Shown here: positions 1 to 64,000 of the stretch, piece by piece
How the letters are laid out: every line of letters starts with the position of its first letter
Numbering within the stretch: position 1 is the first letter of the stretch
Assembly (NCBI GenBank): GCA_037127795.1
Contig: JBAXXQ010000001.1
Coordinates: forward strand, 6,842-70,841
Direction of reading: 5' to 3'
DNA: 64,000 nucleotides
Origin: a bacterium
GTDB taxonomy: Bacteria; Patescibacteriota; Minisyncoccia; Phycocordibacterales; UBA9973
The notes under the pieces: generated by a model
Database searches by the model: none
What the model saw: only the letters and a program-made list of their open reading frames with translations
What the model was told of the DNA's origin: nothing
Position numbers and translations under genes: made by a program

Positions 1-220
1 CAAAAACAATACTATCGGGTGTCATATACCACAAAAATACCGCGCCCAATACAAAAGATGCTCCTATAATACAAGAAAGTACAAATCCTCGTTTTGTTTT
101 AAAATAAAAAATACCTGCCAATACAATACTGACAGATATAGTAGCTATGAAACCAAAACTTGGATTGTAGTGAAACAGTATTGCGCCGAGCGTGATAGCA
201 AGAGCAATACTTTCTATCAT
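1..220 (-). CDS. Partial CDS for a membrane protein. Its start lies in the window and it continues past the 5' window edge.
   Basis: The minus-strand frame reads MIESIALAITLGAILFHYNPSFGFIATISVSIVLAGIFYFKTKRGFVLSCIIGASFVLGAVFLWYMTPDSIVF from the ATG at 220-218 with no stop to the window edge. The ATG overlaps the rnhA stop as ATGA, and the protein is hydrophobic throughout. It is absent from the ORF track because it is truncated by the edge. Confidence 0.4.
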   Translation of the reverse strand, partial: MIESIALAITLGAILFHYNPSFGFIATISVSIVLAGIFYFKTKRGFVLSCIIGASFVLGAVFLWYMTPDSIVF

Positions 221-681
221 AGGTTTACAGAGAGCGCTGCTTCTACGGCGAGAACGTCGGCCCGTTCATTATATTCATCCCCCGCATGACCTTCGACTTT
301 TTTGTATTGCAATCTTTTTCCAAAAAAGTTTCGTAATTCATATAGCGTCTCCCAGAGCTCTTTGTTTTCTACAGGTTTTTTGGTGCTTGTTTTCCAGCCA
401 TTGCGAACCCAATTATCAAGCCAACCCTTAAGCCCACCGAGCACATATGCAGAGTCTGCAAGAAGTACCACATCTATATCAGAATATTTTTCCTTTGCAA
501 AACGAAGTCCTTCTATAGCAGCAACAAGCTCCATTTGGTTGTTTGTAGCGAGCACTCCTTTGGGAGGACACCCACTTCCTTCAAAGACTTCTCCGTCAAC
601 AAGTGCAACATATGCCCACCCCCCAAGACCAGGGTTCCCACGAGACGATCCGTCTGTATATAGCTGTATCTCTTTTTTCAT
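217..681 (-). CDS. rnhA: Ribonuclease HI
   Basis: 154 aa starting MKKEIQLYTDGSSRGNPGLGGWAY with the C-terminal GHAGDEYNERADVLA motif, the canonical RNase H catalytic signature. Confidence 0.9.
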   Translation of the reverse strand: MKKEIQLYTDGSSRGNPGLGGWAYVALVDGEVFEGSGCPPKGVLATNNQMELVAAIEGLRFAKEKYSDIDVVLLADSAYVLGGLKGWLDNWVRNGWKTSTKKPVENKELWETLYELRNFFGKRLQYKKVEGHAGDEYNERADVLAVEAALSVNL

Positions 682-804
682 GAAAATAGTATAACAGAAT
701 TACTTACAAATTTCTTTTATTTGACATCTAACTAAATATCTATATACTTATCTCATAAGGCCTTAGGGCTCCGAGAAAATCCCCAGAAATGGGGATTTTC
801 GATT

Positions 805-1206
805 TTATATAGAATTTTTATATTTCATCATTATTTCTAAAAAATCAGAAGTACTTATACGTCCCACCTTTCGAGAAAGTCTATTAGTGCTTATTGTACG
901 AACATGAGCAAGACTTGCATATGAAGTTATATCACCGAGTGTTACCGGGGTAAAATATTTTGTCCCATTATTTTTTGAGGTAAGTGGTACGACTTTTATA
1001 GTATTTTTATTATAGACTTTTAATACCAAAACAGGTCTTTCAAAAAGTTCATGTTTTCCATACAGCTCGGTACCAATATTTAAACCAAATGAACACCACC
1101 ATATCTCACGTTTATTTGCAAAAACATTTCTTTGTTCTTTATCTAATTGTTGTTTTAAAATATTCCAAGCATCAAAATCTTTTTCCATACTAAAATAGTA
1201 TAACAA
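805..1206 (-). CDS. PemK/MazF-family endoribonuclease toxin with no adjacent antitoxin
   Basis: 133 aa with the pattern REIWWCSFGLNIGTE...RPVLVLKV...VVPLTSK...VRTISTNRLSRKVG, which matches the MazF/PemK/Kid fold motifs (RPxvVls, vvPlTS, irtId..Rl). The true start may be the internal MEKDF. Confidence 0.65.
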   Translation of the reverse strand: MLYYFSMEKDFDAWNILKQQLDKEQRNVFANKREIWWCSFGLNIGTELYGKHELFERPVLVLKVYNKNTIKVVPLTSKNNGTKYFTPVTLGDITSYASLAHVRTISTNRLSRKVGRISTSDFLEIMMKYKNSI

Positions 1207-1211
1207 AATGA

Positions 1212-1640
1212 TTACAGCATTTTATCAAAAAGAATAAAATCTTGATTAGCTATATGGTTTGGCAATATACATCTTTCTGTATACCCATTTTTTATATAAA
1301 AAGGACATGATTTCCATGTAGCACCTGTCTCAAGCCATACTTTGTGTACATTCATTTTCTTAAGTTCTTGTTCTATATATGAAATAAGTTTTGTTCCAAT
1401 ACCTTGTCCTTGAGTATCTACTGCAACCATAAGTGGTTCTATTTGAGCAATACCGCTATCGATAATAATAGTTACATATCCTAAAATAGTATCTCCCTCT
1501 TTTGCAAGATATGTGATTTCTTTTTTATAAAAATCTGGCATTTTGTCGCCATAGTGCTCCATATCAGCGACAGGCCAAACAGCAGATTTGAATATTTCTA
1601 AACTTTCAAGATCTGATATTGTATATTCTTTAATTTCCAT
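1212..1640 (-). CDS. GNAT family N-acetyltransferase
   Basis: 142 aa containing the acetyl-CoA-binding motif VAVDTQGQGIGTKLI (the Q/RxxGxG/A motif). Confidence 0.8.
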   Translation of the reverse strand: MEIKEYTISDLESLEIFKSAVWPVADMEHYGDKMPDFYKKEITYLAKEGDTILGYVTIIIDSGIAQIEPLMVAVDTQGQGIGTKLISYIEQELKKMNVHKVWLETGATWKSCPFYIKNGYTERCILPNHIANQDFILFDKML

Positions 1641-1647
1641 ACATTTA

Positions 1648-3300
1648 TTATATCACTTCTTTTATATGTATTCGCACACCACCTTTCCAACCAGCGACTA
1701 TTACACCAGTAAAAGATATCTTTGCGCCTTTTTGTAACACCGCAACAATATCTTCACTAGCAAAAAACATAAACCCTGTTGCGCGACCAGTCATGTCAGA
1801 AATAGTTATTTCAATATGCTCTTGGTGTTTACCAAACATCTTCACACTTTCTATTACTACGTTTTCAAATAAAAATACTGGCTCTGGATTACCTACTCCA
1901 AACGGCGCAAAACTTCGGACCATAGACAATGTTTTTGTATGTACTGATGCAAGATCTACCTGTATTGCAACACTCGTGTTTTTTTCTGCGGCGACATGCC
2001 CCACTACCGCAATAGCTTCATTCAATGCATTTTCAAGAAAATGAATCTTTTCTTTTTCTACCGCAAAGCCACCCGCTGCTTGGTGCCCTCCTCCATGAAG
2101 CAATACATCAGACGAAAGTGCTTGAAATAAATACGCAGCATGATGCTCATCTTGCATACGACACGATCCTTTGATCAATCCATCTCCAGATTCTCCCCAG
2201 ACAAAAAAACTTCGTTTATATGTTTCTTGTAATTTATTTGCAACAAGTCCCAATACCGCAGGGCGCCACGAGAGATCACCTATAACCACAATATCCGGAA
2301 GCACTCTTTTATCGAGACGGCTGTGTGCCTCTTTACTAATTTTTGTAACCAACTTTTTGCGCTCGTTATTTATTTTTTCTAAATTATCAGCAAGAGCAAT
2401 AGCTTGTGCATGTGAGCGAGTAGAGAGTAAATCGAATGCAAGCATCGGGGTATCCATACGAGACGCAGCGTTGAGGCGCGGCGCAAGAGTAAAGGTGAGG
2501 TCTTGCTCAGTGAGCGTAGCAAGCGACATATTATTTTTTAAAAAAAGTGTTTGCAAACCGAGCCGTTTGGTTTTGCGCATGACGAGCATACCGTACCACG
2601 CGAGCACTCTATTTTCTCCAATTAGTGGAACCATATCTGCAAGTGTCGCAAATCCTACCAAGTCGAGTAGCCATTTTGTTTGATCAATAGAGATGTTATA
2701 GTCTGCGCCATACTTGGTAATAAACGCTCGAATAAAATGAAATATAACTCCCGCACCACAAGGATTTTTGTCTGGATAGTCACCCTTTTTGGGATGTACT
2801 ACTGCATATGCACCTGGGTAGTCTGGAGTATCTCCCCCGAGCGGTTGATGATGATCGGTGAGTAACACATCAATACCAATGCTTTGTAAGTGCGCAATTT
2901 CTTTTGTTGCAGTGATCCCTACATCTATAGTGATTACTAGTGTGGTATTATTTTTTTGTAAAAAGTCTATTCCAACCCCAGATATACCATACCCTTCGTC
3001 ATGACGATCTGGGATATACACAGACACTTTTTCTATATACCCAATAAGCTCAAAAAAATCTCGCAATACAACAGCTCCTGGTATACCATCGCAATCATAA
3101 TCAGAATATATAGTTATATGCTCACCGGTATTGATAGCAGCTTGTAGTCTATCTACTGCTTTGTGCATATCTGCAAATAAAAATGGATCAGCAAGGAGAT
3201 ATTGTGGGTGCACAAAAGCCTCTTTTTCAGACGGAGAAATATGAAGAAAAGAAAGAATTTTTTGCTCTAAGTTGGAGATTTCGGGCATATAGAATATCAT
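1648..3300 (-). CDS. recJ: Single-stranded-DNA-specific exonuclease RecJ
   Basis: DHH family motifs: ITIYSDYDCDGIPGAVVL, LLTDHHQP and the GGGH DHHA1 motif. The track ORF extends to 3444 and overlaps the HIT gene. The start was reset to the internal Met MIFYMPEIS at 3300, with MPEIS at 3288 as an alternative. Confidence 0.85.
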   Translation of the reverse strand: MIFYMPEISNLEQKILSFLHISPSEKEAFVHPQYLLADPFLFADMHKAVDRLQAAINTGEHITIYSDYDCDGIPGAVVLRDFFELIGYIEKVSVYIPDRHDEGYGISGVGIDFLQKNNTTLVITIDVGITATKEIAHLQSIGIDVLLTDHHQPLGGDTPDYPGAYAVVHPKKGDYPDKNPCGAGVIFHFIRAFITKYGADYNISIDQTKWLLDLVGFATLADMVPLIGENRVLAWYGMLVMRKTKRLGLQTLFLKNNMSLATLTEQDLTFTLAPRLNAASRMDTPMLAFDLLSTRSHAQAIALADNLEKINNERKKLVTKISKEAHSRLDKRVLPDIVVIGDLSWRPAVLGLVANKLQETYKRSFFVWGESGDGLIKGSCRMQDEHHAAYLFQALSSDVLLHGGGHQAAGGFAVEKEKIHFLENALNEAIAVVGHVAAEKNTSVAIQVDLASVHTKTLSMVRSFAPFGVGNPEPVFLFENVVIESVKMFGKHQEHIEITISDMTGRATGFMFFASEDIVAVLQKGAKISFTGVIVAGWKGGVRIHIKEVI

Positions 3301-3306
3301 TGTAGC

Positions 3307-3720
3307 ATGGAACAAACAATTTTTGAGCGTATTATACAAGGCGAAATTCCTTGCACAAAAATATATGAAGATGAGATATGTCTTGTTTTTTTGGATATAC
3401 AACCACTCAATCTCGGACATGCACTCGTAATACCAAAAATTCATTCAAGAAATATTTTTGATACCCCAGATGAAACAGTGGCACATCTTTTTGTTATGGC
3501 AAAAAAAGTGGCACTAGCTCTCAAAGAAACAGTAGGTGCAGAAGGTATCAATATTTATATGAATAATGAAGCAGCTGCTGGGCAGATGGTTTTTCATACA
3601 CATATACACGTAATCCCTCGATACAGTACTGATGGATATGTATTATGGCACGGGAAAAAAACATATTCTGAAGAAGAAACAAATAATCTCGCAGAAAAAC
3701 TTACTCACAAACTGCAATAA
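3307..3720 (+). CDS. HIT family (histidine triad) hydrolase
   Basis: 137 aa with the HTHIHVIPR histidine triad. Confidence 0.9.
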   Translation: MEQTIFERIIQGEIPCTKIYEDEICLVFLDIQPLNLGHALVIPKIHSRNIFDTPDETVAHLFVMAKKVALALKETVGAEGINIYMNNEAAAGQMVFHTHIHVIPRYSTDGYVLWHGKKTYSEEETNNLAEKLTHKLQ

Positions 3721-3728
3721 ACAAAAAA

Positions 3729-3760
3729 ATTCCTCCGTCAACTGGCGAAGGAATTTTTAT
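3729..3760 (+). terminator. Rho-independent terminator downstream of the HIT gene
   Basis: The hairpin attcctccg..cgaaggaat is followed by ttttta. Confidence 0.55.
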
Positions 3761-4185
3761 ACCACTTGATATATAGCTATATTAAAATTTTCATAATGCA
3801 TAGCACCTGAATCAAGTCTTTGAAGACCCCAACTCCAAAACCCTTTTTTCCAATAAAGATACCTAACAAAAGGAAAATGAGAAAAATGGTATACGGTTCC
3901 GAAAAAATATACCCTATGTTTCTTCCATTTTTCAGGAATAAATAAAGTATTAGATAAAAGATAATCTAATATACACCCACCTAAAACTTCTTTCTCTTTA
4001 ACCTTTTCAAGTATATCTTTCGAGTATAAACCCTCGCTTTTTATATTATATAATGAGAGATTGTCTTCACCCATTTCTTTATATACAAACAAGACATCTT
4101 CTAATACAGAACAACCATCATAAGGGATGTTGGCCGTACTATTAATCAGAACATCGAGATTAAAAGCATTTTTACTAAGTTTCAT
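3757..4185 (-). CDS. Hypothetical protein
   Basis: A 142-aa ORF with no recognisable motif and an aromatic-rich C-terminus (FWSWGLQRL). Confidence 0.45.
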   Translation of the reverse strand: MKLSKNAFNLDVLINSTANIPYDGCSVLEDVLFVYKEMGEDNLSLYNIKSEGLYSKDILEKVKEKEVLGGCILDYLLSNTLFIPEKWKKHRVYFFGTVYHFSHFPFVRYLYWKKGFWSWGLQRLDSGAMHYENFNIAIYQVV

Positions 4186-4334
4186 TTTACAAATTTTATA
4201 GCATGTTTATATATGCTGGTTACAAAATATTTTTTGAAATATATTATAATTAAAAATAAATGTCAATTTATTAGCCCGATTACTTATTATAAAAGGGCAC
4301 ATAATATTTACTATTACAATACAATTAGATCAAA

Positions 4335-4362
4335 CAAAAAAATCCCGAAAGGGATTTTTTTG
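4335..4362. terminator. Bidirectional hairpin terminator
   Basis: The sequence aaaaaaatcccgaaagggatttttttg has an A-run and a T-run flanking a perfect 5-bp stem with a GAAA loop. It lies downstream of the minus-strand DUF378 gene. Confidence 0.6.
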
Positions 4363-4387
4363 TAGCTACGTACCTGTCGAACAATAT

Positions 4388-4597
4388 TTATTTTGCTTGG
4401 CAATTTGTGCAAGAATTTTTGTGTGTAAACAATTCATACAAAGCTGAAATACCAACAAGGATATATACAATCTTTGAAATAAGCGCTGCTTGACCACCAA
4501 AAATACTTCCTACGTCCCATGAGAACAAACCAACCAAGAGCCAGTTCAAACCACCAACTATAAGAAGAATCCATGCGATTATGTGTACTGTTTTCAT
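4388..4597 (-). CDS. DUF378 small membrane protein
   Basis: 69 aa with two TM helices and the GLNWLLVGLF motif typical of DUF378. Confidence 0.7.
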   Translation of the reverse strand: MKTVHIIAWILLIVGGLNWLLVGLFSWDVGSIFGGQAALISKIVYILVGISALYELFTHKNSCTNCQAK

Positions 4598-4650
4598 AAA
4601 TGTTTTGTGTACTAAAATACTACTAAATCGAGTACCTCTTTAGTATACCA

Positions 4651-5763
4651 CTATTTTGACTTGTCGAGTGCAATTATCCCCGGAAGTGTACCATTTGCGA
4701 GAAAGTCTAATGTTGCTCCTCCTGCAGTAGAAACAAAGATTCGCTTGTTGTTTTCTGGGAGAATCTTCTCTACAAGCAAGCCTGTATCGCCACCCCCTAC
4801 TATTGCATGTGCTTTTGAATCAACGATTGATTGTGCGAGAGCTTTGGTTGCCTTAGTAAAACCTTTTTCATACCACCCAGTCGGACCATTCCATACAACA
4901 AGTTTTGCAGTACCGATAAGTCCCACTATGAGCTTGGTGCTTTCTGGGCCAATATCTACAATACAATCCCCTGGCAATACTGCATCTGGAGTTGTGACAA
5001 CCTTTGCGTCTTTGCGCAATACAATAAGATCTATAGGTAATAATATTTTTTCATCTTTGAGAAGCTTTTTGATTTGTGTATCGAACCCATCTTCTGCAAC
5101 AGAACTTCCTATTTCAAATCCTGCTGATTTGTAAAAATTATTCAAAATAGCACCAGCAATCACGATACTATCTGCTTTGCCTATAAACTTTTTGATAAGC
5201 GGGATTTTTGTCCCAAACTTTGCACCCCCTAAAATAAACACAAACGGATGTTTTATTTGTGCATCAGTAAGGGTAAGGTTTTTTATCTCTTGAGCAAAAG
5301 AAAATCCTGCAAAACTAGGTAGGTATTTTGGAATACCTACCACAGATGCATGTTTGCGGTGACTTACAGAAAATGCGTCATTTATATATACACTACCGAG
5401 AGATGCGAGCTTTTTTGCAAAAGCAGTATCGTTTTTTTCTTCGCCTTCATATGCGCGAATATTTTCAAGCAATACTATATCTCTTGGTTTCATATCAGAT
5501 GCAATATCTTCTATGGTTTTTGCAAAAGAAAGTGTAGAATATTTTTTCTTGAGGTAAGTATATACCGGTTTCAAACTTTCTTCTTTGCTGTGTGAAATAA
5601 GCACAATACTTGCACCTTTTTTCAAAAGAAAATCAATTGTTTTGTAGCTTGCTTCTATGCGACGAGGGTCGAGTATACGAGTTCCTTTTGTTGGTACATT
5701 ATAATCAGCACGAACAATAACACGCATACCTTTGGTAATTGGAGATTCAGAAATAGCTTTCAT
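4651..5763 (-). CDS. pgk: Phosphoglycerate kinase
   Basis: 370 aa with RVIVRADYNVP at the N-terminus and PGK-wide similarity. The GGGDT and STAGGA motifs are near the C-terminus. Confidence 0.9.
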   Translation of the reverse strand: MKAISESPITKGMRVIVRADYNVPTKGTRILDPRRIEASYKTIDFLLKKGASIVLISHSKEESLKPVYTYLKKKYSTLSFAKTIEDIASDMKPRDIVLLENIRAYEGEEKNDTAFAKKLASLGSVYINDAFSVSHRKHASVVGIPKYLPSFAGFSFAQEIKNLTLTDAQIKHPFVFILGGAKFGTKIPLIKKFIGKADSIVIAGAILNNFYKSAGFEIGSSVAEDGFDTQIKKLLKDEKILLPIDLIVLRKDAKVVTTPDAVLPGDCIVDIGPESTKLIVGLIGTAKLVVWNGPTGWYEKGFTKATKALAQSIVDSKAHAIVGGGDTGLLVEKILPENNKRIFVSTAGGATLDFLANGTLPGIIALDKSK

Positions 5764-5766
5764 ATA

Positions 5767-6507
5767 TTAAGAAATAGATTGTATAAGACTAGTAAACTTT
5801 TTTATATCGGTACTCACACGCCCCACGAGGAGTCCATGTGCACCACCTTCAGAAAGGAAATTTTTTGCATTTTGTTCATCTACTGAACCTCCATACAAAA
5901 CAGGGATAATATTGGCAACTTTTTCCCCCACAGCATCTGCGAGTGTTTTACGGATAAAAATAATCATCTCTCGACATTCCTCTACTGTTGCAGGACGTGT
6001 CGCATGTGACCCAATAGCCCAGACAGGCTCATATGCAAATACCAATTCTTTTATTTTTGTTTTTGGTACCAATGCAATAGCGCTCACTATTTGTTCTTTT
6101 ACAAACAGTAAGTATGCACCCTTGGTATCGCGAGATTTTTCTCCGACACAAATAATAGGTCTAATCTTTTTTTCAATAAGACGAAGTGTATTTTGTGCAA
6201 CGATGTCATTAGTTTCAAATCCAGCAGAACGACGTTCTGAGTGGCCGACAATAGTATATGACGCACCGAGCTTTTGGAGCATCTTTGCACTCACCTCTCC
6301 TGTATGCGGCATTTCTAGATGTGGAGATACAGCTTGTGCTCCAAAAAGTACTTTGGTTTTTTTACCAATTTCTCCCAGATATATATATGGCGGACAAACA
6401 ACAATGGTATTTTTATTTTTTTTGGCAATAACACCAGTTTCTTTGGCAAGCATTAGCGCTTCTTCCAATGTATCAGGTGACATTTTCCAATTTCCAACTA
6501 GTAACAT
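5767..6507 (-). CDS. tpiA: Triosephosphate isomerase
   Basis: 246 aa with LVGNWKM, IVGHSERR and YEPVWAIG motifs. Confidence 0.9.
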   Translation of the reverse strand: MLLVGNWKMSPDTLEEALMLAKETGVIAKKNKNTIVVCPPYIYLGEIGKKTKVLFGAQAVSPHLEMPHTGEVSAKMLQKLGASYTIVGHSERRSAGFETNDIVAQNTLRLIEKKIRPIICVGEKSRDTKGAYLLFVKEQIVSAIALVPKTKIKELVFAYEPVWAIGSHATRPATVEECREMIIFIRKTLADAVGEKVANIIPVLYGGSVDEQNAKNFLSEGGAHGLLVGRVSTDIKKFTSLIQSIS

Positions 6508-6527
6508 AGTACTAGTATATCATAGAG

Positions 6528-7811
6528 CTAGTTGGTGGTTTCTTGCCAGGAAGAGACTCCCCATCCTCCAGTACTAGAGAATGTCAATGTAGAAAGTCCA
6601 GAATTATAGGTAATAGAAACACCACCCAGTAATTGCACAGTTTTTGCTGTCGCTTGTTGTACTCCGGTACAACTATTGATTACCAACGTACCATTTTGCG
6701 CAATAAGTGCGATACTTCCTCCTCCACCGTTTACACTAATTGCAGGATTTCCCCCACAAAAACCACTTGTAGGACAATCTGATGTATCTACAATAATCGC
6801 ATAACTCCCCGCAACACCAGAACCAGTAATTGTTGCCCCGTTTCCTACTGAAGTATACCCATCAACAAGCAATGCAATACTACCTCCGGCATATGAAGGA
6901 TCAACTTGTAATTTTCCATTTCCCATAGTGAAATTCCCAGTGACCCAAATTGGCCCAGTGAGTTTTACTGTGTATCCGTTATCAATATTCAAATTACCTA
7001 CTATTTTTCTAGAACTAATAGTTACCGTGCCACTAGTACCTGCATAGTTTACGTTTCCATTAATCACATTACCCGAAGCTTTTGTTTTCCAATCTGCAAT
7101 AAGTGCATCTGGTATTGGCATAGTCTGAGGACTAGGTGTACCACGACTTGTATCACATACCTTATTATTCAAAGATCCAGTAGTGCAGTATATTTTCCCG
7201 GTCGCATTTGTCTTACTTACTATTGGGGCCCACGCATCATATGTACCAGAAGTTCCCACATTAAAAGGTCGCCATTGATCATCTCCTATAATAGAAGTGG
7301 TAGAAATAGCAGCCCCGGAAATAGTCACACTACTATTGCTTCCTGTGATAGGACCATTGGCATATACCCCTCCATAAATAGCTTGTCCGTTTTGCATACT
7401 AAGCCCGCCAGTACCAACGATTGCCCCATAAAAAAGATTTACCGTGGCAGCCTTTGCAACAGTTGCGGTAGAAATTCTATTAAAATTAGAAAGTGCGCCA
7501 ATACTTTTTATTTGTTTTTGTGTACTACTAATATCTGTAACAGTAGTAGTTGCAGTTGCATTACCGAGTACCAACGTATTTGTAGAACTTACATTTTTAT
7601 TATTCATAACACGATAATACGCATCTTCTACGCCAGATTCTGCAAGCGCATAACTTGCTTTTGATTGTATATCACTCTTTGAATTACCATATGCACCAAG
7701 CACCGGAAGAATAAGCCCAAAAGATATAGACAGCGTGATCGCAACAAAAAGCAATGTCGTTATTATCATTACATTTCCTTTTTCTTTTGTTGTATGAAAA
7801 AATTTCTCCAT
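6528..7811 (-). CDS. Large membrane-anchored protein ending the pseudopilin operon, possibly PilX/PilY1-like and pilus-associated
   Basis: 427 aa with an N-terminal TM segment (IITTLLFVAITLSISFGLILPVLGAY) followed by a Gly/Thr/Ser-rich beta-like ectodomain. It sits immediately downstream of three prepilin genes. Confidence 0.45.
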   Translation of the reverse strand: MEKFFHTTKEKGNVMIITTLLFVAITLSISFGLILPVLGAYGNSKSDIQSKASYALAESGVEDAYYRVMNNKNVSSTNTLVLGNATATTTVTDISSTQKQIKSIGALSNFNRISTATVAKAATVNLFYGAIVGTGGLSMQNGQAIYGGVYANGPITGSNSSVTISGAAISTTSIIGDDQWRPFNVGTSGTYDAWAPIVSKTNATGKIYCTTGSLNNKVCDTSRGTPSPQTMPIPDALIADWKTKASGNVINGNVNYAGTSGTVTISSRKIVGNLNIDNGYTVKLTGPIWVTGNFTMGNGKLQVDPSYAGGSIALLVDGYTSVGNGATITGSGVAGSYAIIVDTSDCPTSGFCGGNPAISVNGGGGSIALIAQNGTLVINSCTGVQQATAKTVQLLGGVSITYNSGLSTLTFSSTGGWGVSSWQETTN

Positions 7812-7812
7812 A

Positions 7813-8313
7813 TTATTTTCCTCTCAATAATACTGTAGTATTAAAAGGTACTGTGATCTTATACCCAGTAACTGTTTGTAATTGTAATTCTACTTTTACT
7901 GCCGATCCATTTGAGGTAGTTACTTTTCTAAAAATCAAACTGTTTGAAGCAACTTGTCCTCCTGTAAGAGTACTATTTACTCCATTTACAGAAATTTGTA
8001 CTTGATTATTAACTACAGAAAATGCGACAGTATCTGGATTTCCTGAAAGATCTTTCCCGGCGAGTGTTATAGATCCAGGATTTGCATCAAAATTTCCCCC
8101 TGTCACACTTGTCGCCTGGCGTAATTCTCGAGTCATACGCTCCATAACAAGCTCACCTTGTGCTTGGATTTTTCTATAAGATTGAGACTGACTATAGACA
8201 GTCATACTAGTCACCAAAGATTTTATAATAACCAAACAAAGGATAGAAAAAATAGATAGGTATACAAGTAATTCGATAAGAGAATATCCTTTTGTAGCTT
8301 GTGTTTTTTTCAT
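7813..8313 (-). CDS. Prepilin-type (type IV pilin-like) protein
   Basis: The N-terminus KGYSLIELLVYLSIFSIL is the class III signal peptide G|(F/Y)(S/T)LIE followed by a hydrophobic helix. Confidence 0.75.
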   Translation of the reverse strand: MKKTQATKGYSLIELLVYLSIFSILCLVIIKSLVTSMTVYSQSQSYRKIQAQGELVMERMTRELRQATSVTGGNFDANPGSITLAGKDLSGNPDTVAFSVVNNQVQISVNGVNSTLTGGQVASNSLIFRKVTTSNGSAVKVELQLQTVTGYKITVPFNTTVLLRGK

Positions 8314-8316
8314 ATA

Positions 8317-8802
8317 TTAAATATTTGGACTACTAGTTATATAAAATGGCATAGTTTCTGTAGCGCTCGTACCATTGGCGCTTTGCCATGACACAGATAT
8401 AGTCATTTGTAATGTACCAGAATCAACACTTCCCCCAGATGAAACAATATCTGCATTTGCATTTCTTTGTACACTCGATATAACTATAGTTCGAGTAAAT
8501 ACCCCCACCTTTTCTGCGGTAGTTGTATAGCTCCATGTTTTTCCAGTATTATCCCAGTGCATATAATACGTAGTACCTGGAGTAAGGTTTGAAATATTTG
8601 ACCATGCTTGATTGCGCAATACTTTTGCAACCTCCCCACCCTCTTCGAGTAAGTATGAAGCTTGTGTTTTTTCTAATGCACGATGAGAAATATCTACTAC
8701 ATTACTAATAACAGCCAACATCAATACTAATGATGTTCCTATAATAGCCGAAGCAACAATTGCTTCTATAAGAAAAAATCCTTTTTGTGTTTTTTTGGGC
8801 AT
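8317..8802 (-). CDS. Prepilin-type (type IV pilin-like) protein
   Basis: The N-terminus KGFFLIEAIVASAIIG is a prepilin cleavage/methylation motif. Confidence 0.75.
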   Translation of the reverse strand: MPKKTQKGFFLIEAIVASAIIGTSLVLMLAVISNVVDISHRALEKTQASYLLEEGGEVAKVLRNQAWSNISNLTPGTTYYMHWDNTGKTWSYTTTAEKVGVFTRTIVISSVQRNANADIVSSGGSVDSGTLQMTISVSWQSANGTSATETMPFYITSSPNI

Positions 8803-8803
8803 A

Positions 8804-9271
8804 TTACGAATGACTTACCGAACCACTCGCACCGATAGTAATTATTTTTGTACTACCACCTTGTGCTGTTAGAGTAATTGTACCATATTGATTTGGTACT
8901 CCTGTAATTTTATTAAAAATAATTTGTGACCCACTATCAGAAAGACTAATTGCACTCATAGTGACCCCAGTATCATATTGCACCACTCTATTTCCACTTG
9001 CACCAGCAGCATAACTAGACCCAGAAAAAAATGTCATTTGATTTGTTTCAAAGTTTACCCCATAGGTTGTACCATTGAGCCCAGATATCGTATCAGTCCG
9101 TGCTTCATACAAAAGAGATAATGCGCTATCCATATTATTTTTTAATACCTGTGAAGATCGAAAAGAAGAAAAAGAAAGACTAAAAATACTAGACAAAATA
9201 ACTATAATTCCCAATACAAAAAGTATTTCTACTAATGTAAATCCTGATTGTGATTTTCTTATGGTATACAT
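8804..9271 (-). CDS. Prepilin-type (type IV pilin-like) protein
   Basis: The internal Met gives MYTIRKSQSGFTLVEILFVLGIIVI, a prepilin motif. This start at 9271 abuts the pilC stop at 9273, whereas the track ORF start at 9346 overlaps pilC. Confidence 0.7.
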   Translation of the reverse strand: MYTIRKSQSGFTLVEILFVLGIIVILSSIFSLSFSSFRSSQVLKNNMDSALSLLYEARTDTISGLNGTTYGVNFETNQMTFFSGSSYAAGASGNRVVQYDTGVTMSAISLSDSGSQIIFNKITGVPNQYGTITLTAQGGSTKIITIGASGSVSHS

Positions 9272-9272
9272 A

Positions 9273-10475
9273 TTATTTGATAGAATCCATGATTGAGTAC
9301 ATAGGTGAAAGCATGGATACAGCAAAGAATCCAACAGCAGCTCCAATAAATATCATAAGTACTGGCTCTACGATTGTAGAGAGGTTGTTTGTTCTTGCTT
9401 GCACCTCTCCTTCATAAAAGAGTGCTACATCAAAAAGCATTGATTGTAATTTACCTGTCTCTTCTCCTACTGCGATCATCTCTCCCATCATTGGGGGGTA
9501 CAAATTTTCTTTTGCAATAAATACTTTTGCAATTGGCTCTCCTTTTTCAATAGCAATAGCGACCTCTGCAAGAGATGCTTTATAATAACTATTTTGCAAT
9601 ACATCACTAGTAATATCGATAGCGCGATTGATACTTACCCCAGAAGACAAAAGGAGTGATAATGTTCGCGCTGCACGAGCAGTATAGAGCTCACTTAACA
9701 TATCCTTGATAATAGGGGTACGGATTGCAAGCCAGTCAAAGATAATCTTTGTTCTAGGTAGTGTTGCAAGAACTTTTATTGCAAAAACAACTACTAAAAT
9801 AAATACAAATAATAATGCTGTGTGATTTGAAATAAAATCACTCATACCAATGATAAACTGTGTAGACATAGGCAATTTTGCACCAAGCTCCTTAAATGTT
9901 TTGACCAATGTAGGAACTACATACATAAACATCAATATCGCAATAAGTCCGATAGCAGACAATATAATAGCTGGATACATCAACGCACTTTTTACCTTAC
10001 GGTTTATTGCGTAAGTTTTTTCTAGGTTATCCCCCACTTCTTTGAGAGTAATAGGAAGACCTCCAGATTCTTCACCGGCACGCACCATAGCAACAAATAA
10101 TTTTGAAAATACTTTTGGATGCTTTTCCAAAGATTCCGAAAGAGTTCCTCCTTTGTCGATACCTTCTAATATAGAAGTAATAACACTTTTGAATGCCGGC
10201 GAGTGTGTTTGTTTGATAAGTACTTGCAATGCGCGAGAAAGAGAAAGTCCTGCGCCAAGCATCCCTGAAAGATTTTTTGTAAAAAGGATTTTTTCTGCCA
10301 AGGTGACATGTCCAGGTAATATATTTTGCAAAGAAAAACCAATTTTTTGATCTAGTGTATAGGGCACAATATGGTTTGCACGAAGTTCAGATATGGCAAC
10401 AGATCGAGAACTCGCCGCAATCACCCCTTCTATAGTTGCTCCCTCTTTTGTTTTTGCTTTGTATGAGAATTGCAC
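9273..10475 (-). CDS. pilC: Type IV pilus assembly platform protein PilC (GspF family)
   Basis: 400 aa with the duplicated GspF-domain architecture, three TM segments and the typical PilC N-terminus (QFSYKAKTKEG..EGVI). Confidence 0.85.
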   Translation of the reverse strand: MQFSYKAKTKEGATIEGVIAASSRSVAISELRANHIVPYTLDQKIGFSLQNILPGHVTLAEKILFTKNLSGMLGAGLSLSRALQVLIKQTHSPAFKSVITSILEGIDKGGTLSESLEKHPKVFSKLFVAMVRAGEESGGLPITLKEVGDNLEKTYAINRKVKSALMYPAIILSAIGLIAILMFMYVVPTLVKTFKELGAKLPMSTQFIIGMSDFISNHTALLFVFILVVVFAIKVLATLPRTKIIFDWLAIRTPIIKDMLSELYTARAARTLSLLLSSGVSINRAIDITSDVLQNSYYKASLAEVAIAIEKGEPIAKVFIAKENLYPPMMGEMIAVGEETGKLQSMLFDVALFYEGEVQARTNNLSTIVEPVLMIFIGAAVGFFAVSMLSPMYSIMDSIK

Positions 10476-10536
10476 ATATATATTGTATCATGTACGCCGT
10501 GCTTGCATAGAGCTATTTTGCCTGTACAATACCAAC

Positions 10537-11250
10537 ATGCATACATTATGGATTACATTTATATATCAACCAATTTATAACACGCTCGTTTTTCTTGCAC
10601 AGTATATTACTATGCACGACGTAGGTCTTGCGGTTATACTTTTGACTATTCTTATTCGTATTATTCTTTTACCATTGAGTAAAAAAATGGTTATTAGTCA
10701 ATACAAAATGCGCGCATTGCAACCAAAATTGCAAGCAATCAAAGAGCGCGGTCTTGATAAGCAAGCAGAGGCAAAAGAAACGATGGAATTATATAAAACG
10801 GAAAAAATGAATCCTTTTTCTGGGTGTCTATTCCTTCTTGTACAGCTCCCTATTTTATTTGGACTATACTATGTACTTCGCAGTGGTATAAACCAACCAG
10901 AGCATTTGTATTCTTTTTTAAGTACCAATAACCTCCATAATATGCTTTTTGGTATTCTTGATATAACCAAACCATTCCTTCCATTTGCTATTCTTGCTGG
11001 TCTTACTCAAGGTATTCAAGCATTTCTCGTACCACAGCAACAAACAAATAGTTCTGATGTAAGTTTCCAAGGTCAATTGGCAAAAAGTATGAGTATGCAG
11101 ACTCGCTACATACTCCCTCTTATTATTATCCTTATTGCAAGTAAGCTCGCTGCGGCAGTAGCAATATACTGGGTAGTAACAAATACATTCTCTATATTCC
11201 AAGAGCTTTATTTTAGAAAGAAATTTACTTCAAAAGTAGAAGTACTTTAA
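10537..11250 (+). CDS. yidC: Membrane protein insertase YidC/Oxa1 (short form)
   Basis: Contains LLPLSKKMVISQYKMRALQPKLQAIKERG and multiple TM helices. The start was set to ATG 10537 (MHTLW) because the track ORF start at 10393 overlaps pilC. Confidence 0.85.
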   Translation: MHTLWITFIYQPIYNTLVFLAQYITMHDVGLAVILLTILIRIILLPLSKKMVISQYKMRALQPKLQAIKERGLDKQAEAKETMELYKTEKMNPFSGCLFLLVQLPILFGLYYVLRSGINQPEHLYSFLSTNNLHNMLFGILDITKPFLPFAILAGLTQGIQAFLVPQQQTNSSDVSFQGQLAKSMSMQTRYILPLIIILIASKLAAAVAIYWVVTNTFSIFQELYFRKKFTSKVEVL

Positions 11251-11252
11251 TT

Positions 11253-12665
11253 CTATATATTCAACCTCCAAAGAGTGCTATCGTTTTTATTTATAAAATA
11301 AAGCTGATTATGCATTTCGTCATATTGCAAATTTGTCGCATCAAAATCTACCCCGCCATCATATAATATACTTAGCATATTAAGCCCAGGAGAAATACGA
11401 ATTATCTTATCACTAAAATGTGTTATACCTGCATACCACGTATCGGGATAATTTCCTGTTGGAGGATTTTGCATAGTTGCACATATAAGAGCATCTTGCG
11501 ATGTCCATACACATTTTTCAGGAAGAGTAGTAATAGCGAGCGTAGTAATAGTACCATCTGAAGTTTTATACAATTTTGTAGAAAAACTACCTTGTGTAGA
11601 CTCAGAATACAATATATAAGAACCACTAGGACTTAATGATGCAGTAAGACCGTTAATATTACCTAATATTTTTTTCAAACGAGCATCTGTTAATAGAATA
11701 CTATAGAAAAATCCTTCTACCGCCCCAGCAGCACGAGTTTGCACACTTACTGTATTTTGAGAATTCCAAGAAATAAGCCAATCATGAAATGGATTATTCA
11801 TTATTTCTTTTCTTCCTTTATTACTAGTATCAGAAATAGTAAGCGCGGTCCCACCTGTCGTATTGGGTGCAAGCTGTGCGAGATACCCTTGATCTGGACT
11901 TACTGCAAGACTTTTTATATTATCAGCCAAGAAAAATCCTGCGAGTTGTGTACGACTACCATCAAGATTTGGGTCTGGGATAGGCACACCAAATGTTGCC
12001 ACAGTTTTTTGATCATCTCGAAGAAATCGTAAAAACACCTTTTTACCTTGATCAGAAAAAAGTGCCTCATAAATATTTGGTATATAAATATTGGTTATTT
12101 GTGTTGCTACTCCGCCATTTGCAATTTCATATACATACCCACTCTTTCTATCTACATATCGAATATAGTTATTAGTAGAAAAATCACTTGTCGCAGGAGA
12201 AGTTGTTTGAGGTTGTGGCGTAGGTGTAACTGGTGCAGGATTTGCTATAGATGCTGGTTGCTGTACAACAACAGTCTTTGTTGTTTTTTTACCAGTTTTT
12301 TTATTAATAGTTACAATAGTTTTTGTAATAGGCTTTGTTGTAACACTTGATGGAGTACTTACCGCTGCTGTAGTAAGGATTTTTTGTTGATTCATCACAG
12401 TATACCCAGCAACCGGCACAGGTACTATTTGTTCTAGTTTTTGCACAACCTTTACTGCAGTGCTACTACCATCACTATTTGTAGCACCAGGCAATACAAT
12501 AGCCCCATCACTACCACTACCCCCTATATTTATTTTTCCAACCAAAGGAAACGATATCTGACTTACTACTTGAGGAATAGTCTGTCCTGTTTTATACACA
12601 CTAAAATACCACCAAATACCAAATGCAGTACCAAGCGCTATGAGTATAAAAAGTATTTTACGCAT
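11253..12665 (-). CDS. Secreted or membrane-anchored protein, possibly a beta-propeller, that ends the T4SS-like block
   Basis: 470 aa with an N-terminal signal anchor, a Thr/Pro-rich linker (PVTPTPQPQTTSPATS) and a C-terminal domain with repeated beta-strand-like segments. Confidence 0.45.
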   Translation of the reverse strand: MRKILFILIALGTAFGIWWYFSVYKTGQTIPQVVSQISFPLVGKINIGGSGSDGAIVLPGATNSDGSSTAVKVVQKLEQIVPVPVAGYTVMNQQKILTTAAVSTPSSVTTKPITKTIVTINKKTGKKTTKTVVVQQPASIANPAPVTPTPQPQTTSPATSDFSTNNYIRYVDRKSGYVYEIANGGVATQITNIYIPNIYEALFSDQGKKVFLRFLRDDQKTVATFGVPIPDPNLDGSRTQLAGFFLADNIKSLAVSPDQGYLAQLAPNTTGGTALTISDTSNKGRKEIMNNPFHDWLISWNSQNTVSVQTRAAGAVEGFFYSILLTDARLKKILGNINGLTASLSPSGSYILYSESTQGSFSTKLYKTSDGTITTLAITTLPEKCVWTSQDALICATMQNPPTGNYPDTWYAGITHFSDKIIRISPGLNMLSILYDGGVDFDATNLQYDEMHNQLYFINKNDSTLWRLNI

Positions 12666-12684
12666 GAGAATAGTATACTACAAA

Positions 12685-14445
12685 CTAACTTCCAATTCTT
12701 TTAATATAAGTAATCTTATCTTTATAAGACTCTACTGTTCGGGTACCAAAACCACCAGCAACAGGATGCCCGCCTCCACCATGAGATTCTGCCAGTTGCC
12801 CATTTCCTATATATATAAGCACATGTCCAAAACCCTTACCTACAGCTTTCCAGCCAACAATATCACCAGGATTAAGTGTTTTACCATTTATTGCTGTATT
12901 TGTTATTCTTGAAGAATATGTTGTTTCTCCCCCATTAAAAATAGAATCTGTTCCTCCGTTAATAAAATCTGTTCCAGCTTTATATCCAGCACAATCCAAA
13001 ACAGTAGTAACAAAACCTGAACAATCTAAGTGGGAAGTTCCGTCAGATTGTACTGATGGATCCTTACCTTTACATATACTATTACCACTACCACAAGAAT
13101 TACTTAAATCAATATCATATGTTATTTTTCCTTGCCAACTCATAGCTATTTTATTTATATTGGAAGATTTACCTGATTTAAGACAAAACACACCGTTTGG
13201 TAGAGACCCAGAGGCTGTAAACTTTGTAGGTGCATTAGTATCACTATCCTGCTTAGTTATAAGTAATTGATCAATTCCTATAGTATTAGAAACCAGTGTT
13301 GGGTTTATAGTATTCAAAACAACGTACGCACTAAGTGCTATAAGAAGTCCTATACCCTTGTCCATCAAGGTACCCTTTACAGAAGCCTTAACTCCAGCAA
13401 CATCAGTAAGCATATACTTGAATCCATCAGACATTATACTTATCACCAAAATAACAACAGCAATACCAATAGCGTATTTAATAATAGTATTTAATAAATC
13501 ACTAAAACTACATATAGCATTAGCGTTTATTTTTTTTGCCAATGTACAAGACAAAGACCCAGGATCGGCAACAATAATAGTAGGGGTAAGGTCGTTTATA
13601 CTGGTACCTTTTACAGAAGAAAGAAGACCATACGCATTTTCCTCAAGATCCTTTGCTTGTGCTTTAATATTATTTCCAAAAACAGAGTTTGCCTGGGTTA
13701 TATTTTTAGGATCATCATATACCCATGGTCCATTATTTAATTTATATGCTTGTCGAAGGTAATATATAGAACCCGGGTTTGCAAATATACCAGGAAGAAT
13801 ACAAGAAAAACTTCCATCGCTATGTAAACAATTTGTTGCAGGAAATATAGGAACAGCCCCTTTATATGCTGCATCATACTGAGTTTTATCTGTTGTTGCT
13901 TGTATTGCAAATTCATATCCAGTTATTCCGTTTGGCAAATTAAGCCCTCCTGTCGCTAATGCGTTTCCATTCGCATCAGCAACGCCTATAGTAAGACTAC
14001 GAAACTCTACGGGTATCAAGGAATCATATTTAATATTTTGTAAAAAAGGTTTGCCTGCATTTTGCAAATCAATACTGGTTAAATCTGGAAACTTATAGAC
14101 ATATAAATAAACAAGAGGCGACGATCCGATCTTTGTATCCAAAACTACATCAAAATCTGTTTTAGGCAAAGGGTTTGATATTTTATATAAAGCATTATTT
14201 CCATAAGTAATATCACTTACACTAAATTGAGATAATAATTTAGTTGTAAATATAACTCTATATGCAGCATTAGGGTTTGTAGAAGTAGGAAGTGGTCCCT
14301 GTGAAAGATCAGGGCACCCTTTGACAGAAATAGTGGTTCTATCTGTTTGAGCAATAGGTACTGCCGTTAAAGAACAATTTGCAAATGCATTACTACCTAA
14401 AAAAAGTGTTGTAAGAAATATAAACGTGTAAAAATATTTTTTCAT
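12685..14445 (-). CDS. NlpC/P60-family peptidoglycan hydrolase with an N-terminal ectodomain and a TM hairpin. It is a candidate VirB1-like cell-wall hydrolase for the T4SS-like locus.
   Basis: The C-terminus has the catalytic Cys motif LDCSGFVTTVL and the His motif GHVLIYIGNG...H, both typical of NlpC/P60. Upstream of the domain lie a signal peptide and two hydrophobic helices (IGIAVVILVISIM, GIGLLIALSAYVVL). Confidence 0.7.
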   Translation of the reverse strand: MKKYFYTFIFLTTLFLGSNAFANCSLTAVPIAQTDRTTISVKGCPDLSQGPLPTSTNPNAAYRVIFTTKLLSQFSVSDITYGNNALYKISNPLPKTDFDVVLDTKIGSSPLVYLYVYKFPDLTSIDLQNAGKPFLQNIKYDSLIPVEFRSLTIGVADANGNALATGGLNLPNGITGYEFAIQATTDKTQYDAAYKGAVPIFPATNCLHSDGSFSCILPGIFANPGSIYYLRQAYKLNNGPWVYDDPKNITQANSVFGNNIKAQAKDLEENAYGLLSSVKGTSINDLTPTIIVADPGSLSCTLAKKINANAICSFSDLLNTIIKYAIGIAVVILVISIMSDGFKYMLTDVAGVKASVKGTLMDKGIGLLIALSAYVVLNTINPTLVSNTIGIDQLLITKQDSDTNAPTKFTASGSLPNGVFCLKSGKSSNINKIAMSWQGKITYDIDLSNSCGSGNSICKGKDPSVQSDGTSHLDCSGFVTTVLDCAGYKAGTDFINGGTDSIFNGGETTYSSRITNTAINGKTLNPGDIVGWKAVGKGFGHVLIYIGNGQLAESHGGGGHPVAGGFGTRTVESYKDKITYIKRIGS

Positions 14446-14448
14446 ATA

Positions 14449-15147
14449 TTAAAAATTAATCTGCGTATTTAATGTTGCCGACTGCCAATCACTATGTGTT
14501 GATTGCATACTACTTGAAAGCTGTACAGAACCACTATCAGAAGGTTTCAAGATAGGTATTTCAAAATTATTGATAGCTGTTGGAGTTTGGTCGCCAAGCT
14601 GAAATGCAATAGCGAGATCTGATAATACATTTTTTGGTATTGAGAAAAAGTACGGCTCAACACGAAGTGTGGTACCTGCATATTTCAAATCAAATGAATC
14701 TGTATAGCCATTATTATAATCAACAAACCCGTCTCGTTTTTCATATGCAACAAGCGCAGGGGTTATTGGTGTAATATCTGCAGTAGCTGAAGCATCAGAA
14801 ATATTGCCTCCAGTGTGTAATGTGACCGCAAGTGACTCTGTATTATTAAGAATATTATGAGTAAATGTCATACTATTTTTATTTACTCCAGAAAAACTAC
14901 TTAATGATGCCCCATTACGAGACCAAGTAAATGTTGTAGTTTTTGGTGTAAAAATACTTGATATAACAACCGCCCTAATCCCCCCTTCATTACTAGGAAG
15001 CGCTTTTCCTTTATAAAAAGGTGGTGCATATGAATCTGTAGATTCCCACAAAATATCTACTCGTGAGTCAGTGGTCGCATCTTGCGCATAACTTACAAAA
15101 GGAGACAGTATGAGAAGAAAAAATACAAGTATAGAAACTTTTTTCAT
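14449..15147 (-). CDS. Secreted hypothetical protein in the T4SS-like operon
   Basis: The internal start MKKVSILVFFLLILSPFVSYAQD gives a signal peptide. The start was reset to 15147, since the track ORF start at 15246 overlaps the VirB4 gene. Confidence 0.5.
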   Translation of the reverse strand: MKKVSILVFFLLILSPFVSYAQDATTDSRVDILWESTDSYAPPFYKGKALPSNEGGIRAVVISSIFTPKTTTFTWSRNGASLSSFSGVNKNSMTFTHNILNNTESLAVTLHTGGNISDASATADITPITPALVAYEKRDGFVDYNNGYTDSFDLKYAGTTLRVEPYFFSIPKNVLSDLAIAFQLGDQTPTAINNFEIPILKPSDSGSVQLSSSMQSTHSDWQSATLNTQINF

Positions 15148-15196
15148 ATCATCAGTATACCATATACAAATACCAAGGCGATATCTAGCCTTGGTA

Positions 15197-17011
15197 TTAT
15201 ATCTTTCTTTGCTCTCTAAATTCTGCTTTTGCTTTTTTGATTGCAAGTACTTGTGATGGATCTGAAGTAATAATCTGGTCTTCGGTATATGAAGAAATGA
15301 TTTTTATTGCCACATGTTTCAACCCTGCAAAGAATATCCCCTCCCCAACACCTGATTCAAGCAACAAATATCGCTCTTCATCAGTCAAATTAAAGGTTTT
15401 TTGCAATACATCCATAGAGCTTGGAGATTGTTTGAGCAAAAGCTGAATCGATGAGTTGGTCACAATCGGTACCCCGTATGGTGATTTCATAAAGTCTCCT
15501 ACGTCTTGGGTAATAGTACAAAGTCCAAGATAGTATTTTCTTCCTCGCTTTGCAATACTGTACAAGAATGATGCAGTATCATCACTTTTCATCATCCACC
15601 ATGCCTCATCCACAATAAGGAGTCTTTTTTTGATTTGGCGACGTACCGCATTCCAAATAAAGTGCGTTACGATATACATAGCGGCCGGCTTGAGATCATC
15701 TTCCATATCTCGTACAGAAAATACAATAAACTTTTTATTTATATCTACATTTGAAGGTTGGTTGATGAAGTTTGACCATGATCCTTTAGTATACTTGGTC
15801 AATCGAGTAAGAATAGACTCACTCCCCTCCATACCAGAAAGTACCATTTCAAAATCAGAAAGCAACGGTGGCTCAACACTCGCAAAATCTGAATTAGGGG
15901 TAATATCTTTCAATGCATATGTTTCTGTAATAGCACGGTCTACAATAGAATCCTCTTCTGGAGTAAGCCCTCCAAGCATAATACGAAACAACCCAACCAG
16001 GTTGATAATATTTGAACGCAATACGTCTTCTGGAGATTCATCTTCACGAGGGACAGGGAGGTCAAATGGATTGATATGATGATCTGAAGAAAGAGAGATA
16101 TTGAAATATCTTCCTCCTACTGCTTCTGCAAGATATTCATACTCTCGCTCTGGGTCAATAACAATAACCTCTGTTTCAAACATGAGCGTGCGAATAATTT
16201 CAAGCTTTGTTGCATATGATTTACCAGATCCAGATTTTGCAAAAATAATTGAGTTATAGTTTTCAAGAGAAAATCTATCAAAAATAACCAAACTAGAGTT
16301 GTGACGATTTACTCCATACAAAATCCCTTTATCATCAGTAAGATCAAAAGATACAAATGGAAAAATACTTGAAAGTGGTTCTGAGTTGAGCTTTTGGGTG
16401 ACATTGAGTGCGTCTTTTGCAAATGGCGATACAGTACGGAAACCGTCTTCTTGTTGAAAAAGTGCTGGTTTTATATAGATCATGCGAGATTCAAGGATAG
16501 ACTTGATCTCATTTTCAGATCTAAAAAGCTCTGTATCATTATCTGCATATACAGTAATGTATAAACCTACATCAAACATCTTTTCCTGTGCTTGGGTAAG
16601 GTTGTCGCGAAGTTCTTCGAGATCTTCTGCGGCAGTATCAAGTACTGGATCACGTACAAGACCTTTGTTCTGACGCTCCATAATCTGACTTTCTACTTCA
16701 GCAATTTTTTTCTGAAAGTGTTTCAAAAGTTCAGTGGTTGGAATCGGGTTTATATAAATAGCAACATCAAAAATTTTGTCGAGGTTGATAATAGGAGTAA
16801 ACCAATTATCAGAGAGATATCGAGGATATGAGAGGACAAAAAACGTACGTGCAATTTTATCCCCCAAGTGTATCCACTTTGGAGTAATCTCAAGTGCTTC
16901 AGGAGCAATAAGATCTTGCAGCTCAAGAGTTGCAGAAGAGTATAAATCGGTCGGCAAAATAGGTAATTGTTTACCTGTTGTTTGTTTTTGTTCACCACCA
17001 AAAATTCCCAT
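15197..17011 (-). CDS. VirB4/TraC/CagE-family conjugal-transfer-type ATPase, ATPase-domain half
   Basis: 604 aa with Walker A FAKSGSGKSYATK, Walker B RLLIVDEAWWMM and VirB4-family similarity throughout. Confidence 0.8.
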   Translation of the reverse strand: MGIFGGEQKQTTGKQLPILPTDLYSSATLELQDLIAPEALEITPKWIHLGDKIARTFFVLSYPRYLSDNWFTPIINLDKIFDVAIYINPIPTTELLKHFQKKIAEVESQIMERQNKGLVRDPVLDTAAEDLEELRDNLTQAQEKMFDVGLYITVYADNDTELFRSENEIKSILESRMIYIKPALFQQEDGFRTVSPFAKDALNVTQKLNSEPLSSIFPFVSFDLTDDKGILYGVNRHNSSLVIFDRFSLENYNSIIFAKSGSGKSYATKLEIIRTLMFETEVIVIDPEREYEYLAEAVGGRYFNISLSSDHHINPFDLPVPREDESPEDVLRSNIINLVGLFRIMLGGLTPEEDSIVDRAITETYALKDITPNSDFASVEPPLLSDFEMVLSGMEGSESILTRLTKYTKGSWSNFINQPSNVDINKKFIVFSVRDMEDDLKPAAMYIVTHFIWNAVRRQIKKRLLIVDEAWWMMKSDDTASFLYSIAKRGRKYYLGLCTITQDVGDFMKSPYGVPIVTNSSIQLLLKQSPSSMDVLQKTFNLTDEERYLLLESGVGEGIFFAGLKHVAIKIISSYTEDQIITSDPSQVLAIKKAKAEFREQRKI

Positions 17012-17047
17012 GATATAAGTATAGCATATGAATATGACGAGATGATA

Positions 17048-17692
17048 TTATTGTGTCGGCATTTTTACATTACTACTTCCTTCTCCTGGATTAAATGTTT
17101 TATACAAAAGTTCTATAAGTTCTTCTGTACCAAGACTTGCAGTACGGACTCCGAGTCTTCCTAAGCCTTGCTCTACAACAGAAACGCGTTGCTCGAGCTG
17201 TGTGCGTTGTTCTTCAAAATCTTTGAGCATTTGTGTTTGTGTATTATTACTACCAAACAATCCAGTAATTTTCCCCATGAAACCACTATTAGTACTGGCA
17301 AGTGGTGGAACATACGGTACCACTACATAAAATGATTTGCGCATAATATTCACATTTTCATTAAAAGAACGAATAAATTCAATATACTCACGTGTTTGTG
17401 TTTGCAAAAGTGGTTCTTCCTGTTCTTTGAGTCTTGCATCAAGTAATAACAGATATGGGCGTATGTCGTATCGACGAGATTGGATCAAAATTTGTATTGG
17501 AAAATCAAGTCCATTGAGGAACCCTTGAAATTGCATCAGTACAGACTTTTGCTCTTCATACGATTTGAGGCTGAGGTTGATAGAAGAAACAAGCACTGCT
17601 TTACAGAGCGAGTCGTCTTTGAGCACAATAACACCGTCTCGAACTTCTTTGACGGGTACAAACTCTTGAGTTGGTGATGATTTTACTGCCAT
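17048..17692 (-). CDS. VirB4 N-terminal domain encoded as a separate ORF
   Basis: 214 aa with FVPVKEVRDGVIVLKDDSLCKAVLVSSINLSLKSYEEQKSVLMQFQGFLNGLDFPIQILIQSRRYD, which resembles the N-terminal region of Gram-positive VirB4 (TraE/Orf16-type). It is in the same frame as 15197-17011 and separated from it by a single TAA plus 12 codons. Confidence 0.6.
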   Translation of the reverse strand: MAVKSSPTQEFVPVKEVRDGVIVLKDDSLCKAVLVSSINLSLKSYEEQKSVLMQFQGFLNGLDFPIQILIQSRRYDIRPYLLLLDARLKEQEEPLLQTQTREYIEFIRSFNENVNIMRKSFYVVVPYVPPLASTNSGFMGKITGLFGSNNTQTQMLKDFEEQRTQLEQRVSVVEQGLGRLGVRTASLGTEELIELLYKTFNPGEGSSNVKMPTQ

Positions 17693-17693
17693 A

Positions 17694-18266
17694 TTATTTT
17701 CTCGTATCTATTATATCAAGACTTCGTGATAATGTTTTGAGTTTATCCTCTGTAAGTGATGGACGAAGTACTCGATCAGTCTTGGGTGCAAGCGCACGAT
17801 CAGTTCTCGTATCCACAGGAGCTTGCTGTTGTGCACCTTGCTGCGCAAATCGATTAACATTTTGTTTTTGGTGTAAATACATATTTTGATTTACCATTGC
17901 CATATCTCCCTGTACTGGCGTATTGTCGCGAGCTGTATCTATCCCCCACGATTCAGGAGTTTGTGCTATTGCGGCTTTCTTTTTTTGCCAAATATATAAT
18001 CGTGATCGAAAATAATATTTTACAAATGATTCTACAAAGTTTATAAATGGCTTGTCGTTATATTTATAAAACGCAAGCGCCGCACCAAACCCTCCAAACG
18101 CTAAACCAAATACTGCAGAAAAAGGAAATGGTAATAATTTAAAACAAAGATATAATCCTCCTGTCCCACCAGCAAGATACGCAAACTGTTTAAAAGTAAA
18201 CGGTCCAAAAATTTTATCTTCAATGTCAATAAATTGTGGGACTTTGAATTGCATATATACAATCAT
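17694..18266 (-). CDS. PrgI-family (VirB3-like) small membrane protein
   Basis: The N-terminus FKVPQFIDIEDKIFGPFTFKQFAYLAGG followed by two TM helices matches the PrgI/VirB3-analog pattern (KVP..I...EDKI.G.T.RQ..YL). It sits immediately upstream of VirB4, the canonical gene order. Confidence 0.55.
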   Translation of the reverse strand: MIVYMQFKVPQFIDIEDKIFGPFTFKQFAYLAGGTGGLYLCFKLLPFPFSAVFGLAFGGFGAALAFYKYNDKPFINFVESFVKYYFRSRLYIWQKKKAAIAQTPESWGIDTARDNTPVQGDMAMVNQNMYLHQKQNVNRFAQQGAQQQAPVDTRTDRALAPKTDRVLRPSLTEDKLKTLSRSLDIIDTRK

Positions 18267-18292
18267 ACCGCACTTATATAGTAATGACTATA

Positions 18293-18856
18293 CTACAAAG
18301 GCATTTCGCGGTATGGATCTGTTGATTTTGTTGGCGCACCAGGATTTTGCATTGGTTTATTTTGAGATCCAGGGATAAACTTTTGTGCAACAGAGGCAAT
18401 AGGAGCAACAACACTTGGTTTTTGCATTTTTGCCTGAATAGAAGCAAACAATTGCCCCATCTCTTGATTTTCAGGAGAAGATACTGTTTCAATATTATTA
18501 ACACCTATTTCATCTTTTTCTTCCTCCAGACTATTGGTAATCTCTGAAATAGTTGGATCTATTATGAATTCCTGTATATACCCAAGAAATATATCTTTAT
18601 TTTCTTCAGATAACCCCAGAGAATCAATAGTATTTTCAAATTCTTCTTTTGTAGAAAAATGAATAAGAAAATCAAATAATGCATTACGCGCAGTAGTAAC
18701 TTGTTCACTAGTAAATCCTATTTTCTTTTCGATAGTATCAAGTATATTTTTGTATGCATCGCTAAACAAAAACTCGCGAACCTCTACAGGAGTCATATCG
18801 AGTTTTTCCTCGTATAGATTCATATATTCTTCATTTGGATTATATTCGGTATCCAT
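18293..18856 (-). CDS. Acidic soluble hypothetical protein in the T4SS-like operon
   Basis: 187 aa with no TM segment and no recognisable motif. Confidence 0.4.
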   Translation of the reverse strand: MDTEYNPNEEYMNLYEEKLDMTPVEVREFLFSDAYKNILDTIEKKIGFTSEQVTTARNALFDFLIHFSTKEEFENTIDSLGLSEENKDIFLGYIQEFIIDPTISEITNSLEEEKDEIGVNNIETVSSPENQEMGQLFASIQAKMQKPSVVAPIASVAQKFIPGSQNKPMQNPGAPTKSTDPYREMPL

Positions 18857-18859
18857 ATA

Positions 18860-21800
18860 TTATTTACCCCCCTCTTTAGCCTTATCTTGTATTTTTTTCT
18901 CAAGAGCTTCTCTTTTATCCCAAATATTTTTTAAATCATTATGCTTATCTTCTGCAGCCTTCTTTGCTATTGAAGCATTAGCAAAAGCTTCTTTATCTGA
19001 TTCTGCTGGACTATCTATATTCATAAACACTTTTTCTGCTTTTTTATGTTCAGCATTAGCAACTTGAACATCAGAATATGCTTTTGCAACGATTTTTTCA
19101 AAATCATCCTTTTTCTCCTTATCTTTGTCTTTATACTTTTCATTATACTCTTCATCAGGCACGTCCTCACCAACAAGGGTCTTTTTAACCTTTTCGTCTA
19201 ATTTTCGTAATTGCGCCTCAAGACTATTCTTACCTTTATTCTTACCATAATCTCTAGTATATGAATCAGCAGCTTTTTTCATAGCATCTGTTTCAGCAGG
19301 AGCAAGATATTTTGACCATGTTCGCTTTTCTCCATCTGGTTTAAAGTATAGAGAATTTTGCTTCATATCTTCTGCATAGTCATTCTTCATTGCAGCAGAA
19401 AAATCTTTAACACTGCCAATTTTTCCATATTTTTCAACATCATCTTTTTGTTTCTTTTCAAACAATGTCTTAACTTTATCTTTAAAGATTTTTTCTTCTT
19501 CATCACTGAGAGACTGCTTACCACCCTTGATTTTTAGTGTGTTAGCATCAATTCTACTTGCCTGTACTTTGTTTTGCTCTTTTATAGTAGACACCAATTC
19601 ACTCAACTTAGTGTTATGTGTTTCCAAAAGTTGCATTTTTTGTGCTTTTTCCTCTTTTGAATACAAACCAGCATTAAGCCCTGTTTTAATTTCTTTTATA
19701 GCAGCCTCAGCTTGCTTTTTCTGATCTGTAGCATTTTTCTTTGTGGCTTCAGCTGTTTTATATTGCTCATCTTGCTCTTTAGTAAATGCAGCAATAGCTT
19801 CTTTTTCAGCTTTTCTTCCTTGATGTTTTTCCCAAGCCATTTTTGCACCAACATCATCAAGATAATCAAATGTGCTAGATTTTTCAATCTTTTCTTTATT
19901 TTGTTTTTCTTTACGCTCTTTCATTCCTTTGAAGCCACCTTCAAAATCTTTTTTACCAAAACCAACCTTTTCAGCAAATTTATCATTATAATTCATACCA
20001 ACAGACCCCCCCACCTTACTAAGACCTGACATAATAGTGCTATTATTTCTAAAATCAAAACTAGCTGTCTGTGATTTATTAAGCGCATTATTTGCCTTTC
20101 TTGCAAAATAGTTATTATCAGCATTTGAGCTTGCCCATTGCCCTAGTCTTGACTTACCAATAGACCTTCCTGCTACACCACTCAATCTTGAACCCGCAGC
20201 TGCAATACCAGACGCCGCACCCATAGTACCCACAGTAAGCGCTGCTCCACCAACAAAACCTGCAGCCTTTGACATCATAGCCTGTGCTTGTTTTCCAAAA
20301 TCACCAGCAAAAGAAGTAATAATTACTTTCCCTTTATCCAAAAGACCCTTTACAATAAGCAATGGTATTGCTATCCAAAGGACTGTATATGTAAATGTAT
20401 GGTTTGTGCCATCAAGGTGTGATGTATAAAACGGTGTCTGCATTATCTTTATCACCAGATAAAAATATATAACAGTAACTGGAGCAAGGATAGCATAATT
20501 CATCAATTCACCAAGCCATTTTGTCCAATGCAAAGAATCAAGTTTTGATAAGAATGGTATCTCTCGAGACATAAATGCAACCGGAGAAAATATCATAGCA
20601 ACATATAACCCAATCACACGACCAATAAATATAAATCCTATACTCCAAAAAATAAGCCCTGTACCAAATGCAATAAAGGTACAAATAAGCACCACAAGAG
20701 TAAAGTAGCCCGCATATTCTTCTGGAGAATCCTTTTTAATTTGTGATAAATCTTTTGCTGTACCAAATGTAGCAGCACCACCATTTGTTTGAGCACTCAC
20801 CTGATCTTTTGTAGCTTGTGCTTTTGATGCCTCATCTGTGCCAGATAATGCATTATTAAATACTCGTTGCGGATCAAAGCTTTGTACAACAATAGCAGAG
20901 ACCCCTTTATATCCAGAATCACTATTACCATTATTTGCAGCACCACTAGACCCGACAGTACCTGCGTTATTACCCTGTACGCTAATTTGTGCGTAAAATA
21001 CTCGCGCAACAATATTTGAAATATCTATAACACCACGAGTAAGAAGCAAGCTAAAGTTTATTAAAATAGCATTAACAATAATTGCAGAAACAAGCTTCTT
21101 CAAATCTTTACCGCCAAAAATAGTAGATAATCCTGCATATATCAAAAGAATAATAAAGAATATATTTGCAATATCTCGCACTGTCGTCCATGCACTCGCT
21201 ACAAATGGTTGTAAATATGCAGTAGAACTAATTGAATACCCTAAAAAGAAGTCAAAAATATTCCCCATTAAATATGCAAAAAATGCAGCCCCTCTAAAAA
21301 GTACATAGTAGAAAAAGAGTGCAATACAACCCATGAATGTACCACTACTCATCCAGGTAAGACCACAAGAAGGCAATACATCATTACCACTAGCGGCAAC
21401 ACTAGCACCAGCAGCAGCTACTGCTTGTGTCATATCTGTAGCATTTTGATCAATGGCAGCCTGAGCGTTTGTAGTAGGAATAGTATATGGAATTGGTTTA
21501 CCAATTCTATAATAATACCCCTCAACAACCTTTGTGGTTTTTGTGTTTGACCATGAGGCACATTTTATTCCTGCTGTAGGACTTGCACTATTCCATAATT
21601 TTTTAACATCCTTTGGGTTATTTTTTGCATCAGTATCATCAGAAACAACAATACTATAAGTACCTTGTTTATATGTATACACCGAGGGGTCTTGCTCTGG
21701 ACAATACCAAAGACCCATATACACCTGCTGACCAGGAGCCAAGTGTCCTGTTTGAACAATTGTTTTTACTGTTTCTGATTGATTGGTCGCATTACTATCA

Positions 21801-22363
21801 TTTTTGGGTTTTCCATTTGAATCAGTTGAGTTATCGGTAAAATATTTATAAAAACTAGATGTTGGCATTTTTTGCGCAATAAGCGCATCATCAGCACTAC
21901 TTGTAGAATGTTCTTGAGGCAATATTATAGGTTGCCCAAAAATATTACCATTAGTATCTTCTAGTGTTGCAACAAAAGATGCTGTATCTTTACTTGGTCC
22001 ATAATAACTAAAATCTGCATTACCATCAGAAAATACATGTCTCCAACCATTTTTTATATCTGTCCATTTATTAGTAAAAATCAAATTTGCCTGTATAGTA
22101 AGCTCGCTTGCACCAATAGTAGTATCTTTTGAATCAAATTTATTTGGATCAGCTGGTGGTTTAAAATCAGTAGAAACCACACTCATACTTTTTATACCAG
22201 AATTCACATTATCAAAAAGATCAGAACCATATCCAGTTAGAGTAGGGCCACCAGCAGGCCAATTACCCGCAAATGCAGTACTAGCAGGTACTACAATACC
22301 TATAATAAAAATACTTAGGAGAACGGAAGTAATTATTTTTTTCCAAGCAAATGCTTTTTTCAC
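18860..22363 (-). CDS. Giant polytopic membrane protein, VirB6/TrbL-like, with an N-terminal secreted domain and a C-terminal K/E-rich coiled-coil tail
   Basis: 1167 aa with a signal peptide, a roughly 330-aa ectodomain, at least six hydrophobic helices between roughly residues 340 and 700, then about 450 aa of low-complexity KEKQNKEKIEK-type charged repeats. Confidence 0.5.
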   Translation of the reverse strand: MKKAFAWKKIITSVLLSIFIIGIVVPASTAFAGNWPAGGPTLTGYGSDLFDNVNSGIKSMSVVSTDFKPPADPNKFDSKDTTIGASELTIQANLIFTNKWTDIKNGWRHVFSDGNADFSYYGPSKDTASFVATLEDTNGNIFGQPIILPQEHSTSSADDALIAQKMPTSSFYKYFTDNSTDSNGKPKNDSNATNQSETVKTIVQTGHLAPGQQVYMGLWYCPEQDPSVYTYKQGTYSIVVSDDTDAKNNPKDVKKLWNSASPTAGIKCASWSNTKTTKVVEGYYYRIGKPIPYTIPTTNAQAAIDQNATDMTQAVAAAGASVAASGNDVLPSCGLTWMSSGTFMGCIALFFYYVLFRGAAFFAYLMGNIFDFFLGYSISSTAYLQPFVASAWTTVRDIANIFFIILLIYAGLSTIFGGKDLKKLVSAIIVNAILINFSLLLTRGVIDISNIVARVFYAQISVQGNNAGTVGSSGAANNGNSDSGYKGVSAIVVQSFDPQRVFNNALSGTDEASKAQATKDQVSAQTNGGAATFGTAKDLSQIKKDSPEEYAGYFTLVVLICTFIAFGTGLIFWSIGFIFIGRVIGLYVAMIFSPVAFMSREIPFLSKLDSLHWTKWLGELMNYAILAPVTVIYFYLVIKIMQTPFYTSHLDGTNHTFTYTVLWIAIPLLIVKGLLDKGKVIITSFAGDFGKQAQAMMSKAAGFVGGAALTVGTMGAASGIAAAGSRLSGVAGRSIGKSRLGQWASSNADNNYFARKANNALNKSQTASFDFRNNSTIMSGLSKVGGSVGMNYNDKFAEKVGFGKKDFEGGFKGMKERKEKQNKEKIEKSSTFDYLDDVGAKMAWEKHQGRKAEKEAIAAFTKEQDEQYKTAEATKKNATDQKKQAEAAIKEIKTGLNAGLYSKEEKAQKMQLLETHNTKLSELVSTIKEQNKVQASRIDANTLKIKGGKQSLSDEEEKIFKDKVKTLFEKKQKDDVEKYGKIGSVKDFSAAMKNDYAEDMKQNSLYFKPDGEKRTWSKYLAPAETDAMKKAADSYTRDYGKNKGKNSLEAQLRKLDEKVKKTLVGEDVPDEEYNEKYKDKDKEKKDDFEKIVAKAYSDVQVANAEHKKAEKVFMNIDSPAESDKEAFANASIAKKAAEDKHNDLKNIWDKREALEKKIQDKAKEGGK

Positions 22364-22402
22364 ATCAATAGTATATCACTTTGTTGCTATAAAAAACTAG
22401 TG

Positions 22403-23185
22403 CTACCAGATGTGTAATTTAAGATTATCTTCGATACCATTATATTGAGCAAAACTTCCATCTATATTATATGTCGGAGCACCTTGTGTACCATTTGTAA
22501 GGAAACCACCAGTATTTGTAGCACCTCCAGAAGAATTTTTCTTATCGAGCTTTGAATCACTCCAAAATGGCGTAGGAAGGTGTACTGCATAATATCCAGT
22601 AAAACTAGACTCGACGCTTTCACAATAATTTCTAAGTTCTTTTATTTTTGCAAGCTCAAGCGCCATACCGTCATATATAGATTGTTCATCTGCTACATTA
22701 TCATCAGAATATAGTTGTTGATACAATGCACCAAAACGAGTATTTAATACCGCAAGTTGTGCTTGCTCAGCAGCAGTAAAAGGAATATTCAAATCAACAT
22801 CACTACAGGTAAGATTATTTGCATTTACTATATTATTATTTATTGTCCAAGAAGTATTATTATTGTCTGATATATCTCCAGAGTCACCCGATTGTGTATT
22901 CACTGTACTAGTAGAAGATGTAAAAATAGACACGAGTGGATTAAACCCATTAGAACTTGTAGTACTATTCTGTGTTGCGCTCGGATTTGTAAACAAAGAA
23001 GAGAGTAATGTATTACCAGAACCATCCTGTGCTGGCTTTTTATCTCCAAGACCAAGAAACTCTCTAAAACTCGCTTGATGTCCAAGGCTTTTTTGTAATT
23101 GCGCATTACGATACGCAACAAAAGCAAACCCTCCTATGACGATAATTATAACCAATATAGTGATGAATAATTTTTTGTTTTGCAT
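22403..23185 (-). CDS. N-terminally membrane-anchored hypothetical protein
   Basis: 260 aa with a single N-terminal TM segment (ITILVIIIVIGGFAFVAY) and a Ser/Thr/Asn-rich ectodomain. Confidence 0.45.
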   Translation of the reverse strand: MQNKKLFITILVIIIVIGGFAFVAYRNAQLQKSLGHQASFREFLGLGDKKPAQDGSGNTLLSSLFTNPSATQNSTTSSNGFNPLVSIFTSSTSTVNTQSGDSGDISDNNNTSWTINNNIVNANNLTCSDVDLNIPFTAAEQAQLAVLNTRFGALYQQLYSDDNVADEQSIYDGMALELAKIKELRNYCESVESSFTGYYAVHLPTPFWSDSKLDKKNSSGGATNTGGFLTNGTQGAPTYNIDGSFAQYNGIEDNLKLHIW

Positions 23186-23188
23186 ATA

Positions 23189-26100
23189 CTAATCAGCACA
23201 GAGTGCTACGCTTGATGTTTGTAATGATCTATATTTTAAATTAGGATCCAATGTTTCTGCGATAGTACTTCCTCCTCCGTAATTTCTCAAAAGAGTACCT
23301 GCTTGTATTTGCGCATATGGTCCTGGGTCAGGGAATTGATATACAGAGCTGTCGTGTGGAGGGCTAAATGTAGTACCCAACAAAGATGATTTTGAAGGAT
23401 TAATATCTTTTGTATAGAACCCTTCGAAAGGAACACTTACTGTATTGATTGATATTCTTCGAGGTTTTCCTGTTGTTGTATCAATATCATTATTATCAGA
23501 AATAGTAATAACATATCGCACGTTTTTTGGAATATATTCTTCTATTGAGTGAGTACATACATTATCTGTTTCACCTATATGTGTCTTACTATTATTACCA
23601 CGACCAGAATCTTGAGAATATTCATCACATTTTCTATATGTTTCAAATAATGAAGTAAGACTAGTGTCAGTTATAGTTGGTATCGTAGTAACATCTTTAT
23701 CATACAACCCGATAATATTAGGATCTTTTCCTCCTGAATCTATATCAATAGTAGTATCAGGATAATTAAAATTCCACCCATCGGTCAAATAACTAAGCCA
23801 AGTCAAACCACCAGCACTCATTACCTGAGTTCCACAACTTCCACTTGGATCAACATTAGGATTACAACTAGGGTTACATGATGGATCATTATTTAAATAT
23901 GCAGTATCTTGTGTGCTTGGATCTGTCCCCCAAGAAAAACTTGTCATACATGCTCGTGGTGCACAATTTGGATCATAATTTGGATCTGATGGGCCAGCAC
24001 AAATAGTAGTACCAGAAACATTAGTAATATCTCCTCCACTAGTGAATGTATTTGAAGATGAAGCATCAGGAAGCCATGGCATATCTATATAGTTTGTAAT
24101 ACCCGATACGTGCAACATAGATAATGCAGCAGCACTACCAGGATTGACAATAGCATTCATTAAATAAATATTACTTTGGAAGATAGTATCAATAGTTTGT
24201 CCACTTATATATAATGCATCTCCGTATCTAGGTCTTGAAGCTTTAGCGGCAACATTTGAACCTTCTAGTTTTATTTGAGGATCTTTATATACCGCAAGAG
24301 GGAATCCTCCATAGGGTGCTAGTTCAGCAGCCTGATCTGCTCTATAATAATCAGCATATACCTGCCTATCTACATGTACATGATAATTCCCTGCAGCAAC
24401 AGTCTTTATTGGTGTTAATGTAATAGAGGTAGTTGGTTGCACACTTTTTGCCAAAAGATTTGGCCCCATAAGACAACTTACCGCATTAGATTTTGCGATA
24501 AAACCAATTTTTGATACAGGTTTTACTGTTGGCGGGGTACATGTTGCATTAGCTATACCACCGGCAGTATTACAAAGATTTTGATAAAAATCATATTGTG
24601 CAAATTGTGATTGGATTACCGTAGAATCACTGTTTGCATCAGACTCTTGAGCAGGGGCTCCAGCTGTTGAAAGATTGATAGCATAATTTTGATCAAGGCA
24701 ACTTTGATTTACGGTAATACCTTGTGCTGCCTGTGTTGCAATATGACGAGCACGTGCAACTTTTACAATAGCAAGTACTTGATTATAAATATCTTGCATT
24801 TGCGCTGCGGTAGATTCCGCCTTATCTATTTCAGTACCATAGGCGTCAGCATTTGCTTGGAGCTGATTGTTGTATTCAATCAAATTAAAAGATTCATTAT
24901 ACATATCACGAACTTGTCCACGAACAAATTCCGGAGAATTATTCTTATTTGGATCAGTAAGTACATATTGATCCATAAGTGTATCGAGACCATATCGAGT
25001 ATTTATTTCATTGGTATATGAAGAAAACCATTGCTCAAATGCATCCGCAACATCAGATCCAGGGGTAGGGCTTGCCTCTGTTTTTGTTACTGTATGAGAA
25101 CAGCTAGTGTTAAATTGCCCAGCAGATCCTAAAATACCGCCAACAGATGAACCTGTTGAACCTCCAATATACCCCCCTGCAAGCGAACCGACAGCACTTG
25201 TTAATGCTCCACTATTGAGCAAACTAGAACCAATATTACATGCAATATCCAAAAATCCCTCATTGTTTGGCTCTTGTACTTGGTATGTGTATGGAGGGTG
25301 AATAGGATATATATTAAAAACCTGATTTCTATAAGGAATTACACTATTTGTAACAGGGTCTTGAAAACCATATCTATCTGTAGCAAATGATTCATTTGTA
25401 TAATTAGGTGCTGGGCCAGGTCCTTGATATCCAGAACCAGAAGATAATGCTTTATTAAAATTATCATTACTATCTCCTGCATATACAGACCATGAAGGAT
25501 TTGGTCCAGGGAGACAATAATCAAGTGCTCCAAGATTTGCAACCATTTTTTTGTTTGCGTTAATAGAATCACTTGCTTTATTTATATAGTCATACTGTGT
25601 TTTAAGAATTGCGGCAAGTTGTGTCGTATGTGAAATATCAAAATTAGCTCCTACATCTGCACCGTTAGCATAACTAATTTCTGCAGTTGCTGTATCTACA
25701 CCATCAGTAGCTAAAGGTAAGCTATTACTAAACGGACTTGGAGACCATTTATTCGGTGTTGTAGGTGGATTGTACGGATAATCCTGACTTCCTTCTCCAT
25801 AATGAGCAAGTCCTTTATTGAGCCAATCATTAAGCTTTGCATCTACAATCCCCGCAATAACATCACTTATTTTATTTGCTGTCTCGAGTTGATGAATTTG
25901 TGTAGTAGTAATAGCGTTTGCCTGATTTGCAATAGCATCTCCAGGAGTAACTACACGAAATTGTGTGCATACTTTTTCTCCATTTTCATCTGTTTGATTA
26001 CTATATTTTGCACACACTTTTTGACTAAAATACCCATGTCCTTGATTGAGTTCATTTTGTGCATTATTTTTTTGATTACTATAATCACGATTAATATAGT

Positions 26101-27043
26101 CTATAGTACTGAGGTATTGCCCCATAGCATTTCCTTGGTTGTAAGTACTATTGAGCCATCCAGTCCACCCACCAGTCATTATATTATTAGCATCTTTATT
26201 ATACGTTTTACCAAACTGAGTATTTGAAAGATTACTCAAAAAATGAGGTGTCTTACCTGTTATCTCACTAGTAATAAGATTGTTTACTTGTTGATTAACA
26301 GCATTATTTAAAGTGGGATCATTACTACTTACTGTAAGGTTTGCAGGTTTTAAGTATTTATACAAAATACTATGATACATATTTTGAAAATATGATGACT
26401 GATCAGTAACATAAAATGGCGATCCTGCCATACCCGTATTTATATAACCCAATACAATACTAGACATTTTCGCTAATGATTTTCGAAGAGTATATTTTGC
26501 TAGAGCATCTGTACAAGTCTCACGCTTGTCTTGATTTGCAGCAGTGGTCTTGGCAATATCAACAGCAGCCTTACCGTTACTATTTATAGCATCTACTATA
26601 TTTGTTTCAGAAACAATCACAGGTTGTTGTATACTCGACCCTGTACTTTTTACCGAAGCATCTTTTTCATTTGATGCTTTTTTAAAAGCATCAGCTTGTA
26701 ATCTATTTTTACAAGAGGTACCACAAAAAAGTCCTCCATGTGCAACAGGAATAACAACACCCGCACCTGCTATATATTGATTAGTAACACCTCCAAAAAG
26801 CGCACTACTTGCCTTAGAGACTTCTTTATTTGCAAATGCAGTAACACTACCAACCCCTTGAGTAATCCAATCATCAGAAGATTTACCTCCAGCAACCTGA
26901 CAATTAAGCAAAGCCCCTGTCATACCAGTAACATTTATATTTGATCCTTGAAAAGACTGTGCATAAGTTTGAGAAATAGGTAAAAATAAAACACATCCTA
27001 GAAAAATGGTGAGTATTGTTTTTTTGCCAAAAAAATATTTCAT
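23189..27043 (-). CDS. Giant secreted surface protein, a candidate adhesin or substrate of the T4SS-like locus
   Basis: About 1283 aa from the internal start MKYFFGKKTILTIFLGCVLFLPISQTYAQS, which is a signal peptide. The protein is rich in N, T, S, G and Y with many Cys pairs. The start at 27043 abuts the upstream gene stop at 27045. Confidence 0.55.
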   Translation of the reverse strand: MKYFFGKKTILTIFLGCVLFLPISQTYAQSFQGSNINVTGMTGALLNCQVAGGKSSDDWITQGVGSVTAFANKEVSKASSALFGGVTNQYIAGAGVVIPVAHGGLFCGTSCKNRLQADAFKKASNEKDASVKSTGSSIQQPVIVSETNIVDAINSNGKAAVDIAKTTAANQDKRETCTDALAKYTLRKSLAKMSSIVLGYINTGMAGSPFYVTDQSSYFQNMYHSILYKYLKPANLTVSSNDPTLNNAVNQQVNNLITSEITGKTPHFLSNLSNTQFGKTYNKDANNIMTGGWTGWLNSTYNQGNAMGQYLSTIDYINRDYSNQKNNAQNELNQGHGYFSQKVCAKYSNQTDENGEKVCTQFRVVTPGDAIANQANAITTTQIHQLETANKISDVIAGIVDAKLNDWLNKGLAHYGEGSQDYPYNPPTTPNKWSPSPFSNSLPLATDGVDTATAEISYANGADVGANFDISHTTQLAAILKTQYDYINKASDSINANKKMVANLGALDYCLPGPNPSWSVYAGDSNDNFNKALSSGSGYQGPGPAPNYTNESFATDRYGFQDPVTNSVIPYRNQVFNIYPIHPPYTYQVQEPNNEGFLDIACNIGSSLLNSGALTSAVGSLAGGYIGGSTGSSVGGILGSAGQFNTSCSHTVTKTEASPTPGSDVADAFEQWFSSYTNEINTRYGLDTLMDQYVLTDPNKNNSPEFVRGQVRDMYNESFNLIEYNNQLQANADAYGTEIDKAESTAAQMQDIYNQVLAIVKVARARHIATQAAQGITVNQSCLDQNYAINLSTAGAPAQESDANSDSTVIQSQFAQYDFYQNLCNTAGGIANATCTPPTVKPVSKIGFIAKSNAVSCLMGPNLLAKSVQPTTSITLTPIKTVAAGNYHVHVDRQVYADYYRADQAAELAPYGGFPLAVYKDPQIKLEGSNVAAKASRPRYGDALYISGQTIDTIFQSNIYLMNAIVNPGSAAALSMLHVSGITNYIDMPWLPDASSSNTFTSGGDITNVSGTTICAGPSDPNYDPNCAPRACMTSFSWGTDPSTQDTAYLNNDPSCNPSCNPNVDPSGSCGTQVMSAGGLTWLSYLTDGWNFNYPDTTIDIDSGGKDPNIIGLYDKDVTTIPTITDTSLTSLFETYRKCDEYSQDSGRGNNSKTHIGETDNVCTHSIEEYIPKNVRYVITISDNNDIDTTTGKPRRISINTVSVPFEGFYTKDINPSKSSLLGTTFSPPHDSSVYQFPDPGPYAQIQAGTLLRNYGGGSTIAETLDPNLKYRSLQTSSVALCAD

Positions 27044-27044
27044 A

Positions 27045-27950
27045 CTATTGTTGTAGTGTATCATATTTTGCTATAGCTTGGTTAAGGTTATCCATAGCAG
27101 TATTCAAAAGAGTAGTAGCATTACTATATTCTCCTATAGCAGTTGCACCAAGCAGGTCATCATTTTTTATATTTGCAGCAGCAACAAGTGTATCTCCAAT
27201 AGTTTTTATACCGTTTACATAATCAAGATGCTCTCTCGCAATAGATATTGGAACCTTTATTTGTATAAGTTTTTGAGCAATTACTTGATACTCTTTGCCA
27301 TTTTGCGCAACACTATCGAGCTTACTATAATCATTATTTTGTACTGCATCAGACAAGATAGTCGTTTCGTCTTGGTCAAAATGTACTTTTGCTATAACTT
27401 TTTGAAAATTTATCGCATAACTATGTATATTATTTATAGTAGAAGGCAATAATATTACATCATTTATTGTATATAATTTCTTTTGTACAGGTTTAACAAT
27501 ATTTTGCACGAGCGGTGTAGTTACATCTTGTAATGTACCAGCATCAACATTACCGACTTGGTCCAAGATACTGGTCGTAGTGTAAATACCATATGCGAGT
27601 TTGTCTGTACCAGAGGCGGTAGAAAGATCGGTACCACCCGCAGCTTTATTTTCAGCCCTTTTTTGCATTACAATATCCCTATTTGATATACCATTCGTAA
27701 CAGCAACAGTAGGATCAAGCCCCCAGAGACGCTCTTCCCAATCTGGAATACCGTTATTATTACTATCTATTGCAATAATATCACCAAATGTTTGTTCTTT
27801 TTGGGTAGAAAGAACTTTAGGTCTATAGCTAAAGATTTTTTGTAAAATACCTGTTTGCACAACAATAATAACTAACAAAATACTACCTGCAACAATAGCA
27901 ACTCGCTTAAACTGTTTTGAAGGTTTTGGTATATTAGAAAACTGTTTCAT
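27045..27950 (-). CDS. N-terminally membrane-anchored hypothetical protein, first gene of the block
   Basis: 301 aa with the TM segment VAIVAGSILLVIIVVQTGIL and then a soluble domain. Confidence 0.5.
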   Translation of the reverse strand: MKQFSNIPKPSKQFKRVAIVAGSILLVIIVVQTGILQKIFSYRPKVLSTQKEQTFGDIIAIDSNNNGIPDWEERLWGLDPTVAVTNGISNRDIVMQKRAENKAAGGTDLSTASGTDKLAYGIYTTTSILDQVGNVDAGTLQDVTTPLVQNIVKPVQKKLYTINDVILLPSTINNIHSYAINFQKVIAKVHFDQDETTILSDAVQNNDYSKLDSVAQNGKEYQVIAQKLIQIKVPISIAREHLDYVNGIKTIGDTLVAAANIKNDDLLGATAIGEYSNATTLLNTAMDNLNQAIAKYDTLQQ

Positions 27951-27962
27951 AGGGTTTTAAAA

Positions 27963-28757
27963 TCATATTGATTTTACAATACCTTTCCATTGTATCAATG
28001 AAAGTGTCTCAGGGCGAGCTTTTATATCCACACCAATAGAAACAAGTACATCCTCAACAGCTTTTTTTGAACCAAACATTTCAGAGAGACTAGTACTTAT
28101 CTGTTTTCGTTTTGTGCCAAACGCCTTTTTAACTATAGAAAAAAAGGTTTTTTCATCTACATCAGCAAAAAAATCTCTTGAAATACTTGAAATACATAAA
28201 ATAGCTGAATCAACCTTTGGTGGTGGGACAAACGCACCTTTTGGTACTTTTGATATAATTTTTGGTTTCCCATATACACTCACTGCAATAGATAAAATAC
28301 TTTCTTTATCCGTGTCACGAGACACGATACGTTCTGCAACCTCTTTCTGCATCAAAAGTACCATTATTTCAGGTTGAAAATGTGCACTAAGGAACTGCTC
28401 TATAATAGCCCCTGTTATATAGTATGGAATATTTGCTACTAATTTGTATTTTTTGCCGTATGTTTTAAGTGTTTCTGGATCAAAACGCAAAATATCCCCT
28501 GATATAATAGAAAGTGTTTTGTTTTGTAGCTCTTTTTCAAATTTTTCTTCCAAAAGCCCTATAAGACTATTATCTTTTTCAATAGCAACAACGTGCGCAC
28601 CAGTAGCAAGAAGTGCTTCAGTAAGTACCCCTTTTCCCGGACCAATTTCAACAATAATATCACCAGGTGATACTTGCGCAGACTCAACCATTTCACGAAG
28701 TGCTTTAGGGCTATTGAGCCAATGCTGTCCTAAACTTTTTTTGGGAGCTATATACAT
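27963..28757 (-). CDS. rsmA: 16S rRNA (adenine1518/1519-N6)-dimethyltransferase
   Basis: Contains KKSLGQHWL, the KsgA signature SLGQHFL, and the SAM motif VEIGPGKGVLT. Confidence 0.9.
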   Translation of the reverse strand: MYIAPKKSLGQHWLNSPKALREMVESAQVSPGDIIVEIGPGKGVLTEALLATGAHVVAIEKDNSLIGLLEEKFEKELQNKTLSIISGDILRFDPETLKTYGKKYKLVANIPYYITGAIIEQFLSAHFQPEIMVLLMQKEVAERIVSRDTDKESILSIAVSVYGKPKIISKVPKGAFVPPPKVDSAILCISSISRDFFADVDEKTFFSIVKKAFGTKRKQISTSLSEMFGSKKAVEDVLVSIGVDIKARPETLSLIQWKGIVKSI

Positions 28758-28768
28758 ATATATGTATG

Positions 28769-29164
28769 TTATCGAGAACCATAATAATTAACAGTATCTT
28801 GTATTGTTACAGTTGCAGTATTTGGTGGATACCCTTGATAAATACAAGTATATTGTGAAGACTGTTTTTTATAAATACCAAGTATTTGTTGACCAACATG
28901 TAATTTAGAATTTAAACGAGTACCTGGAGGAACAGCAAGATCTATCAATCCCCCGCTCACTAATTTAACTCGAATAGTATGTCCTGGTACAGTACATTTA
29001 TAATTACTACTTTCTTGCTGTTCAATAGCTTGTGCCTTCATTGCCATCACTCTACCACCAAAAGATATACCTCCACCTCCTGCATACACTGGATACGCAA
29101 AAAAACTTATCGCAAAAATAGAGATACTAAATGCAGACACACTCAAGAGATACTTCATATTCAT
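28769..29164 (-). CDS. Small secreted hypothetical protein
   Basis: 131 aa with a signal peptide (MKYLLSVSAFSISIFAISFFAYPVYA). Confidence 0.45.
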   Translation of the reverse strand: MNMKYLLSVSAFSISIFAISFFAYPVYAGGGGISFGGRVMAMKAQAIEQQESSNYKCTVPGHTIRVKLVSGGLIDLAVPPGTRLNSKLHVGQQILGIYKKQSSQYTCIYQGYPPNTATVTIQDTVNYYGSR

Positions 29165-29188
29165 ATATATGAGTATACCACAGACATT

Positions 29189-31126
29189 TTAGAGATAGAC
29201 TACTGTACCAAATCCAGCTTCACCAGCACGAGTTTCTCGATAACAAAGTTCTTCTGGAATATCGAGCAAAAATTCACTAGGCAATCGTACATCGCGCATA
29301 CCAAAAATAGTGCGCATTGATGCATAGGTGATAAAAAGTTTTTTGCGTGCACGAGTCACAGCAACATACATGAGTCGTCGTTCTTCTTCTGCGTCTGCAC
29401 CTTGCTTGGTATCACGTTCATGAGGGAACAGTCCTTGTTCAAGTCCTGCGACAAATACTATATCAAACTCGAGACCTTTTGCTGCGTGTATCGTCATCAA
29501 TTTTACTGCATGTGTTTGCTCTGTTTTATTTGCAGTATCCAAACTATCTTGATCAGATGCGAGTGTTGCATCTTCCAATAATTTTTCCAACGCTTCATTC
29601 GTTTCCAAATGTTCATATCGCAATGCAATCGTCACAAGCTCTTGTAAATTTTCTAAACGCTCAGTACCTTCGATACCCTCTGTTTTATACATCGCCTCGA
29701 TACCACTTTTTTGTATTGCAAATTTTACTACTTCAGAAATACTATGTTCATGTGCATACTGTTCTATCGCATCAAGTACTTCAAAATATTTTTCTACAGA
29801 GATGCGCGCTTTACCAGTGAGACTCTCGACTCCTTCAGCAAATAATTTTGCAAGTGTCACTTTTCCAATTCCTCGTGCAGGAATATTTATACTTCGTGCA
29901 ACATCATACAAACTATCTCTGTTGTACACCGCGCGCAAATATGAAAGTACTTCTTTAATTTCTTTTCTTTCAAAAAATCGAATACCCAAAAGTTGATACG
30001 AAACATTGTATGAAAGAAATGCTTCTTCAAGTGCGCGTGATTGGAAGTTGGTTCTAAACAACACTGCAATGTCGCTCGACTTTGTTCCACCATCTACAAG
30101 TTCTACGATTCGCTCTGCAATAAAATTTGCTTCGTCAGTTTCATCATATGCTGTGTAGAGAGAAATTTTTTCTCCGTCTATGTTGTTGGTAAAAAGTGCC
30201 TTAGGTTGACGGTAAGTATTTTTTTGAATAATTTCATTTGCTGCAGCGATGACTGTTTTTGTCGATCGATAATTTTCTTCAAGCAAAATTGTTGCCGCAT
30301 CTTTGTAGTCTCTTTCGAACTCCAAAATATTTTTTATGTTTGCACCACGCCACGAATAAATAGACTGATCAGAGTCTCCCACAACACAAATATTTTTTCT
30401 TTCGCCAGCGAGAATACGCGCCATGTGGTACTGCACTTCGTTCGTATCTTGATACTCATCGACATGAATATACTGCCAGGTATTTTCGCACCACTGTCGA
30501 ACACTCGCATCTGTTTGCAAAAGTTTCAAACTCTCAAGCAAGAGATCATCGAAGTCGAGCGCTTTTTGTGCGCGCTTTTTTTGTGAAAACAATCGCCACA
30601 CATTTCCCGCAATACGATAACTTGGATTTGATTCACTTTGCAATTGCTCATAGGTGCGTGATGCATTTGCTGCAGTACTGATCACATTACGAATACGACG
30701 AGGGTCGTTTTGTTTTGGATCAAGCCCGAGCTCTTTGAGACACTCCTTCATAAGCGACATAGTGTCGTTATCATCGAGCACAGTGAAACGTTTTATACGA
30801 GTTTCATACACACCAAATTTTCTCAACAAAAAAACTCCGAGCGAGTGAAACGTTGCGACGAATGGCATATCACCCTCAGTATAAAAATCTGGTAGTGAGT
30901 TCAGAAGTGAGTGCACACGTTCGCGCATTTCTTTTGCAGCCTTATTTGTAAAGGTTACCGCAAGAATACTTCCTGGTCTCACCCCCTGTGTAACAAGATA
31001 CCCGATTCTATGTGTAACAGTCTTTGTTTTCCCCGCACCAGCACCAGCAACAATCAAAAGCGGTCCTTCTGTAGTAAGTACCGCTTTCTTTTGCGCATCA
31101 TTTAATCCATTCAATAAGCTATCCAT
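29189..31126 (-). CDS. pcrA: ATP-dependent DNA helicase PcrA/UvrD
   Basis: Contains LNDAQKKAV, the motif I box AGAGAGKTKT and UvrD-wide similarity. The start was reset to the internal MDSLLNGLN. Confidence 0.85.
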   Translation of the reverse strand: MDSLLNGLNDAQKKAVLTTEGPLLIVAGAGAGKTKTVTHRIGYLVTQGVRPGSILAVTFTNKAAKEMRERVHSLLNSLPDFYTEGDMPFVATFHSLGVFLLRKFGVYETRIKRFTVLDDNDTMSLMKECLKELGLDPKQNDPRRIRNVISTAANASRTYEQLQSESNPSYRIAGNVWRLFSQKKRAQKALDFDDLLLESLKLLQTDASVRQWCENTWQYIHVDEYQDTNEVQYHMARILAGERKNICVVGDSDQSIYSWRGANIKNILEFERDYKDAATILLEENYRSTKTVIAAANEIIQKNTYRQPKALFTNNIDGEKISLYTAYDETDEANFIAERIVELVDGGTKSSDIAVLFRTNFQSRALEEAFLSYNVSYQLLGIRFFERKEIKEVLSYLRAVYNRDSLYDVARSINIPARGIGKVTLAKLFAEGVESLTGKARISVEKYFEVLDAIEQYAHEHSISEVVKFAIQKSGIEAMYKTEGIEGTERLENLQELVTIALRYEHLETNEALEKLLEDATLASDQDSLDTANKTEQTHAVKLMTIHAAKGLEFDIVFVAGLEQGLFPHERDTKQGADAEEERRLMYVAVTRARKKLFITYASMRTIFGMRDVRLPSEFLLDIPEELCYRETRAGEAGFGTVVYL

Positions 31127-31200
31127 ACATATAGTATACACTACGACCATTACTATTGACTTTTTTTGTTTTTTATGAGACTATATAAAAAACATTTAGT

Positions 31201-31365
31201 ATGAATTTTATGACATTAGTTGATTTCCCTATTGAACAGGGTACCACTATCCAACAACCATCAAAAGAGGTTGGAATAATATTTATAATTGCGTTTGCAA
31301 CAGCACTCGTATATAGCATATACAGTGTTATAAAAAGCAGATTCAAAAAAAATAATATTGAGTAA
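31201..31365 (+). CDS. Small 54-aa membrane protein not in the ORF track
   Basis: The ORF atgaattttatgaca...gagtaa encodes MNFMTLVDFPIEQGTTIQQPSKEVGIIFIIAFATALVYSIYSVIKSRFKKNNIE with one TM helix. It is followed 13 nt later by a perfect rho-independent terminator. The antisense track ORF 31173-31412 is rejected. Confidence 0.4.
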   Translation: MNFMTLVDFPIEQGTTIQQPSKEVGIIFIIAFATALVYSIYSVIKSRFKKNNIE

Positions 31366-31378
31366 AAAACAAACTCAC

Positions 31379-31416
31379 GCGTCCGCAGAAAAATATTTTT
31401 CTGCGGACGCATTTTC
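31379..31416 (+). terminator. Rho-independent terminator
   Basis: The sequence gcgtccgcagaaaaatatttttctgcggacgc forms a perfect 12-bp stem followed by attttct. Confidence 0.7.
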
Positions 31417-31495
31417 TATTATTTGACTCACACTCAAAAATGTTTTCCAATCAAAAAGACCTCAAAATATCTGGTATGATTATTTTTGCAAACGT

Positions 31496-32593
31496 ATGTT
31501 TACAAAACACACAAATAAATACTTTTCCAAAACAACCGGCACTATACTTTCTTTCGTACTTATATACAGTACGACCGGTATTCTTCTTGCAAAACAAATC
31601 ACCTCTTTCAGACACACAAACACTTCGCAAGTAAAAAACGAGGAGGTGTCTTTGCCACAAGTTGGCCACATCACAAATGAAAATACTATCGAGCCACTCG
31701 CCGCAACAAACGACAAACCAAGTATCAGCACATATACTGTTGTGACTGGTGACACACTCGCAAGTGTTGCAAAAAAATTCGACATCTCAGTCAACACTAT
31801 TTTGTGGGCAAACAATCTCTCTTCAAAATCTGCGCTCAAAGTAGGACAAAAACTTGTCATCCTCCCAGTGACCGGAATTACATATACAGTAAAAAAAGGT
31901 GACACACTCGGTAGTATTGCAAAAAAATTAAAAGCAGATCAATCAGAAATAATTTCTTTCAACGATCTCGGTGATGCAAAGTATATTAAGGTAGGAATGA
32001 AACTTGTGATCCCTGATGTAGAACCACAAATTCCAACAAAGACTCCAGAGAAAAAAGTAACAGAAAAAACACAACCTAAAAAATCAGAACCGAAAAAAAA
32101 TGAGACTCCGAGTGTTACTACTCAACAAGCAACAACTCCTTCACAAACTACTACTCCAACACAAGAGCTCGATGCACCCGCAGCACCAGCACCAAGCACT
32201 ACCCCACTCAAATCAACAACAGATTATTTTATTATGCCGATCCCTGGAAGCCACATCTCACAAGGACTTCACGGGTACAACTCTGTAGACTTTGGTGCAC
32301 CAACAGGAACACCTGTACTCGCAGCTGCAGATGGTATTGTGATCGTTGCAAAAAACGATAATGGCTTTGGTGGCGGCTATGGTAACTACATCGTAATCTC
32401 TCACCCCAATGGTACACAGACTCTCTACGCCCATCTTTCAAAAGTAGAAGTTGGTGTTGAAGATACTGTAAAGCAAGGTGCTGAAATTGGTAAGTGTGGG
32501 AGAACAGGGCGCGCTACTGGTCCTCACCTTCACTTCGAAGTTCGTGGTGGAGTGAACCCTTGGGTTGGTATGAAAGTCGGCACTAGTTTTTAA
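31496..32593 (+). CDS. LysM-domain M23-family metallopeptidase, a peptidoglycan hydrolase
   Basis: Two LysM repeats (YTVVTGDTLASVAKKF...; YTVKKGDTLGSIAKKL...), a Thr/Pro linker, and the M23 motifs HGYNSVDFGAP and GPHLHFEV. Confidence 0.85.
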   Translation: MFTKHTNKYFSKTTGTILSFVLIYSTTGILLAKQITSFRHTNTSQVKNEEVSLPQVGHITNENTIEPLAATNDKPSISTYTVVTGDTLASVAKKFDISVNTILWANNLSSKSALKVGQKLVILPVTGITYTVKKGDTLGSIAKKLKADQSEIISFNDLGDAKYIKVGMKLVIPDVEPQIPTKTPEKKVTEKTQPKKSEPKKNETPSVTTQQATTPSQTTTPTQELDAPAAPAPSTTPLKSTTDYFIMPIPGSHISQGLHGYNSVDFGAPTGTPVLAAADGIVIVAKNDNGFGGGYGNYIVISHPNGTQTLYAHLSKVEVGVEDTVKQGAEIGKCGRTGRATGPHLHFEVRGGVNPWVGMKVGTSF

Positions 32594-32644
32594 AAAAAAT
32601 ACGAAACAAAAAAAAAGAACCCGGAAGGGTTCTTGGTGTTTTAC

Positions 32645-33181
32645 TTAGTAGGTATCTACAATATACTCAACATCATCTAGTGTCTCAATATCGCCATACT
32701 CACTAGCATGCTCAGAAACTTTTTTGTTGATAGTTTCAGCAATCGTGATATCGTGATTGATACTCCTTACCATGTCGGCCACAGAAATCTCAAACACCTC
32801 TCTTTTGCCAGTGAATCTTTCAAAAAAGTCATCATGCTTGGTAAGCACTGTATCCCACCCTACTTGCACCATACCAGTACTTTTGATGATATATTCCATC
32901 CAAAAATAATGGTGCTTGGTACTAATAAGTGTGATGTACAAATACGCGAGATTCCCTTCTTCAGAATATTCTGTATTCCTATCTTCAAGCGCAACATCCA
33001 TAAGATCTGTATCTATAGCGAGATCGTTAGGAAAATCTTTTTCATCACGCCATTGTTTCAGATTACACAAACGATCTTTTACCACAGAAGACACTTTTAG
33101 ATACAGCGGAATTTTTTCATAATCCAAACCACAGAGTATACTAAGCAAAATTTCATTGTTTACAGTACTAGTACTATTCAT
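32645..33181 (-). CDS. Hypothetical protein
   Basis: A 178-aa ORF with no motif recognised. Confidence 0.4.
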   Translation of the reverse strand: MNSTSTVNNEILLSILCGLDYEKIPLYLKVSSVVKDRLCNLKQWRDEKDFPNDLAIDTDLMDVALEDRNTEYSEEGNLAYLYITLISTKHHYFWMEYIIKSTGMVQVGWDTVLTKHDDFFERFTGKREVFEISVADMVRSINHDITIAETINKKVSEHASEYGDIETLDDVEYIVDTY

Positions 33182-33216
33182 ATTTTATTTTTTTAAGAAT
33201 GAACAAATTTATTTTC

Positions 33217-33293
33217 ACTATCAACACACCATCAATTGATGAGCTGAACAATGAGGACACTTTTATACTTTTAAAGGCGTGTCCGTTTTCCTT
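33217..33293 (+). repeat. Copy 1 (A1) of a duplicated structured intergenic element
   Basis: The core cactatcaacacaccatcaattgatgagctgaacaatgaggac is followed by the hairpin ggacac...gtgtcc and a T-rich tail. A second copy lies at 33970-34048 with compensatory stem changes. Confidence 0.7.
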
Positions 33294-33442
33294 GAAGGTC
33301 TTAGCTTCTTGTATATGGTAGTAGTAATTATTTTATTAGGCACTACCTGATACCTAAATCACTTTTTCCATCCGAAGATGTACTTTCTGTTGCCAACCGG
33401 ATCTTCTATAGAAATAGAAGATGTGGTGATACCGGTCCGTTT

Positions 33443-33835
33443 CTACTCGTCTTCATCTTCACGCATAATATATGTAACATACTCATCAGCATGATAAAAA
33501 TAAATGAAGTGCTCATCCTCATACTTATAGAGCCACTCTTCTCCATCAATAAGAAAAAGTGGTTGTATGGCGTCGATTCTAAACCAATCAGTATTCTCAA
33601 CCTTCAAAATAATGGTTGCTCCAATACCTCTTCGTTGAATAGATCGATTAACCATCTCCGCAGTTATAGGAATTTGCCCAAGTCCTTTATATTCAAAACT
33701 TTCAAGAAAGTATAGATTTAAGCCGTACGTATCATCTACACTATCAGACTCTGAATATATAAAACATCGGCGACTAGATACTTCAAGATTTATACAGTCT
33801 TGCACTGCTTTACGGATTGTTTTAAATTGATCCAT
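33443..33835 (-). CDS. Acidic hypothetical protein bracketed by the A1 and A2 repeats
   Basis: A 130-aa ORF with an acidic C-terminus (EDEDE) and no motif. Confidence 0.4.
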   Translation of the reverse strand: MDQFKTIRKAVQDCINLEVSSRRCFIYSESDSVDDTYGLNLYFLESFEYKGLGQIPITAEMVNRSIQRRGIGATIILKVENTDWFRIDAIQPLFLIDGEEWLYKYEDEHFIYFYHADEYVTYIMREDEDE

Positions 33836-33969
33836 AAAAATTTCCCAGACAGCTGAATGCTGTTTTCCGTTCCTTGAAACGGGGTTTTATTAACTGGGTA
33901 ACGAGTTTCTTAAACTCTTTTTCGTTTTTAAAAGAACACTTATAGTGACTCACACTCAAGGATGTTTTT

Positions 33970-34048
33970 CACTATCAACACACCATCAATTGATGAGCTG
34001 AATAATGAGGACGATTTTACTACATAGGCTCGTCCATTTTCCTTTTTT
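33970..34048 (+). repeat. Copy 2 (A2) of the duplicated structured intergenic element
   Basis: The sequence cactatcaacacaccatcaattgatgagctgaataatgaggac is followed by the hairpin ggacga...tcgtcc and attttcctttttt. The stem differs from A1 by paired compensatory changes. Confidence 0.7.
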
Positions 34049-34214
34049 AATTTGAACTCTTATTTTTGTTATGAAAGATAAAAAATATATCAATCAGGTA
34101 ACACATAACCAAAACCCCTAATGTGAGAACTATAATAATCCCCACAGGATTACCTATTACTGCTTGAGTAATAAAAGTTAAGATAGCAAAAATAATGTTT
34201 CTTCTGTGTTTCAT
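34047..34214 (-). CDS. Small membrane protein, divergent partner of a TrmB gene
   Basis: About 55 aa from the ATG (MKHRRNIIFAILTFITQAVIG...) with two hydrophobic segments. The track ORF used an upstream TTG. Confidence 0.3.
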   Translation of the reverse strand: MKHRRNIIFAILTFITQAVIGNPVGIIIVLTLGVLVMCYLIDIFFIFHNKNKSSN

Positions 34215-34228
34215 TTTTTTAATTTTAG

Positions 34229-34261
34229 TGAACAAATGTTTTATCTGAGTACATCATAGCA
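34229..34261. repeat. Copy 1 (B1) of a conserved 33-nt intergenic element between a divergent small ORF and a TrmB gene
   Basis: The sequence tgaacaaatgttttatctgagtacatcatagca is identical 33 out of 33 to 35676-35708. Confidence 0.7.
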
Positions 34262-34372
34262 CCTTGTTTGATTTATGTCAAGTACATAGTCAATATATTT
34301 AGCACTATTTATCAACTTTAATATTATAAAATAAGGTTTATTTTATAAAAAAGAATATTTGTGTCAAAATTA

Positions 34373-34401
34373 TTGACATTTTATACCCTATTTTATATAC
34401 T
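34373..34401 (+). promoter_or_regulatory. Sigma-70-type promoter of the TrmB paralog. The predicted transcription start is at or next to the ATG, so the mRNA is leaderless.
   Basis: TTGACA, a 17-nt spacer, then TATACT ending 6 nt before the ATG at 34408. Confidence 0.55.
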
Positions 34402-34407
34402 TATTTT

Positions 34408-35160
34408 ATGGAAGACCAAATACAAGCACTTATTAAGATAGGACTTACAGACAAACAAGCTGTTGTCTACACCGCACTTCTTGAGCTTGGTGAAGCAAAA
34501 ATGACTCATATTGCCCGCCACGCAAAACTCAAACGTCCTACCGTATACCTTGTCATAGAAGAACTTATAGAGCTTGGACTAGTATCTCTCATAGAAAAAG
34601 GTAACAAGAAGATATATTCTTCAGTACACCCCAATCGTATTGCTGAGCTACTAGAATCACGCAAACAACAATACCAAGAGCTACTCCCCGACCTTCTCGC
34701 TCGATACGGATCTATCCGTGGTAAACCAAAAGTACAAATGCTCGAAGGTATACAAGGTATCAAGCAAGCATACCAAGAAGCCTACACACTACTTCTCGAA
34801 AATGAGAATGAGGGTTTGTGGTTTGGCAATATTTCTTTTCTCCTAAAGCACTTTCCCCAAGTAATTAAAGAATATAATATAGTATTAAACTCTTTAAAAA
34901 AATATAAGATTCGTGAAATAATTATAGGGGGTATAGAGAGTAAGCAGTGGGTAGAAAAAATGCAATCAAATCAAAAACCTAATCATCAAATAAAATATCT
35001 TGATGATAGTGAGCAATGCGGGATTACCGACCAATTCATAATAGGTAATAAAATTATACTTTTTTCTATGAATAAGGAATTGTTCACCCTTATAATAGAG
35101 AGCGAAGAGATTGTAAAAACTCAACGCTTTTTGTTTGAACAAATCTGGAAAAACAATTAA
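34408..35160 (+). CDS. TrmB-family transcriptional regulator, paralog 1
   Basis: 250 aa with an N-terminal winged HTH (LTDKQAVVYTALLELGEAKMTHIARHAKLKRPTVYLVIEELIELGLV) plus a C-terminal domain of TrmB length. Confidence 0.65.
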   Translation: MEDQIQALIKIGLTDKQAVVYTALLELGEAKMTHIARHAKLKRPTVYLVIEELIELGLVSLIEKGNKKIYSSVHPNRIAELLESRKQQYQELLPDLLARYGSIRGKPKVQMLEGIQGIKQAYQEAYTLLLENENEGLWFGNISFLLKHFPQVIKEYNIVLNSLKKYKIREIIIGGIESKQWVEKMQSNQKPNHQIKYLDDSEQCGITDQFIIGNKIILFSMNKELFTLIIESEEIVKTQRFLFEQIWKNN

Positions 35161-35292
35161 TATTTATATTTTAAATGAACATTTTCTGTTTCGCTCTTTT
35201 GAGCTCATCAGTCGAAATAATACATCTCGAGACAGAACGGAGCTTTTTCAAACTCCGTAGTTTGTGAACGATTTTATCTTTAGGATCATTCT

Positions 35293-35652
35293 TTACCCTC
35301 TTGAGTTTCTTAAAAAGGATAATATGTTTTCACCCTCAATGCTTGTACATTTTGAATTTATATATCTTTCACGTATATAACCTTCAGTATGTTTTGTGAT
35401 AGAAAAACCCGTAAGCTTTGAAATTGCTTTGAGACGACCCAAGTCGCACATACACCCACAATCACCTAAATTTTTTGTTTTCCTTGTAACAAATTCTTTA
35501 CATACCAATTGAAAATCTTTTTTATTTTTAACCATTAGGTATAAGGCTTTCTTAGATGGAGAACCTGTATCTCCCTTATCCTGAAAACCGATTTCGAGTA
35601 ATGAAAGATTGTCTGTTGCAACAAAAAACAAATTTAATAAATTTTTTTTCAT
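35293..35652 (-). CDS. Hypothetical Cys-containing protein, divergent partner of a TrmB gene
   Basis: A 119-aa ORF with a DCGCMCD cluster and no family recognised. Confidence 0.4.
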   Translation of the reverse strand: MKKNLLNLFFVATDNLSLLEIGFQDKGDTGSPSKKALYLMVKNKKDFQLVCKEFVTRKTKNLGDCGCMCDLGRLKAISKLTGFSITKHTEGYIRERYINSKCTSIEGENILSFLRNSRG

Positions 35653-35675
35653 ATGTGTAAGTTTTTTAATTTAAA

Positions 35676-35708
35676 TGAACAAATGTTTTATCTGAGTACA
35701 TCATAGCA
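35676..35708. repeat. Copy 2 (B2) of the conserved 33-nt intergenic element
   Basis: Identical to 34229-34261 and in the same position relative to the divergent gene pair. Confidence 0.7.
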
Positions 35709-35792
35709 GTTTTGTAAAGGTTTGTCAATATAACATCAAATAAATATTTGTAAATATATAAAAATATATTATAAAATATAGATAAAAAAGTG

Positions 35793-35821
35793 TTGACCAT
35801 ACTCCAACAACATGATATATT
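35793..35821 (+). promoter_or_regulatory. Sigma-70-type promoter of TrmB paralog 2. The mRNA is leaderless.
   Basis: TTGACC, a 17-nt spacer, then TATATT. The ATG at 35830 lies 8 nt downstream of the -10 element. Confidence 0.5.
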
Positions 35822-35829
35822 TATTATAT

Positions 35830-36597
35830 ATGATTGAACAATCGCTGCAAAAATTAGGGTTTTCTGAGAAAGAAATAGCTATATATCTATGTGTTCTAGA
35901 GCACGGCAAACTATCTGCGGCTATAGTAGCTCGTATCACAAAAATCAATAGAACAACTGTCTATAGTGTGACAAAAGAGCTTATTTCTAAAGGGTTTATT
36001 ATAGAAGATATAGGAGGGGTAAATCGCTACTATACCGCACTACAACCAAACGACATACCTGGATTATATAAAAAAGAAGAGCAATTACTCCAAGAAAAGA
36101 AAAAGATAGTAGATCAGGTAATACAAGAACTTGCCTCTATTCCAAAATCAAAAAGTTATTCAGTTCCCAAGATTCGCTTTATCGATGAATACCACTTAAA
36201 CGATTTCCTTCATACACAACTCCCTGTCTGGATAGAAAGTGCAAAATCTACAGACAAAAACTGGTGGGGCTTTCAAGATGTTTCTTTTATAGATACCTAT
36301 CCAGACTGGTACAAATACCATTGGGAGATTTTTCCCAAAGAATACGGCACAAGACTATTTACCAACCAAAAACCTTCTGAGGAAAAATTTGCAAAACATG
36401 TCTCTGACACAGAGCGTCGACAGATTAAGTATTGGTCAAAATCAAAAGACTTTACTGCAACACACGCCGTTCTTGGCGACTATGTATTGTTTTCTATCAC
36501 AAACCAAAGACCTCATTATGCCGTAGAAATACACGACGCTGTCATGGCGGAAAATATCCGAGAGATATTTAGGGGGTTATGGGAGGAAGTTAATTAA
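35830..36597 (+). CDS. TrmB-family transcriptional regulator, paralog 2
   Basis: Starts MIEQSLQKLGFSEKEIAIYLCVLEHGKLSAAIVARITKINRTTVYSVTKELISKGFI and is closely similar to 45861-46619 in the shared KINRTTVYSV, YSVPKIRFI, WWGFQD and EIHDAV motifs. The start was reset from the track ORF start at 35812. Confidence 0.7.
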   Translation: MIEQSLQKLGFSEKEIAIYLCVLEHGKLSAAIVARITKINRTTVYSVTKELISKGFIIEDIGGVNRYYTALQPNDIPGLYKKEEQLLQEKKKIVDQVIQELASIPKSKSYSVPKIRFIDEYHLNDFLHTQLPVWIESAKSTDKNWWGFQDVSFIDTYPDWYKYHWEIFPKEYGTRLFTNQKPSEEKFAKHVSDTERRQIKYWSKSKDFTATHAVLGDYVLFSITNQRPHYAVEIHDAVMAENIREIFRGLWEEVN

Positions 36598-38114
36598 TAC
36601 TCAATCTTTGGTCTATATTGCAATGCTTCGAGAATGTGACTTGTTTCTATAGTTGGAGATTTTTCGAGGTCGGCGATAGTGCGAGCGACTTTGATAGTAC
36701 GCATATATGCGCGCGGAGAGAGTTTCAATTTTGTCGCATAGTTTTGCAATTGTGTTTTTGCGTTTTGTGAAAGCTGCGACTTTTCTTGTACTTCCCGGCT
36801 CGAGAGGACGCTGTTTAATTTTCCTCGACTACTGTTTTGTATATCTTGTGTACGACATACCAATTCGCGCAATATAGGACTTTCTTTTGTTTCTACTTTT
36901 GTATGCAAATCTTCATATTCAACATGAGTCACTGGTACCCACAGATCGATACGGTCTATTATAGGACCTGAGAGTTTTTTACTATATCGCGCGAGCTCAT
37001 TTGCACTACACGTGCACTGCTTGATACTACTTCCTCTATATCCACACGGACATGGATTCATCGCGGCGAGTAATATGAAACGCGCTGGATATCGGATACT
37101 TCCTTTTGCACGAGCGACAGTGATAGATCCATCTTCGAGTGGTTCACGAAGCGCTTCTATCACTCGACGATCAAACTCTGGGAATTCATCCATATACAGT
37201 ACACCACGATGCGCCATAGTAATATCCCCTGGGCGAAGATTGGTCCCACCACCAATTATCGCAACATGACTTGCACTATGATGTGGCGCGCGAAACGGAC
37301 TCGCTCCGTGTAACACATCATCGATAAGTCCCACACTCGAATAAATAGTTGCAACCTCCAAAAAATGTTCTTCAGATAATTTGGGTAAAATAGAGTGAAA
37401 GCTTTTTGCAAGCATAGTCTTCCCTGTCCCTGGTGGTCCATAGAGTACTATGTTGTGCCCGCCAGCAGCCGCGATAGTAAGTGCACGTTTTGCATTCATC
37501 TGCCCACGAATATCTGCAAAATCTGTACCAGACTCTATTTCAAAAATACTTCTCGTGCGAGGTTTTTCTCTATCGACTATATTCACAGCACTTTCTTCAC
37601 CTTGTAAAAAATGCACCACATCTGCAAGGGTGGGTACGAGGTAACACTCGACACCGCTGACAAGCAAAGCTTCTTGTTCATTTCCTATTGGCATAAATAC
37701 TTTTTGTATACCCATCTTTTTTGCAAATTGTAAAATGGAAAGCATACCGCGTACCACTCGGACATCGCCATTAAGTCCAAGCTCTCCAACAAAAAGCATA
37801 CTACTCATATCGAGCGTGAGTACTTCTGTCGCAGCGAGATACCCTATCGCTATCGCCATATCAAAATACGCACCTTCTTTTTTGAGTTCTGCAGGCGAGA
37901 GCGACACTATCACTTTATGATTTTCTGCTTTTGGATTTTTGCCAAGAGAATTTCGTAACGCACTTATTACTCGCTCGCGCGCTTCTTCTACTGCTTTATC
38001 AGGAAGTCCTACAATTTGAAAAAGATATAACCCTCGAGAAATATCGGTCTCCACCACTACACTGGTTGCACCAAGTCCATGCATTTGCGCACTCTGTACT
38101 CGTGAAAACGCCAT
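36594..38114 (-). CDS. comM: YifB/ComM-family Mg-chelatase-like AAA+ ATPase
   Basis: 506 aa with the Lon-like N-terminal domain, Walker A YGPPGTGKTMLAKS and a C-terminal ChlI-like domain. Confidence 0.9.
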   Translation of the reverse strand: MAFSRVQSAQMHGLGATSVVVETDISRGLYLFQIVGLPDKAVEEARERVISALRNSLGKNPKAENHKVIVSLSPAELKKEGAYFDMAIAIGYLAATEVLTLDMSSMLFVGELGLNGDVRVVRGMLSILQFAKKMGIQKVFMPIGNEQEALLVSGVECYLVPTLADVVHFLQGEESAVNIVDREKPRTRSIFEIESGTDFADIRGQMNAKRALTIAAAGGHNIVLYGPPGTGKTMLAKSFHSILPKLSEEHFLEVATIYSSVGLIDDVLHGASPFRAPHHSASHVAIIGGGTNLRPGDITMAHRGVLYMDEFPEFDRRVIEALREPLEDGSITVARAKGSIRYPARFILLAAMNPCPCGYRGSSIKQCTCSANELARYSKKLSGPIIDRIDLWVPVTHVEYEDLHTKVETKESPILRELVCRTQDIQNSSRGKLNSVLSSREVQEKSQLSQNAKTQLQNYATKLKLSPRAYMRTIKVARTIADLEKSPTIETSHILEALQYRPKIEY

Positions 38115-38165
38115 ATATATTTTTTAGTATATCACTTCAAAAATTTTTTACTTGTGTATAAATTA

Positions 38166-38195
38166 AAAACACCTCACTTTCATGAGGTATTTTTA
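38166..38195. terminator. Hairpin terminator downstream of the dksA-like gene
   Basis: The sequence aaaaacacctcactttcatgaggtattttt has a 6-bp stem flanked by an A-run and a T-run. Confidence 0.5.
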
Positions 38196-38200
38196 ATAAA

Positions 38201-38554
38201 CTAGTTATTTATGTGAGCTTTGCAAGTTCTCGCTGCAGGGTTTGCATCGAGACGTTCTTTTTCAATAGCTTCGCCACCGATTTCGCAAATACCGAATGCA
38301 TTTGCATCAATCTTTTTGATTGCTGCTTCGATATCTGTAAGACGAGCTTGCAATGTAGTTACCATACTTGTCCGTTCTTCAAAATCTTCGAAACGATCAG
38401 CTGCATCATTGTCGTCTGTTTCATTTACCATATCAGTATCTGGGGTTGCTTCCCACATATTTGTTTCAGTATTAAAACGAGCGATTTCTGTAAGCTCTAC
38501 TTCGAGATCTTTTTGTTCAGCGAGCAATACGTTTTTGAAATGTGATGTATCCAT
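38201..38554 (-). CDS. DksA/TraR-family protein with a degenerate zinc finger
   Basis: The C-terminus FGICEIGGEAIEKERLDANPAARTCKAH aligns with the DksA segment [29 protein letters not shown]. Only two of the four Cys are retained (CEIG, CKAH). The start was set to the internal MDTSHF. Confidence 0.6.
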   Translation of the reverse strand: MDTSHFKNVLLAEQKDLEVELTEIARFNTETNMWEATPDTDMVNETDDNDAADRFEDFEERTSMVTTLQARLTDIEAAIKKIDANAFGICEIGGEAIEKERLDANPAARTCKAHINN

Positions 38555-38607
38555 AGCAAGTATACTAGCATGTGTACAGAAAAGCACAATAGCACAAAAA
38601 AGCCTTA

Positions 38608-39507
38608 TTAATGCTGGCTATTTAGCGTATCTGAAATGATTTTGATAATAGATTCGTCGGTTCCAAACACTACAATTTTGTCTTGTACAAATCCGTACAA
38701 GATAGTTGTTGCAAATGGGTCTGATTTTTGTGCATGCAATATACGGATAGGGGTATTGTATACAGTTTTTTGTGTAAATCCTCCACCAACAGTATCGAGC
38801 AGTGTACTTGGGTCTATACTAAATGCTTGAGAAAATAGTATAGGCATTTTTTGCTCAGCAATGAGAAATTCTTTTGAAGCAACCACATCATCTTGTACTG
38901 CACCTATGACAAATGGCACCACCTGCGTATCACTTGTTTTTATCAAGCCATATCGCAATACTGCAAAACTTGTTTCAAAAGGCTCAGTCGCATCTATATG
39001 CAAAAAAGTACAAAGTTCTTTTGGAGAAAGAAGTGCACCAGTATTGGGATCAAAAATATCTACCAATATCGGCTTCCCTACTACAAAGTTCGCATCATTT
39101 GAAACACTTGCAATGATATCTTTTGCGAGCACTGTCTGCTCATTGATACGTGTAGGAAATGTCGGGAACGCACCAAGCGATACATTACTCTCAAGTGGGA
39201 CAGTGAGATTTTTGTAATGCCAGCCACTATATGCAAACCCTGCCAATGCTATACAAAAAAGTACAATAGCCGTTGTTGAAAAAAATACTCGCTGTCGAGC
39301 ACGCTCTGCGCGCTCTTTGTCGAGAGATTCTTGATCTTTGGCATCTTGAATAAATTTTTGTATTGCAGATGCGTCAGTCTCAGACATTGCATGCGCAACA
39401 TCATCAGTATACCGAGAAAGCACTGCGCGATTTACTGTCGACACCGGCTCTGGAGTTGGTGGGACAGGTGCAGGATTTGGTGTTGTATTTTCTACAATAT
39501 CAGCCAT
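38608..39507 (-). CDS. Membrane-anchored hypothetical protein
   Basis: 299 aa with a Pro-rich N-terminus, one TM segment (VFFSTTAIVLFCIALAGFAY) and a soluble C-terminal domain. Confidence 0.45.
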   Translation of the reverse strand: MADIVENTTPNPAPVPPTPEPVSTVNRAVLSRYTDDVAHAMSETDASAIQKFIQDAKDQESLDKERAERARQRVFFSTTAIVLFCIALAGFAYSGWHYKNLTVPLESNVSLGAFPTFPTRINEQTVLAKDIIASVSNDANFVVGKPILVDIFDPNTGALLSPKELCTFLHIDATEPFETSFAVLRYGLIKTSDTQVVPFVIGAVQDDVVASKEFLIAEQKMPILFSQAFSIDPSTLLDTVGGGFTQKTVYNTPIRILHAQKSDPFATTILYGFVQDKIVVFGTDESIIKIISDTLNSQH

Positions 39508-39508
39508 A

Positions 39509-40018
39509 TTAATATCCTAATAAATATTTTTTAGGAGCACTTGATAAATCAAAGAAATCATCTGCTGCTTCTTTGAGAGATGCGGAAGCAGATTTGCCAA
39601 AAGTTGCGACTTCTACTTGTACGCCATGGTGGTATTGCAAGTATTTACAAAGCGGGACAAAGTCTCCATCGCCTGTAATCAAAATAACCGCATCAAGCTT
39701 GGGAGCCATAGTTACCGCATCGATAGCCATACCAATATCCCAGTCTGCTTTTTTACTACCGTCATAAAAAATTTGGAGATCTTTTACTTTTGTCTCAATC
39801 CCCGCTTTGAGCAGTGCTCCGAGGAATCCCTTTTCATCTTCTGCTTCCGTAGTGATTGCGTATGAAATAGCACGTATCAATTTGCGTCCAGCAACAACAT
39901 CTTTGAGTACGGTACCAAAATTAACTTTTCGTTTATATAAATTTTTTGCAGTGTGGTAGAGGTTTTGCGTATCAATAAATACCGCTACACGCTGATCTTT
40001 TTGTTTAATTATTGCCAT
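39509..40018 (-). CDS. NYN-domain (LabA-like, DUF88) protein
   Basis: Contains VAVFIDTQNLYH and ILITGDGDFVPL, both characteristic of NYN/LabA. The start was set to MAIIKQK. Confidence 0.75.
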   Translation of the reverse strand: MAIIKQKDQRVAVFIDTQNLYHTAKNLYKRKVNFGTVLKDVVAGRKLIRAISYAITTEAEDEKGFLGALLKAGIETKVKDLQIFYDGSKKADWDIGMAIDAVTMAPKLDAVILITGDGDFVPLCKYLQYHHGVQVEVATFGKSASASLKEAADDFFDLSSAPKKYLLGY

Positions 40019-40034
40019 ATATATAGTATACAAC

Positions 40035-40056
40035 AAAAAACCGCCATCTGGCGGAA
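40035..40056 (-). terminator. Rho-independent terminator of rpsO
   Basis: On the minus strand the hairpin ccgccagatggcgg is followed by ttttttgttgt. Confidence 0.6.
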
Positions 40057-40075
40057 TCTTGATACAATATATGTA

Positions 40076-40345
40076 TTAGTTTTTGATTATTTTGAGAGCC
40101 TCCTTGTGTTGGTCAGGATTTGATTTCTCAAGCTTCTTCAAATGACCTCGGCGATCTGCAACCATCTTGATAAGGCCGCGTCGTGAGTGATTATCTTTCT
40201 TGTGTTTCTTCAAGTGATCAGCCAAAACGTCGATACGCTCTGTCATCACTGCAATTTGCACCTTTTTTGAACCAGTGTCAGTTGCATGAACCTGGTGCTT
40301 TTTGATGATTGTTTGTTTTTTCTTAGTCGTAAGCATGGACCCCAT
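40076..40345 (-). CDS. rpsO: 30S ribosomal protein S15
   Basis: 89 aa with HATDTGS..QIAVMTERI..L..HLKKHKKDNHSRRGLIKMV, matching the S15 consensus. Confidence 0.9.
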   Translation of the reverse strand: MGSMLTTKKKQTIIKKHQVHATDTGSKKVQIAVMTERIDVLADHLKKHKKDNHSRRGLIKMVADRRGHLKKLEKSNPDQHKEALKIIKN

Positions 40346-40471
40346 TATGCACTAAGACACGAAAAAAAGCAAGTGTCCGGCAATATACTCATTTTTACCT
40401 ATAAAATATTGACAAATTGGTATATGTGGAGTATTGTAACAAAAATTGTTAACGCTTTTAAAATACAGCTT

Positions 40472-41275
40472 ATGAAATTTAAGTACGGGATAACCCACAG
40501 AGGGAGACCCCATTTAGATGAAATCATGGCGGCCGCGGTATTGGAATATTTATTTGGTGAATTTCCCATAAAAAGGAAGGAGGAAATAACCAAAAAAGAA
40601 TATGATGATCCAGAGATTCTTGTTTTTGATATCGGAAAACGATATTCACCTGAAACAAACTGCTTTGATCATCATCAAGATAAGAGACTGCCGTCTGCCT
40701 GCTATCTTATCTGGGAGTATTTTGCTCCAACGCTCACTTATGAAGAGCGAGTTATAAAAAGTGTTGTGATAAGAAACTTACTGAAACCTATTTCAAACTT
40801 TGATGTAGGTAAGTATGATGAAACATCTGGATTATACGCGAACACATTGTTCAACTATATGAGTCACTGCTATAGCGATTCAGATATTTCATTTACTAAA
40901 GGTGTTGAGTTTTGTGATACTGTCTTACGAGGACTTATTAATAAGACCTTAGAGAAAATAACACTCGATACACAGTATGAGGACCAAGCAATATATTTTG
41001 GTCCAAATCAAAGTATTGTACGTTTTAAAAAACATCATGGAAAACTTCCTGATGAATGGAAACACTTAGCAAGGTCACGTGGCGTAGACTTTATTATTAC
41101 TACACACATACGGACATTGCATAGCGAAATCCATAGCCTGCAAGGTATTGTAATTCCAGAGGATAAAAAAACTCAAATAGAGCACTCTTCTGAAATTGCA
41201 ACGTTTAAAAACGAGACCCTCGCAACAAACACAGCATTAGATCTTATCCTCAAACACAAAAAGCCTCCTCACTAG
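40472..41275 (+). CDS. Possible UPF0160/MYG1-like metal-dependent hydrolase. Otherwise hypothetical.
   Basis: Contains GITHRGRPHLDEIMAAAVL, which is similar to the MYG1 segment GTHSGxFHADEAL, and a later FDHHQD motif. The start was set to ATG 40472 because the track ORF start overlaps rpsO. Confidence 0.4.
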   Translation: MKFKYGITHRGRPHLDEIMAAAVLEYLFGEFPIKRKEEITKKEYDDPEILVFDIGKRYSPETNCFDHHQDKRLPSACYLIWEYFAPTLTYEERVIKSVVIRNLLKPISNFDVGKYDETSGLYANTLFNYMSHCYSDSDISFTKGVEFCDTVLRGLINKTLEKITLDTQYEDQAIYFGPNQSIVRFKKHHGKLPDEWKHLARSRGVDFIITTHIRTLHSEIHSLQGIVIPEDKKTQIEHSSEIATFKNETLATNTALDLILKHKKPPH

Positions 41276-41304
41276 GGGGCTTTTTATTGTATACTGGTAG
41301 TGTA

Positions 41305-42207
41305 ATGGATATACAAAAACTAAAACGCCAATTTCTCGAGTATATAGAAATTGAAAAAGGGCGAAGTCTAAAAACAGTTGAAAACTATGATCGATATATC
41401 AGTCGGTTTATTGCTGAAGCACATATCAAACAAGCCCGCGATATAACAGAATCTCATATCCGAGAATTTCGCCTCAAGCTCAATCGTTCTCAAGGGATAA
41501 AAGTTCGTGGGCAAGCATCTGCGACAATGAAAAAAAATACACAAAACTACTACATGATCGCGCTTCGTTCATTACTCAAGTACGCGCGCAAGTGCAATAT
41601 AGACACACTCACGCCCGATGCAATTGAGCTCGCAAAAACAGGAGGCAGACACCTCGACCTTATTTCTTTTGATGAGCTCTCTCGCCTACTCAAAGCTCCA
41701 GATACCAAAGAGCTCAAAGGGCTTCGCGATAAAGCAATACTAGAATTATTTTTTTCAACAGGACTTCGTCTTTCTGAGCTTTGTTCACTCAATCGGGATT
41801 TGGATTTATCAAAAGATGAATTTTCTATTCGCGGAAAAGGAGAAAAAGTGCGCGTCGTATTCCTTTCTGATGATGCAAAAGCAAGTATCAAAGCATATAT
41901 CGCTGCACGCAAAGATATGGACGATGCGCTCTTTGTCGATACTATAAAAAGCAAAACAGGTAGTCGTCTCACCCCCCGCTCTATAGAACGACTTGTCCGA
42001 CACTATGCAATACAAGCAGGTATTTCAAAAAAAGTAACACCGCACGTACTACGTCACTCATTTGCGACAGACCTTTTATCAAATGGGGCTGATATTCGCA
42101 GTGTCCAAATGATGCTCGGACATGCAAATATTGCTACCACTCAGGTATATACCCATATCACAGACAAACAACTCCGCGATGTACACAAAAAATTCCACTC
42201 TCGCTAG
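41305..42207 (+). CDS. xerC: Tyrosine site-specific recombinase, XerC/XerD-type
   Basis: The C-terminus HVLRHSFATDLLSNGADIRSVQMMLGHANIATTQVYTH carries the R..H..R..Y catalytic residues and there is an N-terminal SAM-like core-binding domain. The ATG is at 41305, as the track ORF used TTG at 41287, and a TATACT -10 element sits 9 nt upstream. Confidence 0.85.
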   Translation: MDIQKLKRQFLEYIEIEKGRSLKTVENYDRYISRFIAEAHIKQARDITESHIREFRLKLNRSQGIKVRGQASATMKKNTQNYYMIALRSLLKYARKCNIDTLTPDAIELAKTGGRHLDLISFDELSRLLKAPDTKELKGLRDKAILELFFSTGLRLSELCSLNRDLDLSKDEFSIRGKGEKVRVVFLSDDAKASIKAYIAARKDMDDALFVDTIKSKTGSRLTPRSIERLVRHYAIQAGISKKVTPHVLRHSFATDLLSNGADIRSVQMMLGHANIATTQVYTHITDKQLRDVHKKFHSR

Positions 42208-42267
42208 TACTTGACAAATTTATGTAAAGGTGCTATCATATAATTAAATCATAAAACAATTTAACAA

Positions 42268-42987
42268 ATGAAAAGAGTACTTATTTTAGTTTTTGCTATA
42301 TCAGCAATACTTACATCTTGTAGTAACAACGAACAAACATATCCAGCAAAGGATATAACTGTTCAAATGAGCTTGGACACCAGTATCTATACACAGGTAG
42401 CAAAAACTGCTCCCCGATATGGATGTAATGGGAAAAAGCTTTCCCAGCCGAAACTTGTAGGATATGAAACACAACTTATACCTATAAAACTACACGGCAG
42501 CAAAACCTTAAGTGGTGATAGCTTACAAAAAGCTGGCTGGTTTTTTTACCCTTTTGGTAACGGAACAACTCCTGGTCATATCAGCACATTCACTTGGTTT
42601 CCTGATTGGCTTATCACATTACTTAATGGGCTTTGTTGGCTGGTAATAATACTTATTTGCTTAGGTTTTACTTGGATACTTTTGTCATGGTTATGGGGAT
42701 TAACTCACAACAATATACAAGAGATCACCAAACTTCCTGAAACAATAGTAGTACCTACTACCACAACCCAGACAGTTCATGTTGTTGGTTGTACAGACAA
42801 GGATATTAAGGATGTTGATATTACTGGTTGTACTGGTATCAAAAACAATGTTACGTTCCCAAGTGGAAATAACAATGTGTATATCTTTGTAGGAGGAAAC
42901 ATAACAGGCGATATTACCGTAGAAGGTAATCACGTAATGACTCCGAAAACAAAAGACGAAGATACCAACCAACAGAGCAACAAGTAA
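42268..42987 (+). CDS. Putative lipoprotein with an internal TM segment
   Basis: Signal peptide with the lipobox LTSCS, a later hydrophobic stretch (LCWLVIILICLGFTWILLSWLWGL), and a Gly/Thr-rich C-terminus. Confidence 0.5.
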   Translation: MKRVLILVFAISAILTSCSNNEQTYPAKDITVQMSLDTSIYTQVAKTAPRYGCNGKKLSQPKLVGYETQLIPIKLHGSKTLSGDSLQKAGWFFYPFGNGTTPGHISTFTWFPDWLITLLNGLCWLVIILICLGFTWILLSWLWGLTHNNIQEITKLPETIVVPTTTTQTVHVVGCTDKDIKDVDITGCTGIKNNVTFPSGNNNVYIFVGGNITGDITVEGNHVMTPKTKDEDTNQQSNK

Positions 42988-43005
42988 TTTTTTTCACCAT
43001 TAAAC

Positions 43006-43043
43006 ACAGCAGCGTTATGAATTTCATAACGCTGCTTTTTTAT
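43006..43043 (+). terminator. Rho-independent terminator
   Basis: The sequence cagcagcgttatgaatttcataacgctgcttttttat forms a 13-bp stem followed by a T-run. Confidence 0.7.
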
Positions 43044-43333
43044 ACACAGTTTTATTTGCACAAAAATTTGTATGCTGTATACTTAATACAAGAGTTATTT
43101 AATTAAATATTTTTAAAATAAAAAGTGCTCAACACTTTTCTATAGCATACAGCTATGACACACATAAAGCTTCGTCTTTAAAATCCAAAAAACCTTTTTA
43201 GTTCTTTTAGTTCTTTATATAACTTATCATATACTCATTGGAATTTTTTCTAGTTCCAATGAAAACAAACAAAAGCCGCCGTCGTACCTTATGACGCGGT
43301 TTTTTTATTCCATTTTCTTGCTATTATATAAGT

Positions 43334-44101
43334 ATGAAAATAATATCTTGGAATACCAACGGCCTCCGCGCAACATACAAACAAGGGTTTTTTACTCCAC
43401 TATTTGAAACATATACCCCAGATATTGTATGCCTCCAAGAAACAAAATCAGAGCTCGATCAATTACCACCAGAATTGGCACAGTATAAAGATTATCATCT
43501 CTACATATCCCCTTGTCGCACTCGCAAAGGCTATAGTGGTGTTGCTATATATACCAAACAAAAACCTCTTTCTGTACAAAACGGCTTTGGTATAGAGCTT
43601 TTTGATCAAGAAGGTCGTACTATAGTTGCAGAGTATGCGGATTTTTATCTTATTACCGGATATTTCCCCAATGGCGGAAGTGGTCCAGATAGACTCACCT
43701 ACAAACTAGCTTTTTATGATGCATTTCTTCTATATATTGAAAAATTAAAGAAAAAGAAACCAGTTATTTTTTGTGGCGATGTAAATACCGCACATACCCC
43801 TATAGATCTTGCTCGCCCAAAAGAAAATGTTGAAAATACAGGATTCCTCCCTATCGAACGTGCATGGATAGACAAGCTTATTAGTAAAAAATGGATCGAT
43901 GTATACAGAACATTACACCCAGATACTATTGATTCATATACATATTGGGATCAAAAGACTCGTGCTCGCGAAAGAAATGTCGGCTGGCGTATAGATTACT
44001 TTTTTGCAAGCGATACTATATATAATCGTATAAAAAAATGCGAACCACTTACTGATTATCTAGGAAGCGACCATTGCCCTCTCATGCTTGAATTAAAATA
44101 G
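43334..44101 (+). CDS. xth: Exodeoxyribonuclease III (AP endonuclease)
   Basis: Contains MKIISWNTNGLRA, CLQETK and GSDHCPL motifs. Confidence 0.9.
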   Translation: MKIISWNTNGLRATYKQGFFTPLFETYTPDIVCLQETKSELDQLPPELAQYKDYHLYISPCRTRKGYSGVAIYTKQKPLSVQNGFGIELFDQEGRTIVAEYADFYLITGYFPNGGSGPDRLTYKLAFYDAFLLYIEKLKKKKPVIFCGDVNTAHTPIDLARPKENVENTGFLPIERAWIDKLISKKWIDVYRTLHPDTIDSYTYWDQKTRARERNVGWRIDYFFASDTIYNRIKKCEPLTDYLGSDHCPLMLELK

Positions 44102-44274
44102 AAAAGTAGTATAGTGTAAGTCACACTAAATTGTTCCACATATGAGAAAGTTGTTTAATCAACCAGGAGTACAAGTAGAAGAAAATGATGACTTTGATTT
44201 TTTCCCAGACAGGCCAATCACTTTTTAAGCTAACTACTTACACACAGGAAGAGGTGCTACATGCACCTCTTTTT

Positions 44275-45243
44275 TTATACCTTCTTCAACAAACTCATTT
44301 CTTGCTCTTGTGTAAGTACCGAATGAAACAATGCCTGTAATGCACGCTTTCGTGTTTCTTCGGGGAGATATTCCCATGGTCCAGAGATAGGTTTGCCTGC
44401 ATGCTTCCAGTTTTCAAGCGCTTTTACCAAGATACTACTCTCAAGTGCGACATATACAATATCGTCGACATGCACTCCGCGCTCTTTTGCTTTTTCTATT
44501 TGTTCTGCTTTGTGTGCTTGTTTTGCAGTGTTGATAGTAAATTGTATACCGACACTTTTATATTCTTGCTCTAGCTCCCCCGCCTCAATACGAGCTCCAC
44601 GTGTTTTTTGCTTACTTGCAATAATAAAATCAATCTTATTGTGAACATCTTCATACGCATTCGCTGCGCTGATACGCAAGCCAAGATCTGGTCTATCGAT
44701 AGCAATCATTTCTGCAACAGAAAACATGAGCTTTTCTGCAAAGACTCCAAGTTGTTCACTGTTCCCCTCTTTTTCTCGCTCTGCGATTTTTGCATACGCC
44801 TTAGAAACAAACATATCTTTTTTGAACGTATGCTCTGCGAGATTTTGCGCAAGTAACACATTCATTTTTTCACCAACAAAATCTTCAATTCTTTTTTCTC
44901 TATATATCTTTTGCAATCCTTTTTCCTCAAAAGACATTGTTTCACTTATTGGAAGTGCTATACCATGTTGCAAATGTCGTGCTGCGACAATAGCACCCTT
45001 TGTTACCGATTTACCATCACAAAAAAAGCTTTTTTTATATTTATCGTATGAAACAGTTTTTTCTGTAGTGTCTTTATTTGTTTCATATATAGTTTTTTCA
45101 AAAGTACCTGCCTGCTCTACTACACTAGCAATATCGTTTTCTGATACATAAGGAGCAGCTTCTCCAAGAAACACATCGATCATGTGCTTATATTCAGTAT
45201 GTAATGGATTTTCTTGCGAAACAGGCATTTCAAAATGTTCCAT
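44275..45243 (-). CDS. Hypothetical soluble protein
   Basis: About 322 aa from the internal MEHFEMPVSQ with no family recognised. It is divergent from the 45309 gene. Confidence 0.45.
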   Translation of the reverse strand: MEHFEMPVSQENPLHTEYKHMIDVFLGEAAPYVSENDIASVVEQAGTFEKTIYETNKDTTEKTVSYDKYKKSFFCDGKSVTKGAIVAARHLQHGIALPISETMSFEEKGLQKIYREKRIEDFVGEKMNVLLAQNLAEHTFKKDMFVSKAYAKIAEREKEGNSEQLGVFAEKLMFSVAEMIAIDRPDLGLRISAANAYEDVHNKIDFIIASKQKTRGARIEAGELEQEYKSVGIQFTINTAKQAHKAEQIEKAKERGVHVDDIVYVALESSILVKALENWKHAGKPISGPWEYLPEETRKRALQALFHSVLTQEQEMSLLKKV

Positions 45244-45308
45244 ATATATAGTATAGCAAAACATTGCAAAATAAGTAGTTTTTGGTATTGTTATAAAAAA
45301 CAACTATT

Positions 45309-45821
45309 ATGAGTTATTTAATTATTGACTCCCAACCAGGAGAAAGTAAGTACGACGTGCTTACAAAAGCCTTTTATAATGCTATTTCAAAAGATGTGCG
45401 AGTTCAAACACTCAAAGGATCTGTAGGTATAGCAACCCCGATCTATGAAGATGCATTTCTCCCTGTAATAGAGGGAAGAATTGCAATAATGAAAGATCTT
45501 TGGCAATCCAGAGCCGAAGGATCGATTTTTGCAACCATACAAAAAGGATTTTTTGATGCTGCAGGGTTCTTATTTCTTAGCGCCATGGTAGGTGTAGAAA
45601 AAGACGGTATTTTATATACCGCTTCTACAAAATCAATCCCACTGACTCGTGTCGGTGGAGAAATACTGGAAAAAAGTGAAGAAGTTCGCTATGCAGAGTT
45701 TGGAAGACTGTATCCAGGATTCAAACAACTTGGCTTGGTCACCATAGAAACAGATGGTGAAACCAGCGAAGAGTCGTGGCTCGAAGAAGCAACAAGAGAG
45801 TGTTTCGAAAAATTAAAGTGA
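45309..45821 (+). CDS. Hypothetical protein, with weak resemblance to DUF84-type NTP pyrophosphatases
   Basis: A 170-aa ORF. The resemblance (TASTKSIPLTRVGGEIL versus TAGKLTRA) is weak. Confidence 0.4.
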   Translation: MSYLIIDSQPGESKYDVLTKAFYNAISKDVRVQTLKGSVGIATPIYEDAFLPVIEGRIAIMKDLWQSRAEGSIFATIQKGFFDAAGFLFLSAMVGVEKDGILYTASTKSIPLTRVGGEILEKSEEVRYAEFGRLYPGFKQLGLVTIETDGETSEESWLEEATRECFEKLK

Positions 45822-45860
45822 GTTATTCCCAAAAAGCCCATGCATTTGCATGGGCTTTTA

Positions 45861-46619
45861 TTATTTTTTCCAAAGCTCTTTGAATACTTCTCGCATATTA
45901 TGAGCAAGTACCGCATCATGTATTTCTACCAAATAATACGGCTTTTCTTTAGTAAGAACAGATACAACATATTCCCCTACGACCCACTGTGTACTTGTGA
46001 AGTTAGATTCTCCAGACCAAAATCGTATCATTCTTCTTGATATATCTTTTTCTTTCATTTGCACCTCTATATCAGAATCATTACTAAAAAGTTTCAAATC
46101 AATCTCTTGTGGTGCTTTTTTCCAAAACCAGTCTATCCATTTTTCATATTTTTCTGCAAATGTATGATCTTGGAACCCCCACCACGTCAACTCTTGTGTT
46201 GCACGTTGACTCTCTATCCATCGAGGAGTCGCCTCATGAAGATAATGCTCAAGATCACCCTCCTCTATGAATCTAATTTTTGGTACTGAGTACGCTGTCG
46301 AAGATGGAAAACTCTGCACAACCTCTTTCAAATCTTTAATTGTATGCTCTTTTTGAGCAATACGCTCTTTTTCTTTTATTATCAACCTATCAAGTTCACT
46401 TACTGGCGCTGGACTATAGTAAGTAGTCTTCCCTCCCAAATCTTCTACTATCAAACCTTTTTGTAGAAGCTCCTTTGCGACACTATATACAGTGGTACGA
46501 TTTATTTTTGCGAGGCGAGAAAGTGTTGTCGCAGGAACCTTTCCTTTCTCAAGAATAATCTTATATAAAGATTGCTCTTTTATTCCAAGTCCAAGATCTG
46601 TAAGTATTTTCTCCAACAT
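45861..46619 (-). CDS. TrmB-family transcriptional regulator, paralog 3
   Basis: Starts MLEKILTDLGLGIKEQSLYKIILEKGKVPATTLSRLAKINRTTVYSVAKELLQKGLI and is very similar to paralog 2. The start was set to 46619. Confidence 0.7.
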   Translation of the reverse strand: MLEKILTDLGLGIKEQSLYKIILEKGKVPATTLSRLAKINRTTVYSVAKELLQKGLIVEDLGGKTTYYSPAPVSELDRLIIKEKERIAQKEHTIKDLKEVVQSFPSSTAYSVPKIRFIEEGDLEHYLHEATPRWIESQRATQELTWWGFQDHTFAEKYEKWIDWFWKKAPQEIDLKLFSNDSDIEVQMKEKDISRRMIRFWSGESNFTSTQWVVGEYVVSVLTKEKPYYLVEIHDAVLAHNMREVFKELWKK

Positions 46620-46625
46620 ATCCTT

Positions 46626-46655
46626 ATTATACATAGTTTGTTGAAAAATTGTCAA
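46626..46655 (-). promoter_or_regulatory. Consensus sigma-70 promoter of TrmB paralog 3. The mRNA is leaderless.
   Basis: On the minus strand: TTGACA, an 18-nt spacer, then TATAAT, with the ATG 6 nt after the -10 element. Confidence 0.55.
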
Positions 46656-46715
46656 CAAAATATGTATAAAATCTTATTTAATGTTGATAATTAAGGTTTA
46701 TTTGTTTATATTTAC

Positions 46716-47261
46716 TTGACAAATAATTATATACCTGCTATGATTAACTTAAACAATTTTGTTAATTTAAAAAAATATATTATGAACAAGGTAACTATTC
46801 CAGTCCTTCCAGAAATTTTAACCAATCTTACTTGGGAAGATAAATATGACTCTATCTACAAATGGATTTCGAGTACACCTATAGGTAAAACCTATAGTCT
46901 ACGACTAAAAAGTTTCAAAGATTTTATAGAGTACTTAGAAGAAAAAGATACACGAGAGTATATTAGTAGTGTAGAGTACAGCGACAATTTTTTTGATTGT
47001 ATAGAAGATGGCAGATTATTTTCTATTCATTTTAAAGCTATTCCTTATGAAGATGGAGGTTGGGTTGATTTTGTTTTCTATTTTTATAGTAATAACAAAG
47101 TTACTACTAGAGTAGAGGCTGATTTTCCCGAAGATAGATTAAAGCATGTAGTCAATAACCATAAAAAAACAGGGTTTAAGGACGATACAAGTCTTACTTG
47201 GAAAAAAGCATTTCTTATTTTAAACAAGCTATATAATGGTAATATACCTGAGTTTGTTTAA
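46716..47261 (+). CDS. Hypothetical protein
   Basis: A 181-aa ORF with no motif. The start may be the internal MNKVTIPVL. Confidence 0.4.
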   Translation: MTNNYIPAMINLNNFVNLKKYIMNKVTIPVLPEILTNLTWEDKYDSIYKWISSTPIGKTYSLRLKSFKDFIEYLEEKDTREYISSVEYSDNFFDCIEDGRLFSIHFKAIPYEDGGWVDFVFYFYSNNKVTTRVEADFPEDRLKHVVNNHKKTGFKDDTSLTWKKAFLILNKLYNGNIPEFV

Positions 47262-47265
47262 AATA

Positions 47266-47296
47266 AGAAAAACCCTGCAAATGCAGGGTTTTTCTT
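47266..47296. terminator. Bidirectional terminator, copy 1 of a duplicated terminator sequence
   Basis: The sequence aaaccctgcaaatgcagggtttttcttatt has a 7-bp stem. Its core is identical to 48674-48704. Confidence 0.65.
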
Positions 47297-48089
47297 ATTG
47301 GTGGTGTGTAACACCCAATTCCCTATCCAGTCTTTTTGCTTCAGCCCAAGCGAGCTCGTAGATTTTTTTCATAGCATCAGCAATTTCTGCACTTTCTATA
47401 ATAATACCAAGCTTTTCTCGCCATGAAGCGATCATGATTTTATTATCATAGATATTTATTTCTGGGTGGAATCCATACCTATCAGACGGTATAAAAACAG
47501 AATCACGAAGCTCTGCTGTGTCATGCCTTGCGAGATCTCTCCCTTCGGCATTATCAGTAAAAATAGCACGTATTGGTATACCTTTTTCTGCACGACGCTT
47601 GTAGTACAAGGGAAAATATCCAGGGAGTGCCGCGTGTACATCATCGACACTCGCATATGCACGTATCGGCTCAAGAGAGCTCAACGTATCTTCATATACC
47701 TCCTTCAAACCTTCTACCCCCTCATAAAATCGTACTTGTGGGCGCCCCGCAACATTGTGCATTGATTTTAATGTAGGTATAACAGTGCGCACACGTACAA
47801 GCTCTTTTTGTAAAGATTCCAACTTACTAGAGATAAGTATATCGAGCTTGTCTGGTGATTCTGCAATATACTCTTGTTTTGGCTTCTTACCTGAAATACT
47901 AGCGAGCCCTTTTGACACCAATCTATCCAAAATATCATACCCTGTTGTTCTATTAAGGAGTGCTTTTCTAGAAATTTGTGAAACGGTACCTTTTCCAAGC
48001 CCCAAAAGCGCTATATACACAGCAAATTCATTATCAGAGATTCCTACAAGTTGTAGTTGTTTTTGTAATATATCAAGCTCTTTATCCAT
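47295..48089 (-). CDS. TrmB-family transcriptional regulator, paralog 4
   Basis: Starts LQLVGISDNEFAVYIALLGLGKGTVSQISRKALLNRTTGYDILDRLVSKGLA, a winged HTH, and has TrmB-like length. Confidence 0.65.
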   Translation of the reverse strand: MDKELDILQKQLQLVGISDNEFAVYIALLGLGKGTVSQISRKALLNRTTGYDILDRLVSKGLASISGKKPKQEYIAESPDKLDILISSKLESLQKELVRVRTVIPTLKSMHNVAGRPQVRFYEGVEGLKEVYEDTLSSLEPIRAYASVDDVHAALPGYFPLYYKRRAEKGIPIRAIFTDNAEGRDLARHDTAELRDSVFIPSDRYGFHPEINIYDNKIMIASWREKLGIIIESAEIADAMKKIYELAWAEAKRLDRELGVTHHQ

Positions 48090-48252
48090 ATCTACATGGT
48101 ATCATCTCTATATTTTGTGTCAACTGCTTCCCACAATTCTTATATTTATATATATAAATAAAAGGTTTTTATGCAAATACTACTTGACATATAATTGACT
48201 TTCTGCTATATTATATTTAAATTAATTCTTTCACAAAATAAAAACAACTAAA

Positions 48253-48672
48253 ATGAAATTTATTATTCAAGTTCTCGCACACACAATAGAGAATATTATC
48301 TTTTTTCTTCCAATTATTTGTATCAGCTTAAAATATGAAGACTTAATCAATGTCTTAATATGTGAGTTAGTATTAATTTACGGACTACCTATAACTGATA
48401 AATTAATCAATTATAAAAGAGATTATCCTGACTATGAAAGGGTTATAGCTAACAATTTAGGTGTAACATTAGCCTTTCTTGGTAATCTTTTTATAGCAAC
48501 TTTATTATGTCTAGGAAAATATAAAATTATAAAAGGATATCAATATTATATTCCTGGTTTTATAGATGATTTTTTCTCCAATAAAGATATTGCATTAAAG
48601 TTGGTGTCTATTGTGCTTGCATGGGTACTTACCTATTTAGCGTACAGAAAAGCAAAAGAAGAAGAATATTAA
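48253..48672 (+). CDS. Hypothetical multi-TM membrane protein
   Basis: 139 aa with three or four hydrophobic helices. Confidence 0.45.
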   Translation: MKFIIQVLAHTIENIIFFLPIICISLKYEDLINVLICELVLIYGLPITDKLINYKRDYPDYERVIANNLGVTLAFLGNLFIATLLCLGKYKIIKGYQYYIPGFIDDFFSNKDIALKLVSIVLAWVLTYLAYRKAKEEEY

Positions 48673-48673
48673 C

Positions 48674-48704
48674 CAAAAAACCCTGCAAATGCAGGGTTTT
48701 TCTT
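48674..48704. terminator. Bidirectional terminator, copy 2 of the duplicated terminator sequence
   Basis: The sequence aaaaccctgcaaatgcagggtttttcttatttttt is the same 25-nt core as at 47266. Confidence 0.65.
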
Positions 48705-50217
48705 ATTTTTTGGGTTTTCCGACACCGTGTTTCACATGTAACTGTTTTATTTCTGCGTCATTTACATCTTCTTTTTTCTCTTTCCCTTTCTCGCCGAGGA
48801 TTTTAAGATCCTTATCTTCGAGCTCTTCAAGGTCTTTTACCCTTTCTGAGAGCTGTTCCACAGTGTTTAATGCAGGGTTTTCTAGGACTTCTTCCAAAAG
48901 AACGTGTAAAATCCAGCCCATACGAGGTCCAGCTTTCACGTGTAACACTTCCATAAGATAGATACCGTCTATTGCCAATGCTGAAACAGATATAGGATCG
49001 CGAAGCGCTTCTTCTATCATTGCATGGTATTTGCGAAGTCTATATGGGGCTTCTACCTTTTTCATACCCACCCGATCACATTCGCGGACTTCCATAAGCT
49101 CCCAGATATGCTCCACACCAACCTTTTGAATAATACGGCGGACAGCAGAAAGAGTGATTTGCTCAGTATCTGAGAAAAACATATGATTTCTAACCAGTGA
49201 AACAACCAATTGCTCGGTAACACGATCAACTTTTAATCGATCCAAGATCTTTTTTGCCATACGAGCACCTACTACTTCATGTCCAAAAAACGTATATTTA
49301 TCCTTTTTTGCATCATACCTACGAGTTACAGGCTTGCCTATATCATGAAACAGAGCAGTAAGACGAATTTCACGACCAAACCCTTTATCAGCAGCATGCT
49401 GTAATGCGTGTAACAAATGACTATATACATCGTATATATGAGCACCTTTTTGCTCACAACCTACCCCTTCGAGAAGGTCAGGGATAATATATTTGAGCAA
49501 CCCTGTTCTATATAAGAGATCTACACCAAAAGCGGGAACGGGAGAATCTATTATCTTGAGGAATTCATCTCGAATACGCTCTACAGAAATGTTCGCAATA
49601 CGAGGAGAAAGATCTTCTATAGCAGATAGTGTTTCATGTGAAATAGAAAAACCTAGGGTTGTGGAAAACCTCACCGCGCGCAACATACGTAATGCATCCT
49701 CCATAAAGCGATCTGGCGCATAAAGGACACAACGCAATACTTTGTCGTTTATGTCGTTTTGTCCGTTATATGGGTCTATAAAATGTCGTTTATGTGGATC
49801 ATATGCTATGGCGTTGACTGTAAAGTCCCGACGAGCAAGGTCTTTTTGTATATCTGTTTCATATGTAACAGTATCTGGGTGGCGACTATCCGTATAATCA
49901 GATTCTGAACGATATGTGGTTATTTGGACATGAAACGTTTCATGTGGAACATTTTCTCTATCTGCAGCGTCTTTGGCCATATCAAATACAGTGACCGTAC
50001 CAAAAGTATTTTGGTATACCGTCTTGTATTGATGAAACACCTCTTCGATCTGTTCTGGTAAGGCATTGGTTGTAATATCCCAGTCTTTTGGACTTTTACC
50101 CAAGATACTATCTCGAACACAACCACCAACCAAATACGCCTCAAAACCTGCATCTTGAAGTATTTTAGTTACATGTGAAACAAAAACAGGGATGTTTTCT
50201 ATAGAAATAGATTGCAT
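48703..50217 (-). CDS. cca: CCA-adding tRNA nucleotidyltransferase with an HD domain
   Basis: Contains AYLVGGCVRDSILGKSPKDWDITT (the polymerase-beta head), the HD motif FHDIGKP and a K-rich C-terminus. Confidence 0.85.
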   Translation of the reverse strand: MQSISIENIPVFVSHVTKILQDAGFEAYLVGGCVRDSILGKSPKDWDITTNALPEQIEEVFHQYKTVYQNTFGTVTVFDMAKDAADRENVPHETFHVQITTYRSESDYTDSRHPDTVTYETDIQKDLARRDFTVNAIAYDPHKRHFIDPYNGQNDINDKVLRCVLYAPDRFMEDALRMLRAVRFSTTLGFSISHETLSAIEDLSPRIANISVERIRDEFLKIIDSPVPAFGVDLLYRTGLLKYIIPDLLEGVGCEQKGAHIYDVYSHLLHALQHAADKGFGREIRLTALFHDIGKPVTRRYDAKKDKYTFFGHEVVGARMAKKILDRLKVDRVTEQLVVSLVRNHMFFSDTEQITLSAVRRIIQKVGVEHIWELMEVRECDRVGMKKVEAPYRLRKYHAMIEEALRDPISVSALAIDGIYLMEVLHVKAGPRMGWILHVLLEEVLENPALNTVEQLSERVKDLEELEDKDLKILGEKGKEKKEDVNDAEIKQLHVKHGVGKPKK

Positions 50218-50256
50218 AGATATAATATAAGCCCCTTATATAGTAATTGTATTTTG

Positions 50257-50327
50257 TGCGGCTACAGGGAATCGAACCCTGGTCTCGTCCTTGGCAAGGA
50301 CGCATTCTACCACTAAACCATAACCGC
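50257..50327 (-). tRNA. tRNA-Gly (anticodon GCC)
   Basis: Cloverleaf found by hand. The acceptor stem is GCGGTTA/TAGCCGC, the anticodon stem is CGTCC/GGACG, the loop is TTGCCAA and the T-loop is TTCGATT. No CCA is encoded. Confidence 0.8.
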
Positions 50328-50388
50328 AACAGAAATTAGTATAGATTATTTTTACTTTTTTGTAAATAAATGCTACATTTAGCGTACT

Positions 50389-50460
50389 GCACCTATGGTG
50401 AAATGGATATCACAGCGGTCTTCGGAACCGTTATTCTGGGTTCGAGTCCTGGTAGGTGCA
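50389..50460 (+). tRNA. tRNA-Arg (anticodon TCG)
   Basis: The acceptor stem is GCACCTA/TAGGTGC, the D-stem is GTGA/TCAC, the anticodon stem is GCGGT/ACCGT, the loop is CTTCGGA and the T-loop is TTCGAGT. The T-stem has two G-U pairs. Confidence 0.75.
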
Positions 50461-50470
50461 CAGCGTTTAG

Positions 50471-50498
50471 AAAAACATGCACTGCTGCATGTTTTTTA
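50471..50498 (+). terminator. Hairpin with a T-run downstream of tRNA-Arg
   Basis: The sequence aaaaacatgcactgctgcatgtttttt has the stem ACATGCA/TGCATGT. Confidence 0.55.
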
Positions 50499-50500
50499 GC

Positions 50501-50650
50501 TGTGCAAGGCGGAGACATGTCCGCAGGGCAGTCGAGCCGGGGTCGCGAACACTTTGCAGATTTCGAGCATTAGCGAAGAAATATGCTTAGTGATTTGTGA
50601 CCACAACAACCATCAGCTCCAGCAGGAGCGAGAGTCGAGTCCTATTTTCA
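50501..50650. other. Compact GC-rich segment with local hairpins, a candidate structured RNA of unknown identity
   Basis: Markedly higher G+C than the surrounding AT-rich DNA, with local stems such as gcgga/tccgc and agcat/atgct. There is no convincing ORF, and only a spurious track ORF overlaps the tRNA. It lies between the tRNA-Arg terminator and the yraN promoter region. Confidence 0.3.
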
Positions 50651-50817
50651 CATTATTAAAGACTTTATAACGCGCGTCTTTTACACCTGTCTTTTCTTGT
50701 CTTTTACGATATACTAATTATGTCCTAGAGTTTTCCCCTGTTTTTTACTCAAAAAAGTGCAAAACTGTGGATAACCCTGTGGGTATGTGGGATAAACGAC
50801 GACTTTTAGGGTCTTTT

Positions 50818-51177
50818 ATGAAGCAATTCACCTCAAAAACACAAAAGATTGGCGAATACGGAGAAGAACAAGCGGTGGTGTTTCTCATGAAACAAGGCTT
50901 TAGTATTGTAGATCGCAATGTATCAAACAAGTACGGAGAAATAGATATTATTGGGAAAAAGGGGAAAACATACTACTTTTTTGAAGTAAAAGCAGGGAAG
51001 TATGGTGGTTTTATAAATCCAGCAGAGAATCTTACCCCAGTGAAACTACGAAAATTCCTTATTTCTGTAGAGCATTATTGTTTCATACACAAAATCAAAG
51101 ATTATAGGGTGCAGGGTATTATCGTACTACTACAAGGTGAAAAAGTGTTTTCTGTAGAGTGTATTGATATATATTAA
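50818..51177 (+). CDS. yraN: YraN-family (UPF0102) predicted endonuclease
   Basis: The sequence GEYGEEQAVVFLMKQGFSIVDRNVSNKYGEIDIIGKKGKTYYFFEVKA matches the YraN consensus. The start was set to the internal MKQFTSK. Confidence 0.75.
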   Translation: MKQFTSKTQKIGEYGEEQAVVFLMKQGFSIVDRNVSNKYGEIDIIGKKGKTYYFFEVKAGKYGGFINPAENLTPVKLRKFLISVEHYCFIHKIKDYRVQGIIVLLQGEKVFSVECIDIY

Positions 51178-51220
51178 CAATTCTGGTACTATGGGCTGTA
51201 CAGCTATTTGAAAATTGAGT

Positions 51221-51293
51221 CGGGATGTAGTGTAACGGCTAACATTCCTGTTTTGGGAACAGGCGACTCCGGGTTCGAATCCCGGCATCCCGA
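51221..51293 (+). tRNA. tRNA-Pro (anticodon TGG)
   Basis: The acceptor stem is CGGGATG/CATCCCG, the anticodon stem is CCTGT/ACAGG, the loop is TTTGGGA and the T-arm is CCGGG TTCGAAT CCCGG. Confidence 0.85.
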
Positions 51294-51340
51294 CTCAGTT
51301 TTTAAATGTAGACTGTATATAGTAAAATAGATTATCCGTC

Positions 51341-51411
51341 GCGGGATTAGTTTATCGGTAAAATAACAGTTTTCCAAACTGTGGTGAAGGGTTCGACTCC
51401 CTTATCCCGCA
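51341..51411 (+). tRNA. tRNA-Gly (anticodon TCC)
   Basis: The acceptor stem is GCGGGAT/ATCCCGC, the anticodon stem is ACAGT/ACTGT, the loop is TTTCCAA and the T-arm is AAGGG TTCGACT CCCTT. On folding, positions 34-36 read TCC, so this is Gly rather than Trp-CCA. Confidence 0.7.
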
Positions 51412-51475
51412 CAATACAAAAAATACTCAGGTTTTCCTGGGTATTTTTTGTTATTTATTATGATAAACTATATTT

Positions 51476-52105
51476 ATGAAAAAACTTATTTTTATAGACC
51501 TAGACGGGACACTTACAGATGAATCTACTTGGCTTACACTTAATACCGCACTGGGAATTACAAAAGAAGAAGATGAATTGCTTTTTATTCAATATTTACA
51601 AAACGATATTGCATATGACGATTGGATAAAAAAACTTGTAGAAATACATACATCTCGGGGAAGTATTACAAAAACAGAACTAAAACTAATGGTGGAAAAT
51701 ATTCCTCTTAAAGAGGGGGTATTAGAAATGGTTCTAGATTTACACAGTAAAGGGTTTCATACAGTACTTCTTTCAGGATCTGTAGATTTTATCGTGGAAC
51801 AAATAGCTCAAAAAATTGGGATACGTGCATGGATGGCTTGCTCAAAACTTATTTTTAATGAAAATGAAACACTTATAGATATAATATCTGGTGGTGATGA
51901 AATATACAAAAAAGAAACTCTTGCTGAAAAATACATACAAGATAACGATTTTATGAACGCAGAGATATATGCACTAGGGGATGGAGCAAACGATATTGAG
52001 TTATTTAAAAAATATAAAGGAATACTTATTGGTAATAATAAACATCTAGAACCAATAACCTGGAAAAGTATACAAACACTACAGGAAATAAAAGATTTGA
52101 TATAA
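51476..52105 (+). CDS. HAD-IB family hydrolase (SerB-like)
   Basis: Contains LIFIDLDGTLTD (HAD motif I), LSGSVDF (motif II) and GDGANDIELF (motif IV). Confidence 0.8.
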   Translation: MKKLIFIDLDGTLTDESTWLTLNTALGITKEEDELLFIQYLQNDIAYDDWIKKLVEIHTSRGSITKTELKLMVENIPLKEGVLEMVLDLHSKGFHTVLLSGSVDFIVEQIAQKIGIRAWMACSKLIFNENETLIDIISGGDEIYKKETLAEKYIQDNDFMNAEIYALGDGANDIELFKKYKGILIGNNKHLEPITWKSIQTLQEIKDLI

Positions 52106-52118
52106 TATACCCACCACT

Positions 52119-52189
52119 GCGAGTATGGTTTAGTGGTAGAATGCGACCTTCCCAAGGTTGAGACCGGGGTTCGATTCCCCGTACTCGCA
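52119..52189 (+). tRNA. tRNA-Gly (anticodon CCC)
   Basis: The acceptor stem is GCGAGTA/TACTCGC, the anticodon stem is CGACC/GGTTG, the loop is TTCCCAA and the T-arm is CGGGG TTCGATT CCCCG. It is a close paralog of the GCC tRNA. Confidence 0.8.
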
Positions 52190-52224
52190 CAAAAAAAGCT
52201 GCCTATGTATAAAACATAGGCAGA
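52190..52224 (-). terminator. Terminator for the minus-strand gene 52245-52601
   Basis: The hairpin ctgcctatgt..acataggcag has a T-run on the minus strand, seen as the caaaaaaag A-run on the plus strand. Confidence 0.55.
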
Positions 52225-52244
52225 CAAAGAACTAAAGCAATCCA

Positions 52245-52601
52245 TTAGGATGTTTGTTTTTGCAAGTATTCTTGCAAGGCAGCGTGATTCAATAAAGATT
52301 CCACACCCTCGATACCGTAAGCAGTAGCTACCTGAACCATTTTAGGTGAGGTGCCGTTCATTGCTTTATGAACAGCTCTTTTAACAGCTACCACCCTTTC
52401 GTGTGATAGACCATCGAACACAAGGGTTTTTACCTTTTTTTCCTTTATCTTTTTAGCTATAACATGAGGTTCCTCATGCTGGTGACTAAAACTCAGACTT
52501 GGAGGGTTATCACCCTTTAGGTGTTTTCCCTTAAGATCATTTTCAACACTAGGACCGCCCTTAGTGTCGGCTCCTGTAACAAACATTACTTTATTACTCA
52601 T
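52245..52601 (-). CDS. Hypothetical protein
   Basis: A 118-aa ORF with no family recognised. Confidence 0.45.
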   Translation of the reverse strand: MSNKVMFVTGADTKGGPSVENDLKGKHLKGDNPPSLSFSHQHEEPHVIAKKIKEKKVKTLVFDGLSHERVVAVKRAVHKAMNGTSPKMVQVATAYGIEGVESLLNHAALQEYLQKQTS

Positions 52602-52655
52602 ATAAATTAATTTTCATAAATACTACTCTTTTATTTAAAAAAGTCAATAAAAATA

Positions 52656-52686
52656 CACAAAAGCCCCTTATATAAGGGGCTTTTGT
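52656..52686. terminator. Bidirectional hairpin terminator downstream of hup
   Basis: The sequence aaaagccccttatataaggggcttttg. Confidence 0.6.
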
Positions 52687-52705
52687 AGAAAAGTGCTAAA
52701 AGAGA

Positions 52706-52978
52706 CTATTTTACAGCGTCTTTAAGTGCTTTTGCTGCACGGAATTTTGGTGCACGACTTGCAGCTACTTTAACTTGTTCACCAGTTTTTGGATTACGAG
52801 CCATACGTGCTGCGCGTGCTTTTACTGAGAAGATACCAAGACCAGCGATAGAAACTTCGCCACCTTTTTTCAAAGTTTTGATGATTTCTTCGATGATACT
52901 TTCTACAACTTCTTCAGCTTGTACTTTTGTACCGCCGATTTTTGCGTGTACGAGTTCAACAATTGCTTGTTTGTTCAT
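52706..52978 (-). CDS. hup: HU-family DNA-binding protein
   Basis: 90 aa with MNKQAIVELVHAK...GFGTF-like arms, and RNPKTGEQVKVAASRAPKFRAAKALKDAV matches the HU/IHF consensus. Confidence 0.9.
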   Translation of the reverse strand: MNKQAIVELVHAKIGGTKVQAEEVVESIIEEIIKTLKKGGEVSIAGLGIFSVKARAARMARNPKTGEQVKVAASRAPKFRAAKALKDAVK

Positions 52979-53113
52979 TGTATATGAGGGGAGACCCCTA
53001 AAGAAACTAATAATAAAAATCTCGTCAATGCGTGCCAGGCAAATGCCTTACGCTTTTATCATTATATAACAAGGGTTTTTTTGCACTATATTGACAAAGG
53101 TATTTTTTGTATC

Positions 53114-53320
53114 TTATTGTTTTTCTTCTTCTACTGGTTTTTCTTCCAAAACACCTGATTTGTTCACACTGAGACCTGCTTGTTGGTCTTCAAAAGCACG
53201 TTCCAAAAGATCATTTGTTTGTGCTGTTGCGATATTTGCTTGTATTTGTTCTGGGGTGAGATCGTTACTAAATTCTTCTACTGTTTCTACTACTGGTGGC
53301 ATTTCATTTATATTTGTCAT
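53114..53320 (-). CDS. Small acidic protein downstream of the TraD-like ATPase
   Basis: About 68 aa from the internal MTNINEMPPVVETVEEF, ending in EEKPVEEEKQ. Low confidence. Confidence 0.3.
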   Translation of the reverse strand: MTNINEMPPVVETVEEFSNDLTPEQIQANIATAQTNDLLERAFEDQQAGLSVNKSGVLEEKPVEEEKQ

Positions 53321-53342
53321 ATACAGAAATATAGCACAAATA

Positions 53343-56036
53343 CTATGATTGGTAACGTGCCATGATTTCTCCATCAACTTCTTCACGAGGTCTTCCAAAT
53401 TTGAGATATGAAAGCTCTTTTATTTTTTCTGCGAGATCTACACTACCACGAGGAGGGAAGGGGGTATGTGAGTTGAATGGTTTTGCAGGTACACCAGCGA
53501 CAAGCATCTTGATATAACAATTAAGGTTTTGTAGTTTCACAATATCTTCTGCAGACACTGTAGGGGAGAATTGTTTTGCAAATACTTCTGCATTCTCAGT
53601 GCTTACACGATGTATCACCATAGAGCCTACGTTACCGAATACTGCATTCTTTATACCTTCATCGAGTTGTTCTATGTATTGGTGTGCAACAGTGAGTGAG
53701 AGGCGATATTTACGCGCTTCAGACAAGATGGTGTTGATTGAGTCTGTAGTAATATTTTGGAACTCATCGATATACAAATAAAAATCATTCACCTGACTCT
53801 TGCCAACAATATCTACACGAGACAATGCAGCCATAGTAATTTTTCCTACAAGCAACAACCCAATAAGGTGTGAGTTGATATCTCCGAGACGTCCTTTTGA
53901 AAGATTTACCAAAAGAATTTTTTTGTTGTCCATGATATCGCGGAAATTAAACGCACTTTTTTGTTGTGCAATTACCGGACGCATAATATCGTTTGAAACG
54001 AATACATCGAACTTGTTTGTAATGTAGGGAACAAAGTTTGCAAGTGCACTTTCTCCTGTTGTTTTTTCTGCACCTTCCCAAAATTGTTTGATGATTGGAT
54101 TTTTACATTTAGATAATTTCATTTGGCGAAATTCTTTGCTTTGCAATACGCGCCCAATCTCAAGAAGGGTACACCCACTCTCTGGGTCTTCCATAACAAG
54201 CCCTGCAGCATTTCTAAAATACTGTTCAAACATAGGACCCCCGGCAACCTTCATATCAAAGAGTTTATTGAAAATAGCGAGCAATTCATTGATTACAAAT
54301 ATCTTTTGTTCAGGATATCGTACATCGTATTCGAGCATATTGAGCCCTATAGGACGGTCTGTATATGCAGGATCAAAATAGATAACATCATCAACACGTT
54401 CTGGGGGAATATTTGCCAAGATGTCTTGAATATCATTGCCGTGTGGATCGATGAAACACACCCCATCACCATTTTTGATATCTTGCAAAATCATGTTTTT
54501 CAAAAATACTGTCTTACCAGTACCAGTCTGTCCGACTACGTAGCAATGTCGCACACGATCTTCTTTTGCAAAAAATACATCACTTGTTTTTCCGCGATAG
54601 GTATTTTGACCCAATACGATACCTGATGATTGCATATTGTTTGGTACTGGTGCAGTAGTTGCATTTACTTCTTTGAGTTCGTTTTTTGCACTGAGTCCTA
54701 CAGGGAAGTGAAAGAGTGTTGCGAGCTCATCGATGTTGCAGAGAATAGTGTTTGCATCGTTCCATACACGATATGAGAAGTTGTGTGTGAACTCATGGAT
54801 GTTTGTTGTTTTGATATCGTTCCATGTCACACTGTTACCACCGACAAGCGCAAATTGATTGAATGATGACTTGATTGTTGCAAGAGTATTTTTTGCCTTA
54901 TCAAAACTATGTGATGTCGCAATAATACGAAACTGACATTCGATCATTTGTGATTTTATTTTTTTGCGAGCAAGTTCAATACCTGCAGTATCTATTTTTT
55001 TATCTTCTGTTTTTTCTTCGCCAGCTGGCGAATCAAAAAAAGACATCAAGCCTTTTACTACTCCTTTTGCAACAGATTCATGTGCGAGCTCATATTCTTT
55101 TTTAATAGTATTACCAGTTTTTTCTGCTTGATCGATAATGTGTGAAAACAAGTCGTATTCTGATTTGTCTATTTTTGTAGATACGAGAAATTGTATTGCT
55201 GCACCATCGCCTTTTGCTTGAAGACTTGAGAGAGATGAGACCAATGCTGCGAGCGGGTCATGAGAATATGCATCATCTGTCTGCATAGGGAATATATATG
55301 GTTGTGCCAAGTTGAGCACACTTCCGACAATGGCAGTACCCTCAGGTGAGAAAATATTGTAGTCATCACTTACTTCTTCGACAGTTGCATTGGGATAATA
55401 CGCAACAACGAGTTTTTGAAAAACATCTTCGACACCATTTGGTACTGATGCATAGAGCACTATATCTTTGCCTTCGTGCTCTACAGCGAGCTCAAGGGTA
55501 TAGTAGCGAGGTTTTTTTTCATCTATTGCCATCCCTACATAAAACTGTTTCATGGCTTGGATAAAGGTCTTGAACAACGTCGTACTATCACTGTCTGTAG
55601 TTGGGGGGAGTGTTACAGAAAATAGTGTATGCTCGAGGGTTTCAGCAAGACTACCAGGCTCAGAAAGCCCAGGAATTGCTTTGATAGTACGCAAATATTG
55701 CACCAAAAATCTGTGAAAATCATCATCGAGGTGTGGATCATTCATTTTTGACACAACATCAAGCGCGTTTTTAATGCCTTTTTCTAGAACAATCCCAAAA
55801 AGCATTTCAATACGAGCATCATGAGACTCCGGCGCAAGATTGAGCACAATACGCTCTGTTTCATGCTCTGGAAGTATGTGTGATTCATGGAGAAATTCTT
55901 TTGCTTCTGCGCGTGCATAATCCCGAAGCGCGTTTTCTGCAGATACCCCAGGAGCTTCTTTGTGCTCATTCTGGCGATGCATCATTGAATCTTGTAAATA
56001 ACTAATTTCTTTTGAAAGTGGTGATTGTTCTAACAT
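53343..56036 (-). CDS. Large P-loop ATPase of the TraD/VirD4/HerA (DUF87-like) type. It is a candidate type IV coupling protein or DNA translocase with an N-terminal domain of about 470 aa of unknown function.
   Basis: 897 aa with Walker A CYVVGQTGTGKTVFLKN, a Walker B-like LYIDEFQNI, and a C-terminal TVAHQY..VFGNVGSMVIHRV segment reminiscent of TraD/TrwB-family ATPases. Confidence 0.55.
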   Translation of the reverse strand: MLEQSPLSKEISYLQDSMMHRQNEHKEAPGVSAENALRDYARAEAKEFLHESHILPEHETERIVLNLAPESHDARIEMLFGIVLEKGIKNALDVVSKMNDPHLDDDFHRFLVQYLRTIKAIPGLSEPGSLAETLEHTLFSVTLPPTTDSDSTTLFKTFIQAMKQFYVGMAIDEKKPRYYTLELAVEHEGKDIVLYASVPNGVEDVFQKLVVAYYPNATVEEVSDDYNIFSPEGTAIVGSVLNLAQPYIFPMQTDDAYSHDPLAALVSSLSSLQAKGDGAAIQFLVSTKIDKSEYDLFSHIIDQAEKTGNTIKKEYELAHESVAKGVVKGLMSFFDSPAGEEKTEDKKIDTAGIELARKKIKSQMIECQFRIIATSHSFDKAKNTLATIKSSFNQFALVGGNSVTWNDIKTTNIHEFTHNFSYRVWNDANTILCNIDELATLFHFPVGLSAKNELKEVNATTAPVPNNMQSSGIVLGQNTYRGKTSDVFFAKEDRVRHCYVVGQTGTGKTVFLKNMILQDIKNGDGVCFIDPHGNDIQDILANIPPERVDDVIYFDPAYTDRPIGLNMLEYDVRYPEQKIFVINELLAIFNKLFDMKVAGGPMFEQYFRNAAGLVMEDPESGCTLLEIGRVLQSKEFRQMKLSKCKNPIIKQFWEGAEKTTGESALANFVPYITNKFDVFVSNDIMRPVIAQQKSAFNFRDIMDNKKILLVNLSKGRLGDINSHLIGLLLVGKITMAALSRVDIVGKSQVNDFYLYIDEFQNITTDSINTILSEARKYRLSLTVAHQYIEQLDEGIKNAVFGNVGSMVIHRVSTENAEVFAKQFSPTVSAEDIVKLQNLNCYIKMLVAGVPAKPFNSHTPFPPRGSVDLAEKIKELSYLKFGRPREEVDGEIMARYQS

Positions 56037-56051
56037 GTCTCAAGTATATAC

Positions 56052-56083
56052 CAAAAAGCCCGTAACTAGTACGGGCTTTTTGT
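56052..56083 (-). terminator. Terminator of clpP
   Basis: The hairpin aaaagcccgtaactagtacgggcttttt has a T-run on the minus strand. Confidence 0.6.
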
Positions 56084-56096
56084 GAAAAATACATTA

Positions 56097-56687
56097 TTAT
56101 TTTACTGTACTTGCCTTGGTAATTATCGCATCGATAATACCGTATTCTTTTGCTTCTTTTGAAGTCATAAAGAAATCACGCTCCATATCTTTTTGTACTT
56201 GAGCGAGTTTTTGTCCAGTGTTTTTTGCAAAAATCTCATTAAGGCGTTCTTTGAGTTTGATTACTTGTTTTGCAGTAATTTCAATATCGGTAACCTGCCC
56301 TTCAAAACCTCCGTGTGGTTGATGAATCATAACCTCAGCATTTGGAAGTGCATATCTCTTACCCTTTGCACCACCTGCGAGCAAGTGTGACCCCATAGAA
56401 GCGGCCATACCTACACAAATAGTAGATACATCTGGTTTTACAAAATTCATAGTATCAAGAATAGCAAGACCAGCTGTTACAGATCCACCAGGAGAGTTTA
56501 TATACAAACTAATATCCTTTTTAGGATCTTCGTTGGCAAGAAACAAAAGCTGGGCAATAACCAGATTTGCTACTTGGTCATCAATTGGACCACCGAGGAA
56601 AATAATGCGTTCTTTTAAGAGGCGAGAGTATATATCATATGCTCGTTCGCCCATATTTGTTTTTTCTATAACTGTTGGTATTAACAT
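56097..56687 (-). CDS. clpP: ATP-dependent Clp protease proteolytic subunit
   Basis: 196 aa with [24 protein letters not shown], the catalytic Ser motif GMAASMGS and His/Asp residues. Confidence 0.9.
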
Positions 56688-56708
56688 ATGGTTTTACTAT
56701 ACGATTAA

Positions 56709-56736
56709 TTGACTTTTTTTGCAAAAAGCATAGAAT
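56709..56736 (+). promoter_or_regulatory. Strong sigma-70-like promoter for a small plus-strand ORF
   Basis: TTGACT, a 16-nt spacer, then TAGAAT, located 20 nt upstream of the ATG at 56756. Confidence 0.5.
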
Positions 56737-56755
56737 TTGTAAAAATATATTTGCC

Positions 56756-57070
56756 ATGGTACAGACAATACGCATTATCAGACTACGTCCTGAATGTTCT
56801 TTACTAAAGAATATTTTCTCGTTTAATTTTGCCTTGTACAACCAAGAGCAAAGATTTAACAACATTATTTTACTTGCATATGATAGACTCACAAAATACT
56901 CTGTCAATTATGCTGTAAAGAGAGAAGCATTCTTTAAAAAATTACTAAAACTTGATTTTATTTCAAAAGAAGAAAGAGATAAAATACTTGTACTTAAAAA
57001 TAGTACAAGTGAACATGACTACGACTTTGTTGAAGTAGAAGAGTGCGAGGAAATCCCTCGCCAAGTTTAA
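56756..57070 (+). CDS. Small hypothetical protein between clpP and tig on the opposite strand
   Basis: About 104 aa (MVQTIRIIRLRPEC...), bracketed by a good promoter upstream and the terminator at 57076-57112 downstream. Confidence 0.35.
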   Translation: MVQTIRIIRLRPECSLLKNIFSFNFALYNQEQRFNNIILLAYDRLTKYSVNYAVKREAFFKKLLKLDFISKEERDKILVLKNSTSEHDYDFVEVEECEEIPRQV

Positions 57071-57075
57071 AACAA

Positions 57076-57112
57076 AAAGCCCCCCGATGTATAACACGGA
57101 GGGCTTTTTTAT
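57076..57112 (+). terminator. Rho-independent terminator
   Basis: The sequence aaagccccccgatgtataacacggagggctttttt. Confidence 0.6.
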
Positions 57113-57121
57113 TTTCTTTTT

Positions 57122-58183
57122 TTATTTACCTTCCAAGAAGTCAAATACTTTTTCGTTGGTGAGTACCATCTCGGCATATACTTCTGCGCGACTTGCGTCT
57201 GCACCAGGGTACATACTGATAAGTGTTTGCGCGTGTGCTTTTACTTCTTCTTCACTTGGTGCAAGCTTTTCTTGTTTTGAAATAGAAAAGAGTACGAGCT
57301 CTGTTTTTGCACGCTTGATAGCTTCATCGCGATATTCTGCTTTTATTTCTTCACGAGTCTTTTTTGTTTCTGCAAGATATTGGTCGAGTGTGAAACCAGT
57401 ACGTGAAATATCTGCTTCGATTTGTGCAAGCATTTTGTCTTGCTCAGATTCAATGAGGAGCTCTGGGAGCTCACATTCTGAAGCTTCTGTAAGTGCTGAA
57501 ATAACTTTTGCACGCCATTTATCCTTTGTTTCCATCTCTTTTTCGCGAACAAGGTTTTCTTTGATCTTATCTTTCATTTCTGCAACGTTTGCAAATGAAC
57601 CAAAAGATTTTGCGAATTCATCGTTTACCTCAGGGAGCTCTTCTGTGTGATCATGTGCTGCTGGTGCTTCTGTTTCACCTTCGATTGTTTCATGGTTGTG
57701 TACATGGCCGTATGCACGCATTTCACGCAAATCTTGAATAACCTTTTCAACAGCAGATTCTTCTACTGCAGGTACCACTTCTTTTTCTACTTCTTGTGCG
57801 ATTTTTTTGTATTCAGGAAGTTTTATTTCAGGAATAACGGCAGAAGTAATAGTAAAACCAAGCTCATTACCACGAGCGATTTTTGTAATAGATACTTGTG
57901 GGCGACCGATCACTTCGAGCTTTTCATCCATAGCAATCTTTGGATACCATTCAGAAAGAGCGAGCTCTGCCATTTCAGGAAGCACTATCGCATCGTTGAT
58001 ATGCTTTTTTGCAATATCTTCAGGTACCATTCCTTTACGGAACCCATCTATTTCAAGATGTTTTGCAAGGCGAGAAAATGCTTTTGATTCAAATGAAGCA
58101 AATGTTTCCCAATCGATAGTAACAGAGATTTCTATAAGACTTCCAGGAAGTTTTTTGATGTTCGCAGTATATGGTTTTGACAT
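57122..58183 (-). CDS. tig: Trigger factor, short form without a PPIase domain
   Basis: The N-terminal ribosome-binding domain carries the GFRKGMVP signature and there is a C-terminal chaperone arm. At 353 aa it is shorter than the canonical length of roughly 430 aa. The tig-clpP order is conserved. Confidence 0.8.
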   Translation of the reverse strand: MSKPYTANIKKLPGSLIEISVTIDWETFASFESKAFSRLAKHLEIDGFRKGMVPEDIAKKHINDAIVLPEMAELALSEWYPKIAMDEKLEVIGRPQVSITKIARGNELGFTITSAVIPEIKLPEYKKIAQEVEKEVVPAVEESAVEKVIQDLREMRAYGHVHNHETIEGETEAPAAHDHTEELPEVNDEFAKSFGSFANVAEMKDKIKENLVREKEMETKDKWRAKVISALTEASECELPELLIESEQDKMLAQIEADISRTGFTLDQYLAETKKTREEIKAEYRDEAIKRAKTELVLFSISKQEKLAPSEEEVKAHAQTLISMYPGADASRAEVYAEMVLTNEKVFDFLEGK

Positions 58184-58195
58184 AGGGTAAAAAAA

Positions 58196-58597
58196 TTAAT
58201 TAGCTTTTGTTGTATCTGTGGTAATGGTTTTAAGTTCGGTAAGTGAATCAATAAGAGATTGTTTTGCAGTCTTTATCAATTCTTGTGCTTTTTTAACAGA
58301 AAGCACGTTTTTTGGGTCTTTGCTTGGTGACACTAGACCGTCGTGAGCAATAGTAAGGGTGTTTGTCGCATTTTGCAAGAAAGCTGCAGCATTTGTTGTA
58401 TCAAACCCTTTTGCAGTCAATCGGTCTATAGCTATTTGAGTACGAGTAGCAAGATCTGAAAGCTTTTCTATAGTAGCAAGAGGGGAATCAGCCTTTTGTT
58501 CTACAGGAGCAACTTTTACCCCTTCAGCATAGACAAAAGAACCACCAAAAGTGGCAAAAAATGCAATAAATATAATAAAAATAAGTCCTTTTTTCAT
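58196..58597 (-). CDS. Secreted hypothetical protein
   Basis: Signal peptide MKKGLIFIIFIAFFATFGGSFVYA. Confidence 0.5.
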   Translation of the reverse strand: MKKGLIFIIFIAFFATFGGSFVYAEGVKVAPVEQKADSPLATIEKLSDLATRTQIAIDRLTAKGFDTTNAAAFLQNATNTLTIAHDGLVSPSKDPKNVLSVKKAQELIKTAKQSLIDSLTELKTITTDTTKAN

Positions 58598-58686
58598 GTC
58601 TATAGTATACAGTTTTATACAAAAAAAGCTAGCCCTCTGCTTTTTTGAAAACCTGCTATGCTGTAATACAAATAAACCGTACTCGT

Positions 58687-59046
58687 ATGAAACAAATTCT
58701 TTTATTCCTAATCTTTATGATTAGTGTTGGTTTTACCAACAAAGTGTACATTTTTAGTACAGAAAAAGGTGATATATTACGATTTCGTCTTGAAATACAA
58801 CACTCGAAAACTCTTGGGGTAATTATAGAAGTTCAAAAAGAAATTTCTCAAAAAGACCTACAAAGTATAGGTAAAACTGACTATGTAACCATTTTTTATA
58901 CAAAAAATAATGTATTGTATGAAAAATTATTACACATAAACACCGCAATAATTTCTCAACAAACAATCTCATTATCTTTTTTGTGTAAAACACCCACCGA
59001 ATGCCGAGAAATAGGGGAATCTACTATTCAAAAAGTGATACTCTAA
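58687..59046 (+). CDS. Secreted or membrane-anchored hypothetical protein
   Basis: The internal start MKQILLFLIFMISVGF gives a signal sequence. Confidence 0.4.
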   Translation: MKQILLFLIFMISVGFTNKVYIFSTEKGDILRFRLEIQHSKTLGVIIEVQKEISQKDLQSIGKTDYVTIFYTKNNVLYEKLLHINTAIISQQTISLSFLCKTPTECREIGESTIQKVIL

Positions 59047-59054
59047 GAGGGTAC

Positions 59055-59096
59055 AAAAAAATCCCAGAAGGTTTTATACTTCTGGGATTTTCTTAT
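59055..59096. terminator. Bidirectional terminator between convergent genes
   Basis: The sequence aaaaaaatcccagaaggttttatacttctgggattttc. Confidence 0.65.
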
Positions 59097-59116
59097 TTTA
59101 TCTATATTTTACAATA

Positions 59117-59704
59117 CTATTCCTCGAATTTTGGAGCGTATTCTTTGTTGTATCGCTCGCGAGATTCTTGAATTATCTTTATTGCTTCTTCTGGGCCGTG
59201 GAATGTTTCTACTACACTAGTACCAGGTTTTTTCAATGCTTTGTAATTTTCCCAGTAGTAACGAGTTTCTTTTTCCCAGTATTCACCAAGGTCTGTATAT
59301 GATTTTATGTGATCTGAACGTTTGTCTCCAGCAAGCACTGCGATGATTTTGTCATCTACTTCGCCACCGTCGATAAATTTCATTACACCAATAACACGAG
59401 CCTCTGCGACAGATCCAGGAACAAGCGGCTCTGTGATGTTTACAATCTCAACATCGAGCGGGTCATTATCTTCGTCCCAAGTACAAGGGATAGCACCATA
59501 GGTAAAAGGGTAGGCGAGAGATGAGTATCCTACACGATCAAGCTTGAGTTGTCCTGATTCTGTAATAATTTCATATTTATTAATACTTCCTGCAGAAACT
59601 TCTACAAGTGTATTGATAATACCGTCTTCTTCGTGTGCAAACGGAGGAAGCACATGAAGGAGGTTGAGCATGTATTTTGATGGTTTGTGATTTATATTTG
59701 CCAT
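59117..59704 (-). CDS. ppa: Inorganic pyrophosphatase (family I)
   Basis: Contains DPLDVEIV and DDKIIAV motifs and shows PPase-wide similarity. Confidence 0.9.
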   Translation of the reverse strand: MANINHKPSKYMLNLLHVLPPFAHEEDGIINTLVEVSAGSINKYEIITESGQLKLDRVGYSSLAYPFTYGAIPCTWDEDNDPLDVEIVNITEPLVPGSVAEARVIGVMKFIDGGEVDDKIIAVLAGDKRSDHIKSYTDLGEYWEKETRYYWENYKALKKPGTSVVETFHGPEEAIKIIQESRERYNKEYAPKFEE

Positions 59705-59717
59705 AGATATCTATACA

Positions 59718-60929
59718 TTATGCTGTTATGTCTTCTGCGATAAGCTCTGCGAGTGGGATAAAATCTTCGTCTGTAGTTTCACCAGCATCTTCACTTGGTG
59801 TTATTTTATCTTCTGCAGCATCAGTTCCTTTGATGTCGATTTTCCATCCTGTAAGGCGAGCAGCAAGACGTACATTTTGTCCACCCTTTCCGATAGCGAG
59901 AGAGAGCTGATCAGGAAGTACTTCGATAAGTGCTTTGTGTTCTGCTTCATCAAGAGTGATATCAAGTACTTTTGCTGGAGAAAGTGCTTTTTGTACAAAT
60001 TCTGCAGGATCGTTAGAATATTCAATAATATCAATCTTTTCTCCGCAAAGCTCACTCATTACAGTACTGACACGTACTCCTTTTTGACCCACACATGACC
60101 CTACTGGATCAATATTTGAATCATCAGTCCATACAGCAATCTTTGAGCGACTACCTGGCTCACGAGCAATAGCTTTGAGTTGTACAACACCACTTGCAAC
60201 CTCAGGAGACTCATATTCAAAAAGCTTTTCCAAGAATTTTGGATGAGTACGTGAGAGTTTGAGGGTAATACCACGAACAGAATCTTCTACAGCGTAGAGA
60301 TATGCGCGGATACGAGCACCGCGAGCAAAACGCTCACCAGGAATTTGTTCATTGTATGGCAAAATACCTACTGCGCGATTGAAATCCACATATACAGTAC
60401 CGTTTTCCACTTTTTGCACATATCCACTGATAATATCTCCTTCTTTACTACCAAATTCATCGAGCACAGAACTTCGTTCTGCTTCTTTGATGCGCTGCAT
60501 GATTACTTGTTTTGCTGTTTGTGCGGCAATACGTCCAAAGTCATCCTTTTGCTCGAGAGGGAAGACAATTTCTTCGCCAAGAGCTACGTCTGCTTTCAAA
60601 ATTTTTGCATCCTCAATAAGAATATGTTTTTCTTCATTGAAACGCTCAAGAGCACCTTCTTCTTCGGTATTTGTGTGATCAAGTTCTTCTTCTCCTTCAA
60701 AACGAACTGTTGTATCATCTACGACAGTTTTTATTTGTTCAAAAGAAACAGTACCTGAATCAAGGTCTATATGAGAGCGAACGATTTGTCCACGCTTTCC
60801 GTATTCTTTTTTGTATGCAGCAGCAAGTGACTGCTCGATTGCATCAATAAGTTTTTCTCGTGCTATTCGTCTTTCACTTTCTAATTGTTCTATTGCTATT
60901 TTTAATGCTTTTATATCCAACATATTCAA
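59718..60929 (-). CDS. nusA: Transcription termination/antitermination factor NusA
   Basis: NusA N-terminal domain, an S1 domain (GDIISGYVQKVENGTVYVD) and two KH domains (VGSCVGQKGVRV; GKGGQNVRLAARLTGWKIDI). Confidence 0.9.
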   Translation of the reverse strand: MNMLDIKALKIAIEQLESERRIAREKLIDAIEQSLAAAYKKEYGKRGQIVRSHIDLDSGTVSFEQIKTVVDDTTVRFEGEEELDHTNTEEEGALERFNEEKHILIEDAKILKADVALGEEIVFPLEQKDDFGRIAAQTAKQVIMQRIKEAERSSVLDEFGSKEGDIISGYVQKVENGTVYVDFNRAVGILPYNEQIPGERFARGARIRAYLYAVEDSVRGITLKLSRTHPKFLEKLFEYESPEVASGVVQLKAIAREPGSRSKIAVWTDDSNIDPVGSCVGQKGVRVSTVMSELCGEKIDIIEYSNDPAEFVQKALSPAKVLDITLDEAEHKALIEVLPDQLSLAIGKGGQNVRLAARLTGWKIDIKGTDAAEDKITPSEDAGETTDEDFIPLAELIAEDITA

Positions 60930-61057
60930 TTGTGTATTTAATTTTTAATAGAAACGCCCGACCTTTCGGGACGGACGTTTGTATACACATATTAGCACAA
61001 AATACTTTTTTTCACAAAAAATTGTATACATATATATAGTACGCTATACTTATACAT

Positions 61058-61990
61058 ATGAGTAGTACAAAAAAATTACGAGTGTTTCTTTTTTCTCTTG
61101 TTGCGATTTTTATAACAACGTCGATAGTATTAGCGAGCTCAACAGACACCATTTCTGGGTGGGCATGGTCAGGAAATACTGGCTGGATAAAATTAAATAA
61201 TTGTACTGATCCAAACACAGCAAGTACGTGCGACACCAATGCGTATGGTCTCACCGCACCACTTACCGGATCAGGCAATATTACCGGATACGCATGGTCT
61301 TCAAATATTGGATGGATAAATTTTGCAGATAGTAGTTGTCCTACTAGTGGCTGTACTGCTGGTGCAAAAATAAACTGGACTACTGGCAAAATTACTGGCT
61401 GGGCTCGTGCCTGTTCAGTATATGCAAGTGGGTGTAGTGGAACACTCGCAAATACCAACTACCTTGGTGGCTGGGATGGGTATATAAACCTTGGTCCTGG
61501 AAGTAATTGGGGGCTTAGTGTTGATGCTAGTGGAACTATTTCAGGATACGCATGGGGGTCTGATGTTATTGGATGGACAGAATTTAATGGCACAGTAAAT
61601 CTCGCATGCCCTACAGGACAAACACGAATAAATGGAAGCTGTACTCAAATTACTAGCTGTGCAGGGGGGACTGTTAATACTCAGACAAATACTTGCTCAT
61701 GTCCTACAGGAACAACACTTACAAATGGTGCGTGTTTAACAACAATCACCCCATCTGATTGTGTAAACGGCACTGTATCAGGAAATATTTGTTCATGCCC
61801 TACAGGAACAACTCTTGTTGGAAAAATTTGTACAACAATAAACCCTACCCCCCAAAATCCAACCTCTTGTCCTACAGGACAAAAATTAGTTAACAATACC
61901 TGTGTTTGTTCTGATGGAAACACTCCTCCAAGTACAGGACCAACAGCCGGACAATGTCCAAAGAAGCACCCTAGCTATATCGAGTCATAA
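61058..61990 (+). CDS. Secreted Cys-rich repeat protein with GW-type and CPTG repeats
   Basis: Signal peptide, then four repeats of G(W/Y)AWSxN(T/I)GWI(K/N)(L/F), then five C(P/S)CPTGTTL-type Cys-spaced repeats. Confidence 0.5.
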   Translation: MSSTKKLRVFLFSLVAIFITTSIVLASSTDTISGWAWSGNTGWIKLNNCTDPNTASTCDTNAYGLTAPLTGSGNITGYAWSSNIGWINFADSSCPTSGCTAGAKINWTTGKITGWARACSVYASGCSGTLANTNYLGGWDGYINLGPGSNWGLSVDASGTISGYAWGSDVIGWTEFNGTVNLACPTGQTRINGSCTQITSCAGGTVNTQTNTCSCPTGTTLTNGACLTTITPSDCVNGTVSGNICSCPTGTTLVGKICTTINPTPQNPTSCPTGQKLVNNTCVCSDGNTPPSTGPTAGQCPKKHPSYIES

Positions 61991-61991
61991 T

Positions 61992-62306
61992 ATGGAACAA
62001 CAAATACAACAAACCTCATACCATCAAAAAAAGAAAATTGTTTTTACAGCAATAATTATCATACTAGTATTTCTAGGTCTAGGTATCTATTATGTAGTAA
62101 CAAAAAAACACACTACTAACACTCCTGAAAAACCAAGTCTCACTCCAATAGAGACACTACAAAAACTAGATGAGCAGTCTGCTCCTACACTCAAAGATCC
62201 CAACAATCTCGCACAAGCACTGAAGAAAATTAATACAAATACAAAACCTATAAAAGAAACAAGGCAAGATCGTCAAAACATTATTGATGTATTAAATAAA
62301 AAATAA
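61992..62306 (+). CDS. Small membrane-anchored protein
   Basis: Starts at the internal Met MEQQIQQ and has one TM segment (IVFTAIIIILVFLGLGIYYVV). The track ORF start overlaps the upstream gene. Confidence 0.4.
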   Translation: MEQQIQQTSYHQKKKIVFTAIIIILVFLGLGIYYVVTKKHTTNTPEKPSLTPIETLQKLDEQSAPTLKDPNNLAQALKKINTNTKPIKETRQDRQNIIDVLNKK

Positions 62307-62309
62307 TAT

Positions 62310-63143
62310 ATGACAAAACTACCTATACAAAAAATATTAGCAATCACACTCATCACCGCAAGTGCAGCAGGATTATCTTTTGCATATACACCAGCACCAG
62401 CAGGTGGCCCAACAGGGAACAATACTGATGCACCGTTTACTGTAGGATCTTTTTTTGATGTAAAAAATGGAGACCTTGGTATTAATGATACATTTTATGC
62501 AACAGATAATTCATACATAAAAGGTAATACTGCAGTACTCGGACAAATAAATGGGGGACTTGTAAGTGGAGGGCTTAACTCTACAGCAACTATTGGACAA
62601 GCACCAACAATCACAGACGCTGCAGTATCTGGTACGTTTCGATCAAACACTATCCAAGCAGACAGTCTTGTACCAAAAACTGGAGTGACTTACCAAACAG
62701 TAACCACAGGAAAGGGTAATGTATACAATAAAGTATGTACTGATACAACAGGGAAACTTTCTCTTTGTCTTGCAGCTGCGGCAGTAGTAACACCACCAAC
62801 ACCAACTATTACCGATTACACAAAAACAATCATGGGCTCATCTGTAGGATTTTCAACAAAACACGCAGCATGTCTTGCTCTAACATTTGGTGGACAATAC
62901 GGACACAAAATGAATATTCCATTCCCTGTAAGTGGTGATATTATTTATTCATCACCAGCAGGCACAACACCAGTAAATGGAGGAAATAATTGGTATGGCC
63001 TGTTCTATCCAGACACAGCAACAGGTAATGTCTCACACAACTATCCTTATGTAGCACAACTTTCTAGTGCTGGAGTGGTTGGATTATCAAATTCTGTACC
63101 ATTATTAGCATCAGGTCTTCCGGATTGTAGCTTAATTTATTAA
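62310..63143 (+). CDS. Secreted hypothetical protein, a tandem paralog of the next gene
   Basis: Signal peptide (ILAITLITASAAGLSFA). It shares the motif VCTDTTGKLSLC with the downstream gene, which has VCADTNGNLILC. Confidence 0.5.
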   Translation: MTKLPIQKILAITLITASAAGLSFAYTPAPAGGPTGNNTDAPFTVGSFFDVKNGDLGINDTFYATDNSYIKGNTAVLGQINGGLVSGGLNSTATIGQAPTITDAAVSGTFRSNTIQADSLVPKTGVTYQTVTTGKGNVYNKVCTDTTGKLSLCLAAAAVVTPPTPTITDYTKTIMGSSVGFSTKHAACLALTFGGQYGHKMNIPFPVSGDIIYSSPAGTTPVNGGNNWYGLFYPDTATGNVSHNYPYVAQLSSAGVVGLSNSVPLLASGLPDCSLIY

Positions 63144-63146
63144 TAT

Positions 63147-64000
63147 ATGAATAAAAAAAATATCATACAAACAGTATTTGGTATCACACTACTTACAGCA
63201 ACACTTGCTTTTGCGGGATGGAATGCAAATACTAGTACACCAACAGGAGGGAATATGGGTATACCAATAAACACTTCATCAAATACACAAATAAAAGAAG
63301 GTGGTCTTTCTGTGGGGAAATTTGTTGGAATGGGGAATGCCCAATTCAATCAACAATTATTCATGAATGGGTCATTACTAAGCTCTAGTACAACCCTTGG
63401 TATAGGAGATACTACACATGCAGTAAATGTTAATATACCAAACGGGCAAACGCGCGTAGGGTATACCTCTAGTACATCTGGAAACATTACAACCAAAACA
63501 CTCTTGGCTTCTGCTACAAATACTCCTGTGTGTGCTGATACAAACGGAAACCTAATACTTTGTTCTACTACAACCACTACCCCAGGAAGTACAACACCAA
63601 CAACCCCTGCCACCACACCAGAAGTTATTTCTGTGTTAAGCCCTATTTTTGTTGTTACACAAAATATATCACCATCAGGAGAGTGTGGCTGGGCAACAGA
63701 TGGGAATTATTATGATTGTCTTAATAGCACAACATCTTCTATGATTTTTTCTACAAGTACTCCAACAACAGATCCTAATATTTCTGGCAATTTTCATATT
63801 TCTTTCACAAGAGATTTAACAGTTGACACAAACTCAGTTGGTACTATGTATACAACAACATCAAATACAACATACGGGCAAGTGCTTGATATAACAGATA
63901 CTACTGGAAACGTAATATCTTCGGGTGATACAACCTCATTAAAAAATATAAAACTTATAGACGCTTTTCAAGAAAGTGTAGATTCTATAACATTTGATCC
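63147..64000 (+). CDS. Secreted hypothetical protein, 3' partial, paralog of the gene at 62310-63143
   Basis: Starts MNKKNIIQTVFGITLLTATLAFAGWNANTS. The ORF runs to the window edge and shares the N-terminal architecture and the VC.DT.G.L.LC motif with the upstream gene. Confidence 0.45.
   Translation, partial: MNKKNIIQTVFGITLLTATLAFAGWNANTSTPTGGNMGIPINTSSNTQIKEGGLSVGKFVGMGNAQFNQQLFMNGSLLSSSTTLGIGDTTHAVNVNIPNGQTRVGYTSSTSGNITTKTLLASATNTPVCADTNGNLILCSTTTTTPGSTTPTTPATTPEVISVLSPIFVVTQNISPSGECGWATDGNYYDCLNSTTSSMIFSTSTPTTDPNISGNFHISFTRDLTVDTNSVGTMYTTTSNTTYGQVLDITDTTGNVISSGDTTSLKNIKLIDAFQESVDSITFD

What the first reader, a model, noticed from the sequence alone, without database searches (positions are those of the whole stretch)
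33182..36600. Tandem duplicated module of divergent small ORF, identical 33-nt element and TrmB-family regulator with a leaderless promoter
Two adjacent units, 34047-35160 and 35293-36597, share the same layout. A small minus-strand ORF (a 55-aa two-TM protein and a 119-aa CxC protein respectively) starts about 15-25 nt from a conserved element that is identical 33 out of 33 (tgaacaaatgttttatctgagtacatcatagca, preceded by a similar ttttttaattt). Then comes a sigma-70 promoter (TTGACA/TTGACC at 17 nt from TATACT/TATATT), placed so that the TrmB gene ATG lies about 6-8 nt after the -10 element, which makes the mRNA leaderless. The partner ORFs differ while the regulatory scaffold is conserved. 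This looks like a modular regulator-plus-cargo cassette, with the 33-nt element as a candidate shared operator or 5' leader of the small genes.
Basis: seen in the sequence. Interest (0 to 1): 0.55.

Follow-up and report, generated by a model that had tools for sequence, protein, structure and literature searches.

The report
Shared promoter-leader of two TrmB divergons
The identical 33-base element is the core promoter and start of the untranslated leader of two small genes that sit back-to-back with two only distantly related TrmB-type regulator genes in a candidate-phyla-radiation bacterium; it was copied recently from one unit to the other, and part of it is a leader sequence that this lineage also uses after hammerhead ribozymes, one of which lies inside the region.

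Summary
The 33-mer occurs exactly twice in the window (34229-34261, 35676-35708; 0 expected by chance), and the layout and promoters are as described.

The interpretation needs correcting.
- **Not a recent tandem duplication.** The two regulators share 35% identity over the HTH only and belong to separate conserved families (called T1 and T2 here). The small ORFs are unrelated.
- **What the 33-mer is.** Read on the minus strand, it is the extended -10 (TGCTATGAT), the start region and the first ~25 nt of an unstructured A/U-rich leader. It belongs to a TTGACA-N17-TATGAT promoter driving the small genes.
- **Why it is identical.** Orthologous loci show that this leader evolves: 75-81% identity at ~80% protein identity. 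Unit 2 is a chimera of a T2-type promoter and a T1-type leader, joined in the shared -10. The perfect identity therefore reflects a recent intragenomic copy or gene conversion.
- **Better operator candidates.** These are family-specific palindromes over each regulator's own -35: GTCA-N7-TGAC in 25/25 T1 loci, and TGTTGA-N7-TCAACA in T2-type loci.
- **Leaderless starts** are supported, but they are the norm in this genome.

New: a type III hammerhead ribozyme lies at 35183-35237 (-). The leader's 3' half (UUGUUCAUUUAAA) also follows the hammerheads in the window, L041 and L093.

The region is a new member of known kinds, of moderate interest.

The parts
34229..34261 (-). 33-mer, copy 1. On the minus strand it reads TG-C-TATGAT (extended -10, 34261-34253), then the start region GUACUCAGA, then leader ...UAAAACAUUUGUUCA.
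35676..35708 (-). 33-mer, copy 2, with the same content. T2-type homology to L010 starts at 35698, inside the -10, so this is the chimera junction.
34215..34228 (-). A/U-rich end of leader 1 (CUAAAAUUAAAAAA), directly before the ATG of the 55-aa gene.
35653..35675 (-). End of leader 2 (UUUAAAUUAAAAAACUUACACAU), before the ATG of the 119-aa gene.
34276..34281 (-). -35 TTGACA of cargo promoter 1, 17 nt from TATGAT. It appears to arise from a 12-nt insertion relative to L006.
34288..34293 (-). TTGACT, homologous to the cargo -35 of T1 orthologs. It lies 69 nt from the T1 palindrome, as in all 25 T1 loci, and is a candidate second operator (GTCA-N7-TTTC type).
35723..35728 (-). -35 TTGACA of cargo promoter 2, of T2 type. 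It lies 62 nt from the T2 inverted repeat, as in L010, L011 and L012.
34047..34214 (-). Cargo 1: a 55-aa protein with two hydrophobic segments and no family match.
35293..35652 (-). Cargo 2: a 119-aa Cys-containing protein (DCGCMC). It has one homolog among 5.8 billion sequences (L093, 66%).
34363..34377 (.). T1 palindrome GTCAAAATTATTGAC, overlapping the -35 of the T1 promoter. It is the candidate autoregulatory operator.
34373..34401 (+). T1 promoter TTGACA-17-TATACT, with the ATG 6 nt after the -10 (leaderless).
34408..35160 (+). T1: a TrmB/TrmBL2-like regulator of 250 aa.
35791..35809 (.). T2 inverted repeat TGTTGACCATACTCCAACA over the -35 and spacer of the T2 promoter. It is a candidate operator. 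A perfect copy sits at the third paralog's promoter, 46639-46657.
35793..35821 (+). T2 promoter TTGACC-17-TATATT with TG extension, ATG 8 nt after the -10.
35830..36597 (+). T2: a TrmB-like regulator of 255 aa. The start at 35830 fits its orthologs.
35183..35237 (-). Type III hammerhead ribozyme: UUCUGUC|UCGAGAU-GUAUU-AUUUCGA-CUGAUGA-GCUC-AAAA-GAGC-GAAA-CAGAA. Predicted cleavage is between 35231 and 35230.
35237..35291 (-). Two hairpins 5' of the hammerhead (35266-35291 and 35237-35258), directly after the stop of the 119-aa gene. This stretch, running into the 5' part of the hammerhead, is 85% identical over 86 nt to L093.
35161..35182 (-). Orphan leader copy after the hammerhead (AAAUGUUCAUUUAAAAUAUAAAUA). 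It runs into the 3' end of T1 with no ORF behind it.
   Evidence: (D9)
33182..33211 (-). Degenerate copy of the leader (AAAUUUGUUCAUUCUUAAAAAAAUAAAAU-AUG), before the 178-aa gene.
   Evidence: (D13)
33215..33284 (-). Intergenic repeat D2, copy A. It forms two hairpins on the gene-sense strand, between the 130-aa and 178-aa genes.
33969..34035 (-). Intergenic repeat D2, copy B. The core is 94% identical, and hairpin 1 carries compensatory changes. It lies directly 3' of the 55-aa gene.

Best explanation
The region holds two neighbouring 'divergons' of a candidate-phyla-radiation bacterium (Paceibacteria). Each consists of a TrmB/TrmBL2-like regulator gene transcribed rightwards as a leaderless mRNA, and a divergent sigma-70 promoter (TTGACA-N14-TGCTATGAT) that drives a small lineage-specific 'cargo' gene leftwards through a 35-45 nt unstructured, A/U-rich, Shine-Dalgarno-less leader.

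The 33-mer is not a separate element. It is the extended -10, the start region and the first ~25 nt of that leader.

The two regulators are old paralogs from different families (T1 and T2). Each has its own palindrome over its own -35: GTCA-N7-TGAC for T1 and TGTTGA-N7-TCAACA for T2. Each palindrome sits at a fixed distance (69-70 nt and 62 nt) from the cargo -35. These palindromes are the likely operators, through which the regulator represses itself and controls the cargo promoter. This step is inferred.

The perfect identity of the 33-mer comes from a recent intragenomic copy or gene conversion. That event placed a T1-type leader behind the T2-type promoter, with the crossover in the -10 sequence CATCATAGCA that both types share.

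The 3' half of the leader (UUGUUCAUUUAAA...) is a leader module of this lineage. It also follows type III hammerhead ribozymes that cut polycistronic RNAs between genes. One such hammerhead, preceded by two hairpins, ends the cargo-2 transcript at 35183-35291 (-).
For: **Promoter reading.** The minus-strand promoter TTGACA-17-TATGAT with TG extension is found at both copies, 11/12 matches each. All four TrmB paralogs in the window have a divergent TTGACA-N14-TGCTAT(G/A)(A/T)T. The leader RNA is unstructured (z = +0.8).

**Old paralogs.**
- The proteins are 35% identical over 86 aa only.
- They belong to separate families, with 126 and 545 homologs.
- The T1 model matches TrmBL2 at E = 4e-13 and TrmB at 2e-9 over its full length.

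**Operators.**
- GTCA-N7-TGAC is present in 25/25 T1 loci, 29-32 nt from the ATG and 69-70 nt from the cargo -35.
- The T2 inverted repeat sits 62 nt from the cargo -35 in the window and three orthologs.
- A perfect copy sits at the promoter of the T2-like third paralog.

**Recent copy (segment identities).**
- Unit 1 vs unit 2 leader block: 45/47.
- Rest of the two intergenic regions: 60%. The two genes: 52% at DNA level.
- Unit 2 vs its ortholog L010: 86-89% from 35698 to the ATG, but 75% with a 20-nt indel in the leader.
- Unit 1 vs its ortholog L006 leader: 81%.

**Leader module.**
- GTTCAYTWAAA occurs 8 times in about 570 kb. All are on the gene-sense strand, and 7 lie within about 35 nt upstream of a start codon.
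- The motif follows hammerheads in the window, L041 and L093.
- A second leader type (AUUCUUUCA) is shared between the fourth paralog's cargo leader in the window and the post-hammerhead leaders of L040 and L094.

**Hammerhead.**
- Rfam Hammerhead_3 scores 41.9 bits, E = 9e-7, over the full model.
- Eight other copies were found in six loci: L040 (two), L041, L028, L093, L094 and L095 (the last two carry the same protein and score identically). Four sequences were aligned; 96.9% of cells pair and 9 pairs show compensatory changes.

**Leaderless starts as the norm.** A -10 hexamer peaks exactly 6 nt before starts (13/60 genes; 19/60 within 5-8 nt), and SD-like motifs occur in 5/60.
Against: - No transcript, binding or cleavage data exist. 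Start sites, operators and ribozyme activity are all inferred from sequence and comparison.
- The direction and mechanism of the copy (gene conversion or cassette replacement) cannot be resolved from one genome.
- A leader under very strong selection in this particular genome cannot be strictly excluded.
- The specific role of the UUGUUCAU motif is unknown.
- The hammerheads all score just below Rfam's gathering threshold (39-48 vs 48.5 bits).
- The T1 palindrome coincides with two back-to-back -35 hexamers, so part of its conservation could reflect promoter function rather than regulator binding.
Confidence: 0.7

Rival explanations
1. The 33-mer is a shared operator, or a site for an RNA-binding factor. 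One regulator (T1, T2 or a third factor) binds it at +1 to +25 of both cargo promoters, and its perfect identity is maintained by selection for co-regulation of the two small genes.
For: The element is perfectly conserved between units whose other parts have diverged. It sits where a repressor could block RNA polymerase. Part of it (AATGAACAAT) recurs in the cargo leaders of several T1 loci (L029, L030, L040, L036, L027).
Against: - The element has no dyad symmetry (inspection).
- The motif is absent from the leaders of close T1 orthologs (L024 and L094, 79-80% identity) while the palindrome is kept in all.
- The same motif follows hammerheads where no promoter was noted.
- T1 and T2 have different HTH sequences and different invariant palindromes.
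- Ortholog-level conservation of the leader is only 75-81%.
Confidence: 0.12
2. The shared leader acts as the homology patch through which cargo genes are exchanged. Recombination between leader copies behind TrmB promoters, behind hammerheads and behind D2 elements swaps small-gene cassettes. Unit 2 acquired its 119-aa gene together with the hairpin-hammerhead-leader element in this way.
For: - Cargo genes differ in every ortholog while the regulator and promoter are kept.
- The same chromosomal slot (LysM/M23 ... DksA) holds T1, T2 or both in different genomes.
- The unit-2 chimera junction lies in the -10.
- The only homolog of the 119-aa gene sits in a hammerhead-leader-driven operon in L093.
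- An orphan leader abuts the 3' end of T1 at 35161-35182.
Against: The homology is only about 25-47 nt, which is short for efficient RecA recombination. No recombinase is linked; the nearby integrase is a conserved syntenic Xer-like gene. Only one junction has been seen, so the pattern could be ordinary rearrangement in a variable region.
Confidence: 0.13
3. An old tandem duplication of a whole regulator-plus-cargo unit, with the 33-mer as the only part left unchanged.
For: The two units have the same layout and the same orientation.
Against: - The regulators fall into two families, each conserved at 50-80% across many genomes, so the split is ancient.
- An element that changes by 19-25% between species cannot stay 33/33 across that time.
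- T2 orthologs carry a different leader with a hairpin insert.
Confidence: 0.03
4. An assembly artefact, in which a collapsed or chimeric repeat creates the second copy.
For: None specific.
Against: A separately deposited 3930-nt assembly record (L001) is identical over 31990-35919, including both copies. Another record (L002) covers T1 and the hammerhead core. The flanks of each copy match different orthologous loci.
Confidence: 0.02

Closest known systems
TrmB / TrmBL2 family regulators of Thermococcales (PDB 3qph, 5bpd)
   Same: N-terminal winged HTH (PF01978), a long helix, then a PLD-like C-terminal domain. The T1 model matches TrmBL2 at E = 4e-13 and TrmB at 2e-9 over its full length. 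The size of 250-255 aa is close to TrmBL2 (about 260 aa).
   Different: These are bacterial (Paceibacteria) proteins with 15-19% sequence identity to the solved structures, and they lack the extra C-terminal region of the 335-aa TrmB chain. No ligand is known. The candidate operators (GTCA-N7-TGAC, TGTTGA-N7-TCAACA) differ from the archaeal TrmB motifs as I recall them (own knowledge). Four paralogs occur within 64 kb.
Autoregulated divergent regulator-target gene pairs ('divergons', e.g. MarR- or LysR-type; established knowledge)
   Same: The regulator and target are transcribed back-to-back from one intergenic region, with a palindrome over the regulator's own -35 and fixed spacing between the two promoters.
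   Different: The target genes are replaced freely between genomes while the regulator and control region are kept. The regulator mRNA is leaderless, whereas the target has a conserved SD-less leader.
Hammerhead ribozymes flanking genes in bacterial or prophage polycistronic RNAs (Perreault et al. 2011, PMC3088659; Rfam RF00008)
   Same: A type III hammerhead with the complete catalytic core lies between cistrons, and in some loci several flank single small genes (L040, and probably L028).
   Different: These copies are in CPR genomes with no prophage context noted. All score below Rfam's gathering threshold. They are preceded by one or two hairpins (a conserved pair in the window, L093 and L094) and followed by a leader that is also used behind sigma-70 promoters. 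In 5 of the 9 copies found, the hammerhead follows the cargo of a TrmB divergon.
Leaderless mRNAs of bacteria such as Actinobacteria and Deinococcus (established knowledge)
   Same: A -10 hexamer lies 6-8 nt before the start codon, with no SD sequence.
   Different: None in principle. The point here is that this is the default for this genome, so it is not a feature specific to the TrmB genes.

Membership tests
TrmB family transcriptional regulator | N-terminal TrmB-type winged helix-turn-helix (PF01978) | tested here: met
   E = 4.1e-15 (T1) and 4.9e-15 (T2), both above the curated cut-off. The third and fourth paralogs in the window also match.
TrmB family transcriptional regulator | Full-length architecture: wHTH, long dimerisation helix, PLD-like effector-domain core | tested here: met
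   The T1 model has mean pLDDT 86. Foldseek top hits are TrmBL2 5bpd (E = 4e-13, ~270 aligned columns) and TrmB 3qph (2e-9). The C-terminal domain matches NucT (PLD fold) at 5e-6. T2 was not modelled.
TrmB family transcriptional regulator | Sugar ligand binding and sugar-responsive DNA binding | not testable with these tools
   At 250 aa the protein is shorter than the 335-aa TrmB chain and close to TrmBL2 in length. NCBIfam equivalog scores are far below their cut-offs.
Tandem segmental duplication | All parts of the two units are paralogous at a comparable level of divergence | tested here: not met
   The regulators are 35% identical over the HTH only, and no similarity between the two cargo proteins was noted. 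Intergenic identity is 60% outside the block and 45/47 inside it. The two cargo ORFs were not compared directly.
Sigma-70 promoter (cargo, minus strand) | -35 and -10 hexamers at 16-18 nt, kept in relatives | tested here: met
   TTGACA-17-TATGAT with TG at both copies. The same architecture appears in T1, T2 and the two further paralogs' loci. The transcription start has not been mapped.
Leaderless mRNA (TrmB genes) | -10 hexamer ending 5-8 nt before the start codon, conserved in orthologs | tested here: met
   The gap is 6 nt (T1) and 8 nt (T2). The palindrome-to-ATG distance is 29-32 nt in 25 T1 loci. Three of four T2-type loci show 6-8 nt. The genome-wide peak is at 6 nt.
Operator of a dimeric wHTH regulator (claim made for the 33-mer) | Dyad symmetry and co-conservation with the regulator | tested here: not met
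   The 33-mer has no dyad. The motif is patchy among T1 orthologs. The palindromes at 34363-34377 and 35791-35809 do meet both criteria.
Hammerhead ribozyme, type III (RF00008) | Catalytic core CUGAUGA ... GAAA ... and a UH cleavage site | tested here: met
   All core nucleotides are present, with GUC at the cleavage site.
Hammerhead ribozyme, type III (RF00008) | Three helices supported by covariation | tested here: met
   96.9% of cells pair. Nine of 16 pairs show changes on both sides, and 0/500 shuffles reach this. Slid controls pair at 31-44%.
Hammerhead ribozyme, type III (RF00008) | Score at or above Rfam's gathering threshold (48.5 bits) | tested here: not met
   The window copy scores 41.9 bits (E = 9e-7). 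Relatives score 39-48 bits. E-values and covariation support membership despite this.
Hammerhead ribozyme, type III (RF00008) | Self-cleavage | not testable with these tools
   This needs in vitro transcription.

The most novel reading that the evidence does not exclude
In this Paceibacteria lineage a short conserved leader (UUGUUCAUUUAAAWU... or AUUCUUUCA...) works as a universal 'socket' for small-gene cassettes. It sits behind TrmB-controlled promoters, behind hammerhead ribozymes and behind the D2 twin-hairpin element. Recombination between its copies moves cargo genes from one expression context to another. That would make TrmB divergons plus ribozyme-punctuated arrays an integron-like gene-shuffling system without a dedicated integrase.
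Probability: 0.12. Interest if true: 0.7.

Novelty: new member of a known kind. Interest (0 to 1): 0.42.

Why it matters
Almost nothing is known about gene regulation in candidate-phyla-radiation bacteria. I found no paper in the searched library that links TrmB or hammerheads with Patescibacteria.

This locus and its relatives give a testable picture of regulation in these organisms:
- An abundant family of TrmBL2-like regulators, four within 64 kb.
- Invariant family-specific palindromes that can be tested directly as operators.
- Rigid promoter geometry.
- Leaderless regulators paired with leadered, freely replaced small genes.
- Hammerhead ribozymes that appear to cut operons into single-gene RNAs and fall just below the Rfam annotation threshold.

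There is also a methodological lesson. A perfectly identical intergenic block between diverged paralogs pointed to recent conversion, not to an operator.

Tried and rejected
1. **Widespread repeat.** A scan of 185,579 species genomes with TGAACWAATGTTTTATCTG gave 11 single hits in unrelated taxa, which is about chance level. The source genome is apparently not in that set, so copies elsewhere in its 580-kb contig could not be counted.
2. **Plus-strand mini-ORF.** MNKCFI in the 33-mer and MNKFIFTINTPSIDELNNED at 33199 are not conserved as ORFs in relatives: L006 reads MN*, and L029 and L030 differ. Rejected.
3. **Leader as an RBS, or UUG as the true start.** The spacing to the ATG varies from 4 to 23 nt, and the frame is inconsistent between copies. 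Rejected.
4. **Archaeal TrmB motifs** (TACT-N7-8-GAGT type, recalled from memory). Only a GAGTAC half-site is present. Not supported.
5. **D2 repeat as a degenerate hammerhead.** There is local similarity to CUGAUGAGCU, but no hit with Rfam at E <= 1 or with the lineage-specific model, filters off. Rejected as a hammerhead. It folds as two hairpins on the gene-sense strand.
6. **The 178-aa and 130-aa proteins as paralogs.** No similarity.
7. **Cargo function.** Pfam, NCBIfam and PADLOC give nothing for any cargo protein. The 119-aa protein has one homolog in 5.8 billion sequences.
8. **PDB sequence search.** It gave nothing for T1 and only HTH-level hits for T2, so a fold search was needed.
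9. **Further regulon members.** The T1 palindrome has no other copy in the window.

Full report
**1. Observation**

The 33-mer TGAACAAATGTTTTATCTGAGTACATCATAGCA occurs at 34229-34261 and 35676-35708. It appears nowhere else in the 64-kb window within 3 mismatches, or within 12 on the + strand. Shuffles expect zero matches. The conserved block is 45/47 over 34215-34261 and 35662-35708, followed 14 nt later by TGTCAA in both units.

L001, a separately deposited 3930-nt record, is identical across both copies.

**2. What the 33-mer is**

On the minus strand both copies form TTGACA-17-TATGAT with a TG extension, the best promoter matches in the region (11/12). The 33-mer therefore contains three things for the small minus-strand genes:
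- the extended -10 (TGCTATGAT);
- the expected start region;
- the first ~25 nt of the 5' leader.

The leader RNA is unstructured (z = +0.8) and A/U-rich, and it has no Shine-Dalgarno sequence.

The window holds two further TrmB paralogs, at 45864-46619 and about 47346-48071, both on the minus strand. Each of them also faces a divergent TTGACA-N14-TGCTAT(G/A)(A/T)T promoter with a 35-45 nt A/U-rich leader. This is a recurring architecture in the genome, not a property of these two units alone.

**3. The regulators**

T1 (34408-35160) and T2 (35830-36597) are 35% identical over 86 residues of the HTH and cannot be aligned beyond that. Each belongs to its own family in Paceibacteria metagenomes:
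- T1: 126 homologs, 50-83% identical.
- T2: 545 homologs.

A T1 model (mean pLDDT 86) matches TrmBL2 (E = 4e-13) and TrmB (2e-9) over its full length. Its C-terminal domain has the PLD-like fold. These are TrmBL2-like proteins, and the split between T1 and T2 is ancient.

**4. Comparative footprint**

In 25 T1 loci:
- The palindrome GTCA-N7-TGAC is invariant.
- It overlaps the regulator's own -35.
- It lies 29-32 nt from the ATG.
- It lies 69-70 nt from the cargo -35.

A -10-like hexamer ends mostly 6-7 nt before the ATG in the T1 loci inspected. Four T2-type loci keep TGTTGA-N7-TCAACA over the -35 and spacer, 62 nt from the cargo -35. A perfect copy sits at the promoter of the T2-like third paralog.

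These palindromes are the natural operator candidates, though binding is inferred. The 33-mer has no dyad symmetry and is not co-conserved with T1. Close orthologs (L024 and L094, 79-80% identity) lack its leader motif, while more distant ones (L029, L030, L040) have it.

**5. Why the identity is perfect**

Segment identities:

| Comparison | Identity |
|---|---|
| Unit 1 vs unit 2, leader block | 45/47 |
| Unit 1 vs unit 2, rest of intergenic region | 60% |
| Unit 1 vs unit 2, regulator genes (DNA) | 52% |
| Unit 2 vs T2 ortholog L010, 35698 to the ATG | 86-89% |
| Unit 2 vs L010, leader | 75%, with a 20-nt hairpin insert in L010 |
| Unit 1 vs T1 ortholog L006, leader | 81% |
| Unit 2 leader vs L006, 33 nt | 94% |

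Unit 2 is thus a chimera of a T2-type promoter and a T1-type leader. The junction lies in CATCATAGCA, the -10 sequence that both types share. A leader that changes by 19-25% between species cannot have stayed 33/33 since T1 and T2 split. A recent intragenomic copy or gene conversion is the simplest account.

**6. Cargo and synteny**

The divergent partner differs in almost every genome. Partners include:
- small membrane proteins and Zn-ribbon proteins;
- a cupin plus a methyltransferase;
- an ABC transporter;
- a PALP enzyme;
- proteins of unknown family.

The slot between the LysM/M23 gene and the DksA-like gene holds T2 alone in L010. A T1 ortholog sits directly upstream of the same DksA-like gene block in L006, although that locus does not reach the LysM/M23 gene. 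Both regulators occupy the slot in the window. No cargo protein here matches any family.

**7. Hammerhead and the leader module**

Rfam finds a full-length type III hammerhead at 35183-35238 (-), scoring 41.9 bits with E = 9e-7. All core nucleotides and a GUC cleavage site are present.

Eight further copies were found in six other loci: L040 (two), L041, L028, L093, L094 and L095. L094 and L095 carry the same T1 protein and score identically, so they may be one sequence seen twice. On the four-sequence alignment, 96.9% of cells pair and 9 of 16 pairs show compensatory changes. All copies score 39-48 bits, just under Rfam's gathering threshold of 48.5.

In the window the ribozyme follows the 119-aa cargo gene after two hairpins. 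In L040 (one of its two copies), L041 and L094/L095 it follows the cargo of a T1 gene. The second L040 copy follows an ORF divergent from another TrmB paralog.

The sequence just after the ribozyme is the 3' half of the 33-mer leader:
- Window: CAGAAAAUGUUCAUUUAAAAU.
- L041: CAGAUUGUUCAUUUAAAAUUUAAUAAC-AUG.
- L093: AAAUUGUUCAUUAAAAAAUUUAAAAC-AUG.

GTTCAYTWAAA occurs 8 times in about 570 kb. All eight are in the gene-sense orientation, and seven lie within about 35 nt upstream of a start codon. The eighth, at 35161-35182, is an orphan that abuts the 3' end of T1.

Hammerheads that flank genes in bacterial polycistronic RNAs are known (PMC3088659). The most likely role here is to cut transcripts into separately stable RNAs, with hairpins protecting the upstream 3' end. 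This role is inferred.

**8. Leaderless starts**

Among 60 long ORFs in the window:
- A -10-like hexamer peaks exactly 6 nt before the start in 13 genes, and lies within 5-8 nt in 19.
- Only 5 have an SD-like motif.

The leaderless TrmB promoters are real but ordinary for this organism. The unusual genes are the cargo genes, which carry a leader.

**9. Verdict**

The element is a promoter-plus-leader that was recently homogenised between two old TrmB divergons. It is not a relic of a tandem duplication, and it is probably not an operator.

The added findings are a hammerhead ribozyme, a leader shared with ribozyme-processed cistrons, invariant operator candidates, and four TrmB paralogs within 64 kb. 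These raise the value for CPR biology, but each piece belongs to a known kind.

Noticed in passing
window 35183-35237 (-): A complete type III hammerhead ribozyme, preceded by two hairpins (35237-35291), lies 3' of the 119-aa gene. It scores below Rfam's gathering threshold (41.9 vs 48.5 bits), so automatic annotation would miss it.
   Followed up: yes
window 33212-33290 and 33966-34044 (-): An intergenic repeat (D2) has a 54-nt core at 94% identity, containing the palindrome CATCAATTGATG, plus a hairpin with compensatory changes. It folds as two hairpins on the gene-sense strand (z = -2.6 and -3.6). It sits where other loci have hairpin 2 plus the hammerhead. There is no Rfam match and no copy in about 90 related loci.
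   Followed up: partly
window D2-A, D2-B, 35266-35291; L093 15-50; L094 ~7150-7190 (-): The first hairpin of these intergenic elements has a variable, compensating stem and a conserved loop, (A)GCCUA...GUAAAAU, preceded by GGAAAA. This is a possible small RNA motif. It was seen by eye only.
   Followed up: no
window 45864-48672: A second tandem pair of TrmB divergons: the third paralog (45864-46619, -) with a divergent + gene from about 46720, and the fourth (about 47346-48071, -) with a divergent + gene at 48253-48672. A perfect TGTTGA-N7-TCAACA palindrome at 46639-46657 overlaps the third paralog's -35.
   Followed up: partly
whole window: The genome is largely leaderless and SD-less. A -10 hexamer peaks 6 nt before start codons (13/60 genes), SD-like motifs occur in 5/60, and internal genes are preceded by AAUAAUAU-like A/U-rich stretches.
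   Followed up: partly
L028 2330-2680 (+): An apparent tandem array of hairpin 1, hairpin 2, hammerhead, leader and a 47-aa membrane ORF. The hairpins begin again at the contig end, suggesting ribozyme-punctuated small-gene cassettes.
   Followed up: no
L010 5869-5890, L011 equivalent: The T2-type cargo leader in front of a PALP enzyme gene contains a conserved hairpin (AAUGGAUGAGCUCACCAUU) with a compensatory change in L011. The window's unit 2 lacks it.
   Followed up: no
L007 592-6762; L036 776-4741; L040 3959-7785: Other genomes also carry two or three TrmB paralogs in a row, each with a divergent partner (an ABC ATPase, a haem-oxygenase-like protein, and a cupin plus methyltransferase in L007).
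   Followed up: no
window 34276-34293: Relative to L006, unit 1 has a 12-nt insertion (ATGTACTTGACA). It creates a new TTGACA at the correct 17-nt spacing, while the ancestral site (TTGACT) stays 69 nt from the T1 palindrome.
   Followed up: partly
window 47249-47334, 48677-48774, 59023-59111: Weak Rfam hits (BSnc120, RsmY; far below threshold). The one inspected, at 47262-47297, coincides with a G+C-rich terminator-like hairpin after a cargo gene (AAAAACCCTGCAAATGCAGGGTTTTTC). They are probably not real family members.
   Followed up: no
window 50257-52189: A cluster of five tRNA genes.
   Followed up: no

What the first reader, a model, noticed from the sequence alone, without database searches (positions are those of the whole stretch)
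33217..34048. Duplicated intergenic element of about 77 nt with compensatory base changes in its hairpin, bracketing an acidic ORF
The copies at 33217-33293 and 33970-34048 share a 43-nt core (cactatcaacacaccatcaattgatgagctgaaYaatgaggac). A hairpin follows whose stem differs between copies by paired changes, ggacac/gtgtcc versus ggacga/tcgtcc, and then a T-rich tail. Covariation that preserves pairing argues for selection on RNA or DNA structure, as in a terminator-containing small RNA, a regulatory leader or a MITE-like element. The two copies are direct repeats flanking ORF 33443-33835. Related short motifs recur nearby, including gactcacactcaa at 31425-31437 and 33947-33959, and AATGTTTT cores.
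Basis: seen in the sequence. Interest (0 to 1): 0.6.

Follow-up and report, generated by a model that had tools for sequence, protein, structure and literature searches.

The report
Structured RNA spacer between operon genes
The duplicated 77-nt element is a two-hairpin RNA motif read on the opposite strand, between the genes of a small operon; in related bacteria the same position holds a hammerhead ribozyme, so it probably marks where the long mRNA is cut or stabilised.

Summary
The repeat is real: the 43-nt core occurs twice with one mismatch, against none in 100 shuffles. On the minus strand the "core" is a 40-nt hairpin (H2) that needs 3-4 G·U pairs. Both copies lie between same-strand ORFs of a likely operon: promoter 34281, ORF55, H1H2, ORF130, H1H2, ORF178, terminator 32634. 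The element is a family. A covariance model found members next to orthologous TrmB-like genes in five related metagenomic genomes. Across 7 sequences 94.6% of cells pair and 13 of 22 pairs show double-sided changes. H1 is a separate module that also precedes a hammerhead in L053. In relatives, the position after the first ORF divergent from TrmB holds either hairpin+H2 (4 loci) or hairpin+type III hammerhead (5 loci). The window has a hammerhead at 35183-35238. My best reading is an undescribed intercistronic mRNA "punctuation" module that does the same job as the hammerhead modules. The cutting agent is unknown. No Rfam family matches. It is not a MITE, not a plus-strand sRNA, and not an integron attC site.

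The parts
33255..33293 (-). H1, copy 1: 5' flank AAGGAAAAC, then a 6-bp stem GGACAC/GUGUCC (33284-33279 pairs with 33260-33255) with loop GCCUUUAAAAGUAUAAAA
   Evidence: Model R3 scores it 46.6 bits. In alignment A6 all 6 pairs form in all 4 sequences and 3 pairs covary.
33215..33254 (-). H2, copy 1: UCAUUGU-U-CAGC-U-CAUCA-[AUUGA]-UGGUG-U-GUUG-AUAGUGA. It has 16 pairs including 4 G·U, a 1-nt 5' bulge and a 1x1 mismatch. It starts 0 nt after H1.
   Evidence: Fold. R1 scores H1+H2 83.3 bits. Pair counts. RNAalifold predicts the same structure.
34009..34044 (-). H1, copy 2: flank AAGGAAAAU, then stem GGACGA/UCGUCC. It begins 3-4 nt after the UAA stop of ORF55/62 (34049-34047).
   Evidence: R3 scores it 53.7 bits. 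Sequence.
33969..34008 (-). H2, copy 2. The one difference from copy 1 (G to A) turns a G·U pair into A-U.
   Evidence: (80.4 bits).
33182..33214 (-). A/U-rich leader AAAAUAAAUUUGUUCAUUCUUAAAAAAAUAAAAU between H2 copy 1 and the ATG of ORF178. It contains the UUGUUCAYU...AAAA motif.
   Evidence: The same motif follows the predicted start of the D1 promoters in the window, and follows hammerheads in L055 and L058.
34253..34281 (-). Sigma-70-type promoter TTGACA-17-TATGAT with an extended TG. Likely promoter of the operon that carries both copies.
   Evidence: 11/12 match. The same promoter is conserved in L050, L052/53 and L061.
34047..34214 (-). ORF55, a small hydrophobic protein and first cistron (62 aa if read from the TTG at 34235)
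   Evidence: codon score 0.21. No family hit.
33443..33835 (-). ORF130, the acidic ORF bracketed by the two copies; second cistron
   Evidence: Codon score 0.54, similar to the 22 long training ORFs (first 20 printed: 0.26-0.85). ORFan: only itself among 5.8 billion proteins.
32645..33181 (-). ORF178, third cistron
   Evidence: Codon score 0.45. ORFan, NCBI WCQ32_00195.
32615..32634 (.). Bidirectional intrinsic terminator that closes the operon
35183..35238 (-). Type III hammerhead ribozyme after ORF119: GUC cleavage site, CUGAUGA and GAAA core. This is the neighbouring module of the same kind.
   Evidence: Rfam RF00008, 41.9 bits, E = 3.6e-7, full length. This is below the gathering score of 48.5.
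35239..35300 (-). Upstream part of the hammerhead module: a degenerate H1-like hairpin (35300-35266) overlapping the ORF119 stop, a spacer, then hairpin GGAGU/GCUCC (35256-35239) abutting the hammerhead
   Evidence: R3 gives 17.4 bits, E = 0.04, which is weak. Fold of the upstream 45 nt.

Best explanation
The element is a cis-acting structured RNA on the minus strand, transcribed as part of a polycistronic mRNA: promoter 34281, ORF55, [H1+H2], ORF130, [H1+H2], ORF178, terminator 32634. It has two modules. H1 is a stop-codon-proximal hairpin with a conserved loop and a freely covarying stem. H2 is a conserved 40-nt bulged hairpin rich in G·U pairs. I infer that it works as intercistronic "punctuation". 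The transcript would be cut, or its ends defined, at or near the H1|H2 junction. The upstream cistron would then end in a protective 3' hairpin. The downstream cistron would begin with a 5' hairpin followed by an A/U-rich leader. Hairpin+type III hammerhead modules in the same position in related genomes would give this same outcome. Shown here: the repeat, the strand, the structure and its covariation, the family, the modularity, and the positional interchange with hammerheads. Inferred: co-transcription, which rests on promoter and terminator scans only, and the processing or stabilising function. Unknown: the cutting agent, which could be a host RNase such as RNase III, P or Y, or the RNA itself.
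For: Strand and structure: minus-strand folds have z = -3.1 and -4.2, against -0.2 and -1.9 for the plus strand. There are 17 G·U pairs against 1 A·C. Family: model R1 was built from 4 sequences and found L062 on its own (45.4 bits, E = 1e-9), L063 (20.4 bits, E = 1e-3) and L050 (15.2 bits, the top hit), all between or after minus-strand ORFs beside an orthologous TrmB-like gene. Covariation over 7 sequences: 94.6% of cells paired, 13 of 22 pairs changed on both sides, 0 of 500 shuffles reached this, and slid controls gave at most 4. RNAalifold predicts the same fold. Operon context: a strong promoter lies only at 34281..34253, none was predicted between there and 32640, and a terminator lies at 32634. 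The ORFs have gene-like codon usage. Interchange with hammerheads: RF00008 hits occur in the window, L055 (two), L053, L058, L059/60 and L061. Each is directly preceded by a hairpin. After the first ORF divergent from TrmB there is a hammerhead in L053, L055, L058, L059 and L061, and H2 in the window, L062, L063 and L050. H1 precedes H2 in the window and L063, and precedes a hammerhead in L053. The same UUGUUCAYU leader follows promoters, hammerheads and H2. Literature: clustered hammerheads flank variable genes and cut polycistronic RNA (PMC3088659). Unrelated ribozyme classes share such contexts (PMC6765202).
Against: There are no transcript data, so co-transcription and cleavage are not shown. 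H2 is structurally simple, and nothing marks a cleavage site. The hairpin before H2 is followed by the U-rich stretch UCAUUAUUC, so it could simply be a leaky terminator. The family is small: 7 instances in 6 loci, two of them weak (L063, L050). The alignments used for pair counts were fitted to the model. Exact-word scans of the genome and metagenome collections found no further copies, although they tested only this genome's own sequence variant.
Confidence: 0.55

Rival explanations
1. It is a leaky intrinsic terminator or insulator with no cleavage. H1, or the GC hairpin in relatives, together with the U-rich 5' arm of H2 would partly terminate transcription. This would set decreasing expression along the operon. 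H2 would only stabilise read-through RNA, or has some unrelated role.
For: A hairpin is always followed by UCAUUAUUC-like sequence. An A-tract lies upstream of the hairpin in L053 and in copy 2, as in bidirectional terminators. In L056 and at the window hammerhead the module faces the 3' end of a convergent TrmB gene, where a terminator is expected.
Against: H1 has a 6-bp stem and a 15-18-nt loop with conserved sequence, which would make a poor terminator. The terminator scan flags neither copy on either strand. This reading does not explain the conserved, covarying H2 that starts exactly at the hairpin base. It also does not explain why hammerheads, which need read-through to be made at all, take its place.
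Confidence: 0.2
2. A small plus-strand RNA, consisting of the 43-nt core, a terminator hairpin and a U-tail, acts as an sRNA. It could be an antisense antitoxin to the 3' UTR of the small hydrophobic ORF55, as in a type I toxin-antitoxin system.
For: On the + strand the hairpin is followed by T-runs: ATTTTCCTTTTTT in copy 2 and seven T's in L053. The ORF before the element is often a small membrane protein (window ORF55 and L050 ORF88; the ORFs in this position in L062 and L053 also look hydrophobic by eye).
Against: G·U pairs outnumber A·C 17 to 1, and the fold-energy asymmetry favours the minus strand. The plus-strand upstream flanks of the two copies are unrelated and have no good promoter. 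Copy 1 follows an acidic soluble ORF at a distance of about 150 nt. Hammerheads on the mRNA-sense strand occupy the same position in relatives. The plus-strand peptide reading frame is not conserved, because L053 has a 1-nt indel. Its codon score is 0.01.
Confidence: 0.05
3. It is a DNA-level site. It could be a recombination site for gene cassettes, folded as single-stranded DNA like an integron attC site. Or it could be an operator for the neighbouring TrmB-like regulator.
For: The layout resembles an integron: a conserved gene is transcribed divergently from an array of variable, promoterless ORFan genes, and each of these is followed by an imperfect bulged hairpin. Genes shuffle relative to the elements. 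L049's first ORF is homologous to L062's second ORF, and L053 ORF104 is homologous to L063 ORF181. ORF130 and ORF178 have no homologues anywhere.
Against: No integrase is adjacent. The nearest is an ORF about 7 kb away (41287..42207) that carries a GLRLSEL motif typical of XerC/D recombinases; I recognised it by eye and ran no family search on it. Tyrosine recombinase genes lie at a similar distance in L049 and L050. There are no R''/R' boxes: GTTGATA does not fit GTTRRRY. H2 is 40 nt, shorter than attC sites. The half-sites are 26 nt apart, which is wrong for a winged-helix dimer. Mismatches are all transitions that give G·U pairs in RNA. Hammerheads, which act only as RNA, are interchangeable with it.
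Confidence: 0.07
4. It is a neutral remnant of a recent local duplication and has no function.
For: There are only two copies in 64 kb, 754 bp apart, in an island of lower G+C with other local repeats such as D1.
Against: The flanks and the intervening ORFs are unrelated. H1 diverged by paired changes while H2 stayed 39/40 identical. Homologous modules with compensatory changes exist in genomes whose TrmB proteins are only 74-81% identical.
Confidence: 0.03

Closest known systems
Clustered hammerhead ribozymes flanking genes in bacterial or prophage polycistronic transcripts (Perreault et al. 2011, PMC3088659; Rfam RF00008)
   Same: It occupies the same position, after or between small variable hypothetical genes on the mRNA-sense strand. 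It has the same upstream partner (a hairpin abutting the element, and the H1 module). It is followed by the same downstream leader. A true type III hammerhead lies 1.2 kb away in the window.
   Different: H2 has no CUGANGA/GAAA core and no three-way junction. Rfam gives no hit even at E <= 10. Sequence similarity to hammerheads is not reproducible across members. Self-cleavage is not shown.
Ribozyme classes found through shared genomic context with hammerheads: twister, and by the same approach twister-sister, pistol and hatchet. The twister case and the general approach are described in PMC6765202. That the other three were found this way is from my own knowledge of Weinberg et al. 2015.
   Same: The line of evidence is the same: an unrelated conserved RNA motif recurs where hammerheads recur.
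   Different: Those motifs have pseudoknots or multi-stem cores with invariant unpaired nucleotides, and their cleavage has been demonstrated. H2 is a single bulged hairpin. None of their Rfam models matches.
RNase III intercistronic processing hairpins of phage T7 and SP82 early mRNAs (from established knowledge; not tested here)
   Same: These are repeated, conserved, imperfect hairpins between cistrons of one long transcript. Cleavage leaves a stabilising 3' hairpin on the upstream mRNA.
   Different: H2 has only 16-17 bp. Its sequence conservation is higher than RNase III usually requires. No nuclease has been identified.
REP/BIME, Correia (NEMIS), ERIC and BOX intergenic repeats (from established knowledge)
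   Same: These are short hairpin-forming repeats that are co-transcribed in intergenic mRNA and affect mRNA stability or processing.
   Different: Those are dispersed in tens to hundreds of copies per genome, and some have terminal inverted repeats and target duplications. This element occurs twice in 64 kb, only in the ORFan array beside a TrmB-like gene, and has none of those features.
Integron attC sites
   Same: There is an array of promoterless ORFan genes, each followed by an imperfect hairpin with a bulged base, next to a divergently transcribed conserved gene.
   Different: There is no IntI and no R/L box consensus. The fold depends on G·U pairs. The element is interchangeable with ribozymes, which act only as RNA.

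Membership tests
Hammerhead ribozyme (RF00008 and clan CL00010) | Conserved core C3-U4-G5-A6-N7-G8-A9 and G12-A13-A14 at a three-helix junction, with a UH cleavage site | tested here: not met
   No hammerhead hit on either strand of 33100-34100 at E <= 10. The true hammerhead at 35183-35238 scored 41.9 bits in the same search. By eye, UUGAUGG lacks C3 and A9 and there is no stem II.
Hammerhead ribozyme (decayed relic) | Reproducible sequence similarity of H2 members to the lineage's hammerheads | tested here: not met
   Only window H2 against the window hammerhead reaches 22/48 (p about 0.016). All other tested H2-hammerhead combinations have p > 0.2.
Any Rfam 15 family, including twister, twister-sister, pistol, hatchet, HDV-like and tRNA | A covariance-model match | tested here: not met
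   on the window. on loci holding other members returned only tRNAs, hammerheads and weak hits below the gathering score that overlap tRNA genes; none lies at an H2 site. ARAGORN found nothing.
Rho-independent terminator | GC-rich stem, 3-8-nt loop, then a run of U | tested here: not met
   Neither copy was flagged on either strand. The H1 loop is 15-18 nt. The tail is UCAUUGUU on the minus strand and GTTTTCC or ATTTTCC on the plus strand. Partial terminator activity cannot be excluded.
MITE or other small mobile repeat | Terminal inverted repeats, target-site duplication, many dispersed copies | tested here: not met
   There are two copies in 64 kb. The flanks show no duplication. There were no copies in the phage, plasmid or viral collections.
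Integron attC site | R'' RYYYAAC and R' GTTRRRY boxes, length 57-141 nt, adjacent intI | tested here: not met
   By inspection of the sequence, TATCAAC/GTTGATA do not fit the boxes and H2 is 40 nt. None of the ORFs in and beside the array that were scanned against Pfam (32645-36597) is a recombinase. The nearest candidate recombinase is the ORF at 41287..42207, recognised only by a GLRLSEL motif.
Independent plus-strand sRNA gene | Own conserved promoter, and structure or conservation on the transcribed strand | tested here: not met
   The upstream flanks of the two copies are unrelated, with only one 9/12 site near copy 1. Structure favours the minus strand. Transcription itself cannot be tested with these tools.
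Small protein-coding ORF on the plus strand (M..FTINTPSIDELNNED) | Conserved reading frame and coding-like codon usage | tested here: not met
   The frame is not kept in L053, which has a 1-nt indel. The peptide is not conserved in L056 or L062. The codon score is 0.01.
Structured cis-acting RNA (generic) | Base pairs kept through compensatory changes in independent sequences, on one strand | tested here: met
   Alignment A5: 94.6% of cells paired, 13 of 22 pairs changed on both sides, 0 of 500 shuffles as high, slid controls at most 4. Alignment A6 for H1: 100% paired with 3 covarying pairs. RNAalifold agrees. Caveat: there are only 7 sequences, and the alignment was fitted to the model.
Self-cleaving ribozyme (new class) | Site-specific self-scission in vitro giving 2',3'-cyclic phosphate and 5'-OH ends | not testable with these tools
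   Only contextual evidence exists: interchange with hammerheads.

The most novel reading that the evidence does not exclude
H2, with its abutting hairpin, is a new and very small class of self-cleaving RNA, or the recognition site of a dedicated unknown endoribonuclease. Some Paceibacteria-like (CPR) bacteria would use it in place of type III hammerheads to cut ORFan operons into single-gene mRNAs. The TrmB-adjacent arrays would then be ribozyme-punctuated cassette arrays with rapid gene turnover.
Probability: 0.1. Interest if true: 0.9.

Novelty: new variant of a known kind. Interest (0 to 1): 0.6.

Why it matters
The biological role of bacterial hammerheads is still open (PMC6765202). This lineage offers a natural swap experiment. 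The same position in orthologous loci holds either a hammerhead or an unrelated, undescribed two-hairpin motif, with shared upstream (H1) and downstream (leader) parts. If H2 is cut, by itself or by an RNase, that would support the view that these ribozymes exist to punctuate polycistronic mRNAs. It would also give a new processing signal, or possibly a new ribozyme class, in the little-studied Patescibacteria. If H2 is not cut, the need for cleavage at these sites would be called into question.

Tried and rejected
(1) Exact-word scans with this genome's H2 centre. The GTDB representative genomes gave one chance hit, in Paenochrobactrum. JGI metagenomes gave 46 hits to the 18-mer, none with any flank similarity. 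IMG/VR gave none.
(2) Degenerate family patterns in viral contigs gave 0 hits for H1+H2 and 0 for H1. A loose H2 pattern gave 16 hits, but none passes model R2.
(3) blastn of the whole operon against the phage and plasmid collections found nothing.
(4) Pfam, PADLOC and PHROGs gave no convincing match for ORF55, ORF130, ORF178 or ORF119. Homologue searches for ORF178 and ORF130 found only the proteins themselves. The two ORFs are not paralogues.
(5) H2 as a decayed hammerhead is rejected.
(6) A promoter inside H2 (TTGATG or TTGATA as -35) is rejected. The -10 is not conserved between copies or across members, and the scan flags nothing.
(7) A plus-strand micro-ORF is rejected.
(8) A tRNA-like call is rejected.
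(9) The identical ENA contig L001 added no information.

Full report
OBSERVATION. The 43-nt core occurs exactly twice in the window, at 33216-33258 and 33970-34012 on the + strand, with one C/T difference. None of 100 dinucleotide-preserving shuffles gave a match, even with 3 mismatches allowed (D2). The adjacent hairpin differs by two paired changes, GGACAC/GTGTCC versus GGACGA/TCGTCC. The 13-mer at 31425 and 33947 is present.

STRAND AND STRUCTURE. Both flanking ORFs are on the minus strand: ORF 32645..33181 (178 aa) and ORF 33443..33835 (130 aa). So is a small hydrophobic ORF at 34047..34214/34235. Folded as RNA, the minus strand of each copy gives two directly adjacent hairpins at -24.4 and -23.3 kcal/mol (z = -3.1 and -4.2 against dinucleotide shuffles). 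The plus strand gives -14.3 and -12.8 kcal/mol (z = -0.2 and -1.9). It has 16 pairs, four of them G·U, so it forms only in the minus-strand transcript.

OPERON CONTEXT. The promoter and terminator scan finds a near-consensus minus-strand promoter at 34281..34253 (TTGACA-17-TATGAT with an extended TG). It finds no minus-strand promoter between there and 32640. A bidirectional terminator lies at 32634-32615. ORF130 and ORF178 have in-frame codon scores of 0.54 and 0.45. The long training genes score 0.26-0.85, and the off-frames are negative. The likely unit is promoter, ORF55, [H1H2], ORF130, [H1H2], ORF178, terminator, so the element is intercistronic mRNA. This step rests on sequence scans only.

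A paralogous unit lies next to it. It has the same promoter and leader (repeat D1, 34189-34281 versus 35636-35728), then ORF119 (35293..35652). Then comes a full-length type III hammerhead at 35238..35183 (RF00008, 41.9 bits, E = 3.6e-7, below the gathering score of 48.5).

RELATED GENOMES. ORF178 and ORF130 have no homologues among 5.8 billion proteins other than themselves. They are NCBI MAG proteins WCQ32_00195 and WCQ32_00200, on a contig of 580,599 bp. The neighbouring TrmB-like regulator (34408..35160, Pfam PF01978) has many homologues at 50-83% identity. Some are labelled Candidatus Pacebacteria or Paceibacterota. I fetched their contigs.

Inspection and a motif scan found homologues of the element in L053 (identical in L052) and L056 (identical in L057). 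Model R1 was built from those plus the two window copies (A3). It then found L062 905..844 (45.4 bits, E = 1.4e-9) and L063 1430..1360 (20.4 bits, E = 1e-3). Its best remaining hit was L050 9558..9482 (15.2 bits, E about 0.2), which I had already noted by eye as a structural analogue. All are on the sense strand of neighbouring small ORFs, directly after a hairpin.

Across the 7 sequences (A5), 94.6% of cells form standard pairs and 13 of 22 pairs show changes on both sides. No shuffle out of 500 reaches the observed values, and slid-partner controls give 35-48% pairing with at most 4 such pairs. RNAalifold predicts the same two hairpins independently. In the 5-sequence alignment G·U pairs number 17 against 1 A·C, which fixes the strand. 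Conserved features are the weak 7-bp outer stem (UCAYYNU/AUAGUGA), a 1-nt 5' bulge, and an A-U plus G·U step in CAG/UUG (7 of 7 and 6 of 7). The inner stem and loop vary freely. The retrained model R2 finds no further members in the window or in 86 kb of related loci.

H1 IS A SEPARATE MODULE. The motif AAGGAAAAY-GGAnnn-GCCUA..GUAAAA-nnnUCC recurs in four independent places. Its stem covaries fully: CAC/GUG, CGA/UCG, AUA/UAU and GCA/UGC. All 6 pairs form in all four sequences (A6; R3 scores 46-54 bits). In the two window copies it is fused directly to H2. In L063 it is followed by a spacer, a GC hairpin and H2. In L053 it is followed by a spacer, a GC hairpin and a hammerhead. A weak H1-like hit (17.4 bits, E = 0.04) lies after the ORF119 stop, upstream of the window's hammerhead. 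In every case except window copy 1, H1 begins at or within a few nucleotides of the preceding ORF's stop codon.

INTERCHANGE WITH HAMMERHEADS. Rfam finds type III hammerheads in L055 (two; 51.0 and 42.3 bits), L052/53, L058, L059/60 and L061. Each is directly preceded by a hairpin, just as H2 is. After the first ORF transcribed divergently from the TrmB-like gene there is a hairpin+hammerhead in L053, L055, L058, L059 and L061. In the window, L062, L063 and L050 there is a hairpin/H1+H2. The divergent promoter TTGACA-N17-TATGAT is conserved in several of these loci. The same A/U-rich leader, UUGUUCAYU...AAAA...AUG, follows the predicted transcription start of that promoter in the window, follows hammerheads in L055 and L058, and follows H2 at window copy 1. 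Genes move relative to the elements. L049's first ORF is homologous to L062's second ORF, and L053 ORF104 is homologous to L063 ORF181.

MECHANISM. Cleavage of a type III hammerhead leaves the upstream RNA ending in "hairpin + 7-8 nt". It leaves the downstream RNA starting with a folded 5' domain followed by the leader. Published work shows that clustered hammerheads flank variable genes and cut about 2-kb polycistronic RNAs (PMC3088659). It also shows that structurally unrelated ribozymes occupy the same contexts, which suggests the exact motif is unimportant (PMC6765202). I therefore infer that H1/hairpin+H2 is a punctuation module of the same kind. H1 or the GC hairpin would be the 3' cap of the upstream cistron. 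H2 would be the recognition or cleavage element and the 5' cap of the downstream cistron. The 0-nt junction would be the likely processing point. What does the cutting is unknown. H2 has 7+4/5+5 bp, which is compatible in size with RNase III or RNase P mini-helix substrates. That comparison draws on general knowledge and was not tested. Self-cleavage is possible but unsupported.

REJECTED OR WEAKER READINGS.
- Plus-strand sRNA with terminator: the strand asymmetry, the lack of a shared promoter and the non-conserved frame argue against it.
- MITE: there are no inverted termini or target duplications and only two copies.
- attC-like recombination site: there is no integrase and no box consensus, the fold depends on G·U pairs, and the element swaps with ribozymes.
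- Decayed hammerhead: the similarity is not reproducible.
- Known Rfam family: none matches.
- Leaky terminator without processing: this remains the main rival. The hairpin is followed by a U-rich arm, and in L056 and at the window's hammerhead the module faces a convergent gene.

LIMITS. There are no expression data. The family has 7 instances in 6 loci, two of them weak. The pair counts use model-fitted alignments.

VERDICT. This is a real, structured, strand-specific RNA motif family that is absent from Rfam. It sits in intercistronic or 3' positions of ORFan operons in a Paceibacteria-like lineage, and it is positionally interchangeable with type III hammerhead modules. I rate it a new variant of a known kind (intercistronic mRNA processing or stability elements). 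There is a minority chance of about 0.1 that it is a new self-cleaving or nuclease-specific motif.

Noticed in passing
window 35183-35238 (-): A complete type III hammerhead ribozyme (GUC site, CUGAUGA, GAAA, 6-bp stem I, 4-bp stem II) lies after ORF119 and faces the 3' end of the convergent TrmB-like gene. RF00008 gives 41.9 bits, E = 3.6e-7, below the gathering score of 48.5.
   Followed up: yes
L055 3868-3922(-) and 514-568(-); L052 9069-9123(-) = L053 2194-2248(-); L058 265-319(-); L059 3158-3213(-) = L060 1553-1608(-); L061 1-50(-): Type III hammerheads recur beside orthologous TrmB-like genes in related CPR-like metagenomic contigs. Each abuts an upstream hairpin, and each lies between or after small hypothetical ORFs. 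A literature search found no report of hammerheads in CPR bacteria.
   Followed up: partly
window 34189-34281 and 35636-35728: A repeat of about 93 nt (D1, 76% identical) carries a near-consensus minus-strand promoter (TTGACA-17-TATGAT) and a shared 5' leader (GAUAAAACAUUUGUUCAYU). It sits in front of ORF55 and ORF119, each divergent from a TrmB-like paralogue.
   Followed up: partly
window 34373-34408 and 35793-35830: Both TrmB-like paralogues look leaderless. The -10 hexamers end 6 and 8 nt before the ATGs at 34408 and 35830. TrmB-B therefore probably starts at 35830, not at the 35812 given in the ORF list.
   Followed up: no
window 33200, 34229, 35136, 35676 (all minus strand); L055 511; L058 about 264; L050 9481: The motif (A)UUUGUUCAYU followed by an A-run lies 12-30 nt before the start codons of ORFs that lack a Shine-Dalgarno sequence (the 35136 copy lies inside the TrmB-A coding region). 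It follows a promoter, a hammerhead or H2. It may be a translation-initiation leader specific to this gene set.
   Followed up: partly
window 31424-31449 and 33946-33971: A 26-nt repeat is 23/26 identical (TGACTCACACTCAARRATGTTTTYCA). By my estimate it is only borderline above chance. One copy lies just past H2 copy 2. The other lies between a terminator and the LysM/M23 peptidase gene.
   Followed up: no
window 33836-33968 (-): An unusually long 134-nt spacer with several small hairpins lies between H2 copy 2 and the ORF130 start. It contains a leader-like GUGUUCUUUUAAAAA with no ORF behind it, and may be the remnant of a lost cistron.
   Followed up: no
L053 about 2470-2312 (-): An unannotated 52-aa hydrophobic ORF (MVALNVIAVVIALILG...) ends in the UAA that overlaps H1. 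Small membrane ORFs often precede the H1/H2 or hammerhead modules (window ORF55 and L050 ORF88; L062 ORF63 also looks hydrophobic by eye).
   Followed up: no
window 33600-36200: The ORFan/TrmB island has lower G+C (0.29-0.33) than the window average (0.367).
   Followed up: no
window 50257-52189: A cluster of five tRNA genes (Rfam RF00005, 59-69 bits).
   Followed up: no
window 31730-31929: A 50-nt internal direct repeat (80% identical) lies inside the LysM/M23 peptidase gene. The translated repeat looks like tandem LysM domains; I ran no domain search on this ORF. The gene probably starts at the TTG at 31654, after a GAGGAGG Shine-Dalgarno sequence, rather than at 31496.
   Followed up: no
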